This document shows, piece by piece, positions 1 to 64,000 of a stretch of DNA of 64,000 nt. The notes under the pieces are model-generated. The model had not been told where the DNA came from. It searched no databases and was given only the letters and a program-made list of their open reading frames with translations. Each line of letters begins with the position of its first letter. Position 1 is the first letter of the stretch. Location of the stretch: the IMG/VR virus record IMGVR_UViG_3300042891_000711, positions 124,001 through 188,000 of that record; one strand, 5' to 3'. Both the position numbers and the translations under genes were made by a program.

Positions 1-625
1 AGATATGTACAATGTTAGGGCACGAGAATATGTCAGTGTGCCCACAGCAGAACCTAAATACATATTAGAACCTGTTGCTTGTGGTATTAATGTAGTCTAT
101 CAAAACTTGCGCGAAGTTGCCGAACGTTCTGGTGAAGGTCGTCGCTTGTTAATATTGGGCAGTGGCTTCCTTGCATGGGTAGCGTATAACACCTTGTTAA
201 TTAATCATTTAGAGTTTGATATCACAGTAATTGGTCGCAGTAATCAAGACTTGTGGCAGGGTAAATTATCTCAAGAAATTACTGGTGTTTATGATGTTAT
301 TATTGATTTAACTGAACGCACTGATTATCTACAAGGCGACTGTGTTGCAAATAATGGTTTAATCATTATTGGTACTGACAAACATATTAATCAAACATTT
401 GGACAATTGATTTGGAAAGCCGTTACTATTAGTTTCCCAAGCCCACGAACACCACGCTTTTATGAAGCAATGGTGTTAGCACGTGATTGGGTTGCTTCTG
501 GTCAATTAACCGTTGACAAGTTCTGGACAAAGTCGTATAATAGAAAGATAGAGTGGCAATCTGCATTTGCAGATGGCGTTAATAGACCAGCAGGCTACAG
601 TAGAGGATACATTAAGTGGGATTAA
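1..625 (+). CDS. Medium-chain (Zn-type) dehydrogenase/reductase-like protein, 5'-truncated by window edge
   Basis: LEPVACG and Rossmann-like ILGSGFLA motifs; frame is open to the window start. Confidence 0.6.
   Translation, partial: DMYNVRAREYVSVPTAEPKYILEPVACGINVVYQNLREVAERSGEGRRLLILGSGFLAWVAYNTLLINHLEFDITVIGRSNQDLWQGKLSQEITGVYDVIIDLTERTDYLQGDCVANNGLIIIGTDKHINQTFGQLIWKAVTISFPSPRTPRFYEAMVLARDWVASGQLTVDKFWTKSYNRKIEWQSAFADGVNRPAGYSRGYIKWD
513..541 (+). promoter_or_regulatory. Consensus sigma70 promoter inside the dehydrogenase CDS
   Basis: TTGACA(513-518)-17 nt-TATAAT(536-541), 75 nt upstream of the next gene. Confidence 0.7.
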
Positions 626-1134
626 ACACAGAAGAACGTCAGGAAGTAGTATATTTTACAGGATATGAAGTAGAGCATACAATATGTTATGGTATGAAAA
701 CATTGTTTGTAGTGGGCACTCCACCTGTAGAAGAAATATTTGAAAAAGCTCGGGCAAATGAATGTAGTCACATTTACTTTGGTACTAGTCAAAGTTTTAA
801 TCCGCAAGCAATGACCTATGAAGAATACAAGCCCTGGGATGATGTTATTCTTGAATGTTTAAAGAATGACTACTGGGTCAGCTTAGACTTTGGTGTAGAA
901 CACATCGAAGGTGTTATTGAAAGCGGGTATTCTGAATACGCTAGATTTGTTCCTATGATCAGTGTTAAATTACCCTACATTAATCAACTTAACTACAATG
1001 CTACACTTAAACTTGATGACATTACGTGGGGTAAAACTAATCCTGGCGTGTGGACACATCATTTACAAACGCTAATGGGTAAAGATAAATTTACCTATTG
1101 GGATCAATATACTCAAGATACAGAGATCAAATAA
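616..1134 (+). CDS. Hypothetical phage protein in the DNA-modification locus
   Basis: 172-aa ORF, GTG start overlapping upstream stop, GAGG upstream. Confidence 0.7.
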   Translation: MGLNTEERQEVVYFTGYEVEHTICYGMKTLFVVGTPPVEEIFEKARANECSHIYFGTSQSFNPQAMTYEEYKPWDDVILECLKNDYWVSLDFGVEHIEGVIESGYSEYARFVPMISVKLPYINQLNYNATLKLDDITWGKTNPGVWTHHLQTLMGKDKFTYWDQYTQDTEIK

Positions 1135-1154
1135 TCAAATACAGAAAGGTTGAT

Positions 1155-1643
1155 ATGAACTTACAATTAGTTACAGAAATCTTAAAAAGCAAACATAATA
1201 ATTTAATGAAATTAGTACCAACATCTGCTAAACTTACTAGTCGAGATTATAATGAAGTTTTTGAAACTAACTATCCATGGTATCAAGTAGTCATCGGACT
1301 AAGCGGAAAATGCACTGACAGTAAAAAAAGAGCAGCCAAAATGGGATTTGACTATAATTTAGATTTAAGATATATGACAGATCTATGGATTAAACAAAAA
1401 GGACGATGTCAATTAACTGGTCAAATTATGAGTTTTCAACCAGGAAACCAATGGAATAAAAACCCGCTATCGTGTTCAATTGACCGAATTGATAACAGCC
1501 AAGGGTATATCAAAGGTAATGTTAGATTACTCACTCACTGGGCTAACAATGCTAAAAGCACATGGGATTTTAATGTCTTTGAGAGTATGATTAAAAGTTC
1601 TTCAATAAATTTGGGATTAATAAATGATACAAGCAGAACGTGA
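1155..1643 (+). CDS. HNH/His-Me finger homing endonuclease-like protein
   Basis: W..Q.GRC.LTG and SIDRIDNSQGY..GNV....ANNAK motifs; ATG 1155 follows AAGG. Confidence 0.7.
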   Translation: MNLQLVTEILKSKHNNLMKLVPTSAKLTSRDYNEVFETNYPWYQVVIGLSGKCTDSKKRAAKMGFDYNLDLRYMTDLWIKQKGRCQLTGQIMSFQPGNQWNKNPLSCSIDRIDNSQGYIKGNVRLLTHWANNAKSTWDFNVFESMIKSSSINLGLINDTSRT

Positions 1644-2028
1644 ACAACTAGAACGTATTAAGTCCAATGGAATACGTACAACTTATATTAAAGTTAGAAC
1701 TGAATTTGAAGGGTTTCATTACTACCCTAACGCAGGTACTATTGATTCGCGTATCAAATTTCTTGAGAATGAACATCGACATATATTCAAAGTTGAGGTG
1801 AAAATATCAGTTACGCACCTCGACCGTGAATTAGAATTTTTCTTAGTTAAATGGGCTTTACAAGAATTTATTAAAGCAGGTAATCAAAATCACAAATCGT
1901 GTGAAATGATTGCTGTTAACATTTTAGAAAATCATTTAATACCATTGTATGGTAATAGATCTTATACTGTAGTAGTATCCGAGGATGGGGAATCAGATGG
2001 TATTATTGAATTTGTTCCACAGCTTTAA
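1624..2028 (+). CDS. dpdL: QueD-paralogous T-fold protein, DpdL-like (putative CDG decarboxylase)
   Basis: FEGFH, LENEHRHIF (LxxxHRHxF), DRELEF, SCEMIA, VSEDGE motifs; separate canonical queD at 12247. Confidence 0.55.
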   Translation: MIQAEREQLERIKSNGIRTTYIKVRTEFEGFHYYPNAGTIDSRIKFLENEHRHIFKVEVKISVTHLDRELEFFLVKWALQEFIKAGNQNHKSCEMIAVNILENHLIPLYGNRSYTVVVSEDGESDGIIEFVPQL

Positions 2029-2740
2029 TTAGTTCTTCTAAAGTTATTGAACAACTTATACGTTTAGATCTATTATCAAACTTAGGTAGTAATTCTAAAT
2101 TAGCATAATGCCCTATAATTTCTGGAGAAATATTTTGTTTAAACCCTTCAGTAATGCTAAATTTATGATCTAATTCAAAGTTAGCACCTCGTTCTAAATT
2201 TTGAGGATTAATTTTATTTTGATAGTGTGTCCAACTCTTATAAGTATGATTAAGGACTTGTTCTCTATACAATTCCCACTCAGTTTTTAGTTCCTTGGAA
2301 ATAGCAATACCATTTTTAATTTTTGTATATGTTGCTTCGATGTAGCAAGAAGGATTTCGTTTAATGGCCTTAGCTGATTGTTTTTGTTTAGTCTCATTAC
2401 TATGAGTCTTATTATACATAGGATTATTTTCGCCGGAATGCCCGCCTCTAGTAGCAATTGCTTTCGAAATTTTATTACCCTTTGTAGCAAGCCAACTACG
2501 ATCGTTATGTCGTTCTTTAAGAACAGCATTTCCTCTCTCGCTCATCAGTTTCATATGAGCACGTCGTTGTTCTGGAGTAATTTTACTATCTCTAGATGCT
2601 TGTGCTTTTTTAATAAAACCAGGACATTGAGTAATTTTCTCAACACATCTCATTTTTTTGGAATTATAACTTATGTAAAAGGCTTGACATCCGCACAAAT
2701 AACACGTATTATTAACATTAACATTAGTAAGTTTAGGCAT
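2003..2740 (-). mobile_element. Free-standing HNH homing endonuclease with NUMOD3-type motif, inserted antisense
   Basis: N-terminal CxxC, GENNPMYNKTHSNETKQKQS (NUMOD3-like), C-terminal LDHKFS...NLELLPKFDNRSK HNH motif; opposite strand to flanking operon. Confidence 0.75.
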
Positions 2741-2800
2741 AGTTCTATCTCTCTATTGTTATTATTTATCTCAGCCGTCACTATTTAAGGAGAATTTTCC

Positions 2801-3031
2801 GTGGCAAATCCAGTTTGGCTTAAAAAGTATCTTACTATGAAGCCTGAAGTAAGACAAATCTACAACGACTTAGATGCATGGTGCAACTACTGTCGTTTCC
2901 ACATGATCAAGTATGACGAGGCTGATTTATATGTTAGCCCAGCTTACAAAGAATGGCAGGAAAAACGCAAACGTCGTGAACAATGGCGTCAACAGCAAGG
3001 ACAAACGCAGGGTTATCAAGGACGTAGATAG
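2801..3031 (+). CDS. Small hypothetical protein
   Basis: 76 aa, GTG start with AAGGAG RBS. Confidence 0.7.
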   Translation: MANPVWLKKYLTMKPEVRQIYNDLDAWCNYCRFHMIKYDEADLYVSPAYKEWQEKRKRREQWRQQQGQTQGYQGRR

Positions 3032-3032
3032 C

Positions 3033-4130
3033 ATGACTGTCTACATCGTTGATTTAGAAGCGGTGGATACAAGGTACACGGGTCAATGGAAGACTCATGT
3101 ACCTATGTTACTTGAAGATCATGGGCACGAAGTATTTGTAATTAGCGGCCCTCATGATATTCCTAGTGCTACTACCCCCGGCGCTTTCCTTAACTTTGGT
3201 GGTACTAACATTTACAAAGCCGCACAGGTTGAGCAAATGGCTAGACTATTCACTGAAGGTCAAATTCATAAAGGTGACCACTTCATCTTTACTGATGCTT
3301 GGCATCCTGGCATCATTAACTTAAAGTACATGAGCGAGCTGTTACAGATTCCTGTAACCATACACGCATTATGGCATGCTGGCAGTTATGATCCACAGGA
3401 CTTCTTAGGTCGTTTAATTGGTAATGCTCCGTGGGTACGTCACGCAGAAAAGAGTTTCTTTCATGCTATTGACTATAACTACTTTGCTACAGACTTTCAT
3501 ATCGAGATGTTCTTTACTAATCTATTAAATGATTACCCTAGCGAAAATCCTTGGTTTGACGAGGACTTGGCAGAACTACGTGCAGGTACCTTGACAGATA
3601 AGATTGTACGTACAGGTTGGCCTATGGAATATATGCCTACTACTATTAGTCCGTTCAAGACTGAGAAGCGTGACCTAATCTTATTCCCACATCGTATAGC
3701 ACCAGAAAAGCAAGTTGAAATCTTTAAAGAACTAGCGACTGCATTACCACAATACGAGTGGATTGTTTGCCAAGAACAGAATCTAACTAAAGAAGCATAT
3801 CATACCTTACTGGGCGAAGCTAAGTTGGTGTTTAGTGCCAACCTACAAGAAACTCTAGGCATTAGTATGTATGAAGGTGCCCTAGTAGATGCTATACCTA
3901 TGGTACCAGATAGACTAAGTTATACAGAGATGTATGCTGAGATATGGAAGTATCCTAGTGAGTGGACTGAATCCTATAGTAGTTTCTTACATAATAAGCA
4001 AGCACTATGCGATAAGATTGTAGAGTTCATGACTGACTATGATGAATATGCTAAGTTAGTACCGCAACAGGCACGTAGTCTACATCACGATTTCTTTTCG
4101 GCAACTGGACTATTAAAGAATATTAAGTAA
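3033..4130 (+). CDS. GT-B fold glycosyltransferase (family 1/4-like)
   Basis: FPHRIAPEKQ and ANLQETLGISMYEG (Ex7E) motifs; likely start ATG 3033. Confidence 0.75.
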   Translation: MTVYIVDLEAVDTRYTGQWKTHVPMLLEDHGHEVFVISGPHDIPSATTPGAFLNFGGTNIYKAAQVEQMARLFTEGQIHKGDHFIFTDAWHPGIINLKYMSELLQIPVTIHALWHAGSYDPQDFLGRLIGNAPWVRHAEKSFFHAIDYNYFATDFHIEMFFTNLLNDYPSENPWFDEDLAELRAGTLTDKIVRTGWPMEYMPTTISPFKTEKRDLILFPHRIAPEKQVEIFKELATALPQYEWIVCQEQNLTKEAYHTLLGEAKLVFSANLQETLGISMYEGALVDAIPMVPDRLSYTEMYAEIWKYPSEWTESYSSFLHNKQALCDKIVEFMTDYDEYAKLVPQQARSLHHDFFSATGLLKNIK

Positions 4131-4714
4131 TGTCAGCATTTGATCCAATATACCAGTTTGAACGAGCATTAGGTGAGCTTACAGGCGCACCTTTTGTTGT
4201 TATGACAGATTCATGTACACATGCACTAGAACTGTGTCTACGTTACGACAAGGTAAAACGATGTCTTTTTACAGCATTTACCTACCTTAGTGTGCCAATG
4301 ACCATGCATAAATTAGACATTTCTTATGGTTTATTGGGCGATAATGAATGGGTCGGAGAATATCCTATACTTGGTACACGGATATGGGATAGTGCAAGAT
4401 TACTACGTACGGGCATGTATCGTGCGGGGCAGATGCAGTGTTTGAGTTTTGGCCACAGCAAACCATTAGACATCGGTCGTGGTGGTGCAATACTACTAGA
4501 CGATGAAGTTGCCTACAATAAACTTATACAGCAACGTAGCGACGGTAGAGACCTAAAGATAACACCTTGGCAAAGTCAAAAGGTATTTGAAGTTGGCTAT
4601 CACTACCGCCCTACAATAGAAGAAGCACAACAAGCATTAGAAAAATTACCCTCAGTAGATCAATCACCTAAATACTATGAATATCCGGACCTACGTGAAA
4701 TTATTATCAAATAA
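4130..4714 (+). CDS. Short DegT/DnrJ-family PLP aminotransferase-like protein
   Basis: SCTHALEL, WDSA, SFGHSKPL..GRGGAIL motifs; only 194 aa. Confidence 0.7.
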   Translation: MSAFDPIYQFERALGELTGAPFVVMTDSCTHALELCLRYDKVKRCLFTAFTYLSVPMTMHKLDISYGLLGDNEWVGEYPILGTRIWDSARLLRTGMYRAGQMQCLSFGHSKPLDIGRGGAILLDDEVAYNKLIQQRSDGRDLKITPWQSQKVFEVGYHYRPTIEEAQQALEKLPSVDQSPKYYEYPDLREIIIK

Positions 4715-4715
4715 T

Positions 4716-4745
4716 TTGACACCGCCTAAATAATAGTGTTACACT
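4716..4745 (+). promoter_or_regulatory. sigma70-type promoter with nested TAAATA upstream of folE
   Basis: TTGACA-18 nt-(TGt)TACACT; CCTAAATA within spacer. Confidence 0.55.
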
Positions 4746-4791
4746 AATATATCAGTCGCCAATATCCACTGGCTTAACATAGGAGCAATAA

Positions 4792-5493
4792 ATGTCAGAA
4801 ATTAAATATGCAGTAAGCGAACGAATTCGCAGTAACTTAAAAGCGAAGAACAAACGCTTCTGGGCAGGTGACAATGTATCAGAATACATCACCGAAGAAG
4901 ATAAACAACTATTAATCGATGAAGCAACAGAAGCTTTTGAAACTGTATTAGACACATTGCTTATTGATCGTGAGAATGATCCTAACAGTAAAGGTACAGC
5001 ACGTAGACTTGCTAAGATGTACTATCATGAAATTATGGCAGGTAGATATGATCCAGCACCAGATGCAACTGCATTTCCAAATGACAGCACGGATCGCTAT
5101 GAAGGTATGCTAGTGGTACGTAGTGAACTACGTAGTATGTGCAGTCATCACCATCAGCCAGTTAAAGGTGTAGCCTATATTGGTATTATTGCTGCACAAA
5201 AACTAATTGGTCTAAGTAAGTATACACGTATCGCGCAATGGTGTGCTACACGTGGCACATTACAAGAAGAATTGTGTAATGATATTTCAAGAGAGATTAT
5301 GAAGGCAACTGGTAGTAACGATGTTGCTGTATATATTCAAGCAACACATGGTTGCTGTGAGAATCGTGGTATTCTAGCACATAGCTCGCTTACACAAACT
5401 ACAGTACTCAAAGGTGCATTTAATAATGACCCAGGTACTAAACAAGAATTCTTTGATAATGTAAAACTTCAACAGCAGTTTGCACCACGATGA
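4792..5493 (+). CDS. folE: GTP cyclohydrolase I
   Basis: SMCSHHHQP, IGLSKYTRIA, LQEEL, HGCCENRG motifs; AGGAG RBS. Confidence 0.95.
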   Translation: MSEIKYAVSERIRSNLKAKNKRFWAGDNVSEYITEEDKQLLIDEATEAFETVLDTLLIDRENDPNSKGTARRLAKMYYHEIMAGRYDPAPDATAFPNDSTDRYEGMLVVRSELRSMCSHHHQPVKGVAYIGIIAAQKLIGLSKYTRIAQWCATRGTLQEELCNDISREIMKATGSNDVAVYIQATHGCCENRGILAHSSLTQTTVLKGAFNNDPGTKQEFFDNVKLQQQFAPR

Positions 5494-5834
5494 ACAATAT
5501 CAAACGCACAGTAAAAGAATATTGTTGGGCACTCTGCGACAAGAAGTTAGATAAAGTTGCAGAGTTCTTACACGATGATGTAGTTAGTTACGGTAGATGG
5601 ATCCCTGGACTAATGAAGGCTAATGTATTATCTGCACACGAAAAACTATTTGCACAGTTTGACAAACTACAGGTGTTGCCATTGTACACATACTTTGACG
5701 AAGATACTGTGGCCTGTAGATTTAATGTTCATGAGAATGGTGCGGCCGCATACGAAATGGCAGTGTTCATTACTGTTGACGAGCAAGGGCTGTTCAAAGA
5801 AATTAGAACGTTTAAGAATAGTAATAAGGAATAG
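5490..5834 (+). CDS. NTF2/SnoaL-like protein
   Basis: 114 aa; helix-then-beta pattern with FLHDDVV motif. Confidence 0.5.
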   Translation: MNNIKRTVKEYCWALCDKKLDKVAEFLHDDVVSYGRWIPGLMKANVLSAHEKLFAQFDKLQVLPLYTYFDEDTVACRFNVHENGAAAYEMAVFITVDEQGLFKEIRTFKNSNKE

Positions 5835-5836
5835 TT

Positions 5837-6178
5837 ATGAAATGGTTTGATAATTGGATTCAACGTTGCTACAATCGTGCTCGTGAACGTGATGAACTTA
5901 TTGATGTCGACGGCTGGGATGAACCAAAACGTAGTCGTCGTGGGCGTCTTGGTAAAGGAGGGCCTATAAGTAATGGCACACGTAGAGTAGAGCATAACTA
6001 TGATGATGACAGTGTTATTACATTTAAAATCTATGGTGCCAATGGTGGTAAGATTGTAGAAACATCACGCTACGATGAAAAGAAAGATAACGAAAGTATC
6101 AGACGTTATGTCATTGACGAAAACGCAGATATGGCAGAAAGTTTAAGTAAAATTGTTACTATGGAGTATATGCGATGA
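5837..6178 (+). CDS. Hypothetical protein
   Basis: 113-aa ORF with AAGGA RBS. Confidence 0.7.
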   Translation: MKWFDNWIQRCYNRARERDELIDVDGWDEPKRSRRGRLGKGGPISNGTRRVEHNYDDDSVITFKIYGANGGKIVETSRYDEKKDNESIRRYVIDENADMAESLSKIVTMEYMR

Positions 6179-6723
6179 ATAATGTTGAAAAAGTGTACTA
6201 CGAATATCTACATATACACGATATGGTTGCTAATATTGTATCTCAAATGTACAAGGACAACTGGCGTCCAGACTACATTGTTGGACTTACCCGCGGTGGA
6301 TTGATTCCGGCTGTGGTTATGAGCAATGTTTATCATATTCCAATGGAGACTTTAAAGGTTAGTCTACGTGATAGCGACACCGGTCCGGAAAGTAACTTAT
6401 GGATGGCGGAAGATGCGTTTGGTCAAGTAGTTGATCATGCTGTGGAAGATAGAAAAGTTATGGTACACGGTACACGCAAGAAAATTCTTATCTTAGATGA
6501 CATCAACGATACAGGCGCTACACTAGATTGGATTATCCAAGATTGGCAATCAAGCTGCTTACCCGATGATCCGCTTTGGGAAAGCGTTTGGGGCAACAAC
6601 GTGCGCTTTGCTGTGCTAATTGATAATTTAAGTAGTAACTTTAGTCGTAAAGTTGATTATTCCGCTAAAGAGATTAATAAAGCAGAAAAAGATGTATGGA
6701 TCGTTTATCCATGGGAGAGATAG
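6175..6723 (+). CDS. Type I phosphoribosyltransferase (xanthine/guanine PRT-like)
   Basis: IVGLTRGG, PRPP-binding ILILDDINDTGAT, C-terminal WIVYPWE. Confidence 0.88.
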   Translation: MNNVEKVYYEYLHIHDMVANIVSQMYKDNWRPDYIVGLTRGGLIPAVVMSNVYHIPMETLKVSLRDSDTGPESNLWMAEDAFGQVVDHAVEDRKVMVHGTRKKILILDDINDTGATLDWIIQDWQSSCLPDDPLWESVWGNNVRFAVLIDNLSSNFSRKVDYSAKEINKAEKDVWIVYPWER

Positions 6724-8738
6724 CTGTTAATAAAAATAAAATCTTTATTGTTAACAGACCCGGTACTACAACTTTTCCTATTCCGTTACTGTGGGCAAGT
6801 GCAAAAACATACTACGAAGAAAATAGTAAGCACTCTGCACAATGGGAGTGGGGCACTCCAGATTTAAATTACAACGACTTTGATCAACTATTGGCATTCT
6901 TGATAGATGAAAGACCTACTGTGGTGGGTTTTAGTCTATATGTATGGAATGAAACATTCTCTCTCAAACTAGCCAAAGAATTAAAACATCATCTTAAAGA
7001 TACTATCATAGTTGTTGGTGGGCCACAAGCTGATATACAATACAACACTGATTATTTTAAACTTCACCCGTATGTTGACTTGGTAATCCCAAGTGATGCT
7101 TATGGAGAAAGATCTATATTAGATATTTTGGATACTATTACAGAATCTACCTCAACTCCAAAGTGGGATAACCTACAATATAGTTATTATCCTGATAGTC
7201 AAGGCAATATAAAATTCAACAGTTTAGCACCAAAGAAAAGAGAATTTAAATGGCCGTCTAATCCATTTAGAGCACAGGAATCATATATAAAATCATTGAT
7301 TGATAATCGTGATTATTTCATTATGATCTTAATTGAGACTTCGAGAGGCTGTCCATATAAATGTAGTTTTTGTGATTGGGGAGGCGGAGTATTTACTAAA
7401 GTAGTTAAAAAAGAATTTGCCACGGTACTTGATGAGATTACATGGGCTGGTGAGAATGCAATCGATATGTTATCTTTTACTGATGCCAATTTTGGTGCAT
7501 TTGATATTGATATAGAATATATAAAACATCTGATTGATGTTAATAAAAAATATGGATTCCCATCAGGCGTTAAAATACAACCCACCAAGTCAAAAATACA
7601 CAATCTATTTAAAATATATTCAATGTTAGCTGATGCTAACTTATTATCACATTATCAAATTTCTATTCAGGACCTAGACGATAATGTAAAGAAGAATGTT
7701 GATCGCATTGATTTTTCTTTCGAAGAGCAAATATCAATGTTCCACCAACTACAACAGCACAAATATCTACCAGTGTATATCGAAATGATTCTTGGATTAC
7801 CAGGTAGTTCGTTGGCCACAGTTAAAGATAGTATACACAAAATCAGCTTAGAAAAATTAGCATCACCAGTAGGGCATTTTTGGGCATTGCTGCCAACAAC
7901 TCCTGCATATAATCCCGTCTATCGAGAAAAATATAAATTAGTCACAGTTAACGGTAAAACATCCTACGGAGCCGATGCCGGTAGCAGCGCACTTAGGGAA
8001 AAATCAATCTGTATTACAGATGATATAACCACTGAATTTGTTGTAGGATCATTTTCTTATACAACAGACGAGTGGATTAATATGCATCTATTACAGCTTT
8101 TTACTGCATCAGTTCAAGGCTCGGAAATCTTAAATTTAATAGCTGATTATTTGTGGCAAACTTATAATATTAAATATGGCGAGTTTTTTGATACATGTAT
8201 GCAGACCTTGTTAACTGACCAACACGTTGATCAAAAATTACAACACGATGTATTGTTATATCGTAATAAACTATTAAATTGGTTAGATGGGGCGACTGGA
8301 GATTTGTATATTGATTATTGCAAGGAATTTTCGTTTTTACTGTCTCCATCGATATACTACATATTTTTAGCGTTAACGCAGACGGACGAGTTTTTTAAAG
8401 GTGTATTACTATCTATATCAAAATTAACACCAGTAACTGATGAAATTATTGATTTATGCGAGTTTTCTAAAAATAGACTTAAAGATATCACGTATCGCCC
8501 AGGAAAAATATTTACCACACAATACAACTGGCCTAAATACATCGAAACTGCTGTATTAGAAAAATCAGCCAAAACCTATCAATTATTAGATACCTCAATT
8601 GATAGATACGGTTACAGTATGCCACTTGATCATATTCAATATTCGAAGAATTCTGTTGAATACATAGTTAAGTATATAGAATTAATAGCCGATGTACACA
8701 AAGGTAAAAAAACGGTTGATCGAATGATAGAAGTATAG
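6711..8738 (+). CDS. B12-binding domain radical SAM protein
   Basis: VGFSLYVWN...VGGPQ cobalamin-binding domain; ETSRGCPYKCSFCDWG CxxxCxxC; TDANFG. Confidence 0.88.
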   Translation: MGEIAVNKNKIFIVNRPGTTTFPIPLLWASAKTYYEENSKHSAQWEWGTPDLNYNDFDQLLAFLIDERPTVVGFSLYVWNETFSLKLAKELKHHLKDTIIVVGGPQADIQYNTDYFKLHPYVDLVIPSDAYGERSILDILDTITESTSTPKWDNLQYSYYPDSQGNIKFNSLAPKKREFKWPSNPFRAQESYIKSLIDNRDYFIMILIETSRGCPYKCSFCDWGGGVFTKVVKKEFATVLDEITWAGENAIDMLSFTDANFGAFDIDIEYIKHLIDVNKKYGFPSGVKIQPTKSKIHNLFKIYSMLADANLLSHYQISIQDLDDNVKKNVDRIDFSFEEQISMFHQLQQHKYLPVYIEMILGLPGSSLATVKDSIHKISLEKLASPVGHFWALLPTTPAYNPVYREKYKLVTVNGKTSYGADAGSSALREKSICITDDITTEFVVGSFSYTTDEWINMHLLQLFTASVQGSEILNLIADYLWQTYNIKYGEFFDTCMQTLLTDQHVDQKLQHDVLLYRNKLLNWLDGATGDLYIDYCKEFSFLLSPSIYYIFLALTQTDEFFKGVLLSISKLTPVTDEIIDLCEFSKNRLKDITYRPGKIFTTQYNWPKYIETAVLEKSAKTYQLLDTSIDRYGYSMPLDHIQYSKNSVEYIVKYIELIADVHKGKKTVDRMIEV

Positions 8739-8744
8739 TATAAT
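8716..8744 (+). promoter_or_regulatory. sigma70-type promoter for queE
   Basis: TTGATC-17 nt-TATAAT. Confidence 0.55.
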
Positions 8745-8762
8745 TAAAATATTAATCGAAGA

Positions 8763-9623
8763 ATGGATAAACAAATGAAATTAAAAGTCAGTGAAATATT
8801 CTACAGTGCGCAAGGTGAAGGACGCTTTATTGGTGTCCCGTCGTTGTTTCTGCGTACATTTGGCTGTAACTTTACCTGCGGTGGATTTGGGATGCCTCGT
8901 GGCGAAGTTAGTACAGAGCGAAATGTAATCAAAGTAGAGCAGTACAAGACATACAATGACCTGCCTTTGGTTAATACAGGCTGTGATAGTTACGCAAGCT
9001 GGGATCCTCGCTTTAAAAGTTTAAGTCCATTGTTATCCGTAGACGAAACAGTTAAACAAATGCTAGATGTTGTTCCTAATAACAATTGGCATCAGGCAAA
9101 TGGTAATAATGTGCATTTGGTTATTACAGGCGGCGAGCCGTTATTAGGTTGGCAACGTGCGTTTCCTAAACTGTTAGCACATGATGATATGTTTAACCTG
9201 CTTAACTTAACATTTGAAACAAATGGTACTCAGGCATTACATGATGACTTTGCGGCCTATTTGAAACTGTGGAAAAGACAAGCACGTGAGATTACATTTA
9301 GTGTAAGTCCAAAGTTAAGTGCCAGTGGTGAAACTTGGGAAGATGCTATTAAGCCCGAAATTGTAGCAAGTTACGAAAAGGTTGGTACAACATATCTCAA
9401 GTTTGTTATCGAAACACCTAAAGACTTCGATGAAGTTGATTGTGCTGTCGTAGCATATAGAGCGGCAGGCTTTACAGGCGTAGTATATGTTATGCCCGTT
9501 GGTGGTGTTGTTAGCGTATATGATGGTAATAAGTTCCATATAGCAGATGAAGCAATGAAACGTGGTTATTATTACAGTCCTAGATTGCACGTTGATCTTT
9601 GGGGCAATTCTTGGGGGAAATAG
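8763..9623 (+). CDS. queE: 7-carboxy-7-deazaguanine synthase (radical SAM)
   Basis: EIFYSAQGEG, FLRTFGCNFTC...GCDS, ITGGEPLL, FETNGT, SVSPKL, SPRLHVDLWG. Confidence 0.93.
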   Translation: MDKQMKLKVSEIFYSAQGEGRFIGVPSLFLRTFGCNFTCGGFGMPRGEVSTERNVIKVEQYKTYNDLPLVNTGCDSYASWDPRFKSLSPLLSVDETVKQMLDVVPNNNWHQANGNNVHLVITGGEPLLGWQRAFPKLLAHDDMFNLLNLTFETNGTQALHDDFAAYLKLWKRQAREITFSVSPKLSASGETWEDAIKPEIVASYEKVGTTYLKFVIETPKDFDEVDCAVVAYRAAGFTGVVYVMPVGGVVSVYDGNKFHIADEAMKRGYYYSPRLHVDLWGNSWGK

Positions 9624-9624
9624 T

Positions 9625-10059
9625 ATGTGGAAGAAAATTAAAGCGTCACTAGGATTAAACAAAGCAGAACTTGCGGCAGAAGCTGAAGCCAAGGCATTAG
9701 CTGCACTTGAAGCAGCGGCTAAACGTGCAGAAGCCAAAGCCAAAGCCAAAGTTAAAGTAGTATCAGCTAAAGATGAAGCAACTGCAAAGGGTGAACCTTG
9801 GGTAAAAATATTAAGTATGGATTTAGATCCTAACGACCCAGGCAACGGAGCATTTGAATTAGATTGGAATGATAAATTCGTAGCTAACTTAATACGTGCA
9901 GGCTATCAAGGTCGAACAGATGCTGATATTGTAGACAACTGGTTCAAAGCAATATGCCGCAATGTAATCACTGAATCATACGAACAAGACCAAGCTGATC
10001 CAGCAAAACGCAATGAACGTAGACGTGATTTAGGTAATGGCCGTACAGAAGTCTCTTGA
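9625..10059 (+). CDS. Hypothetical phage protein
   Basis: ATG 9625; Ala/Lys-rich N-terminus then ATAKGEPWV...FELDWN domain. Confidence 0.7.
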   Translation: MWKKIKASLGLNKAELAAEAEAKALAALEAAAKRAEAKAKAKVKVVSAKDEATAKGEPWVKILSMDLDPNDPGNGAFELDWNDKFVANLIRAGYQGRTDADIVDNWFKAICRNVITESYEQDQADPAKRNERRRDLGNGRTEVS

Positions 10060-10084
10060 CATTTAACCAAATTGAAAGTATAAT
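10056..10084 (+). promoter_or_regulatory. Consensus sigma70 promoter, probably giving a leaderless mRNA
   Basis: TTGACA-17 nt-TATAAT, ATG 6 nt after the -10 box, no RBS. Confidence 0.75.
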
Positions 10085-10090
10085 AGCTAC

Positions 10091-11113
10091 ATGAGATACT
10101 TAATCGTAGATGCAGCAAACACATTTTTCCGTGCTAGACACAGCGCACATAGACAAAGCGATACTTGGGATAAGTTAGGCTTTGCTATACACGTTACCTT
10201 AGCATCAATTAACAAAGCATGGCGCGATCAACGTGCAGATCACGTTATCGTGTGTCTAGAGGGTCGTAGCTGGCGCAAGGACTTTTATACTCCGTATAAA
10301 GCCAATCGCGCTGTGGCACGTGCTGCCAAGACTGAAGCAGAGCAAGAAGAAGAACAAATGTTCTGGGACGCCTTTGATGCTATGAAAACATTCCTAGCTG
10401 AAAAGACTAACTGTACTGTATTGCAACACAGTGAGCTCGAAGCAGATGATTTGATTGCTGGCTGGATTCAAACACACCCAACTGACCACCATACTATTGT
10501 TAGTAGCGACACAGACTTTTATCAACTGTTAAGTGATAACGTTAATCAGTATAATGGTATTGCAGACGAATTACACACGCTTACTGGTATATATGATAAG
10601 AAAGGTAAACTAGTTATCGATAAGAAAACTAAAGAGCCTAAGAAGATTCCGGACCCTAAGTTTATTCTATTTGAAAAATGTATGCGTGGTGATCCTACTG
10701 ATAATATCTTTAGTGCTTATCCTGGTGTGCGCACTAAAGGCACTAAGAACAAAGTTGGTTTAGAAGAAGCGTTCGGTGATAAGGATCGACAAGGTTATGC
10801 TTGGAATAATCTAATGTTACAACGTTGGACTGATCATAACGGTGATGAACATCGTGTGTTGGATGACTACAATCGTAATGTTACTTTAGTAGACTTGGCG
10901 GCACAGCCTGAAGAATATAAACTTATGATAGAAGAAACTATCAAAGCTAATGCAACTGCACTTAATCGTCCTATGGTAGGTGCACAGTTCTTAAAGTTCT
11001 GCGGCAGATATGACCTAGTTAAACTAAGCGACAATGCCAGCAATATGGCAGAATGGATGTGTGCTAGTTATCCATCGTCAGCAGTAACATTATATCATTT
11101 AATTAATAGTTAG
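10091..11113 (+). CDS. T4 RNase H-like 5'-3' exonuclease / flap endonuclease
   Basis: LIVDAAN, SWRK..Y..YKANR, LEADDLIA, IVSSDTDF.QL, GDPTDNI motifs. Confidence 0.9.
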   Translation: MRYLIVDAANTFFRARHSAHRQSDTWDKLGFAIHVTLASINKAWRDQRADHVIVCLEGRSWRKDFYTPYKANRAVARAAKTEAEQEEEQMFWDAFDAMKTFLAEKTNCTVLQHSELEADDLIAGWIQTHPTDHHTIVSSDTDFYQLLSDNVNQYNGIADELHTLTGIYDKKGKLVIDKKTKEPKKIPDPKFILFEKCMRGDPTDNIFSAYPGVRTKGTKNKVGLEEAFGDKDRQGYAWNNLMLQRWTDHNGDEHRVLDDYNRNVTLVDLAAQPEEYKLMIEETIKANATALNRPMVGAQFLKFCGRYDLVKLSDNASNMAEWMCASYPSSAVTLYHLINS

Positions 11114-11123
11114 AAAGTAAATT

Positions 11124-11708
11124 TTGATAGACAAATCACAGAAGTTTTTAGCGTTAGACTTAGAATTAAACCAACCCAGTGGCAAGATCATTCAGGTTGG
11201 CATTGCCATTGGCAGTGCAAATGATAAGTTTGAAAATTACATAACTAAAAAATGGTATATTGATCCAAACGAACCAATTGACCAATTTATTATTGACTTG
11301 ACTGGTATCACTGATCACGACATTAGATTAAACTGCGTAAGTCATGTTACAGTTGCACGTGAGCTCAGTGACTTAATCAAACAGCACAACACATGGATCA
11401 ATCCTATTACATGGGGTGGTGGCGATAGTAGAGAACTATTAGATGAGTTCTGCAAAAACTATGCCGACTTTCCACACTTTGGTAGACGTTGGATTGATTG
11501 TAAAACATTCTATACGTTTATGATGTTTGCACGTGGTAAGAATCCAAGTGGTGGACTTGCTAGTGCCATGGGCACATTCAAACTGCATTTTAAAGGTACT
11601 GCACACAGAGCAGACGTTGATGCAGTTAATACTCTTGCACTATTCTTTAAGTTCCTCGAACGACAACGTGGTCTTGAAAACTTATTACATGATGCTAAAG
11701 TTATATAG
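11124..11708 (+). CDS. DEDDh 3'-5' exonuclease
   Basis: LALDLE, LTGIT, WGGGD, HRADVDA motifs. Confidence 0.88.
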   Translation: MIDKSQKFLALDLELNQPSGKIIQVGIAIGSANDKFENYITKKWYIDPNEPIDQFIIDLTGITDHDIRLNCVSHVTVARELSDLIKQHNTWINPITWGGGDSRELLDEFCKNYADFPHFGRRWIDCKTFYTFMMFARGKNPSGGLASAMGTFKLHFKGTAHRADVDAVNTLALFFKFLERQRGLENLLHDAKVI

Positions 11709-12198
11709 TTCGCTAATACTGGCCGTTATGTTAGTTGGCTGTGCTACTCCAGAAATAACCAAACTCGGTGAGCAGGACTATAAAGTTGTAGGTAAACTTC
11801 ATAAAGAAGAATACGATGAAATAATCACTATAGTTCGACAACACCCCAACCAACCTTTGAATTTTTATGTTACATCAATTGGTGGTACCAGTGAAGATTT
11901 GTTAGATGCTATGGACACTGTACATCAACACGGACAAGTAAATTGGTATGCTGTAGAATACTGCGATAGTGCTTGTGCTATTATGGCATTGGCCACACAT
12001 CATGCCTACGGTGAGTTTAAACTACATTCATTCTATTCTCGAGGTCATCATCAAGTACTGGCGGCACCAGAGTATAACGAACGTATACTAAAAAAGTTAA
12101 ACTCATATGGATATGATACAGATCGTATACATCATATGTTTGATAGTGTAGAACAGTTATGGCCGGTAATTATCGAAGATGGCAAAATAATCAATTGA
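11689..12198 (+). CDS. Lipoprotein with ClpP/crotonase-like fold
   Basis: Signal peptide with LVGC lipobox; TSIGG, CDSACA, LH motifs. Confidence 0.55.
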   Translation: MMLKLYSSLILAVMLVGCATPEITKLGEQDYKVVGKLHKEEYDEIITIVRQHPNQPLNFYVTSIGGTSEDLLDAMDTVHQHGQVNWYAVEYCDSACAIMALATHHAYGEFKLHSFYSRGHHQVLAAPEYNERILKKLNSYGYDTDRIHHMFDSVEQLWPVIIEDGKIIN

Positions 12199-12223
12199 CT
12201 TTATGCAAAAACCTAAATACAAT
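12195..12223 (+). promoter_or_regulatory. sigma70-type promoter with nested TAAATA upstream of queD
   Basis: TTGACT-17 nt-TACAAT; CCTAAATA overlapping the -10 box. Confidence 0.6.
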
Positions 12224-12246
12224 AGTAATATAGACAAGGAAAACTT

Positions 12247-12798
12247 ATGACACACGTAATTGATAAAACATTTGAATTCTGTTATGGACACAGAGTACAC
12301 ACACAACGACTAAATGGTGAATATGCGGCAGACTTAAAGTGTGCTTGCCGGCACTTACATGGACATGAAGGTAAGATGCAGGTGTTCTTGAAGAGCCCAA
12401 CTGGCGTTTTAGATTCAACAGGTATGGTAACTGACTTTAGACACCTAGAGTGGTTAAAGAAGTGGATCAATGAATACATTGACCATCAATTTATGCTGGA
12501 TGTTAATGATCCATTGTTTAGTCAACTGATTGGCACACGCACAATGATTCCTGTGTACATTCCAGAAACAGATCAATACGCAGGTAGTACGCTTGATTTG
12601 AGTGATTTAGAACCTAATACGCCAGAGTATGAATACTTTGAAGGTTTCTTTATTGTAGACTTTGTTCCTACTAGCGAAAACTTATCAAGTTGGATGGCAG
12701 AGTTAGTGGATGCTAAAATGAAGAAACTAAATGTAACAGTAGATCGCATTGACTGGTGGGAAACTCCCAAGTCGCGTAGTACTTTTATTAGAGGCTAG
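12247..12798 (+). CDS. queD: 6-carboxytetrahydropterin synthase
   Basis: FCYGHR, CRHLHGH, GMVTDF, DHQF, PTSENL, WETP motifs. Confidence 0.93.
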   Translation: MTHVIDKTFEFCYGHRVHTQRLNGEYAADLKCACRHLHGHEGKMQVFLKSPTGVLDSTGMVTDFRHLEWLKKWINEYIDHQFMLDVNDPLFSQLIGTRTMIPVYIPETDQYAGSTLDLSDLEPNTPEYEYFEGFFIVDFVPTSENLSSWMAELVDAKMKKLNVTVDRIDWWETPKSRSTFIRG

Positions 12799-12799
12799 T

Positions 12800-13441
12800 G
12801 TGAAGATTTATTCAATGTTAATTCATCCCTCAGAACACAGTTTCAATAAGGAAATGTTTTCTGCGGCAAATACAGTATTTGCTGATAACGGGCATACTGT
12901 AAAAACTATTGACTTGTATCATAGTCAATTTGACCCACGTGAATTAACCAACAATATAGTAAATTTATCTAATTCATCGTATGATCAAAAATGGACCAGA
13001 GCCGAAAAGTTAGATCTATTGCCAGAATTTACTATAGGAGAATTAGAAAAATTAAAAGAATGTGATATATTGTATATTCAGTCTCCCATATGGTTGTGGA
13101 GCCCACCTGCAATATTAAAATCATATATGGAAAGTGTTTTTATATTTAATACAGTATTTACAACACCACACCATGCATTTGATACTACATTGCCATTTCG
13201 ACTATTTAAAGGCAAACGAGTAATTTTGTCTCTGACTGCGTCGGCTTCTGAAGAAATGATGTTGCAGAACTTTAGAGATAAACACGAATTATTAGTTCAT
13301 TTAAAAAATGTGTTTGAACTTGTTGGGTTTGAATTTATTGATCCTTTTATTGCCTGGGAACAAAATGGTGAAAGTGATCATAGAGAAACTGATATTAATA
13401 ATTTATGTAACTATATACAATCAACTGTACTAAAGGACTAA
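12800..13441 (+). CDS. Flavodoxin-like NAD(P)H:quinone oxidoreductase (MdaB/KefF-like)
   Basis: HP...SFN, DLY...FDP, PIWLWSPPAILKSYME motifs; GTG start. Confidence 0.8.
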   Translation: MKIYSMLIHPSEHSFNKEMFSAANTVFADNGHTVKTIDLYHSQFDPRELTNNIVNLSNSSYDQKWTRAEKLDLLPEFTIGELEKLKECDILYIQSPIWLWSPPAILKSYMESVFIFNTVFTTPHHAFDTTLPFRLFKGKRVILSLTASASEEMMLQNFRDKHELLVHLKNVFELVGFEFIDPFIAWEQNGESDHRETDINNLCNYIQSTVLKD

Positions 13442-13442
13442 C

Positions 13443-13808
13443 ATGACTATAACTGTTTTCATTCTACTGGTGTTATTTGGTATTAAGCATTTTATTGCTG
13501 ACTTTTTAATGCAGTATGAGTATATGCTACGTGAAAAAGGTATATATGGTGCGGAAGGTGGATTGCATCACGCGGCTGTACATGCGGCACTCACTCTCTT
13601 TATTCTTGTATTCTTTGCGCATAGTGCCAATGCTATTATTCTTCTTGCCCTGGCAGATGGAGTTATTCATTACCATATCGATTGGGTTAAACAACAACTA
13701 AATCGAGGGCTAACCTCAGCTGATCGCATGTTTTGGGTCTGGATGGGTGCCGATCAAGGCCTGCATTACTTAACATATATAGGAATTATCTATGTCGGAA
13801 CAATATAA
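13443..13808 (+). CDS. DUF3307-like membrane protein
   Basis: KHFIADF.MQ, HAAVH, HYHIDW.K, DQGLH motifs; hydrophobic helices. Confidence 0.75.
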   Translation: MTITVFILLVLFGIKHFIADFLMQYEYMLREKGIYGAEGGLHHAAVHAALTLFILVFFAHSANAIILLALADGVIHYHIDWVKQQLNRGLTSADRMFWVWMGADQGLHYLTYIGIIYVGTI

Positions 13809-14358
13809 ACGTTTTTGTGAATTTGAAAAAACCTGCGCAGATGCAGCTGCCTGCGCTGGACCAACCTTTACGTTATTAGCGAAAACTATTGTAAAAAACA
13901 AATGTTGGGTTGTTGAAAGTGATGGTACTAAGGTTGCTACTATACTTGCTAACGATGGTAACAGCGGAGTCACACTAGTACACGACGGGCAGCGAGAAAG
14001 ATTCAGCAGTTTGAAGTTATTAAGTGCTCGTTATAATATTATCATTGACAAGACCAAAGTAACTAAAGTAGCGAAAGAATCACATGAGGTATACGGTTAT
14101 CCCTGCGAAAACAAACCGCAGAATGCCTTATGGGACGTACAGCACAAGCTACCGGTGTTTACCAAAGGTAGTAAGAGTAAGAGTTTTTTCTGTGCCGGCT
14201 ATTACATTGTACAGTTTAACAATGGTTGGGTTAAGAGTTATTGCCCTAAATTGATTACACTTAATCGATATCCCTATCAAGGTCCGTTTAAAACCCAAGA
14301 AGAAAGAAATATTCAACTAAAAATAGCCAACGGAGGCCACGATGGAGAATCAACTTAG
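13792..14358 (+). CDS. Hypothetical phage protein
   Basis: 188-aa ORF in tight operon; FTK..KSKSFFCAGYY...CPKLITL.RY motif. Confidence 0.7.
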   Translation: MSEQYKRFCEFEKTCADAAACAGPTFTLLAKTIVKNKCWVVESDGTKVATILANDGNSGVTLVHDGQRERFSSLKLLSARYNIIIDKTKVTKVAKESHEVYGYPCENKPQNALWDVQHKLPVFTKGSKSKSFFCAGYYIVQFNNGWVKSYCPKLITLNRYPYQGPFKTQEERNIQLKIANGGHDGEST

Positions 14359-14563
14359 TCTACACTTAAAAGCATTTAACAATCGCGTTAAGGTAATGAA
14401 TCAAACTAACAGTAAGGATCTAACACTGTCTGCTGCAGATGTTAGAAATTTACATAACGATATATTTGAATTACTAGCACAAATTGCGGCATTAACTGCT
14501 ATTAAAGAAGCAGAAGAAGCCGAAGCAGTAGTTAACGTTGAGATGGATGGCGGAGGTTTTTAG
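14342..14563 (+). CDS. Small hypothetical protein
   Basis: 73 aa ending MDGGGF; GGAGG RBS. Confidence 0.7.
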   Translation: MENQLSLHLKAFNNRVKVMNQTNSKDLTLSAADVRNLHNDIFELLAQIAALTAIKEAEEAEAVVNVEMDGGGF

Positions 14564-14612
14564 AATTATATATGTAGTTAATTGGCATAAATAAACGTAG
14601 CAAGGATACTTT

Positions 14613-14900
14613 ATGTCAAGACCAAAGCCAACAGTACTGTTAGAGCATGTTAATAAAACAAATTACAAGAGTGATCAGATTCTGGATTCAGAAGGTATCT
14701 GGGCAGTCTTCTTCGACAATCAACCAATCAATCTAAAAACACAAAATATCTTAGTAGCCTATCCAGGCCCAAAGTATAAGAAAGTTTCATTTAGTAATCC
14801 CGGTCACGCAATCAATCTCGCTAAGAAACTTAATACGCTGTTTAAGTCAGAAAAGTTTTCAGTTGTGCTACTTAAAGCCGGCGATACCATCTATCCATAA
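14613..14900 (+). CDS. Hypothetical phage protein
   Basis: 95 aa; TAAATA and AAGGA upstream. Confidence 0.75.
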   Translation: MSRPKPTVLLEHVNKTNYKSDQILDSEGIWAVFFDNQPINLKTQNILVAYPGPKYKKVSFSNPGHAINLAKKLNTLFKSEKFSVVLLKAGDTIYP

Positions 14901-14902
14901 TC

Positions 14903-15238
14903 ATGTTACAAGCAGAATGGCAGGCTAAGTTTTACGCTTTAACTCCATACTCAGTAAGCCCTAGCAGTTGGTGGTATAATCCAACTAATCACAACAGTTT
15001 ACGTTTAACTCAAAAAGCCTATTTGGAAGTGCGTAAACACATTAAATTCTACAAGTTTGAACTTAGTCACGATATACGTCCTAAAACGTTTATACAGCTA
15101 GAGCGGTGGTTTAAAGAACCATATTACGTACAAAATCGTAAGACTATACACATTGTCAGCGACCGTGATGCTATGATGTTAAGCCTACACGCAAATAATT
15201 TACAACAATACTTAGATAACCAAAGCGGCACCAACTAA
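14903..15238 (+). CDS. Hypothetical protein
   Basis: 111-aa ORF directly following previous gene. Confidence 0.65.
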   Translation: MLQAEWQAKFYALTPYSVSPSSWWYNPTNHNSLRLTQKAYLEVRKHIKFYKFELSHDIRPKTFIQLERWFKEPYYVQNRKTIHIVSDRDAMMLSLHANNLQQYLDNQSGTN

Positions 15239-15240
15239 AT

Positions 15241-16773
15241 ATGTTAATGAAAGCCCATGATATAGTTATCTGTTCATTGCCACCGTATCCCACAGGGGCA
15301 CCGCCTGCAGCACCCGGTATACTACGAGGGTGTGTAGAACAGCACGGTTTTTCTGCCAGAACAATTGATTTAAATCAATATCTATACGTAACTGAATGTA
15401 AAAAATCTAAGAAAAAATATACTATAGTTGCAGATGCACTCACTCCATTTATTAATTTTACTCAATTACCCCTTAAAGAACAACTAGCTACCCAAAAGTT
15501 CATCGTTAATGCGGCTAATAAAATATTAGAACTCAACCCAACTTATGTTGGGTTAAGTGTGTTTAGTTCATACATGCATAAATCAACTTATTTGTTATGT
15601 CAAAAACTTAAAGAATTATCCCCCAACATAAAGATTATAATCGGTGGTAGAGGAGTTGATGTTCCAATTAAACAAATGAATCAGGATCTTGGGCTACCAA
15701 CTAAAATGAGAGATATGTTCACTCCATTTTGTAAATTTTTAATAGATACTAATCTTGCCGATTACACTATTGTTGGAGATGGTGAAGAAGCTATTGTAAA
15801 AATACTACAGCAAGTTGACAGTATCGACGAGCGACAAACTAATGATATGTTCAGTGTACCTATACCTAACTTCGATGACTATAAATTTGATGACTACGGT
15901 GACGGAGTATGGTTACCCGTAACTGGTAGTAAAGGGTGTGTACGAAATTGTGAATTCTGCGATGTTAATAAACAGTATGGTAAATTTAAATACAGATCAG
16001 GAGTTGACGTAGCCAATGAAATGATTGCTTTAGCTAATAGATATAGTATTTCAAACTTTTTCCTAAATGATAGTCTGGTAAACGGATCCTTAAAAGCATT
16101 TACAGAATTTGTCACAGTTCTGGCAGAATATAATCAAACTGCAACTGATAAAATAACATGGAGCGGACAGTATATATCACGACCACAATCACAGGTCAAA
16201 CGAGAAGTCTATCAGCTTATGCGGCAAAGTGGCGCTATTAATATGCTAATAGGAGTTGAGAGTGGCAGCAACGATGTATTAAAATCAATCAACAAAAAAG
16301 TCACAATCGAAGATGTATTAGATGAACTACGAATTTTTAGTGAGTTTGGAATAACTTGTTCAACTAATATTATCCCTGGATATTGGAATGAGTCGTGGGA
16401 TAACTTTTTAGAAACTGTTAAATTCCTTAAAGATATATACCCCTATGTTAAAGACGGCACAGTTGCTAATATTGCCATATTACTACCTTTGGTAATATAT
16501 GATCGAACACCTTTATGGGATCGACGAGAAGAATATAAATTGCACACCGGTCCATATGCTACTGATCATGCGCACATGTGGTGGAGCGAATTAAATCCTC
16601 GCTTGACATTAAAAGAACGTTATTATAGAAAATTATTATTAGACGCGGTAGTTACTAAATTAAATTATTCACTAGGTGATGCGTTTAGAAGTCATGAACA
16701 TATTATTAAATATTTAAAATCAAATACCAAGGAAATAAATGAATTTTACCAAACTTTATTACCCCACAGCTGA
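15241..16773 (+). CDS. B12-binding domain radical SAM protein
   Basis: VGLSVFS...IIIGG B12 domain; SKGCVRNCEFCDV; DSLVNG; GVESGS. Confidence 0.88.
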   Translation: MLMKAHDIVICSLPPYPTGAPPAAPGILRGCVEQHGFSARTIDLNQYLYVTECKKSKKKYTIVADALTPFINFTQLPLKEQLATQKFIVNAANKILELNPTYVGLSVFSSYMHKSTYLLCQKLKELSPNIKIIIGGRGVDVPIKQMNQDLGLPTKMRDMFTPFCKFLIDTNLADYTIVGDGEEAIVKILQQVDSIDERQTNDMFSVPIPNFDDYKFDDYGDGVWLPVTGSKGCVRNCEFCDVNKQYGKFKYRSGVDVANEMIALANRYSISNFFLNDSLVNGSLKAFTEFVTVLAEYNQTATDKITWSGQYISRPQSQVKREVYQLMRQSGAINMLIGVESGSNDVLKSINKKVTIEDVLDELRIFSEFGITCSTNIIPGYWNESWDNFLETVKFLKDIYPYVKDGTVANIAILLPLVIYDRTPLWDRREEYKLHTGPYATDHAHMWWSELNPRLTLKERYYRKLLLDAVVTKLNYSLGDAFRSHEHIIKYLKSNTKEINEFYQTLLPHS

Positions 16774-17293
16774 AGCGGCGGCTGATGACCCAGATTTCTT
16801 AAAGAAAGCTTTAGCAGATGACACTATCTCAATTGACTTAACTATTCAGTCTGAATTAGGGCCAGCAGATATTGTAATAACTCTATTAGATCAAATTTTG
16901 TTCTCGGGAATTATCAATGAAGAATTTTCCTTAGTACAAACTATATCAGCCACTGATTGGCTATGGTCTACTGGTGAGTTGTTAATTCAGTTAATCGACG
17001 GGGATAGTCAACGTAAAATAAAATTAACAAAATGTAAATTACAAGGGATTAATATGTTAGAATATCCTATATCAGAACTAATTACAGTCACGCAGAACAA
17101 TCAACAATGGGTAGATACCTGTGTGGAATCATATGGTATATTGTCATTATCCATATCTAATCCGATTTGTATACAAGCAGAACATATTCTCAGGGCGCAC
17201 TATACTCACCCTGTTGACGAAATTCGAGGATATCTAACCGCTGAACAAGACAATACTATAATTAAAAAATATTTAAAAAAATTGCGAATTTAA
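16739..17293 (+). CDS. Hypothetical protein coupled to the radical SAM gene
   Basis: 184-aa ORF overlapping upstream gene, AAGGA RBS. Confidence 0.6.
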   Translation: MNFTKLYYPTAEAAADDPDFLKKALADDTISIDLTIQSELGPADIVITLLDQILFSGIINEEFSLVQTISATDWLWSTGELLIQLIDGDSQRKIKLTKCKLQGINMLEYPISELITVTQNNQQWVDTCVESYGILSLSISNPICIQAEHILRAHYTHPVDEIRGYLTAEQDNTIIKKYLKKLRI

Positions 17294-17298
17294 GTTGA

Positions 17299-17327
17299 TT
17301 GACTTTTGAATATGTTTATGTTATAAT
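17299..17327 (+). promoter_or_regulatory. sigma70 early promoter
   Basis: TTGACT-17 nt-(TGt)TATAAT. Confidence 0.7.
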
Positions 17328-17363
17328 TGCTGTGTATTAAATACAATCCAAGGAATAACTATT

Positions 17364-17657
17364 ATGAAGAAAACACTTTTAGCATTACTATTAGCAACGC
17401 TTAGTACCACAGCAATAGCAGATGGATACCATAATCGAAACTATCATGGTAACGGTAATGACGTGTTACTTCCACTAATTGTCGGTGGCACACTCGGTTA
17501 TATTATAGCCCAACCTCGTACTATAGTAGTACAGCAACCACAATACACACCGCTACCAAGCTATGTGCCAGCTAACAACGAACCAATCTATCAATATCAG
17601 AACATTTATGATGGTAATTGTGCTTGTTATCGTCGAGTTTTGGTTCAAATCAATTAA
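17364..17657 (+). CDS. Small secreted protein
   Basis: Signal peptide MKKTLLALLLATLSTTAIA; Pro/Gln/Tyr-rich. Confidence 0.7.
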   Translation: MKKTLLALLLATLSTTAIADGYHNRNYHGNGNDVLLPLIVGGTLGYIIAQPRTIVVQQPQYTPLPSYVPANNEPIYQYQNIYDGNCACYRRVLVQIN

Positions 17658-17660
17658 CGA

Positions 17661-17688
17661 TTGACTTCTACTACAAAGAGTGTATAAT
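17661..17688 (+). promoter_or_regulatory. sigma70 early promoter
   Basis: TTGACT-16 nt-TATAAT followed by TAGGAG RBS. Confidence 0.65.
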
Positions 17689-17716
17689 AGCACTATTAGT
17701 TAAGTAGGAGTTAATC

Positions 17717-18244
17717 ATGACAGACCTTGTAGCCAGAGCAGACGCATTTGCTGCTGCCGCACATGGCGCAATCAAACACAAACGAAAATACACAGGTGAC
17801 GACTACATTGTTCACCCTCGTGAAGTTGCGGCTATTGTTGCCACTGTTCCCCACACAGCTGAAATGTTAGCGGCGGCCTTGTTGCACGACACCGTAGAGG
17901 ACACGGGTGTAGCCATTGAAACTATCCGTGAGGAGTTTGGTCCAATTGTTGCAATGTATGTAGCAGACCTAACTGATGTTAGCCGTGCCGATGATGGCAA
18001 CAGGGCTGTACGCAAGGCCATTGATTTAGCACATACTGCCAAGGCCTGCGCCGATGCTAAAACAATTAAACTTGCCGACTTGCTGTCAAACACTGCTAGT
18101 ATTGTTGCCTACGACCCTGGCTTTGCCCGTGTGTATCTTAAAGAAAAAACAGCCTTACTCAAAGTATTAACGGAAGGTGATGCAACTTTGTTGGCTCGCG
18201 CCACTGATACACTGTCTAAATCACTTGACAAATTGGTAAAATGA
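17717..18244 (+). CDS. Stand-alone RelA/SpoT-type HD hydrolase (Mesh1/small alarmone hydrolase-like)
   Basis: AH....RKYTG..YI.HP..VA, AALLHDTVEDT, LTD, IKLAD..SN motifs. Confidence 0.85.
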   Translation: MTDLVARADAFAAAAHGAIKHKRKYTGDDYIVHPREVAAIVATVPHTAEMLAAALLHDTVEDTGVAIETIREEFGPIVAMYVADLTDVSRADDGNRAVRKAIDLAHTAKACADAKTIKLADLLSNTASIVAYDPGFARVYLKEKTALLKVLTEGDATLLARATDTLSKSLDKLVK

Positions 18245-18253
18245 CTGTATAAT
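18225..18253 (+). promoter_or_regulatory. Consensus sigma70 early promoter
   Basis: TTGACA-17 nt-TATAAT. Confidence 0.75.
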
Positions 18254-18286
18254 GTTACACATACACTAACAACACAGGAGCAATAA

Positions 18287-18697
18287 ATGGCTTATATTAA
18301 CGCACAAGATGTTAAAGCAATACGTGACGAACTTAAAGCAACTTTTCCTAAATTCAAGTTTGGTGTACGTAAAGGTTATGAAGGCAGTTCAGTTGATGTA
18401 ACTATTAAACAAGGTCCAGTTGACTTTGCTGAAGTGTTCAACGAAGGCCATTTACCTACTAAACGTAAATATGTTCAAATCAACGAATATCATTTATATA
18501 ACTATGGCAAGTACGAAGCGTTCTTTGAACAAGTATTAGAAATTATCAAGTGTGCTCCGGCTCGCGCTGGTGGTCGTGCTTGGTTTGATAAAAGTGATTC
18601 GCAAATAGATTATTTCCATATTGCCTATTACATTCATTTAAACGTAGGTGAGTGGGACGAGCCATATACCTGCACAAAAGAAAAGGAGTTTGCATAA
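18287..18697 (+). CDS. Early protein, LPD29-like domain
   Basis: IRDELKATFPKFKFGVR...SVDVTI..GP and D.SDSQIDYF pattern; AGGAG RBS. Confidence 0.55.
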   Translation: MAYINAQDVKAIRDELKATFPKFKFGVRKGYEGSSVDVTIKQGPVDFAEVFNEGHLPTKRKYVQINEYHLYNYGKYEAFFEQVLEIIKCAPARAGGRAWFDKSDSQIDYFHIAYYIHLNVGEWDEPYTCTKEKEFA

Positions 18698-18861
18698 TGA
18701 GTAAAAATTTACAACGTATTTTAATTTCAGTGATGTTAATCATTGGTTATGTAACATTAGGATTACTTGGTGAGAATGGTTTGATGTTACATGACCTACT
18801 AGGTAACTTTGCTGTCGGTTGGGTAGTTTGGGAAATTGCCGCAGGTATTGTTGGTGATTAA
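18697..18861 (+). CDS. Small membrane protein
   Basis: TAATG coupling, AAGGAG RBS, two hydrophobic segments. Confidence 0.65.
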   Translation: MSKNLQRILISVMLIIGYVTLGLLGENGLMLHDLLGNFAVGWVVWEIAAGIVGD

Positions 18862-18868
18862 CGAGCAC

Positions 18869-18897
18869 TTGACAAAACAAAAATTTGATAGTACAAT
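18869..18897 (+). promoter_or_regulatory. sigma70 early promoter for the AAA ATPase
   Basis: TTGACA-17 nt-TACAAT; TTAGGAG RBS. Confidence 0.75.
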
Positions 18898-18928
18898 GTG
18901 GTTTTACATTAATTATTAGGAGTGACAA

Positions 18929-20026
18929 ATGGCGGCAATTACTGAAAATAGAACTGTTACTGCAACAGAAGCAAAGGCGGCAATACTACGTTGCTTTACA
19001 AAACAACGCCCATTATTTTTATGGGGTCCTCCCGGTATTGGTAAAAGTGAATTAGTAGAAGGTATTACTAAGGACATGGGCGGGTTGATGATTGACTTGC
19101 GCTTGGCACAGATGGACCCGACGGACATACGTGGTATTCCTTATTTTAATAAAGACTTGGGTGTAATGGATTGGGCTCCGCCAATTGATTTGCCCACAGA
19201 AGAACTTGCGGCACAATATCCGATTGTGGTGTTGTTTTTAGATGAGATGAACAGTGCGGCGCCGAGTGTGCAGGCAGTTGCTTATCAACTTGTACTAAAC
19301 AGACGTGTAGGCAAGTACAAACTGCCTGATAACGTTGTTATGGTAGCGGCAGGTAACAGGGATGGTGACAAAGGTGTTAGCTACAGAATGCCAAGTCCAC
19401 TTGCTAACAGGTTTGTGCATTTGGAAATGCGTGTAGACTTTGAGAGCTGGTTAGGTTGGGCTACTGAAAATCGTATTAACAAAGACGTGATTGGTTACAT
19501 TAGTTTTGCTAAACAAGACTTGTATGACTTTGATCCAAAAAGTTCAAGTCGTAGTTTTGCAACACCTCGTAGCTGGACATTTGTTAGTGAATTGTTAGAC
19601 GATGGCATGGCAGATGGCACTACTACAGATATTGTAGCAGGTACTATTGGTGAAGGTACTGCGGTTAAGTTTATGGCACATAGAAAAATTTCTGCTAAAA
19701 TGCCTAACCCAAGTGACATTTTAAATGGTAAGGTTACAGAACTTGCTGTTAAAGAAATTAGTGCTATGTATAGTTTGACAATGAGTATGTGTTACGAGTT
19801 GAAAGATGCGTACACTAAAATTGGCAAGGAAGACAATGCTAAATGGCACACTATGGCAGATTACTTCTTTAAGTTTATGATGGAGAACTTTACTACAGAA
19901 GTTACTGTTATGGGCGCACGTGTAGCGTTAACAACTTTTAACTTGCCTTTTGTGCCTAACAAGTTGAAAAACTTTGATGAGTTCCACAAACGCTTTGGCA
20001 AATATGTTGTGGCTGCGGTCGCATAA
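18929..20026 (+). CDS. MoxR-type AAA+ ATPase
   Basis: Walker A GPPGIGKS, Walker B LFLDEMN, AAGN, PLANRF, ATPRSW. Confidence 0.92.
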   Translation: MAAITENRTVTATEAKAAILRCFTKQRPLFLWGPPGIGKSELVEGITKDMGGLMIDLRLAQMDPTDIRGIPYFNKDLGVMDWAPPIDLPTEELAAQYPIVVLFLDEMNSAAPSVQAVAYQLVLNRRVGKYKLPDNVVMVAAGNRDGDKGVSYRMPSPLANRFVHLEMRVDFESWLGWATENRINKDVIGYISFAKQDLYDFDPKSSSRSFATPRSWTFVSELLDDGMADGTTTDIVAGTIGEGTAVKFMAHRKISAKMPNPSDILNGKVTELAVKEISAMYSLTMSMCYELKDAYTKIGKEDNAKWHTMADYFFKFMMENFTTEVTVMGARVALTTFNLPFVPNKLKNFDEFHKRFGKYVVAAVA

Positions 20027-20031
20027 TAAGG

Positions 20032-20054
20032 AAAAGCCCCGCAAGGGGCTTTTT
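20032..20054 (+). terminator. Rho-independent terminator (bidirectional geometry)
   Basis: AAAAGCCCC-GCAA-GGGGCTTTTT immediately after ATPase stop. Confidence 0.85.
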
Positions 20055-20060
20055 ACATGT

Positions 20061-20372
20061 ATGAGTAATTATAAAATAACTAAGATGGATGGTAGACATA
20101 CAGGTCACGAACTGTTTAATCATTATATAAATTATAATGTTTATACTCGTAGAAACTTTAATCCTGTCTCTGAGAATGAAGTAAACTTTCTCAAAGCCCG
20201 TGTTTGGTTTTGGGAAAAGTTTGGTCCAAGTAGCGAACTTGGTAAATGTCATCGACTAAACAGTATCGATCACCAAACCCCATTATGGGCTTGGCAAACT
20301 GAACATAACCTACTAAGAATATATGTATCAGAAAAGGCCCTAGACTTCTTTCTGTTAACACATTCAGCTTGA
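20061..20372 (+). CDS. Hypothetical protein between ATPase and vWA genes
   Basis: ATG 20061; KMDGRH, WFWEKFGPSSEL, WAWQ motifs. Confidence 0.6.
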   Translation: MSNYKITKMDGRHTGHELFNHYINYNVYTRRNFNPVSENEVNFLKARVWFWEKFGPSSELGKCHRLNSIDHQTPLWAWQTEHNLLRIYVSEKALDFFLLTHSA

Positions 20373-20397
20373 CAAACTTCACATTTGAATGTATAAT
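20369..20397 (+). promoter_or_regulatory. Consensus sigma70 early promoter for the vWA gene
   Basis: TTGACA-17 nt-TATAAT; TTAGGAG RBS. Confidence 0.78.
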
Positions 20398-20428
20398 AGC
20401 TGTTATAGTAAACAATTAGGAGTAACAT

Positions 20429-21700
20429 ATGGCAACAGCAACGGCAACAACTAGTGCAGAAAAGAAAAAAGTAGTTACTGTAACAGATGCACGTATTGAT
20501 GCGGCTGTACGTGAAAAACTTATTACGGCACGTATTGCGCTATTACTTAAAGCGCCGTTTTTTGGTAACTTAGCAACACGTTTAAAATTAATTAACGCAG
20601 ACGAGTGGTGTAGCACTGCGGCTACAGACGGGCGTAATTTTTACTATAATAGTGAATTTGTAAACAAACTGCCTCAGAAACAAGTGGAGTTTTTAGTAGG
20701 GCATGAAGTGTTACACGTAGTTTACGATCACATGGGACGTAGGCAGGATAGAGATGGGCAGTTGTATAACGTTGCGGCAGACTATTGTGTTAATGCTGAT
20801 TTAATTGACAGCAAGATTGGTGAGAAAATTACAAGTGTGCCTATTTTGTATGATAGAAAATACGCTGGCATGAGCTCGGAAGAAGTGTACGACTTGCTGT
20901 ACGAAAATGCTGAAAAAATTAACGTCGACGATTTGATTAAACAAATGTTAGATGAACATTTAGATGACGGCGACGACGACAGCGAAGAAGGTGAAGGTGC
21001 GGGAGAAGGTGGACGTCCGGGTAAAATGACTGCTGAAGAAAAGAAAGCATTGCGTGACGAAATACGCGAAGCTGTACTACAGGCGGCAGAAGCGGCGGGT
21101 GCTGGTAACTTGCCAGCAGGTGTTAAACGTATGATTAACACACTGACGAACCCACAGTTAAACTGGCGTGAACTTATTAGACAACAGGTACAGAGTTTAG
21201 TACGTGCTGACTTTACTTGGGCACGTATGAATAGAAAAGGGCAACATTTAGATGCAATTTTGCCAGGTAGCAACTTTGCAGAAACAATTGATGTTAGTGT
21301 TAGTATTGATGCGTCGGGCAGTATGAGTGAAGGTATGTTGCGTGATATCCTAAGTGAAGTTAAAGGTATTATGGAGTCGTTTGACGACTTTAAACTTGAT
21401 GTATGGTCTTTTGATACAGATGTTTATGGTTACGAAAAATTCACACCAGACAACATTGACGATATTGACACTTACGAACTACAAGGTGGTGGCGGTACAG
21501 ACTTTGAATGTAATTGGGAATTTATGCGTGAAAATGAAATTGCGCCAAAATTGTTTATTATGTTTACAGATGGTTACCCAGGTGGTGGGTGGGGTGACGA
21601 AAGTTACGCAGACACCTTATTTGTAATACACGGTACTACTAGTATTGAAGCACCATTTGGTATTACAGCTTATTATGATTTATCGAAAGGATCCAATTAA
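20429..21700 (+). CDS. DUF2201-type metallopeptidase plus vWA domain protein (MoxR partner)
   Basis: TAATDG, HEVLH (HExxH), acidic linker, MIDAS DASGS, GGGGTDF, FTDGY. Confidence 0.88.
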   Translation: MATATATTSAEKKKVVTVTDARIDAAVREKLITARIALLLKAPFFGNLATRLKLINADEWCSTAATDGRNFYYNSEFVNKLPQKQVEFLVGHEVLHVVYDHMGRRQDRDGQLYNVAADYCVNADLIDSKIGEKITSVPILYDRKYAGMSSEEVYDLLYENAEKINVDDLIKQMLDEHLDDGDDDSEEGEGAGEGGRPGKMTAEEKKALRDEIREAVLQAAEAAGAGNLPAGVKRMINTLTNPQLNWRELIRQQVQSLVRADFTWARMNRKGQHLDAILPGSNFAETIDVSVSIDASGSMSEGMLRDILSEVKGIMESFDDFKLDVWSFDTDVYGYEKFTPDNIDDIDTYELQGGGGTDFECNWEFMRENEIAPKLFIMFTDGYPGGGWGDESYADTLFVIHGTTSIEAPFGITAYYDLSKGSN

Positions 21701-22035
21701 TGTCAGTATATCAAAGTTTTAGTTATAGTCCTACAGAGTTAGCAGAGCAAATGTCTAGTGCTACACACGACACACTGGCTTATCTGTGGAAGTACAAATA
21801 CATCACTACCGAACAGTATAATGAATTGTCAGGTAAAATAATGGTTATGGCTGTACCAAATCGTAAAGGGTTTGGTAAGAAACTGTTAGAATACTTTTTT
21901 GGTGATAATAAAGAAGAGAATTCTTGGGTATTCCCTATTGTAGAAGTGGCGACCCACTATAGACCTGCTACACCAGAAAAGCCAAAGAATGTAACTAAAC
22001 TTAACAGTAAACCTAAGTTAGAGATTGTTGAGTAA
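21700..22035 (+). CDS. Hypothetical protein
   Basis: 111 aa, TAATG coupling. Confidence 0.65.
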   Translation: MSVYQSFSYSPTELAEQMSSATHDTLAYLWKYKYITTEQYNELSGKIMVMAVPNRKGFGKKLLEYFFGDNKEENSWVFPIVEVATHYRPATPEKPKNVTKLNSKPKLEIVE

Positions 22036-22493
22036 TGAGCACAGGTAGAATGAAAGACCAAAAAGACTTTGATCTTGAACAGATCGTTCAAGTAATAGAT
22101 CAAGCACTAGAGTCAGATGATCAACGCATTAAGGACGCCTTACGTGCGCTTATGACTATAACTGTGCTGTGTACCGCAGAACATCCTGATCAAATGCTAC
22201 GCAACGGTCCGCTGGCACGTGTGTTTGAGGACATGCGCAATCTTAATCAGCGTTTAGGTCGTTTAGAAGATGACCTAAACAAGATTAAATGGGATCAACA
22301 AAAGCGTCAAGTTGAACCATTTACACCACCATATAATCCAGGCAGTCCGTTTGGTCCGGTTGGTACACCAACTACTTCTAAACCAACTCCTATGTGGGGA
22401 CCGAGTTGGAGTGCCGGTGATGATCCTAACTATAAAGGCGCAAGTTCTGGTATGCTTGCTGAAGACTTCATAAAAGAATTGGAAAAACGATAA
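22035..22493 (+). CDS. Hypothetical protein (coiled coil plus Pro-rich tail)
   Basis: 152 aa, TAATG coupling. Confidence 0.65.
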   Translation: MSTGRMKDQKDFDLEQIVQVIDQALESDDQRIKDALRALMTITVLCTAEHPDQMLRNGPLARVFEDMRNLNQRLGRLEDDLNKIKWDQQKRQVEPFTPPYNPGSPFGPVGTPTTSKPTPMWGPSWSAGDDPNYKGASSGMLAEDFIKELEKR

Positions 22494-22939
22494 TGGCCTT
22501 AGGTTGGGAAGATGTACAGCGTGTAAAGCGTGTAGAAGCTCGAGCAGAAGAGCTTGGGTTTAAGTTTTCTTCTTCAGCTAATTATAACTACGGTAGTAAC
22601 AACAATATAAGTTATATCTGTTTAAAACCCAAGGAAGATTGTTTACCACACTACAGTCGTGATGCCGATGTCTTTATAGGCACACTTGAGGAGATCAATA
22701 CCTGGTTAACTGGCGTTGAATGGGCTCGTGGCTACGAAGAGATGCTTAAACTCGGCAATGATAAGAAACGTAAGGAAAAAGAACAAGTTGAGCGTAATCG
22801 ACAATTACTACGCACCATTAAAACTGGTCGTGAAGTTAAAGGTACTATTGGATGTACCAGTGTTGACGAATGGCGCTTGCATCTTGAAGAAGAGTACGAT
22901 ATCGACGATGACGTCGATTACGATGCAATACCATTTTAG
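22493..22939 (+). CDS. Hypothetical protein
   Basis: 148 aa, acidic C-terminus ending DYDAIPF. Confidence 0.65.
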   Translation: MALGWEDVQRVKRVEARAEELGFKFSSSANYNYGSNNNISYICLKPKEDCLPHYSRDADVFIGTLEEINTWLTGVEWARGYEEMLKLGNDKKRKEKEQVERNRQLLRTIKTGREVKGTIGCTSVDEWRLHLEEEYDIDDDVDYDAIPF

Positions 22940-22948
22940 GAGAATATA

Positions 22949-23422
22949 ATGACAAAAGTAATGACTATGACAAAAATAATCGAATCATTGCCGTATGAAT
23001 TAAGCGAGTGTACTACAGAGCAAGCACCGTGGACTACATTAGTAGAAGAAGATTTCCATATTGCTATTTTTAAAGACGGCTTTCCTGTTAGTAACGGACA
23101 CCTGCTGTTTGTGCCCAAGTATAATACCGCAGACGTATTAGCCGATGCAGTGGCAGATGCTATTGCGCACGGACAACGTATAGTTGCTGAAGGTAACTGT
23201 GATGGATATAACATTGGCATTAACGTTGGCGAAGCGGCCGGACAAACAGTTGCTTGGCCACATGTACACATGATTCCACGACGTGTGGGTGATGTAACTG
23301 ATCCACGCGGTGGTGTGCGCAATGTCATTCCACGTTTTGGCAATTATTTTAAAGACAGGGTTACTGATGCCTACGACGAAGTAAACAAATGGTATGGCGA
23401 TTTTGGTGATGCGAGAGACTAG
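22949..23422 (+). CDS. HIT family nucleotide hydrolase
   Basis: DGFPVSNGHLLFVPK, AAGQTV..PHVHMIPRR histidine triad. Confidence 0.9.
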   Translation: MTKVMTMTKIIESLPYELSECTTEQAPWTTLVEEDFHIAIFKDGFPVSNGHLLFVPKYNTADVLADAVADAIAHGQRIVAEGNCDGYNIGINVGEAAGQTVAWPHVHMIPRRVGDVTDPRGGVRNVIPRFGNYFKDRVTDAYDEVNKWYGDFGDARD

Positions 23423-23426
23423 TTAA

Positions 23427-23717
23427 ATGCTCAAGCATAACGAACCAAATCCCCTAAACGTACACGGGCTAAGACAGCTAGGTCATTGCCCGCCACACTT
23501 CACTCCCGTGATATTTGATCTTGCTGTGCAAGACAAAGACCTAGTAGATTGGCTGTATGAAAACTTAGAAGGACGTTTCTATTCTGGACAAATTGACGTT
23601 AGGCAAGAGTCCGGTGTTATTGCACGTCAACATTGCATTGCCTTCGAACTGGCTTCTGAGGCCAGTTACTTTGCCTTATTCCTGCCCCAACTTAATCAAT
23701 CCAATATTATGTGGTAA
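23427..23717 (+). CDS. Hypothetical phage protein
   Basis: 96-aa ORF. Confidence 0.65.
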   Translation: MLKHNEPNPLNVHGLRQLGHCPPHFTPVIFDLAVQDKDLVDWLYENLEGRFYSGQIDVRQESGVIARQHCIAFELASEASYFALFLPQLNQSNIMW

Positions 23718-23777
23718 TAAAATATTTCCACCTGTTTAGACCATGGTAAATAAAGTTATCCCAAGGAGAACTTTTTA

Positions 23778-24026
23778 ATGGCCAAAGCAGAAACAACCGC
23801 AACAGAAGATTCAACGCCTGTTGCATCCACAGAAGCACAACAACCAGCACCGAGTTTAACGCTGCAAGATTTAGTTCTTGTTGCACAAATCATCCAACTT
23901 ACCTCACAACGCGGCGCTTATCGTGCCGAAGAGTTAGCCAACGTTGGTGCGTTATACAATAAATTAATTGCATTTTTAGACAGCGTTGGTGCAATTTCTA
24001 AACCAGAAACTGCTGCACAGGAGTAA
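23778..24026 (+). CDS. Hypothetical phage protein
   Basis: 82 aa; TAAATA and AAGGAG upstream. Confidence 0.75.
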   Translation: MAKAETTATEDSTPVASTEAQQPAPSLTLQDLVLVAQIIQLTSQRGAYRAEELANVGALYNKLIAFLDSVGAISKPETAAQE

Positions 24027-24030
24027 TACT

Positions 24031-24735
24031 ATGATTAAGCACGTAGGTAGACATAATAACAAGCGAGTTGTTATTGCATATAGACAAGTACCAGATGAAG
24101 ATCACATGTGTTTGGTGATCTACAGTGAAACATTACCAATGCGTATTCATGATGAAGTAATGAAAGTATTAGAAAGCGATATTGGTCAACAGGCCAACGA
24201 CTTTGCCGATGCACTATTCCGTCATACTATGGCAGATGGTGTTAATTGCTTAAATGCAATTCACCGTGGTGGCTTATTATCCAAAGTACCAACTAACCAA
24301 GTTATTGTAACACCAACTTCAGCTAGTTCAGTACGCTTAGATGAGTTAAACACACTATTAAATGAAATTGCCAAAGGCGAAGCCGCAACTGAAAAATTAG
24401 CCAAGGCAGATGCAGGACAAAGATGGGAAGGCAGAGAGTTAGGTGAGCCGGCAAGAACTACAGCAGAAAGTGTAAATACTACATCAGCTAGTGTTAATAC
24501 AGATGGCGTGTTGTCTGATGCTGATATTGCAAATCAACGCATAGCACAAGCTACAAAAATGGAAGCTGAAGCTAAAAGTTTATTAGCTGAAGCTAAACGT
24601 TTAAAAGAAGAAGCAAACGCACTAGCACCTAAGGTAACTAAGGCAAAAGTAGCAAAAGCAACTACAAATACAACAACTACTGCGAAGAAAACAAATGCCA
24701 GAAAACCTACCACAACCAAAAAAGCCGCGGCGTAA
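24031..24735 (+). CDS. Hypothetical phage protein with basic Lys/Ala/Thr-rich tail
   Basis: ATG 24031 after AGGAG; C-terminal KAKVAKATTNTTTTAKK...KKAAA. Confidence 0.75.
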   Translation: MIKHVGRHNNKRVVIAYRQVPDEDHMCLVIYSETLPMRIHDEVMKVLESDIGQQANDFADALFRHTMADGVNCLNAIHRGGLLSKVPTNQVIVTPTSASSVRLDELNTLLNEIAKGEAATEKLAKADAGQRWEGRELGEPARTTAESVNTTSASVNTDGVLSDADIANQRIAQATKMEAEAKSLLAEAKRLKEEANALAPKVTKAKVAKATTNTTTTAKKTNARKPTTTKKAAA

Positions 24736-25051
24736 GGCTACACCAGGCAAAAAACTTAACATGAGTGTTAAGAAACGTTGGCAAGATATTGTTAGAGACG
24801 TTGATAAAAAGGAAGTGCCAGTTACTGTGCTACAGCGTATTATCGTTAAGCTCGTTGATGGCACTGACCTTAGTATTGACGTTAAACAATTACTCGATGA
24901 TGGACAAGATCCAGATGAAATCGAAGAGTTACTCAATGCCAAGTTTCAAGACCTAGATGAGTATATCGAAACTGTAGACTTCTTTATCGACATTGATAAA
25001 GTAGTTGGTGCAGTTCAACCTGAGACTGACAAGGTACTAAAGAATCTATGA
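24695..25051 (+). CDS. Hypothetical protein
   Basis: 118-aa ORF (start may be 24761). Confidence 0.6.
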   Translation: MPENLPQPKKPRRKATPGKKLNMSVKKRWQDIVRDVDKKEVPVTVLQRIIVKLVDGTDLSIDVKQLLDDGQDPDEIEELLNAKFQDLDEYIETVDFFIDIDKVVGAVQPETDKVLKNL

Positions 25052-25551
25052 TTATATCTATTCTAGCTAGCACCAGTACCGGCGGTATTGGTAATAGAGG
25101 TACCTTGCCTTGGCCTCATAATAAAGAAGACATGCGGTGGTTTGCTCAACACACTACAGGTAATATTGTAGTCATGGGTCGTAACACCTGGGATGATCCT
25201 AAGATGCCCAAACCATTGCCTAATCGTGAAAACTATGTTGTCAGTAGTCGACATGTAGCACAACAATATCAACACTTGGTTAAATGGATTCCTAGTAATC
25301 CTGTAGAGAATATACTACAGTTACAAAAGGATAATCCCGCTAAGGATGTGTATGTTATTGGTGGTCGACAGTTATACGAAGCAACAGAAAGTATTGTTGA
25401 TCGAGTTTATCTTACACGTATCAAAGGTGCTTGGTTTACTGATACACGTATTCAATTAGAAAGTATGCTGGCATGCTTTCAAATCAAATCAGTCAAGCCT
25501 GGCGATAACTGTACCTACGAAACGTGGGATCGCATAATGTTTTTTAAGTAG
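25048..25551 (+). CDS. folA: Dihydrofolate reductase
   Basis: IGNRGTLPW...EDM.WF...T, VMGRNTW, PLPNREN.VVS, VIGG..LY. Confidence 0.93.
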   Translation: MIISILASTSTGGIGNRGTLPWPHNKEDMRWFAQHTTGNIVVMGRNTWDDPKMPKPLPNRENYVVSSRHVAQQYQHLVKWIPSNPVENILQLQKDNPAKDVYVIGGRQLYEATESIVDRVYLTRIKGAWFTDTRIQLESMLACFQIKSVKPGDNCTYETWDRIMFFK

Positions 25552-25580
25552 TTGACTTATAGAACTATCTCTGTTATACT
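25552..25580 (+). promoter_or_regulatory. sigma70 promoter, probably leaderless thyA mRNA
   Basis: TTGACT-17 nt-(TGt)TATACT, ATG 6 nt downstream. Confidence 0.7.
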
Positions 25581-25586
25581 AATAAT

Positions 25587-26420
25587 ATGAAAACATATCT
25601 TGATTCTTTAAAATTTGTCCTAGACAATGGTACAATAAGACCAGACCGTACATCAACAGGTACTGTTGGTGTGTTTGGTATGCAACAACGCTATGATTTA
25701 AGTAAGGGCTTTCCAGCTGTTACTACCAAGCGATTAGCGTTCAAAGCCTGTCTCAGTGAGTTGTTGTGGTTTATTGAAGGTTCAGGTGATGAAAAGCGCC
25801 TACGAGAGTTATTACATGGTAGTAGGGACTCTGAAAAGAGTACCATCTGGACTGCCAATGCTACAGCAACTTACTGGACTCCTAAAGCAAAGTTCGACGG
25901 TGACCTAGGTCGTGTCTACGGAGTACAATGGCGTGACTTTGGTGGCGTAGACCAACTACTGCAATTGGTAGAAGGCATTAAAAAGGATCCGTTTGGTCGT
26001 AGACACATTCTAACAGCGTGGAACCCGGGCGAATTGGATCAAATGGCCTTACCTCCATGTCATTGTTTTGCACAGTTTTATGTCAGTGCAGATAATAAGT
26101 TGTCGTGTCAAATGTATCAGCGATCATGCGATATGTTCTTAGGAGTTCCTTTTAACATAGCATCCTACAGCCTGCTAACGCATATGGTAGCCCAAGTGTG
26201 TGGCCTTGGGGTAGGCGAATTCGTTCACGTACTCGGTGATGCTCATATATATTTGAATCATATAGATCAGGTAAACGAACAATTGAAACGTGAACCCTTA
26301 CCTGCACCACAACTTTGGATTAACCCAGATGTTCGAGACATCACTAAATTTACCATGGAAGACTTTAAATTAAATGGCTATGAATCATACGCAAGCATTA
26401 AAGCACCAATGGCAGTCTAA
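25587..26420 (+). CDS. thyA: Thymidylate synthase
   Basis: DRT.TGT, ELLWF, YG.QWR, MALPPCH, YQRSCDMFLGVPFNIASY, GDAHIY.NH. Confidence 0.97.
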   Translation: MKTYLDSLKFVLDNGTIRPDRTSTGTVGVFGMQQRYDLSKGFPAVTTKRLAFKACLSELLWFIEGSGDEKRLRELLHGSRDSEKSTIWTANATATYWTPKAKFDGDLGRVYGVQWRDFGGVDQLLQLVEGIKKDPFGRRHILTAWNPGELDQMALPPCHCFAQFYVSADNKLSCQMYQRSCDMFLGVPFNIASYSLLTHMVAQVCGLGVGEFVHVLGDAHIYLNHIDQVNEQLKREPLPAPQLWINPDVRDITKFTMEDFKLNGYESYASIKAPMAV

Positions 26421-26694
26421 GAAACCCGATACCCATCGTGTAAGATTCTTTACCAGCACATTCACTGACGATGTTGACACACAAATGTCTGACAGATTCT
26501 GGCGGATTGCTGAAGAATTTAAACTAACTCCACAGGCCCAATGGGTTAAAGATAATGATATTACACTAGCGTGGATGGAAGATGACATATACTACTCATT
26601 CGGCAAGATGTGTATTATATACGGTGACTTAACTGAAAGACAATATGTAGATTATAGTCTACGATTCTTTCAACATCAGTCTGAGTGGAAATGA
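26374..26694 (+). CDS. Hypothetical protein
   Basis: ~100-aa ORF overlapping thyA end; start uncertain. Confidence 0.5.
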   Translation: MAMNHTQALKHQWQSKKPDTHRVRFFTSTFTDDVDTQMSDRFWRIAEEFKLTPQAQWVKDNDITLAWMEDDIYYSFGKMCIIYGDLTERQYVDYSLRFFQHQSEWK

Positions 26695-27758
26695 ACAAGA
26701 TATTTTGCGTAACGTCAACTGACTCAGTTGGGTGTACATTTTTAGATTGGAGTATTCACTATCTATCAGGTTCTACTAAATTTTATAATGTTGAATCTGG
26801 CTGGAGTGATTTAGTAACTACTCCTTTAGACTCGTCCAACGCTCACGCACACCCAAAGAATCATCCTAACGGTGTTGAATTAACCAACAAAGTAATAGAC
26901 AAATTAACTAATGTTAGTGCTACAGTACCGCTTTCATTTTATCCTGTTCCAATACACGAAGAACTAGCGGCTAAACAAATAAATCTCGTAATAAATCAAC
27001 CTACTGACTTTTATGATGATAAAATAACACAATATCAACAACATGACTATGCCGACATTTGGCAGCAATTGGCAGTTAATAATATCTCTATTGTTTATAT
27101 TAAATTAACTAGTAATTGTTTATACACCCAATCAGTTAGACAGCTGGATAGAAATGCTCCAAATTTATCCAATCAATTACAAACAACAAAAGAAGTACAA
27201 GCTAACTATTTAAATACATTTTTTAAAGACAGTCAACTATACTGGAATAAACTTGGTCTAACTAATAACTGGGATCACCGTGAATTTATTGCATTAAATA
27301 TTCGTCCCTATTATTACAACGACATTGACAAATATATTGATTTTTCTGCCTCGCATTATTATGTAGATGCTCAAGAATTATGGTACAACGGAAAAAATAC
27401 ACTAATTAATATTATGCAGTATCTAGGTTTAACTGTAGACGCTGGCAGATTAACATCGTGGTTACCTGTATATTATGAATGGCAACAAAAACAATTAGGT
27501 ATTTTAAAATTTAGTTGGAACATCGACCATATATGTAATTGTATCGTTAATAATTATTATTATGATATTAGCTCATATAATTTAGACCTATGGCACGAAG
27601 CAATTATACAACACAATTTAATTTATAAACACAATGTAACATTTAAAGCCTGGGGATTAGAAACATTGCCAACTAATACACAAGAATTACATCTGTTACT
27701 AGAACCAAATATTCACCCGGTGGAAGATGTATATGGCATGTTAAAAGGGCTATCATGA
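26691..27758 (+). CDS. Hypothetical protein, possible sulfotransferase-like fold
   Basis: N-terminal beta strand plus SVGCTFL loop resembling a PAPS-binding loop; AT-rich. Confidence 0.4.
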   Translation: MNKIFCVTSTDSVGCTFLDWSIHYLSGSTKFYNVESGWSDLVTTPLDSSNAHAHPKNHPNGVELTNKVIDKLTNVSATVPLSFYPVPIHEELAAKQINLVINQPTDFYDDKITQYQQHDYADIWQQLAVNNISIVYIKLTSNCLYTQSVRQLDRNAPNLSNQLQTTKEVQANYLNTFFKDSQLYWNKLGLTNNWDHREFIALNIRPYYYNDIDKYIDFSASHYYVDAQELWYNGKNTLINIMQYLGLTVDAGRLTSWLPVYYEWQQKQLGILKFSWNIDHICNCIVNNYYYDISSYNLDLWHEAIIQHNLIYKHNVTFKAWGLETLPTNTQELHLLLEPNIHPVEDVYGMLKGLS

Positions 27759-28741
27759 AAATACTAATCACAGGTGGTGCAGGATTCATTGGACACAATG
27801 TAACTCGCATATTAGAACAGCAAGGTCACGAATGTTATGTCATTGACACCGCAACAGACTATGGCTTTATACCAAAAAAGGAATTAACTTATCTCAAATC
27901 TTCGCGTAAAGAACGTTTTAACTCACGTGTTATACATACTGATATATGTAGCGTTAATCATATCGACAGTATTTTTAGCGCAGTACGTCCAGAGCTAGTA
28001 ATACATCTTGCTAGCTTTCCTAGACAAAAAATAGTCAGTCAGGATCCAATACTTGGGTCAGAAGTAATGACCACTGGATTGATTAATCTGCTGGAAGCCA
28101 GCACACGTTATAACATCAATAAGTTTGTCTACATTAGTTCAAGTATGGTCTACGGTGACTTCAATAATGAATCGTTTGATGGCATCGGTGAATATGTTGA
28201 ATGCAATCCAATTGGGCAGTATGGCATTATGAAATACATGGGCGAGAAACTTGTAGCTGATTATACTCGACGTGTTTGTTTTTCGCACACTATCATTCGT
28301 CCTAGTGCTGTATACGGACCGTGGGACGTTGAAGACAGAGTTGTTAGTAAGTTTATGCTAGCGGCCCTACGTGGAGAAGTATTAAAAGTCAAAGGTGCCA
28401 ATGAAGTTCTGGACTTTACATACGTTGAAGATACTGCCATGGGTATTGCACAGGCCGCACTAAGCGACAATGCCAACAATAAAATTTATAATATAACACG
28501 TTCATCGGACGTAGAATATACACTACTAGATGCTGCTCAGCTTGCTGTTAAGATTGCAGGCAAGGGTAGTATAGAAATTGCAGACCGTGACTTGGCATTT
28601 CCTACACGTGGTAGATTGAATATTATGAATGCAAGAGCAGACTTTGGGTATAATCCCCTAGTTAACGTAGAAGATGGTTTTGCTCGTTATCATGAATGGT
28701 TTACTACATCACCTTTTTGGAACAAACAACTCGCAAAATGA
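27755..28741 (+). CDS. NAD-dependent nucleotide-sugar epimerase/dehydratase
   Basis: ITGGAGFIG, SSSMVYG, YGIMK (YxxxK), VYGP, DFTYVED. Confidence 0.92.
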   Translation: MKILITGGAGFIGHNVTRILEQQGHECYVIDTATDYGFIPKKELTYLKSSRKERFNSRVIHTDICSVNHIDSIFSAVRPELVIHLASFPRQKIVSQDPILGSEVMTTGLINLLEASTRYNINKFVYISSSMVYGDFNNESFDGIGEYVECNPIGQYGIMKYMGEKLVADYTRRVCFSHTIIRPSAVYGPWDVEDRVVSKFMLAALRGEVLKVKGANEVLDFTYVEDTAMGIAQAALSDNANNKIYNITRSSDVEYTLLDAAQLAVKIAGKGSIEIADRDLAFPTRGRLNIMNARADFGYNPLVNVEDGFARYHEWFTTSPFWNKQLAK

Positions 28742-29829
28742 TTCCATTCTTCGGTGTAGATCGTCAATATAAAACAATACGTGAAGAGATACTCGATGTA
28801 ACAGATCTTGTATACTCTAGCGGACAGGTCTTAGACGGACAATATACCAATACGTTTGAACAGACTATAGCCAAACTAACAGAACGCAAGTATGGTGTGG
28901 CTGTTAATAGTTGTACACAGGCATTAGTGTTTGCCCTACGATCAATTGACTTTTATTCCTTATTTCACAAAAACAAAGTATTAATTCCAAGTCAAAGTTT
29001 TGCCGCTACAGTTAATGTTGTATACGAAGCCGGCTTTGAACCTGTGTTCTGTGATGTTGATCCTATCTCAGGATTAATTGATCTTAACAGTATTCCAGTT
29101 AAACCAGATGAAGTTGCAGCTGTTATGTATGTTAACTTGTTTGGCAATATCATCGACTACGATAAATTACAAACGTATGTTACGTTCTTTAATAATCATC
29201 GCATACCTGTAATCGAAGATGCCGCACAATCATTTGGTGCTTACTATCGAGGAGTACCCAGTGGCAAGTTGGGAGACCTTAGTTGTTTAAGTTTTGACCC
29301 AACTAAGAATTTCCCTAACTACGGATCGGGAGGAATGATACTCACAGACGACTACGAATTAGCTGAGCTGTGTATTAATATGCGCGACAACGGCAAGGTG
29401 TCAGAGCATTATACAGTTGGCACTAATAGTAAGATGAGTGAAGTCGATTGTGCGCAGATGCTGGTCAAGTTAAGACACTTTGATGCATGGCAACAGCGTC
29501 GTAAAAACATTGCAGAATATTACACAGAAGAACTAGATGGCCCTGTGCAGATGATTCCTGTAGACCATAATGTTGAACATGCATGGCATAAGTTTGTTAT
29601 ACACTATCCAGAACGTTCGCGTTTATTCTCAGATTTACACTATATGGGTATAGAAACTAAAATACATTATACTGCACCATTGCACATGATGGGTGTTGTC
29701 GGTGGACATGAAGTACTAGTAGGTGCCGAACAGTTTAGTAAAACTTGTTTGAGTTTGCCCATCTATCCAGAGATGACTGATGCAGAAGTTGAAGCAGTTG
29801 TTGATGCTATTAAAGAGTGTACTTGGTAG
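28738..29829 (+). CDS. DegT/DnrJ/EryC1/StrS nucleotide-sugar aminotransferase
   Basis: VNSCTQAL, IEDAAQSFG, SFDPTKN, SLPIYPEM. Confidence 0.92.
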   Translation: MIPFFGVDRQYKTIREEILDVTDLVYSSGQVLDGQYTNTFEQTIAKLTERKYGVAVNSCTQALVFALRSIDFYSLFHKNKVLIPSQSFAATVNVVYEAGFEPVFCDVDPISGLIDLNSIPVKPDEVAAVMYVNLFGNIIDYDKLQTYVTFFNNHRIPVIEDAAQSFGAYYRGVPSGKLGDLSCLSFDPTKNFPNYGSGGMILTDDYELAELCINMRDNGKVSEHYTVGTNSKMSEVDCAQMLVKLRHFDAWQQRRKNIAEYYTEELDGPVQMIPVDHNVEHAWHKFVIHYPERSRLFSDLHYMGIETKIHYTAPLHMMGVVGGHEVLVGAEQFSKTCLSLPIYPEMTDAEVEAVVDAIKECTW

Positions 29830-32428
29830 CGTAATACTGTTTCAACCACGCCCATTCAAACGTCAGCATTAGTTTAGCGTAATCACCAGCAACATCATTA
29901 TAATATTCTAGTGCGTCCTGTGCACCTTGTAAACTCGATTCTGCACAGTTACCTTCAGCTGTTGTTAACCATCTGTCCAATCGATAACGACTTTCGATAC
30001 TGCCAGTGCGTTCGACATCATCTTTAAGTTTAATACACTCTCTAAACGCAGTACGCCATGTTAGCTCAGGTGTAGTATTATAATGCGCTGTAGCACTTAG
30101 TAGAGGCACTACAGCATGTGCTTTGCTCAATGTGAAGTCTAGTCCCGTGTCTGTTGTTTCGATTACTAGGCGTTTGTTATACGCAATTACACCCATGTGT
30201 CCGTACTCTAATCCGTTAACCGGATTCTTACTATGGAATATGTAGTGCTTAGGACCTTGTAAGTAGTCTGGTTGCCAATTCCAATCAAACGCTGTGTTAA
30301 CTTCTAATTTAGCAAACACAGCAAAGAACCAAGGTGTTGTACTAAGTTCAGCGGCGGCTTTGTAAGCGTTAGCTCGACCATCAACATTTTGCACACGTTT
30401 AACTGATCTACGTGTCAGGTCTACGGTACTAATTAAATGTTCATACCAACGTTCTGCATCTGGCTCACCATTGCTGATGTAGATAATATCCAATGCATGT
30501 TCATCGAACATAGGCATTTTAGTAATATAAGGATAATCGTATGCTTGTGTATTGATGGCAGATTTGGCGTCTCTAGGGGCTAAAATATAGCTGTTTCCGG
30601 CTGAAAAACCAACGATTTGACGGTCTTTTGCGTACCAAATGCTGGGATTATACTGTACACCACGATCATAGTTAAAAAAGTATGTAAACGGATGTTTAAA
30701 TTCATGCGACTTAATTGCCGCAATTAAATTGTCACCTTCATACTGTTGTCCGGGGATAGGCAAGCGGGGCACTCGTTGTTCTTCGCAGTAGTTAATAACA
30801 TTAAACCAATCCAACATCTCGAGCTCAACCATTTGCAGTTTAAAACTTTCTACGTGTATGTAGAATGTATCACCACGTGCTTGATTGGCACTAGGAAACA
30901 CGTGTATCATTTCTTTCTGCCAGGGTTCTGGTTGCCAGCTAAAGTCAAAGCGGGCATAATCACATAGACTGCTGATTATCCATACGTGTTCTGTTGAGGC
31001 AGTTGCCATAATACGTTTAAAGGTATCAAGGTAGTTGTCAACATATCGAGTCGATTTAATATCGGGGTGTTTCTTTTGTAGTTGCTCAAGTTGATCATTA
31101 TCATTGCCATGATCCACAAAGTAAATGTCATGCAGGTCGTCTGGTATTATAATACTTTGATCTTGTACAAAGTTTAGGTTTGGAAATTCTTCTAAGCTGT
31201 TAGCCCATGCGGATGTACGTTCAAATTCCCAACGATTAATTAAATAGGTATCACTCCACTTTTGATGTTGTGAACCAAATACATGTGTCATGTAACTTTG
31301 CCACGGTTCAGCATGCCATGCAAAGTTAAAGTCATCGTAGACGTTTTCACTACTGATAACCCAAAACTTACTGGTCTTTGCTCGTGCTACACAACGACGA
31401 ATTGTGTCAATCATTGAATTAACATAGCGTACTCGTTGTACCTGTGGATACTGTTCAACTAATTTTTCATAACGTGCGGCCGAACTAGCATTGCTCCGGT
31501 CAATAAAGAATATATCTAATACTTGTATCACCGGGTTATCGTGTTGTCCTATAGTAGGAATATCTCCAGCAAACTTAACTTCGGTTGCACCCGGCGCAGT
31601 ATAGGTCAGTCCGATACTAGATTGAAACTCTGAGCCAAAATGATAGATGTAGGGAGGATCCTGCGGATGCGGCACCCATCCAAAGTCTACAGTATCTGCA
31701 TTGACTTCTTCTGGTATAGTCCATAAGGTACGATCAGGTAAGGTACGTGCTACCACTACATCAATATATTTTTCTTGTGTAGCACCCGGTACGTGATATT
31801 CAGGACCGCCCACTGCATTCCACACTGTAGGGAATTTATATATATAGGGTTCTTCTGCTGGGTGTGGTACCCAACTAAAGTCAAATGATTCTTTGTCTAT
31901 ATTAGCAGGTACCTGCCAACGACTCATGTCACTGAGTGTGCGAGCAAAGAAATCATCTACAAACTTAACAGCAGTTGCACCAGGTACACGATATTCTGGA
32001 CCACCAATACGCTCCCATCCCCACTTAACAGGGAACTGATATACGTATGGTGGATCCAATGGATCAGGTGCCCATCTTTGATCAATACTGGCGGGATCTA
32101 TGTTATCAGGTACATGCCAATAGTCTAAATTAGGCAGACGATGTGTGTATGTTTCTTTATGGTAGTTGTGTACTTTATCTTGTACAGTATACTTGTTAGC
32201 AAAGTAGGTGCCACCATCCTGTTGCCATTGGTTTGCCCACGTATGTATTTGATGCTGTTCCCAAGGCACTGCACGGAAATTAAAATCAAATCCTGTGTAG
32301 TCATTCTGTCCATCTATGTACCAAAAGAATTTAGTGCGACTTAGTTCAGCCGCTTTGGCTAGTGTATCGGCCGGCAGTTCAAAAGGAAATAAGTTGGGCT
32401 TAGGGCCCTTATAGAATACATCAAACAT
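29810..32428 (-). CDS. Multidomain glycosyltransferase-like protein (tandem GT-A-like domains plus Trp/Pro repeats)
   Basis: Repeated DIFFID/DIYFVD/DIIYIS domains; C-terminal domain paralogous to 45940..46836; three ~62-aa W/P-rich repeats. Confidence 0.55.
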   Translation of the reverse strand: MFDVFYKGPKPNLFPFELPADTLAKAAELSRTKFFWYIDGQNDYTGFDFNFRAVPWEQHQIHTWANQWQQDGGTYFANKYTVQDKVHNYHKETYTHRLPNLDYWHVPDNIDPASIDQRWAPDPLDPPYVYQFPVKWGWERIGGPEYRVPGATAVKFVDDFFARTLSDMSRWQVPANIDKESFDFSWVPHPAEEPYIYKFPTVWNAVGGPEYHVPGATQEKYIDVVVARTLPDRTLWTIPEEVNADTVDFGWVPHPQDPPYIYHFGSEFQSSIGLTYTAPGATEVKFAGDIPTIGQHDNPVIQVLDIFFIDRSNASSAARYEKLVEQYPQVQRVRYVNSMIDTIRRCVARAKTSKFWVISSENVYDDFNFAWHAEPWQSYMTHVFGSQHQKWSDTYLINRWEFERTSAWANSLEEFPNLNFVQDQSIIIPDDLHDIYFVDHGNDNDQLEQLQKKHPDIKSTRYVDNYLDTFKRIMATASTEHVWIISSLCDYARFDFSWQPEPWQKEMIHVFPSANQARGDTFYIHVESFKLQMVELEMLDWFNVINYCEEQRVPRLPIPGQQYEGDNLIAAIKSHEFKHPFTYFFNYDRGVQYNPSIWYAKDRQIVGFSAGNSYILAPRDAKSAINTQAYDYPYITKMPMFDEHALDIIYISNGEPDAERWYEHLISTVDLTRRSVKRVQNVDGRANAYKAAAELSTTPWFFAVFAKLEVNTAFDWNWQPDYLQGPKHYIFHSKNPVNGLEYGHMGVIAYNKRLVIETTDTGLDFTLSKAHAVVPLLSATAHYNTTPELTWRTAFRECIKLKDDVERTGSIESRYRLDRWLTTAEGNCAESSLQGAQDALEYYNDVAGDYAKLMLTFEWAWLKQYYATKYTL
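31570..32119 (-). repeat. Three tandem ~62-aa protein repeats
   Basis: W.(V/I)P..(I/V)....D..W.P.P...PY.Y.F......G..Y..PGAT..K repeated three times. Confidence 0.85.
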
Positions 32429-32855
32429 CTAACTGTTCTACTTCCACTCCCGAAGCCTTAAGGAAATTGACTCCACTATCATCGCGATAACTAGTAGCGT
32501 AGTAAACTCGTTTGATACCACTTTGGTATATGAGCTTGGCACAATCCAAACAAGGACTATGAGTAACAAATAAGTCAGCATCAAGTCCAGACTCAGTGCT
32601 CCTGGCTAGTTTTGCAAGTGCGTTAGTTTCAGCATGTAGGACTTCCGGTTTAGTTTTAATCGTGCCATCGTCAAGTTCATACTCGCAGTTATTATCCCAA
32701 CCAGTAGGCATACCATTGTAGCCAATTGAAATAATTCTGTCGTCTTTAACTACTAGTGCACCAACTTTAAGTCTACGTGCTGTGCTTAGATCACTGTAGA
32801 GATGTGCAGCTCGCATGTGTGCTAGTTTATATTTTGTTTTCATTCTAGTATCCAA
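32421..32855 (-). CDS. dCMP deaminase
   Basis: KVGAL, GYNG, HAETNAL, SPCLDCAK Zn-binding motifs. Confidence 0.93.
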   Translation of the reverse strand: MDTRMKTKYKLAHMRAAHLYSDLSTARRLKVGALVVKDDRIISIGYNGMPTGWDNNCEYELDDGTIKTKPEVLHAETNALAKLARSTESGLDADLFVTHSPCLDCAKLIYQSGIKRVYYATSYRDDSGVNFLKASGVEVEQLDV

Positions 32856-33274
32856 ACTAAATCAGCCAAGGTCTTACTCCATTGATCAATATCATCAAAT
32901 GTAGTAATACGGAAATCATATTCTTCAATGGACAAAGGTTCAAACAATTGATTAGTATCTTCGTAACGACCAGACCGAATAGTATCCATCCAAACCACTA
33001 GATCAGCATCAAATATTTTTCTCAGTTCCCGTGTGGGACAGACAAAATCGCATATGGCAATTATATCTCGTTGCTCAATTGCAGTTGCGATATGTCGCAT
33101 GCGATGTGCTTGTCGTAGTCTACCTTCACTGGTAAAATCCCAATCGTTGGTGGCCTGTCGGACTTCGTCGGCATTAACCCACTCTACAGCAAAGTTATTG
33201 GCTATTTCTTCTGTTAACCGTTCAGCTAACGTAGTTTTACCTGAGCCGGGTAGGCCACAAATTAAGATTTTCAT
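32840..33274 (-). CDS. cysC: Adenylyl-sulfate (APS) kinase-like protein
   Basis: GLPGSGKTTLA P-loop, NADEVR, DFT.EGR.RQ, FVCP, FEP; start ATG 33274. Confidence 0.75.
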   Translation of the reverse strand: MKILICGLPGSGKTTLAERLTEEIANNFAVEWVNADEVRQATNDWDFTSEGRLRQAHRMRHIATAIEQRDIIAICDFVCPTRELRKIFDADLVVWMDTIRSGRYEDTNQLFEPLSIEEYDFRITTFDDIDQWSKTLADLVWILE

Positions 33275-33281
33275 ATTAGTT

Positions 33282-33310
33282 ATTATACAACCATTTTTAA
33301 TGTACGTCAA
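33282..33310 (-). promoter_or_regulatory. sigma70 promoter, probably leaderless cysC mRNA
   Basis: TTGACG-17 nt-TATAAT on - strand, ATG 7 nt downstream. Confidence 0.7.
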
Positions 33311-33352
33311 GTATTTAATATCATGTAGCTGCCCCAAATAATAAATACAAGC

Positions 33353-34594
33353 ATGAATGTACTAATTCTTACACCCGACAGAGTTGGGTCAACCCTGCTA
33401 CAAAGATTGCTTACCGTGTATATGTTAAGAAAAGGGTTTGATAAACCAGTAATTAACCTACATGAGTTAACCAACGGACTAGTACAATATTACAATACTA
33501 CCATAAATCAAACTGTTCTGGGTAAACCCGAAGGTCAAGACTGGGGATACCATCAATCCTTGTCCGAAGTTATTGAATTGCTATCTTCAACAGACCATTA
33601 TAAAACTAGTAGACTAGCACACTATCATATTGTTAATAGACAGGATTCTATTGCCGAACAATTAAAGTTTTATGATTATCTCAATAAGAATTTTTATATA
33701 ATCAGCTGTCGTAGAGAAAATCTATTGGAGCATGCACTAAGCTGGTCAATTAATGCGCATAGTAAAAAATTAAATGTATACAGTCCACACGAAAAGATTA
33801 ATTCATTTTATGATATCTATCGTAACGGTATAGAAGTTCAACGAGATACTATGTATGCTCATTTAAAAAAATATAAAGAATATATCGATTGGTCTGACAG
33901 ATATTTTAACATACAGTCACATTTTTATTATGAAAATGATGTGCCTAAGATTGAAGATTATATTTTAAATTTAGATTTTATGCAAGGGCACGCCAACAAC
34001 TCCTGGCAGGATATGTTTGGGCAAAGCTTCGTCGACTATAATACCTGTCACAAACTTATTCCAGATTTATTGTTGTCTAATAATGTTACTGCCGATACAA
34101 CAAAAATCAGTCGTCCACAGTGGGCGTGGAATTCTGAGTCGCTTAATGAATTAAATTGGAATACTGTTAAAGGGAAAGATTGGCCAGAGTACGATGATGT
34201 AACTGTTGAATCATTTAATAAACTGCCAGCACCTATACAATCAGAACTTACTGAATTTGGCTATAACCCAAACAAGTATTCAGTATCAGTTACTGCTGAT
34301 GTTTACAATTTTTTAAACCAGCATGTTGCACAGTATAAAGACACAGATGACCAACTGAACAAACTAGTACAAGATGGATTCTTAGTAACAGGCATTCCAA
34401 TTAAACTACAGTCGTTCAGTGAAAAGAAATCTATTGTTAGAAACTTTAACGAATGTGTCGATTGGTATAATGAGTGGACTGTGGATAATTCCTATGGAAA
34501 GAAATATTCTGCGGAAGACATAAGTCAATTATGCATCATTGAAGATACTCGATTGACATTGCCTTTAGTGACTGTTAGTAAATTACTTTCATAA
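33353..34594 (+). CDS. Sulfotransferase-like P-loop protein (Stf0-like), inverted relative to neighbours
   Basis: ILTPDRVGSTLL (5'-PSB-like), LHE, RRENLLEHALS (3'-PB-like), FYYE. Confidence 0.55.
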   Translation: MNVLILTPDRVGSTLLQRLLTVYMLRKGFDKPVINLHELTNGLVQYYNTTINQTVLGKPEGQDWGYHQSLSEVIELLSSTDHYKTSRLAHYHIVNRQDSIAEQLKFYDYLNKNFYIISCRRENLLEHALSWSINAHSKKLNVYSPHEKINSFYDIYRNGIEVQRDTMYAHLKKYKEYIDWSDRYFNIQSHFYYENDVPKIEDYILNLDFMQGHANNSWQDMFGQSFVDYNTCHKLIPDLLLSNNVTADTTKISRPQWAWNSESLNELNWNTVKGKDWPEYDDVTVESFNKLPAPIQSELTEFGYNPNKYSVSVTADVYNFLNQHVAQYKDTDDQLNKLVQDGFLVTGIPIKLQSFSEKKSIVRNFNECVDWYNEWTVDNSYGKKYSAEDISQLCIIEDTRLTLPLVTVSKLLS

Positions 34595-35423
34595 GGTCTG
34601 ACACAAAATTAGTTGCAGTAGCTTTGTCATAATGGTGACCATCTCTTGCTAGATCAACCTGTGTCAACTGAATAATATTATTACGAATTGCCGAATCGGT
34701 TAGATGTATGTACTCGTAGTAATCATTATAAAAATCATACGTACTTAACTCTTCTTTAATGTTCACAGGAAGGGAATCAAATTCTAGTTTTGTGCGAGGT
34801 GCAGTGGGCCATGTATCTCCACTAAGTTTTTTCCATTTAATATTGAAAAATTCTTCATTTTCTATACGGTACGCACCAGGAATCATTGAATGAATTAATT
34901 TAGTAGTGGTTACAGCGGTATTAACGGCATCTAAATTTTTATCAAAATTATGTAAATAAACTTTATTATCTAAATCAGTATATGCCAGGCGGCGATTCTC
35001 GTCAATCTTAGTGTCATCTGTGTCTTCAGCTCGTTCAACATAAGTCCACTGGATAATTATACATCGAGGAGTTATAGTTTCTAACAAGCGTAGTACTTTT
35101 CTTGCGATCCAATCATTGCTGGCGCCGTCCATACTAACATTAATACACCGAATGTTAGTTTTATTTTGTAATATGTTTACCCAAGTATGCTCTAATGGGC
35201 TACCCAATCCTACTGTAAAACTATCACCAAAGCACCATATTGCATCGGTTATGTTATCGGGCCATTCACTGTCTCTGAATCCTCGAGAATTGTAATTGTA
35301 TTCAATGGCATAAGGATAAGAATTAAAATGATGTTTATCCGTGCAATATTTCTCAGAATCTATACCAGATTCATTCCATACTTTATGTTGTCTGGTAGTT
35401 AATATAAAATCTGGTAGTATCAA
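34575..35423 (-). CDS. SGNH/GDSL-family hydrolase or acyltransferase
   Basis: YNSRGFRD, FGDSFTVG, GASND, ARDGHHY. Confidence 0.75.
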   Translation of the reverse strand: MILPDFILTTRQHKVWNESGIDSEKYCTDKHHFNSYPYAIEYNYNSRGFRDSEWPDNITDAIWCFGDSFTVGLGSPLEHTWVNILQNKTNIRCINVSMDGASNDWIARKVLRLLETITPRCIIIQWTYVERAEDTDDTKIDENRRLAYTDLDNKVYLHNFDKNLDAVNTAVTTTKLIHSMIPGAYRIENEEFFNIKWKKLSGDTWPTAPRTKLEFDSLPVNIKEELSTYDFYNDYYEYIHLTDSAIRNNIIQLTQVDLARDGHHYDKATATNFVSDLMKVIY

Positions 35424-36910
35424 GATAAAACTCGAATTCCGTATAACTGCTCAAAGCGGTCAGCATCTGCACGATCGTTAACCATCGGTTCACCACGTAC
35501 ATTTAAACTTGTATTAAGTAACATAGGACAACCTGTCCAAGTATACCACAAGCACAATAGTTCACGTATACCACTGCCATCTCTGGGCACAGTCTGTACA
35601 CGACTTGTACCATCTACATGTATTATAGCAGGAAATTCATCGGGTCGCAGGCACTTTGCAGTTGTTTGCATGTATCTGCTTGTGGCAAATCCGTTGGGCA
35701 TTTCAAAATACTCATCAACAAACTCCTCTAGTATTATAGGAGCGAATGGTCTAAACTTCTGTCTACGTTTAATTTGATTAACTGCATCTTTAATGTCAGG
35801 GCCACGTGGGTCGGCTAATAAACTACGATTGCCCAATGCTCTAGGGCCAAACTCTGCACGGCCGCTAGCAACGCCAACGATCTTATTGGTCATTAGCTCA
35901 GAGACAACATCGGTGACAGGATAACTGCCACTAATATTATGGCCAAGAAAAGCATTATTCCAATTAAGTTTACCCCCGTGTGCCAATGCCGCCGCTCCAA
36001 GGCTGCTACCAGCATCACCAGGATTAGGCATAATCCATATTTCATCAAAGTATTCTCCTAGATCTCTATTAGCACTGCAATTAAGAGCAACTCCGCCAGC
36101 ATATACTAAATTACTATTAGGTGCTAGCTTCTTTGCCTTGTACATAATATTATGTATCAATTGTTCTGTTAATGTCTGTGCCGCATTAGCAATTTCAAAA
36201 TCATTCCAACGAGCTCGCATGTCATTATCGGGTAGACCAATATGTAGATTGTGTTTTAATGTTAGATTAAACTCATGGTCAACTAACCAAGTTGACAGTT
36301 GATCACTTAGACGTGTGGTATTTTGTTTTGCCCAACCTGCCATACCCATCAAGATGTATTCTTCATCTAGTGGTTTAAGTCCAACTTCTTTAGTAAATGC
36401 ACTGTACATCAAGCCGATGCTGTGTGGATATAGTTGTCGCCATACTCGGGTGTATTCAGCACGGCCATTGACATACTTAGCTGACCATATGCTTATGGTG
36501 TCCCACTCGCCGATGGCATCGATTACCACAACTGTTGCGCTGTCAAACGGGCTAGTTTGAAAGCCGGCCGCTGCATGACTTAAATGATGATTGTATGTAT
36601 TAATCGGAGTAGAACTCAACCACGGAGCGACTTTGTGTATCATGTTGCGCACACTCCAGCCTTTAGTTAGTTCGCTGTACTGGCCAGCATAGAGTTGACG
36701 TGTCTTTTTAACCCAGGGTCTTTCGTAGTAGGCAATTAGATCAGGTTCGCCATGATTAAATATGCAATCTTTAAACAGTTCACTGTTTAAATTTGGATCG
36801 TGTTTAATCTTGCTGTAACGTTCAGCATGGCCCGCAAAGACAATGTCATCGCCTTTGATTAATGTAATTGCTGCGTCATGAAACCCAGCCGAGATGCCTA
36901 ATATGTTCAT
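35420..36910 (-). CDS. Carbamoyltransferase (NodU/CmcH/TobZ family)
   Basis: GISAGFHDAA, HHLSHAA, GGVALN, EFGPRALGNRS, RPFAP, HVDGTSRVQTV, LNTSLN. Confidence 0.95.
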   Translation of the reverse strand: MNILGISAGFHDAAITLIKGDDIVFAGHAERYSKIKHDPNLNSELFKDCIFNHGEPDLIAYYERPWVKKTRQLYAGQYSELTKGWSVRNMIHKVAPWLSSTPINTYNHHLSHAAAGFQTSPFDSATVVVIDAIGEWDTISIWSAKYVNGRAEYTRVWRQLYPHSIGLMYSAFTKEVGLKPLDEEYILMGMAGWAKQNTTRLSDQLSTWLVDHEFNLTLKHNLHIGLPDNDMRARWNDFEIANAAQTLTEQLIHNIMYKAKKLAPNSNLVYAGGVALNCSANRDLGEYFDEIWIMPNPGDAGSSLGAAALAHGGKLNWNNAFLGHNISGSYPVTDVVSELMTNKIVGVASGRAEFGPRALGNRSLLADPRGPDIKDAVNQIKRRQKFRPFAPIILEEFVDEYFEMPNGFATSRYMQTTAKCLRPDEFPAIIHVDGTSRVQTVPRDGSGIRELLCLWYTWTGCPMLLNTSLNVRGEPMVNDRADADRFEQLYGIRVLS

Positions 36911-37424
36911 TGATTACTTCCGCTATTCGTTGATGCCCTAGTTCCAGTGGATGTCCACCCGGTCCTTTTGGACAATCACCCATCCATTCTACTATGCCTT
37001 GGTTTGGCCAGCCTAGCCAACATGATAATCCTGTGTCAGTTGCTTGTTGTTGTATATCAAAGGTACTTACAAACACGTGTGGTATATTGTGTAAATAGGC
37101 ATCTAATAACTTAGTCTGTACTATAAATTTTTTATAAGCCCATGCAGTGTCCCAGTCAGCAAATACACTATTGACTACAGGACCATATTTTTTATAACTA
37201 GCCGATGTTAAATGTTTGCCAGGCAATTCAATACGGTTAGGACTAGTCCATGCTACGATTACATAATCAACTGAATGTGTGTCGACATAGTCAACTGTTG
37301 ATCTAAGTATGTAATCATTACTAGCACCAGGAACACTAATGTTTACAGTGCCACTGATTAAATCAGGCCATGCAACTTCGCTTTCTTCACCTGCGGTAAA
37401 ACTATCGCCATTGACTAAAATCAT
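36876..37424 (-). CDS. SGNH-family protein
   Basis: NGDSFTAG, GASNDYI, WTSPNR, GGHPLELGH. Confidence 0.75.
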   Translation of the reverse strand: MILVNGDSFTAGEESEVAWPDLISGTVNISVPGASNDYILRSTVDYVDTHSVDYVIVAWTSPNRIELPGKHLTSASYKKYGPVVNSVFADWDTAWAYKKFIVQTKLLDAYLHNIPHVFVSTFDIQQQATDTGLSCWLGWPNQGIVEWMGDCPKGPGGHPLELGHQRIAEVINEHIRHLGWVS

Positions 37425-37522
37425 TTATAGATAAAAGGATCGCGTTTACGTAATTCTTTTAATTTTTTACGATAGTTTATTTCTAATCGAATTCTACTGT
37501 ATAAATTCTTTAACCAGTTCAT
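37421..37522 (-). CDS. 33-aa basic peptide MNWLKNLYSRIRLEINYRKKLKELRKRDPFIYK (not in ORF track)
   Basis: Manual translation; GGAG 7 nt upstream of the ATG; TGA overlaps ATG of next gene (ATGA). Confidence 0.75.
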   Translation of the reverse strand: MNWLKNLYSRIRLEINYRKKLKELRKRDPFIYK

Positions 37523-38321
37523 GATAATTCTCCCGAATATATTTTGCAGCATCAATATGCGCAGGTTCCAACGGATGTGTTGTGCCTATAGGATATTTAA
37601 AGTCTCTTGCCCAGGTATAAAATCCTTGATTATTTGGGAAAGTAATCCAACGATCGAAGTCAATTTGATTGTATAATAATGCTATACTTTCATCATTCAT
37701 TAGATGCATACAGTTATTTAATAGTGCTTCATCCACCATTGAAAATATATAGGGTATCTTTCTTAACTGTAGATATTGCTGTAACATAATTATTTCTGTC
37801 AGCGAATTATAAGTTTCCCAATACTGTTCTTTTGATGCACCGATGTGCTTATAAAATGTTTTGGCAAATTCAGTTACGCCTGAACGTTTTGCTCGATTTA
37901 AATGTGTAACGTGATGTTCGAGTATATCAGGATCATCTGTTTTAAATTCGCGTTTAATATCTTCTATATCATCAATGATTGACCAAGAAGTAAGGTTGTA
38001 CCAATTACCCCAACGTTCTTCTGTATCATAATTAAATCTAAATTCGTATCTACCAGGAAAGGTCCATGTCACAATCACTAATCCAACGTCTTGTAATTTT
38101 TCACAGGCGTTCATCGTAGTCCGACGAATAGCACTGTTACTAAATCCGGGATATGCTGCACATTCATAGTGCATACCAAAGTTTTGGGCTAAGAGTGCCG
38201 GGTAAGTACTTAAACTGACTATCTGATGGGCAGGGTCAGGGTTAGTAGTATCTCTATGAGTAACACTATCGGTTAGTTCACTGCCATAAGTAAAACTATC
38301 ACCGCCTGATAGTAAAATCAT
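37494..38321 (-). CDS. SGNH-family protein
   Basis: GGDSFTYGSEL, GFSNSAI, WTFPGR, THPLEPAH. Confidence 0.75.
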   Translation of the reverse strand: MILLSGGDSFTYGSELTDSVTHRDTTNPDPAHQIVSLSTYPALLAQNFGMHYECAAYPGFSNSAIRRTTMNACEKLQDVGLVIVTWTFPGRYEFRFNYDTEERWGNWYNLTSWSIIDDIEDIKREFKTDDPDILEHHVTHLNRAKRSGVTEFAKTFYKHIGASKEQYWETYNSLTEIIMLQQYLQLRKIPYIFSMVDEALLNNCMHLMNDESIALLYNQIDFDRWITFPNNQGFYTWARDFKYPIGTTHPLEPAHIDAAKYIRENYHELVKEFIQ

Positions 38322-38322
38322 C

Positions 38323-39408
38323 TTAGGATATCCTTAGGATCTGTTGATCTCGATAGTCACTGTCTGACCAATCGTATGTATAAGTTACAGTAGCACTACT
38401 AGTTCGTATGCTGTGTACATTTAAGTGTAGGCCGAGCTGTGCCCATATAACGTTATAGTCTGTTGATCCAAAACTTCTAATTAAATCAACTTGTCCGACC
38501 TGTGGGTGACCAATTGTTAATGTTTTATCTTCTGGATCGAATCCATTGTCAATTAACCATGTTCTAAACGCTTCAAGACTTCGTATTTGCCAATGATATT
38601 TGCCCGGGTCATTGGCCCATTCAATATCAAAGTCTCCGGCGGCTTCTGTTTGCGAACGCAATGTTGTAGTAGTCAATTCATCTATTCTATGCCCTGCTGC
38701 GCCTTCATCTCGAAATACTTCATAATGATGTTTGCCCACTGCTTTGTTGACTCCAGCGAATACACCACCCAGTGGTCGGTTTATGCTGTTAATTCCAAAC
38801 AATTCAAAATCATCTGCATCTAATACAAATCTTGGTGCATTTAACCAACACATTAGCTGACTTGGTCTTCGCCATTCTGGTGCGTGCGCGGCTTTGCGCA
38901 TGCTCAACACCAGCGATTCGTATTCATGACATAATAAATTTAATTGTCGAATGTGCCATTTAGTTTGATTATCAGCACGGTTGTAATATTCTGTCATATG
39001 GCCGCTAGTGCCCTGCAGGTCTTCAAAATATCGATGCAATTGATTTAATTTATCATGTATAATCATACCACCTGGTAAATCATCACCTACCGGTCCGGGC
39101 ATTATTGTATTAGCCACTGTGAAATGATCATCAATTTGATAGCCAATATTAGCTTGATTAATTGCAGCAATTGACTGATTCATTTGATCAGTTATATACT
39201 CTGCATTACGTTCAGATTCGATAAAGCCGTGAAAACAATAATTCTTTTCTAAGTGATAGTTATTTTCTACTAGATGATTTAATGCTGATAACCATTTACG
39301 ACTAAGTGAGCTGTCAAATACATCAATGTATACAGTTAACAGTTCGTTGGTTTTATTGTTTTTTAAATCAATTTCAATTTGATCAAGCAATGTTGTTGTA
39401 CCATTCAT
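38323..39408 (-). CDS. Hypothetical protein in the radical SAM cluster
   Basis: 361 aa; LNQLH.YFE, LN.LCHEYE, VGKH His/Glu motifs suggest metal binding. Confidence 0.65.
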   Translation of the reverse strand: MNGTTTLLDQIEIDLKNNKTNELLTVYIDVFDSSLSRKWLSALNHLVENNYHLEKNYCFHGFIESERNAEYITDQMNQSIAAINQANIGYQIDDHFTVANTIMPGPVGDDLPGGMIIHDKLNQLHRYFEDLQGTSGHMTEYYNRADNQTKWHIRQLNLLCHEYESLVLSMRKAAHAPEWRRPSQLMCWLNAPRFVLDADDFELFGINSINRPLGGVFAGVNKAVGKHHYEVFRDEGAAGHRIDELTTTTLRSQTEAAGDFDIEWANDPGKYHWQIRSLEAFRTWLIDNGFDPEDKTLTIGHPQVGQVDLIRSFGSTDYNVIWAQLGLHLNVHSIRTSSATVTYTYDWSDSDYRDQQILRIS

Positions 39409-40672
39409 ATACAGCCGGTCTCTCTTTTAATATGTCTGCTAGCGTATAGGTATCTTTACGTATACTTTCTAATTGTAGCACACGAGCCTTACCTTTTGCA
39501 AGACTTACTTTATATGTATCTGGCCATTGCTCATCAAACGTTGGTCGTGATTTTAACTGCACAAGTATATCCTGCATAGCACCAGAAGTTTGTGGTATTA
39601 GTTCATCTAGCCAAGGATGTAGTAAGTCGCGTGGTAGTGCCAGCGGACTAAGGATGATGTCAGGGCTAAAGCTAAAAATAACTTTAGCCAAGACATCTAC
39701 GTTTTCTTTTTCAGCAAGCTGGGTAATGTTTGTGACTTCAAACATGCCGGGCAGTGTGAGAGTAAAGTCAATTCGCATTTGCCTTCTATGACTTGCTGTT
39801 CTAACTCCTTCACGGAAATTTGCAAGCCATGTATTGTAGTCAAGTCCTGTTCTAATATATTCTCCAATTCGACCAGTTCCGTCGAGGCTTGCACAGATTT
39901 GCCAGTCACGTAGCCCAGATAGAATATCCCTATAGAGATTGATGCCACGATAGTCGACGCGGCTAAGATTTGTATTGTATCTTGCGTAAACATTTTTACC
40001 ATATCCTAGTTCAACAATGCGTTGCATATAACGCCAATGTTGTTCATACATCAAGGGTTCACCACCCACCCAATATACTTCTTCTACTTGATGATCTTCA
40101 ACTGCTTGAGCAAACTCCTGTTCAATTTGACTATCTTGAAATTTTGATATTTCATTTCTTACTTCGGGCCGCATCCAATTGTTCTTTGGATTATGCCAGT
40201 TAATCATGTCATATTGTCTTTGTTCAGACTCCCATGCACTGCTTAACATATCACCACACATACGACATTTGAAATTGCATAAGTTACTAAAGCGATAATC
40301 CCAGCTTACAGGACGAAGTGTAGTAGTTCCGTCTGGTTGGGTATTCTCTAGTACTTGCAAATACTTATGGCCAAACAGACTATCAAAATAACTACGGTAA
40401 ATGCTAGTGTTAAGTAATTTGTCATTGCACACTTCGCACTCAGGTAGTGTTTCACCTGCCATCATACGGCGACGTACACTTTTCATGTGTTCGCTATTCC
40501 AATGTTCTTCAAGTGTAATAGGAATATATGTGCCAGTACCAGCTTTAGTATCTATGTACTGTTCAAAGTTCTGTGCGGGCTCGCGACTAGCACAGCACAT
40601 ACGTCGCTCAGTTTGCGGACTAAGATATGTATGTACCCACGGTGCTAGACAAAGTGTACTAGGCTTCGACAT
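39383..40672 (-). CDS. Twitch/SPASM-domain radical SAM protein
   Basis: N-terminal CLAPW...MCC...CEVC; NLCNFKCRMC; GGEPL; YNTN. Confidence 0.9.
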   Translation of the reverse strand: MSKPSTLCLAPWVHTYLSPQTERRMCCASREPAQNFEQYIDTKAGTGTYIPITLEEHWNSEHMKSVRRRMMAGETLPECEVCNDKLLNTSIYRSYFDSLFGHKYLQVLENTQPDGTTTLRPVSWDYRFSNLCNFKCRMCGDMLSSAWESEQRQYDMINWHNPKNNWMRPEVRNEISKFQDSQIEQEFAQAVEDHQVEEVYWVGGEPLMYEQHWRYMQRIVELGYGKNVYARYNTNLSRVDYRGINLYRDILSGLRDWQICASLDGTGRIGEYIRTGLDYNTWLANFREGVRTASHRRQMRIDFTLTLPGMFEVTNITQLAEKENVDVLAKVIFSFSPDIILSPLALPRDLLHPWLDELIPQTSGAMQDILVQLKSRPTFDEQWPDTYKVSLAKGKARVLQLESIRKDTYTLADILKERPAVYEWYNNIA

Positions 40673-43214
40673 AGCCCATTGCTACAGCAATCTCTCTATG
40701 AGTAGTTAACATACTCTGCTCACGGTATGCGTCTGTCTGTTGCATCTTATGTAGGAATTCTGTGCCATCACTACCACCACCATTTTCGATAAATTGAATT
40801 ATCTTATCAATTTCAACTCGATGCTTAACATTAAATGGATAAGCAGATAATCTATCAATTACTAACTTTTGTGCATCCGTTGTCATTCGATTGATACACA
40901 TAACACTCGGGTCATGCAACATATTAAAATGCACCATATCAAATTGTTGAGTATTAACCCAGTCACATAGCTCGGGCAGATAATAAACATTTTGTATGTT
41001 AACGGTCATGCAAACCTGTGTCTGAATTAAATTAGTTTTCATGGCATTAAATTTTATAACATTAGTTTTTACTTCTTCCCACACAGCACCATAGCGTTCG
41101 TATTCAAAACGTGCTTCGGTATTATCAATACTAACTGCAATTTCAACATTTCTAAATTTACTCCATAAGGCAACTTCTTCGTCGCTTGGGTATACTGTAC
41201 CGTTAGTATTATAGTGTATATCAATACGTTTACTATATCCATGCTCAACTGCATAGCGTAATAGTTTAAAATGCTCTTCGATTAGGAATGGTTCGCCGCC
41301 TGTGAATTCAAAGTACTTAATGTTTGGTAATAGTTCTTTTAAATTTTCCCAAAATACTTCGCTTTCCCTCGGCCAGGTTCCTTCTTGTAGGAACATATAT
41401 GCACCGTGTTGTTTACGGTCATATCCCTGCACGTCTTTATATTTTCTAGCTTCGTAATCAATTTCTTCTTTAGCCCATTTACTGCTACTCCATGATCCGC
41501 ATATACGACATTTAAGATTACAGATGTTGCCTAGTTTAAGATCAATGAACCAAAGTTGATCCGGTGTATCATTACGCCAATCAACTATTGGATAGAATTC
41601 TTTAAGTCTAATTCTGCTGTTGATACGTTTACTAACTATGCCCGCATCTTCTTCACTCCAGCAACGATTGCATGTACTAGGCTTTTCACCTCGACGGAAT
41701 TGTTGGCGCAGGTCCTGCATGTATTCACTATTGTAAATTTCAGCCAAGGAGCTTTCTCTAAGTTTATACGGAGTACCATCGGGTTTAGTAATTTCATCTT
41801 TAGCCAGACAACACGGACGGGCTGTGCCGACTGGACTTGCTTCAATACTGACCCACGGCAACATACAGATATTATCATGTGTCTTATTGATTCCCAAATG
41901 GTCTCTCAACTCTTGATATTCTGGAAACACTTCTTCGAATGTTTCTTTTCTAAACTCATCGGTTTGATCATTTATCTTAAAAAATTCTTTTAATAAATGG
42001 CTCTTATCGTCTTGATACATAAATGTGATAATAGCTCGATAACCCGATATAGCTCGTTGTAAATGATCCTGTGGGTCAAGCCAAGCAATATGTTCTTCAA
42101 CACGTTGCTTAATTCTATCTTTAAACTGAATTGGTAATACATCGATTCGATCACGTTCTGGACTTTGTAGAATGTTAACATTCCAATCCATTGCTTTAAT
42201 TAAGCCAAGTTCAACCCATTCTTTATGAAATTCAGTTAAATGCCAAGCATTAAGTATACTAACTGTACTGCTGACATAAAAGTCAACTTTAGGACAAATT
42301 TCAATCATTTTGCGTCGATTTTCTACTGTTTCTGCCCAGTCTGTGCCCTTGCGGATGTATTCTCCGCGAAGATATGAATCATCTAAACTAGCACCCACAC
42401 TTACTACATCAAACAGTTTCCAATATTCAAATACCATCTTATCTTTAAGACGTATGTGACTGAAGTTTGTGTTGTAGATTAACCTAACATGGAACATTTC
42501 ACGCTTAACCAGTTCTTCTAATATGCGATAATGTTCTTCCATGATTAATGGCTCGCCGCCGGCAAAGTAAATCTGTTCTAGATAGGGAATGTGTTCCTGC
42601 ATCTGTTCCCACATGTCATCTTTATTTTTACCTGCAAACATAATCTGCGGATGATTTAATTTACCGAATAGTTTAGTTTCTTCTGCAAACCAACTACTGC
42701 TGAATAAACTACCACAAGTACGGCAACTAAAGTTACATAGATTACTAAAACGTACATCATAGTAGCGTAGTTTAAAGTCATCTAAACTACCGTCGGCATT
42801 AGTTTTATCTGCTAAGGCAATATGATGTCCAAAGTTCTTATTTTGACTGTTGCGCATCGAAAAGAATCCGTTGTCTTCTTGTTCGTAACAACGTGTACAT
42901 TCTTTACTGGGTTTATCCTCTAACATATTTAGACGCATCTGTTTGTATGGGGTTCCATTCCATACTTCTGCCATGGTATTCTCTTTGAAGTTACCAATCG
43001 GCAAATGCATTTCACCTAAACAACATGGATATGCACGACCATCGGGAATTCCATGCATGTGCGTCCATGGTATCATACAGAAGTGCTTGCTTTCTATTAG
43101 TTTATATGTTTGATCTTCTGTTAACTCATCTTCATGTATATACACAGGTTTACGTGTATTGTAATTGTGATTTTTATGATGTACAGTTAATTTTTTGCTT
43201 GGCTCATCGCTCAT
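40659..43214 (-). CDS. Tandem double Twitch/SPASM radical SAM protein
   Basis: Two full modules: CMIPW..PCC/CNFSCRTC/GGEPL and CMLPW..PCC/CNLKCRIC/GGEPF. Confidence 0.9.
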   Translation of the reverse strand: MSDEPSKKLTVHHKNHNYNTRKPVYIHEDELTEDQTYKLIESKHFCMIPWTHMHGIPDGRAYPCCLGEMHLPIGNFKENTMAEVWNGTPYKQMRLNMLEDKPSKECTRCYEQEDNGFFSMRNSQNKNFGHHIALADKTNADGSLDDFKLRYYDVRFSNLCNFSCRTCGSLFSSSWFAEETKLFGKLNHPQIMFAGKNKDDMWEQMQEHIPYLEQIYFAGGEPLIMEEHYRILEELVKREMFHVRLIYNTNFSHIRLKDKMVFEYWKLFDVVSVGASLDDSYLRGEYIRKGTDWAETVENRRKMIEICPKVDFYVSSTVSILNAWHLTEFHKEWVELGLIKAMDWNVNILQSPERDRIDVLPIQFKDRIKQRVEEHIAWLDPQDHLQRAISGYRAIITFMYQDDKSHLLKEFFKINDQTDEFRKETFEEVFPEYQELRDHLGINKTHDNICMLPWVSIEASPVGTARPCCLAKDEITKPDGTPYKLRESSLAEIYNSEYMQDLRQQFRRGEKPSTCNRCWSEEDAGIVSKRINSRIRLKEFYPIVDWRNDTPDQLWFIDLKLGNICNLKCRICGSWSSSKWAKEEIDYEARKYKDVQGYDRKQHGAYMFLQEGTWPRESEVFWENLKELLPNIKYFEFTGGEPFLIEEHFKLLRYAVEHGYSKRIDIHYNTNGTVYPSDEEVALWSKFRNVEIAVSIDNTEARFEYERYGAVWEEVKTNVIKFNAMKTNLIQTQVCMTVNIQNVYYLPELCDWVNTQQFDMVHFNMLHDPSVMCINRMTTDAQKLVIDRLSAYPFNVKHRVEIDKIIQFIENGGGSDGTEFLHKMQQTDAYREQSMLTTHREIAVAMGYVEA

Positions 43215-44563
43215 AAGGTGTCGTACCAGTTAGTTAATTGTGTAAATGTATATTTAAAGTCTTTGCCTCGACGTTGGTCGTATTGCTGATAAAATTGTTT
43301 AAAATCGTTTTGTAATTTAGGCAAATCAAATGCTTCAGCATGCGGAATATCTACCATGGTCAAATATTCAATTAGTCGTTTAATGTGCTCAAATTCGTGC
43401 TCATGAAATACTGTATTCTTATTATTGTTAGCTAAAAAAGTTTCAAGTTCTAAACTATATTTTTTACGTAGTTCTAAGGGTAATATTAAAGGGCTTTGGA
43501 AACTTGGAAAGCGCAGAATATTTAGAGTAAACGACAATGAATCACGTCCGTATTTCTCTTTGAGTTTCATTATATTGTACAAAAATTCACTGAGGCTTGA
43601 TAAACACAGGGCATTGATTGTGCCCATGATATGCACGCCGCGCACCTGTTTGGATTCTAATAGAAATACTAAATTTTTGACCCATTGTTTCCATTCTAAT
43701 CCATCACGTATATACTCTGCTTGTGCGCCCATAGCTTCGTTACTGGTGTAGATATCAAGTTCGATACCCTGTGTGCTATCCAGCAAGCGTTCGAGTACAT
43801 CACGTTTAAAGCCAAGATTACTATTGATAGCTAGGCGTGTAGTACTGGCACCTTTATGTTCTTTAAACCAATCTATTAGACGCCATGTATAACCCGACAT
43901 CAAGGGTTCACCACCTGTGATGCGCAGTTCTTTTAACGTCTTGTGTAGGTCTGTTTCCCACCACTTAAAGAACGCTTCCACATAAGGATTAACTTCATTG
44001 AGTGTGTAAAGTTGACTACTATCATGAACATGAGTAAAGTGATTCCTACCGTCTGATACCAAGTTTGTGTAAGCACCATTTGTTTTAATATCTCTGACCC
44101 AGGCGCTACTAAAAGCAGGATTGCAGTAACTACAAGCAAATTGACAAGTACGGTCAAAAGAAATTTCCAATGTCTGCAGATCCACGTCTTGGTCCGCGGG
44201 TAAATTATATGCATAATCTAAATCCTCATCTTTATAAATTACAGTTTTGTACACACGGTCACTGACTGCCGCTGTGCCCATGTCTTCAATCTTCCAGCAG
44301 TATTCACAGCCCGCGGGTCGTTCACCTTGTTGCATCATACGACGTTCTTCTTTCTTACGTATGCTGTTGTGCAGGGCTTTGGGATTAGCAGCAATATCCT
44401 CAAGTGACACTTTGTGCGGTAGTGGATGATGACAGCTAGTAGTCATACCCGAACCCAACCATATAGTAGCATTGTACCACTTGGCCGCACAGAATGATTC
44501 TGACTTAATGTCAATTACTCTACGCTTGTATTCTAAGTCTGTTTCGTTATTAATTTTCGGCAT
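43211..44563 (-). CDS. Twitch-domain radical SAM protein
   Basis: CAAKW...SCHHP...CEYCW; CQFACSYC; TGGEPL. Confidence 0.9.
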   Translation of the reverse strand: MPKINNETDLEYKRRVIDIKSESFCAAKWYNATIWLGSGMTTSCHHPLPHKVSLEDIAANPKALHNSIRKKEERRMMQQGERPAGCEYCWKIEDMGTAAVSDRVYKTVIYKDEDLDYAYNLPADQDVDLQTLEISFDRTCQFACSYCNPAFSSAWVRDIKTNGAYTNLVSDGRNHFTHVHDSSQLYTLNEVNPYVEAFFKWWETDLHKTLKELRITGGEPLMSGYTWRLIDWFKEHKGASTTRLAINSNLGFKRDVLERLLDSTQGIELDIYTSNEAMGAQAEYIRDGLEWKQWVKNLVFLLESKQVRGVHIMGTINALCLSSLSEFLYNIMKLKEKYGRDSLSFTLNILRFPSFQSPLILPLELRKKYSLELETFLANNNKNTVFHEHEFEHIKRLIEYLTMVDIPHAEAFDLPKLQNDFKQFYQQYDQRRGKDFKYTFTQLTNWYDTL

Positions 44564-45947
44564 GATATTTGCATTCGTTCCAAAATTCTCGCATCTGTGG
44601 GAATATGTCTGTAAAATGTCCTATGTCAGTTTCGTATGCGCCGCGACGTTTATCGTATTCGCTAAAGAATCGATAGAAGTCCGCACGTTGTAGTGTAACA
44701 TACTTTGCATCTAACTTGCTACCATCTCGCATCCAAAGTAAGTTGCGTTCCATACGCTGTATTTCATAATCTTTAAAGCCAACAAAACTATCGTTGGGCA
44801 TTAGGTTAGCCCGCATAAATGCTATAACATCTTCTAATACTGTCTGGTAACTTGCTGGAAGTATCTGTAAACTTTGCCAAGTTGGACTACGTAGTAAAGG
44901 TGTATCAAACCAAACACGTTGATAAGTTTCGCTATACAATTCACGTTGATCTAATACAGTCTGCAATAATTGTTTTAGTCCTAAAATATTTAAATTACTC
45001 ATCGTGATGATATAGGTTAGGCTATTGCGATAAGGTATATGTGTAAGATAACGATGTACATATGAATTTACTCTATGTTGATTTAAACCACGACGAATAT
45101 ACTCCGACTGTCTGGTGTCACCCGAATCTAAACTAACATACTGCATAAAGTGTTCGATGCGTTCACCTTCGCATAGCTGTTTTACTTTGTCTAGATACTT
45201 GTCAAACAGTTCAGGCTCGACACTAAAGTTACTGGTTACATCAACGTGCAAGTCACTCTTAGGCAAGGCAAGTATGTAGTCAAACACACGATGCGTATTC
45301 TTATCCATAAGTGGTTCGCCACCTGTCATACGGAAGTGTTTTAGTTTAGGATATAGTTCAGGCCACCAAGACCAAAATGCATCTACATAAGGATTTTCTG
45401 CACGTACTGGAATTGGCTTACGTCGACCTTCAAAATGTTCAGGCGCATTGTGCGGAGTACTAGTTGGATATGCTCCCCATCGGTCAATATCTGTACCCCA
45501 CTTAGTACTGTACTGCGGACTGCAATAGCTACATGCCAAATTACAGCCATGACTGAAGTTTACTTCTACATAACTTGGCGTAACGTCCTGATCCCAAGGT
45601 GCATTAACTATAGTTTCGTAGTGTTCAGCAGCCCATGGTTCGCCACTGCGATAATGCCTATCGCTTAGTTGCTGGTTATCTTCTGCACTCCAACAGTAGC
45701 TGCATTCTGCCGGACGTGTTTGCTCTAGCATAAGTTTACGTTGCTGTTTCTTATAGTCAGTATTGTGTAAGGCACTGGGATTGAATAGTAATGGTGCGCT
45801 ATCAATTTCATGTAAAGGCGGATGATAACAACTGTTAGTTAAGCCCGTTGGTAAATGTAGACTTACCTGTTGCCACTTAGCCAAGCAGAGTGCCGGACCT
45901 AACTTGTCCTTCATTTCTTCTGCGGCAGACATGAAATTACTACTCAC
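44550..45947 (-). CDS. Twitch-domain radical SAM protein
   Basis: CLAKW...SCYHP...CSYCW; CNLACSYC; TGGEPL; probable GTG start 45947. Confidence 0.9.
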   Translation of the reverse strand: MSSNFMSAAEEMKDKLGPALCLAKWQQVSLHLPTGLTNSCYHPPLHEIDSAPLLFNPSALHNTDYKKQQRKLMLEQTRPAECSYCWSAEDNQQLSDRHYRSGEPWAAEHYETIVNAPWDQDVTPSYVEVNFSHGCNLACSYCSPQYSTKWGTDIDRWGAYPTSTPHNAPEHFEGRRKPIPVRAENPYVDAFWSWWPELYPKLKHFRMTGGEPLMDKNTHRVFDYILALPKSDLHVDVTSNFSVEPELFDKYLDKVKQLCEGERIEHFMQYVSLDSGDTRQSEYIRRGLNQHRVNSYVHRYLTHIPYRNSLTYIITMSNLNILGLKQLLQTVLDQRELYSETYQRVWFDTPLLRSPTWQSLQILPASYQTVLEDVIAFMRANLMPNDSFVGFKDYEIQRMERNLLWMRDGSKLDAKYVTLQRADFYRFFSEYDKRRGAYETDIGHFTDIFPQMREFWNECKYHAEN

Positions 45948-46836
45948 GTGACATTGGGCCTCGGTTTTTAAACACACTTTTGTAGTGATGTTTAAAGAAT
46001 CTACTTTGATCAGCTGTGAAATGTGGAGCAGGTAATCCTAGTTTTACGCTTAATGTATGTGACATTTCACTACATTCTTCTACTAGATTATATACTTTAT
46101 GTTGATGCCATATATTGTTTAGTGCATCGAAGTCCTGCACTTCTCTATAATCCCAATCTGTAATCATAGTCATGTATGTGCCTAGTTTAGCACCGTACAT
46201 GGCCCAGTCACCGTTCTCTACATCTATGCCCACATTGTGCCATATGCTTAGATGATCATAGTTACGTTCGTGTACACGTTTTTCAAATTCTTGTAGTGTA
46301 GGTTTGGCACCACGATCCAAACACATCTTAACACCTTCTCTAAAGCCAGCTCGCCATGCTTGATAAGGACTTTGATTTGGATATGTTGTGCTGTAGCAAT
46401 CATTCATTGCCCAATATCGTGGATCAAAACAAAACTCAACTGCGGTATCATCTGCACCATCGCTGGCTTCGTGTGTACGCATATTGTTTACAAAATCCTT
46501 GGTCCAGCAACTCATACCACCATTGCCGTACATAAGTCCGTTGATAATGTTACGTGCTTTCCAACGGAATACTACATCTCGATTAGTATCATCCAGTGTA
46601 AGCTGTAGGTTAAAGAACTCTGGATCGGGTAAGTTATCACCATCTATTAATACAAAGCGTTCAGTATCACTTGCGGCGGCCGCGGCTTTATGTGCAGCAT
46701 CACTGCCCTTGACACCGTCTACTCGTTTAGCCCACGGCACCATGTTTTGAATTTTAATCCAAAACTCTTCTTTTTTAGGTTCATCGTAACTTAGGTAGAT
46801 GCAGTCTAAATCTGCAATATCAACGATTTGTGTCAT
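45940..46836 (-). CDS. GT-A fold glycosyltransferase-like protein
   Basis: DCIYLSYDEP, RVDGVKG..AAH.AAA, LIDGD (DxD), YGNGG. Confidence 0.6.
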   Translation of the reverse strand: MTQIVDIADLDCIYLSYDEPKKEEFWIKIQNMVPWAKRVDGVKGSDAAHKAAAAASDTERFVLIDGDNLPDPEFFNLQLTLDDTNRDVVFRWKARNIINGLMYGNGGMSCWTKDFVNNMRTHEASDGADDTAVEFCFDPRYWAMNDCYSTTYPNQSPYQAWRAGFREGVKMCLDRGAKPTLQEFEKRVHERNYDHLSIWHNVGIDVENGDWAMYGAKLGTYMTMITDWDYREVQDFDALNNIWHQHKVYNLVEECSEMSHTLSVKLGLPAPHFTADQSRFFKHHYKSVFKNRGPMSRE

Positions 46837-47176
46837 AGTATTCTATATCCTGGTAGGTGTCAGTTGATTCTATTATTAGTCCTGCATGTTTCTTTACAGT
46901 AGCGTAGCCTGTGATACTACTAGTTAATTGTACACGATAACCCGGGTTGTTGTCAATCTTTTTTAGACGGCAGTCTACAATTGTATAGCGGAAATAATTC
47001 TCATATTCATCTTGACTAACAACAACATACTGCGTATCTGCTGGGTGGTTCATCATTGTACACATTGTAATGATTCCAAGTTCATTGTAGTGTAATCTAT
47101 ATTCTTTAACTTCTTCTACAGTAGGTTTGAGCATTGCCAATGCTTTTTCAAATTCACTTAAAGAGTTCATGTTCAT
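46820..47176 (-). CDS. Hypothetical protein
   Basis: 118 aa, AAGGAG RBS. Confidence 0.65.
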   Translation of the reverse strand: MNMNSLSEFEKALAMLKPTVEEVKEYRLHYNELGIITMCTMMNHPADTQYVVVSQDEYENYFRYTIVDCRLKKIDNNPGYRVQLTSSITGYATVKKHAGLIIESTDTYQDIEYYDTNR

Positions 47177-48011
47177 ACTCCTTGACTAATTGATCCGTTA
47201 CCCAAGACTTTTCATGATAGTGAACGGGGTGATATTGATTGGTGTTTGCTATGCGTATCATTGGCAGTTCTGTTTCACACATGACTAACTCGGGCCAGGG
47301 TGTACTAGTCCATGCATTAATTGCTGGCTTCATATGCACAAAATTAATAAAGTCTAGGCTAGGTAGTGTACAATCTTCTACACCAAGTAACTTTGCAGCT
47401 AGAGCATAGACAACATCAGTAGTGGGATTATCATCACGGCAGTTAAGTAATACATTGTCACGTATGTAGGCCCAATTTTTAAATATTTGTTCTGCTAAGG
47501 CAAAGAATTGCGTAGCTTCACGACTGTATCTAAAATACATTAGCCCATTGTAGGTATCGGGCAATTCATTATCGTCAAATAACTTTCTGTATTCTCGTGA
47601 TACGCTTAACTCCTGCTGATAGTTTCTACAGCCGGTGCTTAGTACAACATTTTTTAATCTAAAAGCAGTCCACCAATGTGCAATACTTCTAGTGAATACA
47701 ATGTCACTTTCAAGTTTAATTGTTTCTTTGAATGGAGTGAGATAAAATGCCTGCCATTCATTTGATAACTTCCATGTTTCGTTTTCAGCTAGGTCATTCT
47801 CAATAGTAACAACATAATCAAACACCCGTCGATGTTGTTCTGTTATCTGTTCAAGTGTATGTTTATCAACTGCTACTGCGTATAAACTATCAGGCATGGT
47901 CAGTTTAATACTCATTGCTTGCACGTAAGCAAGCTGTAAGTAATCAACCTCTGTGGTATTCTGCGCAATGGTCATAAAACCCTGCTGTGCTTGATGTGGT
48001 GTTATGCGCAT
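47154..48011 (-). CDS. Glycosyltransferase-like protein (GT8-like)
   Basis: DYLQLA, TPFKETIKLESD, TDVVYA, FVHMK motifs; paralog of next gene. Confidence 0.55.
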   Translation of the reverse strand: MRITPHQAQQGFMTIAQNTTEVDYLQLAYVQAMSIKLTMPDSLYAVAVDKHTLEQITEQHRRVFDYVVTIENDLAENETWKLSNEWQAFYLTPFKETIKLESDIVFTRSIAHWWTAFRLKNVVLSTGCRNYQQELSVSREYRKLFDDNELPDTYNGLMYFRYSREATQFFALAEQIFKNWAYIRDNVLLNCRDDNPTTDVVYALAAKLLGVEDCTLPSLDFINFVHMKPAINAWTSTPWPELVMCETELPMIRIANTNQYHPVHYHEKSWVTDQLVKEYEHELFK

Positions 48012-48778
48012 ACTGTATCTACCAACTGATTAAAATTTTCACTAAGCAAATAATCTTTATCCATCACGTGTATGTTTTGCAGGGCAATGACATGTGCAGA
48101 ATTTTCTTCGCGTATAATCATCTTTTCGCCCGTTATTTCAATGTTTTTAATTAGTTTATCCAGGGTTAACATAGTCCAAGGTATACTTTGTGTGGTGTTA
48201 GTAGTGTACCCATTAATGATGTTGTTAGCAATAGCAAACGCATAATCATTGCGGAAATTACGTTCTCTTAAGTGATATAGTTTTTGATAGTAAGCATAGT
48301 TACGTTCAATACGACCAACTAAATCAAATAACATTTGTGTTTTATCTGTACGCTTAAATGTTATAGCAGTTGCCCATACATAATCTAAACTTAACTGACC
48401 CATGTTGCCCGACATTGACTGTTCAGGGCTTTGATTATTGTGCATTAACTTATAATCAACTGTTGTATCAAGTATAGTTAATAAACTTGAGTCTAACTGT
48501 AGATAGTCACTGTCAAGTAAGATAGTTTCGTCATAAGGGCTAAGTTCGTATGCACGATATCTACCACCATTCTTCCATTCTGTACCACCAGCATAGCCAG
48601 TGCGATAGTTAGCTAAACTAGGTACGCCCAGATCTGTGATAATGGTAGTAGGTAAGTTTAATGTATGTTTTATTAGTCGTGCGGCTTGCTCAGCGATTCT
48701 AACATAATCAACTGTGGCAGTGTTAACAGCAAATAGTACAACACCTTTAGACTTTGCGGGCACGTCGAATTTCTTCAT
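48002..48778 (-). CDS. Glycosyltransferase-like protein (GT8-like)
   Basis: SPYDETILLDSDY (DxD), WAT..F, FRNDYAFAIA, HVMDK. Confidence 0.6.
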   Translation of the reverse strand: MKKFDVPAKSKGVVLFAVNTATVDYVRIAEQAARLIKHTLNLPTTIITDLGVPSLANYRTGYAGGTEWKNGGRYRAYELSPYDETILLDSDYLQLDSSLLTILDTTVDYKLMHNNQSPEQSMSGNMGQLSLDYVWATAITFKRTDKTQMLFDLVGRIERNYAYYQKLYHLRERNFRNDYAFAIANNIINGYTTNTTQSIPWTMLTLDKLIKNIEITGEKMIIREENSAHVIALQNIHVMDKDYLLSENFNQLVDTVCA

Positions 48779-49064
48779 ATTGAATATGCCATGCGTTCAT
48801 TACTTGTTGATAGTGTTGCTGACACAATTCTAAAAATGCTAGTCGTTGTATTTCTATAGGATTTTCGTAGGTATCTTCAAGATATAGTGTATCAGCAGTC
48901 CAAGTTGATAGGAATGCTATAAGTTCCGGTGTTACTTTAAAGAGTCCATTGTTATACGGAACATGTAAGTCCGTTTGTATTTTTTCTTTAAGTATGCGTT
49001 TGTTGGTTTGATAATCCGTTGCTTGTTTAATTTGAGCAACTAGTTGAGTAATTTCTGTTGTCAT
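48747..49064 (-). CDS. Hypothetical phage protein
   Basis: Likely start ATG 49064 (MTTEIT...); YNNGLFKVTPELI. Confidence 0.7.
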   Translation of the reverse strand: MTTEITQLVAQIKQATDYQTNKRILKEKIQTDLHVPYNNGLFKVTPELIAFLSTWTADTLYLEDTYENPIEIQRLAFLELCQQHYQQVMNAWHIQYEEIRRARKV

Positions 49065-49079
49065 AATAGTAATTAGCCA

Positions 49080-49111
49080 TAAAAATAGGTAAGTCAAAAT
49101 AACTTACCTAT
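49080..49111 (-). terminator. Rho-independent terminator after tail genes
   Basis: 10-bp perfect stem ATAGGTAAGT/ACTTACCTAT, 7-nt loop, T-run on - strand. Confidence 0.7.
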
Positions 49112-49140
49112 AGTATAAGACATTTGTATTAAGTTGTCAA
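49112..49140 (-). promoter_or_regulatory. sigma70 promoter for the tailoring operon, abutting the terminator
   Basis: TTGACA-17 nt-TATACT on - strand. Confidence 0.7.
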
Positions 49141-50082
49141 CTAAGTTATAGTTGGTGTACCCCATGCATTAGTTGTAAGATACGTTGATTCTGGGTATAC
49201 AACGTCAACTGCCATTCTGTAGGTTAAACTTAATGTGTCATTCCAGGTTTTGTCAGCAACAGTGAACACAGTGCGGAAAACTACGTTTAATCCGTTTGAG
49301 CCGTTAGTAGTGTCACTACTGCTTGTATACACTTGTAAATACCCAGTGCTTGCTGTGTAACTTGCTGTGGTATCAGTTACTTGCACTATAGTAGCCGGTG
49401 TGTTAAGTACGTTAGTTCTATAACCAAGTGCTGTATTGTTGGTATTTAAGGTAATACCAGACCCAGTGCGTCCTGTGTTCGTGGTATTTCTAAATCCAAC
49501 ACCGCCTAGGCCAGTTACTAGTCTAGCAAAACTACTTTCTGATCCGTTGTCAGCCGCATTAAGTGTGCTTAGTCGTAAATTTAATTGGCCACCAGCATTA
49601 AAGAAATAGCGTGCTTGATTGGCGCTGCCAAATGTCACTACACGGTCTACTGTATAACTACTTAAACCTGTTGAACCAGTTACTGATGCATCAAAGTTGG
49701 CGCCAGTTAGTGTAGAACCTTGCGCACTATATAAAGCCGCATTTGTATTAATTGTTGTTACCGCTGTTGCTACGTTGGCAAAGTATGTAATAGTTTGTCC
49801 GGCAGTATAGTTACCACTTAATTGTGCGCCGGCACCACTTTGATGTCCCAATGCACCATTAAGTAGTGTTAGTAATCCACTCCATTGTGTGGCTGTTACA
49901 GTTGCGGCAGCTGCAACTGTATTAATAGCAGTAACAGTTTGACCATATCCTGTGGCACCTGTGCCTACACCCATAACATACGCAATGTTTTTAGTAACAT
50001 TGGTATAGGTACCCTGGGTACCGCCCCATGCTAGGTTGTTATAGTCTGTTGCTGAAATTAATCCACCTGATGCGTATGCCAT
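49141..50082 (-). CDS. Virion structural protein (tail-associated)
   Basis: Thr/Gly/Asn-rich; GYGQT and ARYFFNAGG motifs; AAGGA RBS. Confidence 0.65.
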   Translation of the reverse strand: MAYASGGLISATDYNNLAWGGTQGTYTNVTKNIAYVMGVGTGATGYGQTVTAINTVAAAATVTATQWSGLLTLLNGALGHQSGAGAQLSGNYTAGQTITYFANVATAVTTINTNAALYSAQGSTLTGANFDASVTGSTGLSSYTVDRVVTFGSANQARYFFNAGGQLNLRLSTLNAADNGSESSFARLVTGLGGVGFRNTTNTGRTGSGITLNTNNTALGYRTNVLNTPATIVQVTDTTASYTASTGYLQVYTSSSDTTNGSNGLNVVFRTVFTVADKTWNDTLSLTYRMAVDVVYPESTYLTTNAWGTPTIT

Positions 50083-50092
50083 TCTTTATTCC

Positions 50093-51550
50093 TTAACTGT
50101 TTAATTTGACTATTGCCTCAACAGTGCCTTCGCCTGTTGATGTTTTATTCTCTAACGCACGTCCGATAACATTAAATGCTGTCATTTCGCTACGTGTTGC
50201 GGCGCGAGCTAGCCCGCGTCCTGCACTTACTAATCTATCGCCTTTGGTTACACTACCAATTACTCTAACGGGTACACGCCCATTAACTGCCACTGGCGGG
50301 TGAGTGGCGTTATCACCTGCACTACCATTCATTAGGAAGCCTGCGTTAGTACTTATCACACCAAAAACTGCTTCACTTAATTCTTGAACTGCGGCAGTAA
50401 TTTCTTTAACTCCGCCAAGTTCAACTACTGTGCCCGGTAATAATGGTGTATCTGTTTCAAATCGTTCTGCCAAGTCAGCGTAACTTGCTGTAATTGCCTG
50501 ACCAATAAAAAATGTACCATGTACGTTAGCAAATCTACTCGATGTACTACCAATGTTAATTGTAGCATTACCGTTAGGTAGTATTGAGTTAGATACAACT
50601 GTAATACCTTGATTTAAAGTATAGCCAGTAACTGTTAAATTACCCGCAACACTTGCTGCACCCTGCGCAATTAAACTACCTGGTAATGTAACTGCTGCAG
50701 TAGTACCGCTAATACCGATTGCTTTAGTATCGCCGCCACTACTTCTTTTAACCCATAAATTCATATCACCATTAACAAAACTATTAGTTAAACTAATTGT
50801 ACCAGTTGCTGAACGAATAGCTAGATTACCAACATCAACTCCGCCGCCAGCGGCAATATTATATGCAGTTTCAGTATCTTGGTCTGAACGTAAATACGAT
50901 CCGCCGGCAACACCGCCTACTTGTAATGCATTACTAGCCGATCCAGTAAATTGTGCCCCGGTTAATACAGTTGGACTAATTAAATTCATACCAGGTTTAA
51001 TTGAATCAAAACCTGTAATCGATGTCTGCGGAGTAAATTCGCTGTCTTTGCTCAGAATAGCAATTACACTATTTGAAATATAAAATTTAACAATAACGTG
51101 ACTAATTGTATTACTGTCTAAAATAGTTTCAACTACTGCTCCGCTGGTGCCAGATGTTGTTGTATACGATGGGCCAATTGTTACCCATGCACTGCCGCTC
51201 CATACTTTAAGTTGTGCATTGCTAGTGTCCCACCATAAGTCGCCTGTTACAGGTCCTGTTGGTGAACTGCTAGATGCTGCTGAACTGCTGATAGGCTTCC
51301 ACAAACTACCACTATATACTTTTAATACATTATTTGTACTATCATACCATAACTGACCGGTGCGTGCATTTAATGGTGCTACTGTGTTGGTAAAATTTTC
51401 AAGTAATTTAACATAATTCTCATTAAGGAACAAACCATAACCGGCATAGTTTTTACCAATCAGAGTTAAACTTGTAGCAGATGTATTCACTGTTCCATCT
51501 GCTATACTTGCAATAGTTACTCCTGCTGTTGTAGTTACTGTATATGACAT
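50093..51550 (-). CDS. Tail fibre/baseplate-associated protein with C-terminal intramolecular-chaperone-like domain
   Basis: GQLWYD/GDLWWD repeats; YADLAERF...GVIST...GRVPVRV.G...KGDRLVS...IGRALE domain. Confidence 0.7.
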   Translation of the reverse strand: MSYTVTTTAGVTIASIADGTVNTSATSLTLIGKNYAGYGLFLNENYVKLLENFTNTVAPLNARTGQLWYDSTNNVLKVYSGSLWKPISSSAASSSSPTGPVTGDLWWDTSNAQLKVWSGSAWVTIGPSYTTTSGTSGAVVETILDSNTISHVIVKFYISNSVIAILSKDSEFTPQTSITGFDSIKPGMNLISPTVLTGAQFTGSASNALQVGGVAGGSYLRSDQDTETAYNIAAGGGVDVGNLAIRSATGTISLTNSFVNGDMNLWVKRSSGGDTKAIGISGTTAAVTLPGSLIAQGAASVAGNLTVTGYTLNQGITVVSNSILPNGNATINIGSTSSRFANVHGTFFIGQAITASYADLAERFETDTPLLPGTVVELGGVKEITAAVQELSEAVFGVISTNAGFLMNGSAGDNATHPPVAVNGRVPVRVIGSVTKGDRLVSAGRGLARAATRSEMTAFNVIGRALENKTSTGEGTVEAIVKLNS

Positions 51551-51582
51551 TGTTTTTACCTATTATATATTATTTATCTGTT

Positions 51583-52941
51583 CTATACAGTGTATTGGAA
51601 CCAGAAATCGCCATCATTACCCTGTCCAGAATCCGGAGCTGATGTGCTTACAAATTTAGCACTGCCGCCCCACCATTGGCCGGCTGTTCTTACATATTGT
51701 GTAGTTGCTACTGCACCATTACCTGCACTTGTATAAGTCTGCGCCTGAGTTGTCGCAGTTGCACCAGATGCTAAAAATACACCACTTGCACTTGCAGTTA
51801 ATACACTTGTACCATCGATGGCTAAATTTGCACTGCCTGTTCCGCTATCAAGAATTTCTAAGAAACTATTTCCTTGATATATTTTATTTTTTAAGAAACC
51901 AGAATTATTAACAACAAATTCAGTAGTCGCAATTGCAGTATTTGCTGTCAAAGCTGGCATTGTAATTGCTGTCGAAATTCCAGTTAATGTAGCATCAACA
52001 AAACTGCCGTCAACATAATTTTTTGTAGCAACACCCAATGTAGTTGTTGGATCTGCGGCAACTTCGATAGTGCCGGTTGTGCCATTAACTGTTAAATAAG
52101 TTGTGCTGTTAGTAACTAAATTAATATCACCATTGGTAGAATTGTTTATTATCGATGCGTTAACTCCGCTAACTGATAACGATAAGTCCAGTCCAGCACC
52201 AATTGTAATTCCACTATCATTTATAATGCGCAGATTACCGGTGCTACTGTTATTAGTGTCTGTACGTAGATAATTGCTAGCAATAACACCACCTAAATAA
52301 CTAGCATTATTAGCAGTACCCCATAGTGTGTGACTACTACGTAAATTATGTCCAGTTTTAATAGAAGTAAATCCAGTAATTGCAGTCTGCGGGGTAAATT
52401 CACTATCTTGATTAATAATTGCTGTACGTGTGCCATCTATGTACAATGATACAACATTATGAGTTATAGAACTAGTGTCTATAATTTGTTCCCATAAGGC
52501 GCCGCTCTCACCGTTCCTTATGCTCCATACCGGTCCAACTAATTTCCAGCCTGCGACATTATACGGAGTAGTACCATCATATACGTATAATTGTTCGGCA
52601 TAGGTATCCCACCAGATATCTCCTGCAACGACTGTTGACGGTGCACCAACGGTATCACTATTTTGTGCAGTTGCACTGCTGATAATTTTAAAATATGTAC
52701 CAGTGTATACTTTTAATAATTTAGCTGAAGTATCCCACCACAATTGTCCATCTAGTGGATTACTAGGTTCAATGTCATAGGCAAAATTTTCAATTAATGC
52801 TACTAAGTTATCAGTCATTATCTGACCGTAGTTACTGTAGTTACGACCAACTAATGTTAAACTAGTCTGCGCAGTATCTACAGTACCATCTAGGATAGTA
52901 CCAAGTGTTGTTCCGTTTGTTTTTCTTATTATATACGCCAT
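51583..52941 (-). CDS. Tail fibre/baseplate-associated protein, paralog of 50093..51550
   Basis: Shared N-terminus (DGTV...SLTL.G.NY..YG...ENF), GQLWWD, ATKNYVD, GNDGDFWFQY. Confidence 0.7.
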   Translation of the reverse strand: MAYIIRKTNGTTLGTILDGTVDTAQTSLTLVGRNYSNYGQIMTDNLVALIENFAYDIEPSNPLDGQLWWDTSAKLLKVYTGTYFKIISSATAQNSDTVGAPSTVVAGDIWWDTYAEQLYVYDGTTPYNVAGWKLVGPVWSIRNGESGALWEQIIDTSSITHNVVSLYIDGTRTAIINQDSEFTPQTAITGFTSIKTGHNLRSSHTLWGTANNASYLGGVIASNYLRTDTNNSSTGNLRIINDSGITIGAGLDLSLSVSGVNASIINNSTNGDINLVTNSTTYLTVNGTTGTIEVAADPTTTLGVATKNYVDGSFVDATLTGISTAITMPALTANTAIATTEFVVNNSGFLKNKIYQGNSFLEILDSGTGSANLAIDGTSVLTASASGVFLASGATATTQAQTYTSAGNGAVATTQYVRTAGQWWGGSAKFVSTSAPDSGQGNDGDFWFQYTV

Positions 52942-52954
52942 TTTATTATCCTAG

Positions 52955-53671
52955 TTATGCAGTGGTACTTAAATTAGTCAGTGTTTGTATGCGCACTGTG
53001 TAATCAATTTGAATCAATCTGTTTAGTGATTTTTGTACTGGGCTAAAAATCACGTGTGTTAGTAATTTACCAAGTCCTTCGCCCGAAGAACTAAATCCTT
53101 TTAAGCCTAGTTCATCAAATACAAATTGATCGTTTAAATCTTGGCTGTTATCAAATACCGCTTGTCCGTTTGGTTCACCGTAATCTAATAGACAGCTAAC
53201 AATGATGTCTGAATAAATTTGCCCCGGTACGTGAGTAATCACCATTTTATTGCGTAATGGGTCACCGTTGGCAGCGTTGGTATCATCAACAATCTTAAAA
53301 TATTGTGGACTGTATAAGTCAGCATTTTGTACGTTGGTGTTTGTGGGCAAGTATGTAATAACACCAGTGGGGTCAACTGTAGTACCACCGTTACCGAAAT
53401 GCATTTCAGTAATAAATTGTGTACCTTTATTACTTAAACTTTGTGCAATTGCTTCACTCATGTTTTCATAATGAATAGCGTTGCGTTTGTTTACAAAGAC
53501 TTCGTTAGTCTCAGGATCAAATATCTTAATATGACCTTGAAGGTGTATACCACCACGCTCATCAGGTTGTTTAGCTGGTGCAGCAGTTGGTTGTGAGTTC
53601 ATTGTTGAATCTTGCATTTTTTTATCCATATACTTATTTATTTCATTATCATTCATAGGTCTTTCTACCAT
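52955..53671 (-). CDS. Virion structural protein (baseplate-associated)
   Basis: GHIKIFDP, NAIHYENMS, LDYGEP, VFDELGL, PVQKSLNR; true start probably ~53629 after TAAATA. Confidence 0.6.
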   Translation of the reverse strand: MVERPMNDNEINKYMDKKMQDSTMNSQPTAAPAKQPDERGGIHLQGHIKIFDPETNEVFVNKRNAIHYENMSEAIAQSLSNKGTQFITEMHFGNGGTTVDPTGVITYLPTNTNVQNADLYSPQYFKIVDDTNAANGDPLRNKMVITHVPGQIYSDIIVSCLLDYGEPNGQAVFDNSQDLNDQFVFDELGLKGFSSSGEGLGKLLTHVIFSPVQKSLNRLIQIDYTVRIQTLTNLSTTA

Positions 53672-55293
53672 GCGTCACGTGCAGCTCTAATCCATTGATC
53701 GGTTTCAACACAGATATAAATGTAACTAGCATCGTATACAATGTCACCTTTAATACCAGTATCAGTGGCACTAGCTGGAGTTACATTGGCTAATGTTGCT
53801 GTATATGCTGTTTGCTGATTTGTACTATCAGGAAAACTAATTACTCCCACATTAGCAACTGTAGTAAATAACCAACTGTAACTTACATTACCGTCAATTT
53901 GGTCACCTATTATAATAGCGGCATTGTATTCATTAACAGTAACTTGGTTGAATACTCCGTTAATCGCTGTAATATTTGAACTAATGGCTGCAATGGACAC
54001 ACCACCATTGATTCCAGACGACAGACTTACCGATGGCATTCCTGGGGTATCTTCGTTTGTTTCTAATACACTGCCGTTTGGTAAATTAATATCGCCATCT
54101 TTAGTGAACTGCCAAGTGTGTGTCACCGCTGTGTTTGCATTATATATTAAAACATTAGCTTGGGTTTGAGTAACTGCTACATAATTATTACTAGCAGTTA
54201 TTGCCGCTCCGCCAATATTCGATCCGTTTAATACTGAATAATCTGTTCCTTCAAATAATACACTAGTTAGTGTGCCATTTAATGGTAAGTTTATAGTTGA
54301 TACTGAAATAGTATTAGTATATAAACTAGTCCATTGATACGACATGTTACCCAACGAATACAAACCATCTACAGATGGTATAATATTTCCAAATCCTATC
54401 GATCCGTTAGTAATGTTTTCAATTGATGTTAATTGAGTTGCATTATTAGCATCGACATAGCCCTTCATATTGGTGTTGGCTGTTGTAATTGTATTAGTTA
54501 ACGTAACCGAAAGATTGGCATCATTTCCTAATGCCGCTGCTATTTCATTTAATGTGTCAAGTGCCGACGGTGCGCCACCTATCAATGAGGTAAGTTGTCC
54601 ATCAACGTAGCCCTTCATGTTGGTGTTGGCTGTTACAATAGCGGCATTAGCACCAGTTACTGAATTACTAACGACTGTGATTTCATTTGATTGAATTGTA
54701 TTAGCCGCATCAACATAGCCTTTCATATTGGTGTTGGCTGTTACAATAGCGGCATTAGCACCAGTTACTGAATTGCTAATTATAGTATCTTGTGCATCAA
54801 CATAACCTTTAAGTGCTGTATTAGCTGTTACAATAGCAGCATTGGCACCAGTTACTGAATTGCTAATTATAGTATCTTGTGCATCAACATAACCTTTAAG
54901 TGCTGTATTAGCTGTTACAATAGCAGCATTGGCAGCTATAACCGAATTACTGATTATAGTATCTTGTGCATCAACATAACCTTTAAGTGCTGTATTAGCT
55001 GTTACAATAGCAGCATTGGCAGCTGTTATCTGACTTAATTGTGTTTCGGCATTGGCCTGCCAGGCAGCACTAACGTCAGCAATTGCGCCACTTTGTACTG
55101 CAGCATTAGCTGTAGTTGACGCAGTTAAATTTGCTAAATCTGTAACTACAGTTCCGAGGATGTATGTTTGTAATTGTGCAACATTACTTTGTACTGTTGT
55201 CAATGTTCCGGCAATATTACCAACTACAGGAATTATTACATTCCCCTGCACCGTGGTTAAATTTCCTAATTGGCTAATCTTAATCGTCGACAT
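53665..55293 (-). CDS. Tail fibre-like protein with coiled-coil repeats
   Basis: IKISQL N-terminus, KGYVD repeats, APSALDTLNEIAAALGND motif, C-terminal G..GDI.YD..YIYICV...W.R. Confidence 0.75.
   Translation of the reverse strand: MSTIKISQLGNLTTVQGNVIIPVVGNIAGTLTTVQSNVAQLQTYILGTVVTDLANLTASTTANAAVQSGAIADVSAAWQANAETQLSQITAANAAIVTANTALKGYVDAQDTIISNSVIAANAAIVTANTALKGYVDAQDTIISNSVTGANAAIVTANTALKGYVDAQDTIISNSVTGANAAIVTANTNMKGYVDAANTIQSNEITVVSNSVTGANAAIVTANTNMKGYVDGQLTSLIGGAPSALDTLNEIAAALGNDANLSVTLTNTITTANTNMKGYVDANNATQLTSIENITNGSIGFGNIIPSVDGLYSLGNMSYQWTSLYTNTISVSTINLPLNGTLTSVLFEGTDYSVLNGSNIGGAAITASNNYVAVTQTQANVLIYNANTAVTHTWQFTKDGDINLPNGSVLETNEDTPGMPSVSLSSGINGGVSIAAISSNITAINGVFNQVTVNEYNAAIIIGDQIDGNVSYSWLFTTVANVGVISFPDSTNQQTAYTATLANVTPASATDTGIKGDIVYDASYIYICVETDQWIRAARDAW
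54450..55022 (-). repeat. 87-bp (29-aa) tandem repeats in tail fibre
   Basis: TATAGTATCTTGTGCATCAACATAACCTTTAAG recurs at 54781, 54868, 54955, plus degenerate copies; ANAAIVTANT(AL/NM)KGYVD units. Confidence 0.92.
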
Positions 55294-55295
55294 TC

Positions 55296-58200
55296 TTAAT
55301 CCTCAATAATTGTTTTACTATCTTCAGTAGTTAGTGTATTTACCGCATCTTCTGTTGTAATCATATCTTTAATCGCTGTAATTACGATATTTGTTGCTGT
55401 ACTGCCTTTTAAGAATGTCACTGGTACAGTTGTTGAACCGTCAAATCCAGTACCATCAGTTGCTACTCCACTGCCCAAATTATACCATACATTTGTTGTG
55501 TGTAATTCTATATTTGCTGCAATAGTTACGTTACCGTTATTATCAACAAACGGAATTCCGTTATCGTTTCTACCAACCGGAACAATACTTAACGGGTAAA
55601 CATTTCCGGTGTTAGTACCATTTATTATTATTTCCGAATTAAGTGTGATATTACCAGTTATAGTAGTTGGATAAACTGCAACATTGGATCCATTTATTGC
55701 AATATTACCACTAGCTCTGCCTGTATTCAATGTTGTAATGCCGTAGTAACTTACTTCAACGTTGCTAACATTGGCACCAGTAGTCAATACTGTTACATTA
55801 GCACCTGTTGATGATTGTGTTATGTAATCACCACTAGATACTGTAACATTTCCGCTTAGTTTTAAATAATTATCTTGGAACGTTAAGCTGTTTGAATTAT
55901 TCCGCACAACCAATAATACTCTGGCTACTGAATCAATACCAGCTACCGTTAGTGATGCACCAGATGCAGTTTGTGTTATTACATCACCCACGTTAGCAGT
56001 TATACTTTCAGTTAGTGAAAGATAGTATGAACGAGTCGATGTCACAGTATACGGTGTAGTTGTACTAAGAACTACATTAGACACTGTTCCTGGAACAATT
56101 TGGTCAACACTACCATCAGTTACAACTGCACCGGCGTATTGAATTACTGGAGTAGCAGTACCTTGTGTACCACGACGTATTTGCCCAAGTGTATTAGTAA
56201 TTAAATCACGAGTGTAGTAAGTTATACGTTCACCGTTAATAAACACTACTCCTGGAATAGATATTTGTGCTATACCAATTGCATCCATAAATGGTTCAGC
56301 CAGTTTGCTAGCATCCGCTACGACAATTTCAGTATCAGTTAAGCCCAACGGAGCCGCAAGTGTCGTTGCGTGTGCATCAGCAATACGCAAGTAACTTTCT
56401 TCACGCATCATGTTACTAAACATTCTGTAGGCAATTACATCAACGTTGCTGTTAATTTTAGTATAGACCTGCATGTCTAGTGTGTCAAATACAATACCAG
56501 GAACCATTTCTTCTGGAGCATGGCTCGAGTATGTGTCTACATAAGCACCACCGACAACATCGATATCTTCTGCACGTGTGCCAAGAGCTAAGTCAGTATA
56601 GTTACTCTGTATAATTGTATCAACGGTTGCATCATCTAATAATGGTAAGCCATCTGCATCATATTGTATTTGGTCAAACAAGCCGGTATCAAATGGTGTT
56701 GCTCCACTGAACCCAGGTGCTTGATCAAATCCAAGTCCTTGTACTCGTACACCTGGATAATCAATTCCACGTAGTAGTTGATTCAAATCACGTGCTGGCA
56801 TTGAAGCACCAGGCTCATAATATCCCACAATACGATCGTTAGCAGTAGTAAAATTAGCCGAGTTATATTCAGTATAATCATCCGTATGTACAAAAGTAGA
56901 GCCTGATGTTATATTTGCTGTTACTATAAATGCATGACGAACAGCACCTGCCAGTGAGCCCACATGAGTCACGATATCGCCAACGGTATAAGCAGTATTT
57001 GCTGTCCATTCCTGCACGCTACTTGTATAGCTAATTCTATCAAATTTTAGTGTTGTATCAAATGTTCTGACTTGATTATTTTTAAGCACAGCATACGCAG
57101 TTGCTGGTGTTGTATTTGTACCATTGATTAACACAGTTGGAGTTAAGAAATATCCAGTGCCACGAGTTAAGATTTCAATACTGGTTACGGTACCTAAATC
57201 AAAATCAATAATTGCACGTGCTGTTGCTCCCGTAGCTGCGAGGCCGCCGCCAACAATAGTAACGATTGGTTCAGCAGTGTATCCACTACCGCCATATTCC
57301 ACAATGATATTCTCGACACGGTGATTTCTATTCGCATACCATTGATTATACGTATCAGTTTGCCACAATGCTTCATCTTTAATTACATTTTCGCCACTTG
57401 GACTACGGAATACTTTTGTTTCAGTATCGTAATAAGCCGGTAAATCAAAGTCAGTTACACTACCTGCAAATTCATCATTACTGTCATAATTAATAGAATA
57501 TTCACGTATTTTAGTTGAATATGGTTTAACTTCTGTAATGTAATTTTCGTAATACGTTTGATTATCTTTAATATAATTAGGATATTGCAATAGTGAACGT
57601 AACTTATGTGATACACTAATAAAGCTGGTTTTAAATATCCAATCAACATATTTTTGCTCATTGAATAGATAGTTAATCATTACAAAGAATAATTTGTTAA
57701 ATTCTGTATCTAATTCGCCAACAAAAATATCATCTTTAAGTGCGTTAATTATATAACGAACTTCAGTGGTCGGAGTTGTATTATTAATAAAATTCCCAGA
57801 CGATGTTTTTAATTGTATAGTGCCGTCTTGTATTCCTACAACGTCAAATTGGTTATTGCTGTTAAGAACTAGTAGGTTCCACCCACGACTATTGCCAGTA
57901 CTTACTCTGACCAGTACTTCTTCACCGACAGCCACTGGTAATTTTAAGGCATCTGTTAATGTTTCAACTACATACTCGAGTTGAGTGTCTGTGCCATAAC
58001 CAGGAGCATACCAATCAACATACTCCCAATACAAGTCAGTTTTATAACTTTGAATTCGAATTATTTCCCAAATTTTAGTAGTAGACAACTCGTATAGCAC
58101 CCACAGGTTATCTCGGGTAGTATCTTGATTTACTAGAACTTTATACCCAACAGCCAATACACTCACATCGAGATATTGTAACTCTATTTCTGTTGCTATT

Positions 58201-61200
58201 TTTAAATTGTATTCACCTAATTTAATATTAGGTTGTGCTTCGGCTGAACTAATAGTAGTCAAATCACAATTTCTTGCTATCGGTTTAGTTATCAATATAC
58301 TATTCGCATAGTCCACTAAGTTAGCATAGGCTGCAAATCTATCAGCAAATATAGCCTGACGTGGTCTAGTGCCCAGGCCAAATTTATCAGCCTGGCTGAG
58401 TGCAGGATCAGGAACTTCTGCACCTAATATATCAATACCAGCTAGACTATCAATTAGCTTATTAATAATTTTAGGAGATATAATACTATTTGCATTACCT
58501 TTTTCTACTAGTTCATACTCACTGTGAATAATATTAGTGTTCTTAACTGTGTTATAGTCAAGGTGCAAAATAGTATTTTTCGCAGAAAGATAACTACCCA
58601 CGTTGTATACAACAAATGCATTGTTTTGTATAATTGCTGCATAAGGTGTACCTTGATTTTTAGGATTTTCAATTATATCTTTTATTGCGGCAATTGGTAA
58701 ACGTCTAGTTTCGTTGTTTAGATCAACTGTAGTTTTATCTTTAACCCAGTAAAAATATTTGATACTGATAATATTAGTAACTTGGTCAACATACACAAGT
58801 TCAACATAGGCACTATCGTCGGCATATTTTGGAATGCCTTCACCACCGTTGGCAACATACGCACTTGGTAAGTAATCACTTTCTACCCACTCTAATAATT
58901 CGACAGTTGAGCCAGGGAATAATCGACCCCAGTTAATACTACGATATGTTAATGTATCTTGCTCATAGTCAATATAACTAAGTTGACTTAGGTTCCACCA
59001 TACTTGTCCAACTTGCTCGCCATTCCAGAATATAGTATCATTTAAACTAACTGCACTATTTGTGCCGCGATTATACACAGCTGGATCGTAGCCGGTTTTG
59101 TATGATATTTCTTGATCTGCACGGCCAAGTATTTTACCTTTTGCAGGATCAATAAATTCTAATGTTGTTAGAATAGTGTTTGACAGATTGCTGTATAGAT
59201 ACATTCTATTAACTGATTCTATATCCACTGTCGGTTGCTGATATCTAATTAAACTCCAACCACGTTTGTTTATTGTATTATTAAATAGATATATACTACC
59301 TGTGTTTTCAACAACATTATTAATATAAGTTGATGTAGCAACACCATTAATCCAAATTGGATATACAACTTCAACTCCGTCAACTATTACTGTACCCGTC
59401 ACAAAATGATCTGTCCCAGCCGGTGATACTGTAATATTTGTACTAGCAGTGGCATCAGCACTAACAATATATCTAATATTATCTGACGCTTTTTGGGTAA
59501 TTATATCCCCAGCACGTACAGTTACCGCTGTAGATAATGTAAGATTGGTTATAGTGTCATCGCTTGGTGCACTTACTATAATGTGTCCGCCAATTATGTC
59601 AATTGCTGCGCCAAAGCCGTCGCCTGTGTTTAAATCAGTTGGATTAAGTTGTTGACAGAATGCATAACGTCCAGGATGTTCAACCATATCACGAGGGTCA
59701 TCGTACAATTCATATGTATACACACTACCGCTGGCTTTAACACTATCAACAAACGGCGTAGAATCATCATCAATTACTGTGGTATCGCTGTCAAAGGTAG
59801 TAAACGTATTGGTTGTTCCTCCATCACTGCTGATAACCAACATGTATGCGTTACGAGCTAATATAACTTTAGTACCAAAATATTCATTGTTACTACTGTA
59901 TGGATTAACAATAATCTGCATGAACGCAAATATAGCCAAGCCTGCGTCAGCATACACTGCACCACTACCTGATAGAACACGTAAACGATTTTTAGCTACA
60001 GTTTTATCACTGTCTAATCTTAAGTATCCATTTTCATTGACTGCCGTAATACCCAATAGTTTAGCATCATTGATATCTTTTATTAAACTATCAAGACTTG
60101 ACATAGGCAATCCGGTAATAGGATCATTATGCAATGGTTGTACAGTAATTTGGAAGTTATCCAACCGAATTGTATCGCCCGGAGTAAATGTTGGATTTTT
60201 CGTAAATCCTCTGTTGATACCGTATAGCGTACCTTTGTTATGGAATTTCCACACAGCACCAGTATTATAAACTGTATCTGCATTATAGAATGGAGCACCG
60301 ATATAGAATGCACAATTATTTGAACAAATAGTCAGCGATGTTCCGAATCGTGCACCTTGTTGGATAGCACTTAAACTTCCACCTAAGCTGTCAACCCCAA
60401 TTAATTTTTCTAATAGAGTAAATTGATTAGTTTCAATTTTTACATTTTTACCTACCCCAAGCGGTACAAATAGTGTTATTTCGTTTGCGCCAGTCTTAGT
60501 ATAATTAAATGTTTCGATATCATCAACTGTTACTGCATGCACAGGTGCAATATTCCCTTCTGTAGTATACACTGTGCCATTTGTACTATTGAATGCCTCA
60601 ATTACCCGATCGTAAACATAAACAGCACCAGCACTTACATTTTCAACATAAGATATACGCGGTAATACATTACCATCTACAGTAATCGATGCAGTATTAG
60701 TTCCTACAGGAATTGATCGGTCAACTGTTGTTATTCCATCACTAAACACTGCTACGTTAACAGTATCTGCAGGTGCGCCTACACCAAGTTGTGCACCATT
60801 TAAACTTGCATCAATACAAAAACCAAATTCACTGCCTGCCGGTCCAACAAGTGGATAAAGTGGATCAGTTGGATCACCGATTAACGCATAGTACGGACCT
60901 TGTGAAATTGTCAGCGTATCGTTAACGTTTCCGGATATAAATGTTATCGTTGTTCCGGATAAGGTGTAATCAATATTTGGAATGTATGTACGTGTCGCAC
61001 TAGTAACTACTAATGAATTAGCATCATCAGTTACTTCGGGTGTGAATGGTACTGTTATAGATGATACTGAACCAGATGTAGTAACTGTTCCATTTGCTTC
61101 AGTTACAAATCGTTTTAAACCGTAGACATAAACTTTAGGAGTCGATTCATAAGGTGCACCGACATATAACCAGTGACCCAATTCATCAAACGCAAAGCCA

Positions 61201-64000
61201 TAGCCGAACTGTCCGTTAACGGCGCTGACATTGCCTGCAATAACCTGTCCTCGATTCCATACAGTTTCGCCTTCAAGTTTATTATAGGTATAGATTAAAC
61301 CAACATTAGCAGCACCAGCTAAACCAGAACTTGTCGGTGCATTAACTGCTAGACGTACCTGTGTACCATCAACGGCTGTATCGATATGTGAACCATAGGT
61401 AAATGTGTTTACACCGTCGGGTATTATTGTAGTTGATGTACTATATATGTTTGCAGTATTTTTATCAAATACATTAACTGCACCCGTATTAGTCGAAACA
61501 GATAAGTTTGCATATAACGTAGTACCAACAAAAATAGTTTGCTCGGCATTATCAATCATTTTTAATGCTCGACCGTAGCCAATGTTTGCAGAATATTCAT
61601 TATTAGTTGTCAATGAAGATACTGTAGTGTTTGCTGGGAATATATTATTAGTACTAACTATCTGACTTGCGCTTACAGAAAAAGCATTTGCACTAGTAAG
61701 GAAATTTGATATAATACCCACAGCATTACCTGTAATAGTTGTGATATTAGTTACAACGTTGCCGCCAATAGTTAATGTACTTGTGGCATTGGCCAATGCT
61801 ACATTACTAAATGTAATGTACATGTCATTGGTTTTTACCAAGCGTTGATCTATTTCCCATGGATGTGTTTTTTCGTAGACTTTCCATGTGCCACTAGGTT
61901 GCGTACCATATGGTTGACCCTGCACTGCATTAGTTTCGGCATCATCGTCGATCCAAATCTTTTCACCAACTTTCCATTGATGTTTAGGAGAATATAATCG
62001 TGCATCTTCCATGTATTGAAATCGTATGCTATCTAAAATAAACAACATACCGTCGCCATCAAGTGTGGTTAATTGTGTTGTATCACCAGAATATTTGACT
62101 AATATATTATTGAGGTCAACTATTTCTTCAACTTGGTAGAATCCATCAAATTCTGTAGTAAAACTACGAATTAGGAATATATCGCCAGCGGCCAATCCGT
62201 GTGGATCATCGGTGGTAAATGTCACATATCCATCGAGTGAGTTTGACACCAACAATACATGATTGTTAGTTTCTGATACTCGATAAACATTCCAGTTTTG
62301 CGAAAAGTCTTTTGCACACCATATAGTATATCCAGTACCTATTGCACTTAAAGAATTGTTTAAATCTATAAAATTAGCCAAATCAAATATAGTAGTATCA
62401 ACATCGTCGATGTTTACATATCCGGCGGTGGCAATATCATTATTATAATCACTAGCTGCATCTCTGTTTAATGCAATAGTACCTGCATATTGTTCAGTTG
62501 ATTTATATAGTTGTGATTTATTAAATGTAGTTACACCGTCACTGCCATCAGCAGTCACAAAAGTAGCAATTGCAGGATTAACCGAAAATGCTTTTTCGTC
62601 GAGTGCAATTTCAACATACGGGTTAGTATCTAACGCACCGTATTCACCCACACGTATTGCCCATTCTTCGTAGAAATTTATAGCACTACTTAAATTGTTA
62701 AATTCTGCATTTGATAATTGATTAATTGCATTTGCAGAACCTTTTTGTTTAATGAATCCTTTATACAATTCAATTTGTGTAGTGTCACTTAGGCCCAGAT
62801 CTGCTAGATATTGACGTGGTTTAAATCCGATTAAGCCGTGACTATATTTGATTTGGTCTGCATCTTTAAAGTTTGTATATGAATCATAATATACCTGCGA
62901 CTTAGCAGCTATAGTGGCAAAGTTTGGTAACAACCCCTTTTTAATTTCAGTTGTAGAAATTTGTTTCCAGTAAGCAAATACAAATTCAGTTGTTGCTGCA
63001 ACATTTTGTAGGGCAACATAATATTGATTTTTATATTGTACCAGATCACCTTTTAAATAATCCTTGCCGCCTTGCCAGGCATCTACATCACCAGAATTAT
63101 AAATAAAGCCCGGAGCACTTAAACTGCCATCCCAATCTGCTGTTTTTTGTCCAATTAATTTTAATCTAAATTGTCTATTACCTAGTTCTGGTTTGTAAAT
63201 AATATCGTTGAACACTGTTGTATTATCAAATATCAATACATGTTCATATTGCACCAAATTTAATTCAATGTAGCCTATAACTGCATCGTTAGTTAATGTC
63301 AGTTTAAAAGCAGTTGGACTACGCAATACGTTATAGTTTGTAGTCTTAACCAGGGCAAAATTTTGATCTAATACTTTAGAACCGTATTGACTATCTGTAA
63401 TAGCATCCGTAATTGCGCCAACGGTAACTGCATTTATTACATTAGCCACCGGACTTAGTACCAAGATACTACCAGGTGCCCACCCTTGTTGCGCCCAGAA
63501 TAAGAATTCCTTAGTTGATAGTTTCCAATTACGAGTTTCACCAAGTTGTTCATCGGTATCATTGAACGTAAAGCCTTGTGCCATTAAATGTCTTTCGTAA
63601 CTAATTAAAAAATCAGCTACTTGTTGTTGAGTATTAAATTCGTAGCCGTATGGCACTGTTAGTTTTAAGTTTTGATAATCTTTAAACACAGTCACTGAAT
63701 TGTTTAATACAGTAATTTTATATGCGTTTGTGTTTATAACACTTGGAATAATAGTAAAGTATGGATTGGATAAATTATATCCACGTACACTATACCCGTT
63801 TGTAGTTTTTTCAACAATTACACCGCTGTAGACTATCCTATCAACCGGAGTTGATTTATACAAATGTACATTATAATTTTCATTTGGGATAATAATACTA
63901 TCATTTGTACTAGTCGGTGAACTTTGCTCTGCCAACACCTGCAGATATTTTTGATCACTGAATCCAGCCATTTTATATGCAAGATTAACTTCGTAATTTT
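55296..64000 (-). CDS. Giant (>2890 aa) virion structural protein, baseplate/tail-associated, 5'-truncated by window edge
   Basis: Frame open to the window end; FG-GAP-like propeller motifs (FG...VGAP...GAVYVY), GSGY..P repeats, Thr/Asn-rich inserts. Confidence 0.75.
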   Translation of the reverse strand, partial: NYEVNLAYKMAGFSDQKYLQVLAEQSSPTSTNDSIIIPNENYNVHLYKSTPVDRIVYSGVIVEKTTNGYSVRGYNLSNPYFTIIPSVINTNAYKITVLNNSVTVFKDYQNLKLTVPYGYEFNTQQQVADFLISYERHLMAQGFTFNDTDEQLGETRNWKLSTKEFLFWAQQGWAPGSILVLSPVANVINAVTVGAITDAITDSQYGSKVLDQNFALVKTTNYNVLRSPTAFKLTLTNDAVIGYIELNLVQYEHVLIFDNTTVFNDIIYKPELGNRQFRLKLIGQKTADWDGSLSAPGFIYNSGDVDAWQGGKDYLKGDLVQYKNQYYVALQNVAATTEFVFAYWKQISTTEIKKGLLPNFATIAAKSQVYYDSYTNFKDADQIKYSHGLIGFKPRQYLADLGLSDTTQIELYKGFIKQKGSANAINQLSNAEFNNLSSAINFYEEWAIRVGEYGALDTNPYVEIALDEKAFSVNPAIATFVTADGSDGVTTFNKSQLYKSTEQYAGTIALNRDAASDYNNDIATAGYVNIDDVDTTIFDLANFIDLNNSLSAIGTGYTIWCAKDFSQNWNVYRVSETNNHVLLVSNSLDGYVTFTTDDPHGLAAGDIFLIRSFTTEFDGFYQVEEIVDLNNILVKYSGDTTQLTTLDGDGMLFILDSIRFQYMEDARLYSPKHQWKVGEKIWIDDDAETNAVQGQPYGTQPSGTWKVYEKTHPWEIDQRLVKTNDMYITFSNVALANATSTLTIGGNVVTNITTITGNAVGIISNFLTSANAFSVSASQIVSTNNIFPANTTVSSLTTNNEYSANIGYGRALKMIDNAEQTIFVGTTLYANLSVSTNTGAVNVFDKNTANIYSTSTTIIPDGVNTFTYGSHIDTAVDGTQVRLAVNAPTSSGLAGAANVGLIYTYNKLEGETVWNRGQVIAGNVSAVNGQFGYGFAFDELGHWLYVGAPYESTPKVYVYGLKRFVTEANGTVTTSGSVSSITVPFTPEVTDDANSLVVTSATRTYIPNIDYTLSGTTITFISGNVNDTLTISQGPYYALIGDPTDPLYPLVGPAGSEFGFCIDASLNGAQLGVGAPADTVNVAVFSDGITTVDRSIPVGTNTASITVDGNVLPRISYVENVSAGAVYVYDRVIEAFNSTNGTVYTTEGNIAPVHAVTVDDIETFNYTKTGANEITLFVPLGVGKNVKIETNQFTLLEKLIGVDSLGGSLSAIQQGARFGTSLTICSNNCAFYIGAPFYNADTVYNTGAVWKFHNKGTLYGINRGFTKNPTFTPGDTIRLDNFQITVQPLHNDPITGLPMSSLDSLIKDINDAKLLGITAVNENGYLRLDSDKTVAKNRLRVLSGSGAVYADAGLAIFAFMQIIVNPYSSNNEYFGTKVILARNAYMLVISSDGGTTNTFTTFDSDTTVIDDDSTPFVDSVKASGSVYTYELYDDPRDMVEHPGRYAFCQQLNPTDLNTGDGFGAAIDIIGGHIIVSAPSDDTITNLTLSTAVTVRAGDIITQKASDNIRYIVSADATASTNITVSPAGTDHFVTGTVIVDGVEVVYPIWINGVATSTYINNVVENTGSIYLFNNTINKRGWSLIRYQQPTVDIESVNRMYLYSNLSNTILTTLEFIDPAKGKILGRADQEISYKTGYDPAVYNRGTNSAVSLNDTIFWNGEQVGQVWWNLSQLSYIDYEQDTLTYRSINWGRLFPGSTVELLEWVESDYLPSAYVANGGEGIPKYADDSAYVELVYVDQVTNIISIKYFYWVKDKTTVDLNNETRRLPIAAIKDIIENPKNQGTPYAAIIQNNAFVVYNVGSYLSAKNTILHLDYNTVKNTNIIHSEYELVEKGNANSIISPKIINKLIDSLAGIDILGAEVPDPALSQADKFGLGTRPRQAIFADRFAAYANLVDYANSILITKPIARNCDLTTISSAEAQPNIKLGEYNLKIATEIELQYLDVSVLAVGYKVLVNQDTTRDNLWVLYELSTTKIWEIIRIQSYKTDLYWEYVDWYAPGYGTDTQLEYVVETLTDALKLPVAVGEEVLVRVSTGNSRGWNLLVLNSNNQFDVVGIQDGTIQLKTSSGNFINNTTPTTEVRYIINALKDDIFVGELDTEFNKLFFVMINYLFNEQKYVDWIFKTSFISVSHKLRSLLQYPNYIKDNQTYYENYITEVKPYSTKIREYSINYDSNDEFAGSVTDFDLPAYYDTETKVFRSPSGENVIKDEALWQTDTYNQWYANRNHRVENIIVEYGGSGYTAEPIVTIVGGGLAATGATARAIIDFDLGTVTSIEILTRGTGYFLTPTVLINGTNTTPATAYAVLKNNQVRTFDTTLKFDRISYTSSVQEWTANTAYTVGDIVTHVGSLAGAVRHAFIVTANITSGSTFVHTDDYTEYNSANFTTANDRIVGYYEPGASMPARDLNQLLRGIDYPGVRVQGLGFDQAPGFSGATPFDTGLFDQIQYDADGLPLLDDATVDTIIQSNYTDLALGTRAEDIDVVGGAYVDTYSSHAPEEMVPGIVFDTLDMQVYTKINSNVDVIAYRMFSNMMREESYLRIADAHATTLAAPLGLTDTEIVVADASKLAEPFMDAIGIAQISIPGVVFINGERITYYTRDLITNTLGQIRRGTQGTATPVIQYAGAVVTDGSVDQIVPGTVSNVVLSTTTPYTVTSTRSYYLSLTESITANVGDVITQTASGASLTVAGIDSVARVLLVVRNNSNSLTFQDNYLKLSGNVTVSSGDYITQSSTGANVTVLTTGANVSNVEVSYYGITTLNTGRASGNIAINGSNVAVYPTTITGNITLNSEIIINGTNTGNVYPLSIVPVGRNDNGIPFVDNNGNVTIAANIELHTTNVWYNLGSGVATDGTGFDGSTTVPVTFLKGSTATNIVITAIKDMITTEDAVNTLTTEDSKTIIED

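What the first reader, a model, noticed from the sequence alone, without database searches (positions are those of the whole stretch)
53665..61830. Tail proteins strongly enriched in (A/G)-Asn motifs, potential glycosylation sites
Seen: the 542-aa fibre has roughly 28 AN/GN dipeptides by manual count. The giant protein has discrete patches such as LANATSTLTIGGNVVTNITTITGNAV...SANA...PANTT and GNVT...GANVT...GANVS...SGNIA...GNIT...GNVT. Established: chlorovirus PBCV-1 capsid N-glycans sit on atypical (A/G)N-type sites and are made by virus-encoded enzymes. Inference: these may be the acceptor sites for the adjacent GT cluster. They could instead be structural turn or coiled-coil core residues.
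Basis: partly seen in the sequence, partly recalled or inferred. Interest (0 to 1): 0.65.

Follow-up and report, generated by a model that had tools for sequence, protein, structure and literature searches.

The report
Asparagine-rich repeats in phage tail fibres
The excess of Ala/Gly-Asn pairs in this jumbo phage's tail fibre is real, but it comes from repeated structural motifs rather than a recognisable sugar-attachment signal, even though a hidden cluster of sugar-transferring enzymes does lie next door.

Summary
The window belongs to an uncultivated jumbo myovirus related to RsoM2USA and Atu_ph07. The 542-aa fibre has exactly 28 [AG]N against 12.8 expected (z 5). After collapsing its 29-residue tandem repeat it still has 19 against 8.9. 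The giant protein really has 4344-4370 aa and runs out of the window. It is not enriched overall (z 0.9), only in two patches and its last 700 aa (z 2). Three fibre-like neighbours are not enriched.

The excess sits in fixed positions of repeated modules. A homotrimer model puts 9 of 10 fibre [AG]N asparagines at the helix interface, like Asn core layers of trimeric coiled coils. No PBCV-type sequon occurs, and NxS/T is not enriched.

The adjacent GT cluster is real but invisible to Pfam. It has two GT8-like paralogues and a DGD-motif GT-A enzyme, followed by four N-twitch radical SAM genes, a carbamoyltransferase and amino-sugar enzymes. The cassette is near-universal in the clade. Half of the cassette-bearing relatives, and cultured RsoM2USA, show no [AG]N excess.

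Virion glycosylation stays plausible, since XacN1 has PAS-positive virion bands. [AG]N as its acceptor is not supported.

The parts
53665..55293 (-). Tail fibre, 542 aa (P0001). It has an N-terminal attachment segment, a repeat stalk, a collar motif (GGAPSALDTLNEIAAALGND) and a C-terminal domain shared with cyanomyovirus structural proteins.
   Evidence: PHROG tail fibre families; mosaic tblastn hits to cyanophage, mycobacteriophage and Caulobacter phage fibres; weak match of the collar motif to 80alpha FibU.
54424..55029 (-). Repeat stalk of the fibre (residues 89-290). It holds five 29-aa units (GANAAIVTANTxxKGYVDAQDTIISNSVT) plus further TANTNMKGYVD copies, and carries 15 of the 28 [AG]N.
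   Evidence: TRF finds an 87-bp period x3.7 at 54707-55033. The homotrimer model scores ipSAE 0.66 against a best control of 0.00, with interface residues spaced 3-4 apart. 9 of 10 [AG]N Asn are in the interface.
55296..64000 (-). C-terminal 2900 aa of a 4344-4370 aa virion structural protein ('giant'). The ORF runs off the window end.
   Evidence: phrog_10938 virion structural protein, E 2e-166. Syntenic homologues are 4449 aa in Atu_ph07 and 2541 aa in RsoM2USA, where it is one of ten SDS-PAGE virion protein bands assigned to ORFs with mass spectrometry (PMC8504454).
61392..61931 (-). Patch 1 of the giant (P0002 residues 681-860). It is N/T/S-rich, with 8 [AG]N against 3.4 expected from local composition.
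   Evidence: local p 0.008, post hoc.
55410..56006 (-). Patch 2 of the giant (P0002 residues 2656-2854). It contains two 'ANVGDxITQ'-type repeat units and GN[VI]T strands, with 9 [AG]N against 4.6 expected.
   Evidence: The same unit occurs three times in a 1336-aa protein elsewhere in the genome.
48002..48778 (-). p258, a GT8-like GT-A glycosyltransferase candidate with a D-S-D motif in 'LLDSDYL'.
   Evidence: hhalign to the p285 family gives 99.1%, E 1.3e-18. Alignment A5 has invariant D89 and D91. A homologue exists in RsoM2USA.
47154..48011 (-). p285, a GT8-like GT-A glycosyltransferase candidate.
   Evidence: AF2 pLDDT 94.7. Foldseek top hits are glycogenin, LgtC, a GT8 protein and the UGGT catalytic domain, E 1e-9, with 474 hits at E<=0.001. 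The atlas search points to GT8/Nucleotid_trans clusters at 0.95. No Pfam or PHROG hit.
45940..46836 (-). p298, a GT-A fold enzyme with invariant D65-G66-D67-N68 and a helical C-terminal domain. It is the best conserved gene of the cassette.
   Evidence: Alignment A2. AF2 pLDDT 89. Foldseek top hit is PBCV-1 A64R, E 3.6e-4, but with TM only 0.29/0.38. VIA Z is 8-9.7 over 130-142 residues to many GT-A enzymes and nucleotidyltransferases. The Pfam PF13641 hit is only 10.8 bits.
39383..45977 (-). Four radical SAM genes holding five domains, all of the N-terminal-twitch family. They lie directly downstream of p298.
   Evidence: Pfam Radical_SAM/SPASM. NF033640 N_Twi_rSAM at E 2e-81 to 8.5e-216, all above cut-off. 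Conserved next to p298 in relatives and in RsoM2USA.
35420..36910 (-). NodU/CmcH-type carbamoyltransferase in the same co-directional gene block.
   Evidence: Pfam Carbam_trans_N and Carbam_trans_C, E 3e-38 and 1e-47. The NodU match is well below cut-off.
29993..30508 (-). p298-like domain (residues 641-812) at the C-terminus of the 872-aa ORF 29810-32428. It lacks the DGD motif.
   Evidence: hhalign of A2 against p872 gives 98.1%, E 8e-14. Second p298-like copies in large ORFs are common in relatives.
27755..29829 (+). Nucleotide-sugar tailoring pair: an NAD-dependent epimerase/dehydratase (27755-28741) and a DegT/EryC1-type aminotransferase (28696-29829).
   Evidence: Pfam E 1.6e-40 and 1.3e-84.

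Best explanation
The Ala/Gly-Asn excess is a by-product of repeated structural sequence modules in fibrous virion proteins. It is not a glycosylation sequon.

In the fibre, the excess comes from a 29-residue unit (8 helical turns) and related TANTxxKGYVD units. These are predicted to form a parallel three-stranded coiled coil. In that model the Asn that follows Ala sits at the helix-helix interface, as in the polar 'Asn at position d' core layers known from trimeric autotransporter stalks, and the small Ala, Ser or Gly before it makes room.

In the giant protein the weaker, local excess comes from recurring beta-rich modules. These are an 'LSxNITANVGDYITQ' unit in this giant and, in relatives, 'WTANTxY...TGNVY' units resembling CBM5/12. 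The signature there is [AG]-N-[VI].

Shown here: the statistics, the motif positions, the modular distribution across relatives, and the absence of sequons. Inferred from a model: the trimer and the interface position of Asn.

The neighbouring genes do encode a real, Pfam-invisible glycosylation cassette: two GT8-like enzymes, one DGD GT-A enzyme, N-twitch radical SAM enzymes, a carbamoyltransferase and amino-sugar enzymes. It lies co-directional with the tail genes. Its acceptor is unknown. Virion glycosylation is plausible, but nothing ties it to [AG]N.
For: (1) Statistics and position.
- The excess sits in fixed positions of repeat units: 15 of 28 fibre sites lie in residues 89-290.
- The other proteins of this genome with the strongest excess carry either the same TANTNLKGYVD unit (716 aa) or other repeats: GN[VI]T runs, a collagen-like GPQGIQGNV, and ANVGD units.

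(2) Fibre structure.
- Hydrophobic periodicity peaks at 3.625 = 29/8 residues per turn.
- The homotrimer model scores ipSAE 0.66 against a best control of 0.00. That mark was reached by 21 of 30 solved pairs and 0 of 23 single chains. The runs agree in at least 57% of contacts, and the partner pLDDT is at least 71.
- 9 of 10 [AG]N Asn in residues 158-295 are interface residues, against 72 of 138 residues overall (Fisher p 0.012). The SN asparagines are not at the interface.
- Asn-rich cores in trimeric coiled coils are established for TAA stalks, and polar (Asn/Gln) cores for phage P22 gp26 (PMC13580157).

(3) Fibre homologues at the same position.
- In relatives they use other repeats with the same small-residue-Asn core: LTSNAAVQAGE 11-mers and TANIGQIGYTDNK.

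(4) Giant homologues in relatives.
- In the last 700 aa of 71 homologues, AN O/E is 2.27 and GN 1.63. [AG]N[VI] is 5.1-fold enriched, while NxS/T is 1.06-fold.
- Per-protein z tracks the number of named modules (Spearman 0.75).

(5) No link to the GT cassette.
- p298 is present in 21 of 23 related contigs of at least 80 kb.
- Of 49 cassette-bearing contigs, 26 have a giant C-part with z<1.
- RsoM2USA has p258, p285, p298 and rSAM homologues, yet its giant scores z -0.6 and its neighbours about 0.
- p452, p485 and p313, which lie nearest the GTs, have z <= 0.1.

(6) No known N-glycosylation signature.
- 0 [AG]NTxT or [AG]NIPG motifs and no GT41 gene.

(7) Unglycosylated control.
- T4 fibres gp34 and gp36 also show a mild excess (z 2.4 and 2.3).
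Against: - The trimer is an ESMFold2 model made without an alignment, not a structure. The calibration of its score was for two copies, not three.
- A crude hydrophobic-moment register placed the Asn beside rather than in the core. That method penalises Asn by construction.
[AG]N[VI][ST] is 7-fold enriched there, which a sequon could also produce.
- Conservation in a repeat is what either a structural residue or a modification site would show.
- A real GT cassette lies 7 kb away in the same gene block.
- A related jumbo phage, XacN1, has PAS-positive virion proteins (PMC5852040).
Confidence: 0.72

Rival explanations
1. The Asn of (A/G)N motifs are N-glycosylation acceptor sites, and the adjacent phage-encoded GT cassette modifies them in the cytoplasm, as in chlorovirus PBCV-1.
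For: - The GT cassette is real and lies in the same co-directional block as the tail genes.
- p298's best Foldseek hit is the PBCV-1 capsid glycosyltransferase A64R.
- [AG]N[VI][ST] is 7-fold enriched in the C-terminal 700 aa of giant homologues.
- XacN1, a related jumbo phage with GTs and a carbamoyltransferase beside its giant gene, has at least two PAS-stained virion bands.
Against: - No full PBCV-type sequon in either protein.
- NxS/T is not enriched, and there is no GT41 gene.
- The A64R match is generic GT-A: TM 0.29/0.38, with many other GT-A enzymes and nucleotidyltransferases at equal Z. On my own knowledge, A64R is not the Asn-linking enzyme.
- 9 of 10 fibre [AG]N Asn are at the trimer interface in the model.
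- The excess does not follow the cassette across relatives or in RsoM2USA.
- The fibre-like proteins nearest the GTs lack it.
Confidence: 0.07
2. The tail or other virion proteins are glycosylated by the cassette, but on other residues (for example O-linked Ser, Thr or Tyr, as GT8-type enzymes commonly do). The [AG]N excess is unrelated. This reading is compatible with the best explanation.
For: - Two GT8-like enzymes are present (glycogenin, GlyE and UGGT are protein-directed relatives).
- The cassette is syntenic with the baseplate and fibre genes in about 35 loci and in RsoM2USA.
- XacN1 virions are PAS-positive.
- Mycobacteriophage capsid and tail-tube glycosylation is established (Freeman et al. 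2023, as cited in PMC12619734).
Against: - No acceptor was identified.
- Gene position is the only link to the virion.
- GT8 enzymes also build LPS and other glycans.
- No experimental data exist for this clade's cassette.
Confidence: 0.3
3. The GT / rSAM / amino-sugar cassette acts on something other than the virion, such as phage DNA (glycosyl hypermodification) or host envelope glycans. The fibres are unmodified.
For: - Phage GTs are best known for DNA glucosylation and serotype conversion (PMC12619734).
- The window also carries nucleotide-metabolism genes and a 7-deazaguanine-type gene set (FolE, PTPS, rSAM).
Against: - Only one thymidylate-synthase-family gene is present, and it looks canonical (E 5e-105, full length). 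No hydroxymethylase candidate was found in the 218.9-kb record, though the record is only 62% complete.
- The cassette sits inside the late structural block, not with the replication genes.
Confidence: 0.25
4. The excess is a chance or pure-composition effect.
For: - The giant as a whole is at expectation (z 0.9-1.4).
- The patch p-values are post hoc.
Against: - The fibre z of 5.1 survives repeat collapse (z 4.0).
- AN ranks 2nd and GN 6th of 194 dipeptides in the C-terminal 700 aa of 71 giant homologues.
Confidence: 0.03

Closest known systems
Polar-core trimeric coiled coils: Asn at position d in trimeric autotransporter adhesin stalks, and the polar core of the phage P22 gp26 tail needle (PMC13580157 and Hartmann et al. 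2009 cited there)
   Same: Long repetitive stalk, alpha-helical periodicity, predicted parallel homotrimer, Asn recurring at interface positions with 3-4 spacing, and motifs of the V-x-x-N-T type.
   Different: The unit is 29 residues (8 turns) rather than heptads or pentadecads. No sequence-level family match exists (Pfam none). Ion coordination and the register are untested.
Staphylococcus phage 80alpha upper fibre FibU (gp68, PDB 6v8i) and the widespread fibre collar motif
   Same: The segment xNxxKxYxDxxxxxLxxxAPxxLxTLxELAxAxxN aligns with FibU residues 261-299. PHROG tail-fibre families match the same stretch.
   Different: The match is weak (E 0.63) and covers 39 residues only. FibU lacks the AN-rich 29-mer repeats.
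PBCV-1 Vp54 atypical N-glycosylation (sites 280-NIPG, 302-NTGT, 399-NTET, 406-NTAT; PMC9614988)
   Same: A virus-encoded GT-A enzyme lies near structural genes, and Asn is preceded by a small residue in some motifs.
   Different: No NTxT or NIPG context (0 sites). The target there is a capsid protein of a eukaryotic virus. Here the Asn are predicted at a coiled-coil interface. The resemblance of p298 to A64R is generic GT-A.
Virion glycosylation in phages: mycobacteriophage capsid and tail-tube O-glycans (Freeman et al. 2023, via PMC12619734), and PAS-positive virion bands of jumbo phage XacN1 (PMC5852040)
   Same: Phage-encoded GTs lie beside structural genes. XacN1 has a GT9, another GT and a carbamoyltransferase just downstream of its 3313-aa giant gene, the same layout as here.
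   Different: The XacN1 GTs are not homologues of p258, p285 or p298 by tblastn. Acceptor residues in XacN1 are unknown. The mycobacteriophage glycans sit at the C-termini of the capsid and tail-tube subunits (PMC12619734), and I know of no report of Asn linkage for them.
GT8 family retaining glycosyltransferases (glycogenin, LgtC)
   Same: The predicted fold of p285 matches (Foldseek E 1e-9). p258 has a DxD-type motif, and both have a conserved His...Lys near the C-terminus.
   Different: The Pfam GT8 model finds nothing in the genome. p285 has E-S-D in place of D-x-D. Donor and acceptor are unknown.

Membership tests
Chlorovirus-type atypical N-glycosylation sites | Asn in the contexts (A/G)NTXT or (A/G)NIPG | tested here: not met
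   0 matches in the fibre and 0 in the full 4370-aa giant. The site list comes from PMC9614988.
Chlorovirus-type atypical N-glycosylation sites | Excess of (A/G)N over composition in the supposed targets | tested here: inconclusive
   Met in the fibre (z 5.1, or 4.0 after repeat collapse). Not met in the giant overall (z 0.9), nor in p452, p485 and p313.
Chlorovirus-type atypical N-glycosylation sites | Acceptor Asn exposed on the assembled protein | tested here: not met
   In the homotrimer model, 9 of 10 [AG]N Asn of residues 158-295 are interface residues. This is a model only, and the giant modules were not folded.
Chlorovirus-type atypical N-glycosylation sites | Glycan covalently attached to Asn | not testable with these tools
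   Needs glycopeptide mass spectrometry of virions.
Chlorovirus-type atypical N-glycosylation sites | Site excess goes with presence of the glycosylation genes across relatives | tested here: not met
   26 of 49 cassette-bearing contigs have a giant C-part with z<1. RsoM2USA has the cassette and no excess.
Bacterial cytoplasmic N-glycosylation (HMW1C/NGT type) | GT41 N-glycosyltransferase gene | tested here: not met
   PF13844 finds no match at E<=1 in the 218.9-kb record. The record is 62% complete.
Bacterial cytoplasmic N-glycosylation (HMW1C/NGT type) | Enrichment of N-x-S/T sequons in the target | tested here: not met
   Fibre 13 vs 12.5 and giant 42 vs 39. In 71 giant C-termini, 769 vs 725.
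Trimeric coiled-coil fibre stalk with Asn core layers | Alpha-helical hydrophobic periodicity in the repeat | tested here: met
   The strongest hydrophobic moment is at 3.625 = 29/8 residues per turn. Only harmonics of the 29-residue period can peak, and the helical one is the largest.
Trimeric coiled-coil fibre stalk with Asn core layers | Parallel homotrimer | tested here: met
   ipSAE 0.66 against a best control of 0.00. The mark was reached by 21 of 30 solved pairs and 0 of 23 single chains. Runs agree in at least 57% of contacts, and pLDDT is at least 71. This is a model, and the calibration was for two copies.
Trimeric coiled-coil fibre stalk with Asn core layers | Asn at core (a/d) positions | tested here: met
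   9 of 10 [AG]N Asn are in the interface against 72 of 138 residues overall, p 0.012. SN Asn 174, 203 and 210 are outside.
Trimeric coiled-coil fibre stalk with Asn core layers | Ion or water coordination by the Asn layers | not testable with these tools
   Needs a crystal or cryo-EM structure.
GT8-like GT-A glycosyltransferases (p285, p258) | GT-A fold most similar to GT8 members | tested here: met
   p285 AF2 pLDDT 94.7. Foldseek matches glycogenin, LgtC and GT8 at E 1e-9 to 3e-7. p258 is tied to it by hhalign at 99.1%.
GT8-like GT-A glycosyltransferases (p285, p258) | DxD metal/nucleotide-sugar motif | tested here: inconclusive
   p258 has invariant D89-x-D91. p285 has E101-S-D103, with D103 invariant and E101 nearly so.
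GT8-like GT-A glycosyltransferases (p285, p258) | Match to the curated family model (Pfam PF01501) | tested here: not met
   No match at E<=1 in the genome, and no Pfam or PHROG hit for either ORF.
GT-A glycosyltransferase (p298) | GT-A / nucleotide-diphospho-sugar transferase fold with DxD | tested here: met
   Z 8-9.7, rmsd 3.1-3.9 A, 130-142 residues aligned over residues 4-155. D65-G66-D67 is invariant in 23 sequences. Nucleotidyltransferases of the same fold score equally, so transferase chemistry is inferred from the DxD motif. Pfam PF13641 gives only 10.8 bits against a cut-off of 27.

The most novel reading that the evidence does not exclude
A near-universal tail-module cassette of this jumbo-phage clade builds an unusual tailored glycan. 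The cassette has three Pfam-invisible GT-A enzymes, five N-twitch radical SAM domains, a carbamoyltransferase and amino-sugar enzymes. The glycan is attached to virion tail proteins, including exposed Asn in the [AG]-N-[VI]-[ST] motifs of the giant protein's C-terminal modules. That would be a bacterial-virus counterpart of chlorovirus atypical N-glycosylation.
Probability: 0.07. Interest if true: 0.75.

Novelty: new member of a known kind. Interest (0 to 1): 0.3.

Why it matters
As a glycosylation sequon, the finding would have been the first Asn-linked, virus-encoded protein glycosylation in a bacteriophage. The evidence points instead to ordinary fibre architecture: Asn-lined coiled coils and recurring binding modules.

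What does merit follow-up is the by-product. A conserved set of glycosyltransferases and radical SAM enzymes is embedded in the tail genes of a large, mostly uncultivated jumbo-phage clade, and it is missed by Pfam, PHROGs and NCBIfam. The clade has a cultured member, RsoM2USA, in which virion glycosylation could be tested directly.

The case also shows that dipeptide enrichments in fibre proteins need repeat-aware and clade-wide controls before they are read as modification sites.

Tried and rejected
- Pfam, PHROG and NCBIfam scans of all larger ORFs of the window found no glycosyltransferase.
- Genome-wide searches with PF00535, PF00534, PF01501, PF13844, PF13641 and PF13692 gave nothing above cut-off. 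Only the 10.8-bit PF13641 trace in p298 was useful as a lead.
- PDB sequence searches with four unknown ORFs, the giant's C-terminus and a profile of the ANVGD unit gave nothing.
- The atlas search of the giant's last 351 aa gave nothing.
- No near-identical DNA exists in cultured phages.
- hhalign found no relation between the p285/p258 family and p298.
- The hydrophobic-moment register put the Asn beside the core. I set it aside because the scale penalises Asn by construction, and the trimer model gives an explicit interface.
- A presence/absence correlation of the GT cassette with [AG]N excess inside the clade is not possible. The cassette is present in 21 of 23 contigs of at least 80 kb. 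The test was replaced by the spread of z among carriers and by RsoM2USA.
- The 'moraphage' paper (PMC12619734) describes a different lineage and was used only for background.
- Both structure-prediction jobs went to the GT candidates, so the giant's modules and the fibre monomer were not folded with AlphaFold2.
- The large protein searches were not used, as they were not needed.
Full report
**What the locus is.** The window is bases 124001-188000 of a 218.9-kb IMG/VR virus record judged 62% complete. From about 64 kb down to about 34.5 kb, the genes form one co-directional minus-strand block with small gaps or overlaps. In order they are:
- a giant structural protein;
- the 542-aa fibre;
- a highly conserved 238-aa protein (p238);
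- two fibre-like proteins, p452 and p485 (the latter with a Peptidase_G2 intramolecular-chaperone domain);
- p313, p258, p285, p118 and p298;
- four radical SAM genes;
- three unknown ORFs;
- a carbamoyltransferase and a GDSL-like ORF.

p238 is 38-54% identical to proteins of Atu_ph07, Sinorhizobium phage Phosso and the Rak2-like jumbo myoviruses, some of them annotated as baseplate protein. It has more than 600 relatives in IMG/VR. The giant matches phrog_10938 'virion structural protein' at E 2e-166. It has syntenic homologues of 4449 aa in Atu_ph07 and 2541 aa in RsoM2USA. In RsoM2USA the homologue is one of ten SDS-PAGE virion protein bands assigned to ORFs with mass spectrometry (PMC8504454). 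The ORF is cut by the window: the gene call is 4344 aa and the longest ORF is 4370 aa.

**Checking the observation.** The fibre has exactly 28 AN/GN, against 12.8 +/- 3.0 in composition-preserving shuffles (z 5.1).
- AN carries the excess (21 vs 8.1). GN alone is not significant.
- The DNA holds an 87-bp tandem repeat, which encodes five 29-aa units.
- With these collapsed to one, the excess persists (19 vs 8.9, z 4.0).
- It lies in the N-terminal 88 aa and the repeat stalk, not in the C-terminal domain.
- Ser before Asn is also enriched. The reverse dipeptide is not.

The giant is at expectation as a whole: z 1.4 for the in-window part and 0.9 for the full length. The last 700 aa give z 2.0. 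p452, p485 and p313, the fibre-like proteins nearest the GT genes, show no excess.

Genome-wide, the top-scoring proteins are the 542-aa fibre and four proteins outside the window:
- a 716-aa fibre with about twelve TANTNLKGYVD units;
- a 650-aa protein with GN[VI]T runs;
- a collagen-like protein with GPQGIQGNV repeats;
- a 1336-aa protein with ANVGDxITQ units.

**Where the asparagines sit in the fibre.**
- The 29-residue unit has its strongest hydrophobic moment at 29/8 = 3.625 residues per turn.
- A three-copy model of residues 60-300 scored ipSAE 0.66 against a best control of 0.00. That mark was reached by 21 of 30 solved pairs and 0 of 23 single chains. The runs agree in at least 57% of contacts, and the partner pLDDT is at least 71. 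The calibration was for two copies.
- The listed interface residues have the 3-4 spacing of a coiled coil.
- 9 of the 10 [AG]N asparagines in residues 158-295 are interface residues of copy 1, against 72 of 138 residues overall (p 0.012). The asparagines preceded by Ser are not at the interface.
- This matches the Asn-at-position-d core layers described for trimeric autotransporter stalks. A related polar (Asn/Gln) core motif is known from the P22 gp26 needle (PMC13580157).
- The collar segment aligns weakly with the 80alpha upper fibre.
- Fibres at the same genomic position in relatives use different repeats built on the same small-residue-Asn theme: LTSNAAVQAGE 11-mers and TANIGQIGYTDNK units.

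**The giant across the clade.** In 71 homologues, the last 700 aa have AN O/E 2.27 (rank 2 of 194 dipeptides), GN 1.63 (rank 6) and NV 1.86. The rest of the protein is near 1.
- The signature is [AG]-N-[VI], 5.1-fold enriched.
- NxS/T is at 1.06-fold.
- The sites lie in recurring modules. One is an 'LSxNITANVGDYITQ' unit. Another, in strongly enriched relatives, is 'WTANTxY...TGNVY...FANV' units resembling CBM5/12 (weak CBM_5_12 hit).
- Per-protein z correlates with the number of such modules (Spearman 0.75).

**The GT cluster.** No library model finds a glycosyltransferase in the window or the record. A 10.8-bit PF13641 trace led to p298.
- p298: an alignment of 23 relatives shows an invariant D-G-D-N after a beta strand. 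The AlphaFold2 model has pLDDT 89. Its first 155 residues match GT-A enzymes at Z 8-9.7. PBCV-1 A64R, the glycocin S-glycosyltransferases and STIV A197 are among many equal hits, alongside nucleotidyltransferases of the same fold.
- p285: the model has pLDDT 94.7 and matches glycogenin, LgtC and other GT8 members at E 1e-9.
- p258 is the paralogue of p285 and has a DxD motif.
- The 872-aa ORF ends in a p298-like domain that lacks the DGD motif.
- Downstream lie five N-terminal-twitch radical SAM domains in four ORFs and a carbamoyltransferase. Upstream, on the other strand, lie a dehydratase/epimerase and a DegT aminotransferase.
- The cassette is syntenic in about 35 of 80 fetched loci. p298 is present in 21 of 23 related contigs of at least 80 kb. 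The whole cassette is found in RsoM2USA but not in Atu_ph07.

**Does the excess follow the cassette?** It does not.
- Among 49 cassette-bearing contigs, the giant's C-part has z<1 in 26 and z>=3 in 15.
- RsoM2USA has no excess in its giant (z -0.6) or in the neighbouring structural proteins.
- T4 fibres gp34 and gp36 show a mild excess (z 2.4 and 2.3). On my own knowledge, T4 fibres are not glycoproteins.
- Neither protein contains a single (A/G)NTXT or (A/G)NIPG motif. The PBCV-1 sites are listed in PMC9614988.
- No GT41 gene is present.

**What remains open.** Virion glycosylation in this group is plausible. XacN1, the closest described relative of RsoM2USA, carries a GT9, another GT and a carbamoyltransferase just downstream of its 3313-aa giant gene. 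Its virions give at least two PAS-stained bands (PMC5852040 and its supplement).

The acceptor proteins and residues are unknown. DNA or host-envelope targets for the cassette are not excluded, although only one canonical thymidylate synthase and no hydroxymethylase candidate was found. The giant's modules were not folded, so exposure of their asparagines is untested.

**Verdict.** The acceptor-site interpretation is not supported.

Noticed in passing
window 39383-45977 (-): Four adjacent radical SAM genes hold five domains, all of the NF033640 'N-terminal twitch' family. One ORF of 851 aa is a tandem fusion. They are conserved directly downstream of the GT-A gene p298 in many relatives and in RsoM2USA. 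Their substrate is unknown: sugar tailoring or protein modification.
   Followed up: partly
window 55296-64000 (-), continuing to about window coordinate 68400 outside the window: The 'giant' is truncated by the window. The real gene is 4344-4370 aa, so the in-window ATG at 63971 is internal.
   Followed up: yes
window 29810-32428 (-): An 872-aa ORF without any Pfam or PHROG hit ends in a p298-like GT-A domain that has lost the DGD motif. Relatives carry similar second copies inside ORFs of 400-1100 aa.
   Followed up: partly
window 4130-8738 and 15241-16773 (+): FolE (GTP cyclohydrolase I) lies at 4792-5493. A PTPS/QueD-like ORF lies among the small ORFs downstream of it. Two B12-binding radical SAM enzymes lie at 6696-8738 and 15241-16773, and a short DegT-like ORF at 4130-4714. 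The set is reminiscent of 7-deazaguanine or other base-modification pathways.
   Followed up: no
window 18929-21700 (+): A MoxR-like AAA ATPase is followed by a DUF2201 metallopeptidase/VWA protein, a known paired system of unclear role in phages.
   Followed up: no
window 25048-26420 (+) and 32421-33337 (-): DHFR, a canonical thymidylate synthase, dCMP deaminase and an APS-kinase-like P-loop protein are present. The thymidylate synthase is the only one of its family in the record.
   Followed up: partly
G000:C1:48226-50376, 63339-65291, 1889-2788 and 65300-69310 (outside the window): Further fibrous proteins of the same phage also show [AG]N excess. They are a 716-aa fibre with about twelve TANTNLKGYVD units, a 650-aa protein with GNVTGNITGNIT runs, a collagen-like protein with GPQGIQGNV repeats, and a 1336-aa protein with three ANVGDxITQ units.
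   Followed up: partly
L058, L049, L050, L037 (giant homologues, last ~700 aa): Some relatives carry 5-7 tandem 'W-T-A-N-T-x-Y ... T-G-N-V-Y ... F-A-N-V' units resembling CBM5/12 carbohydrate-binding modules. These give [AG]N z-scores of 7-8 and are probably receptor-binding modules.
   Followed up: partly
window 49141-50082 (-): p313 has no family hit. It is Gly/Thr/Asn-rich with a conserved N-terminus (MxYxSGGLIxAxDYN), looks structural, and sits between the fibres and the GT genes in all relatives.
   Followed up: no
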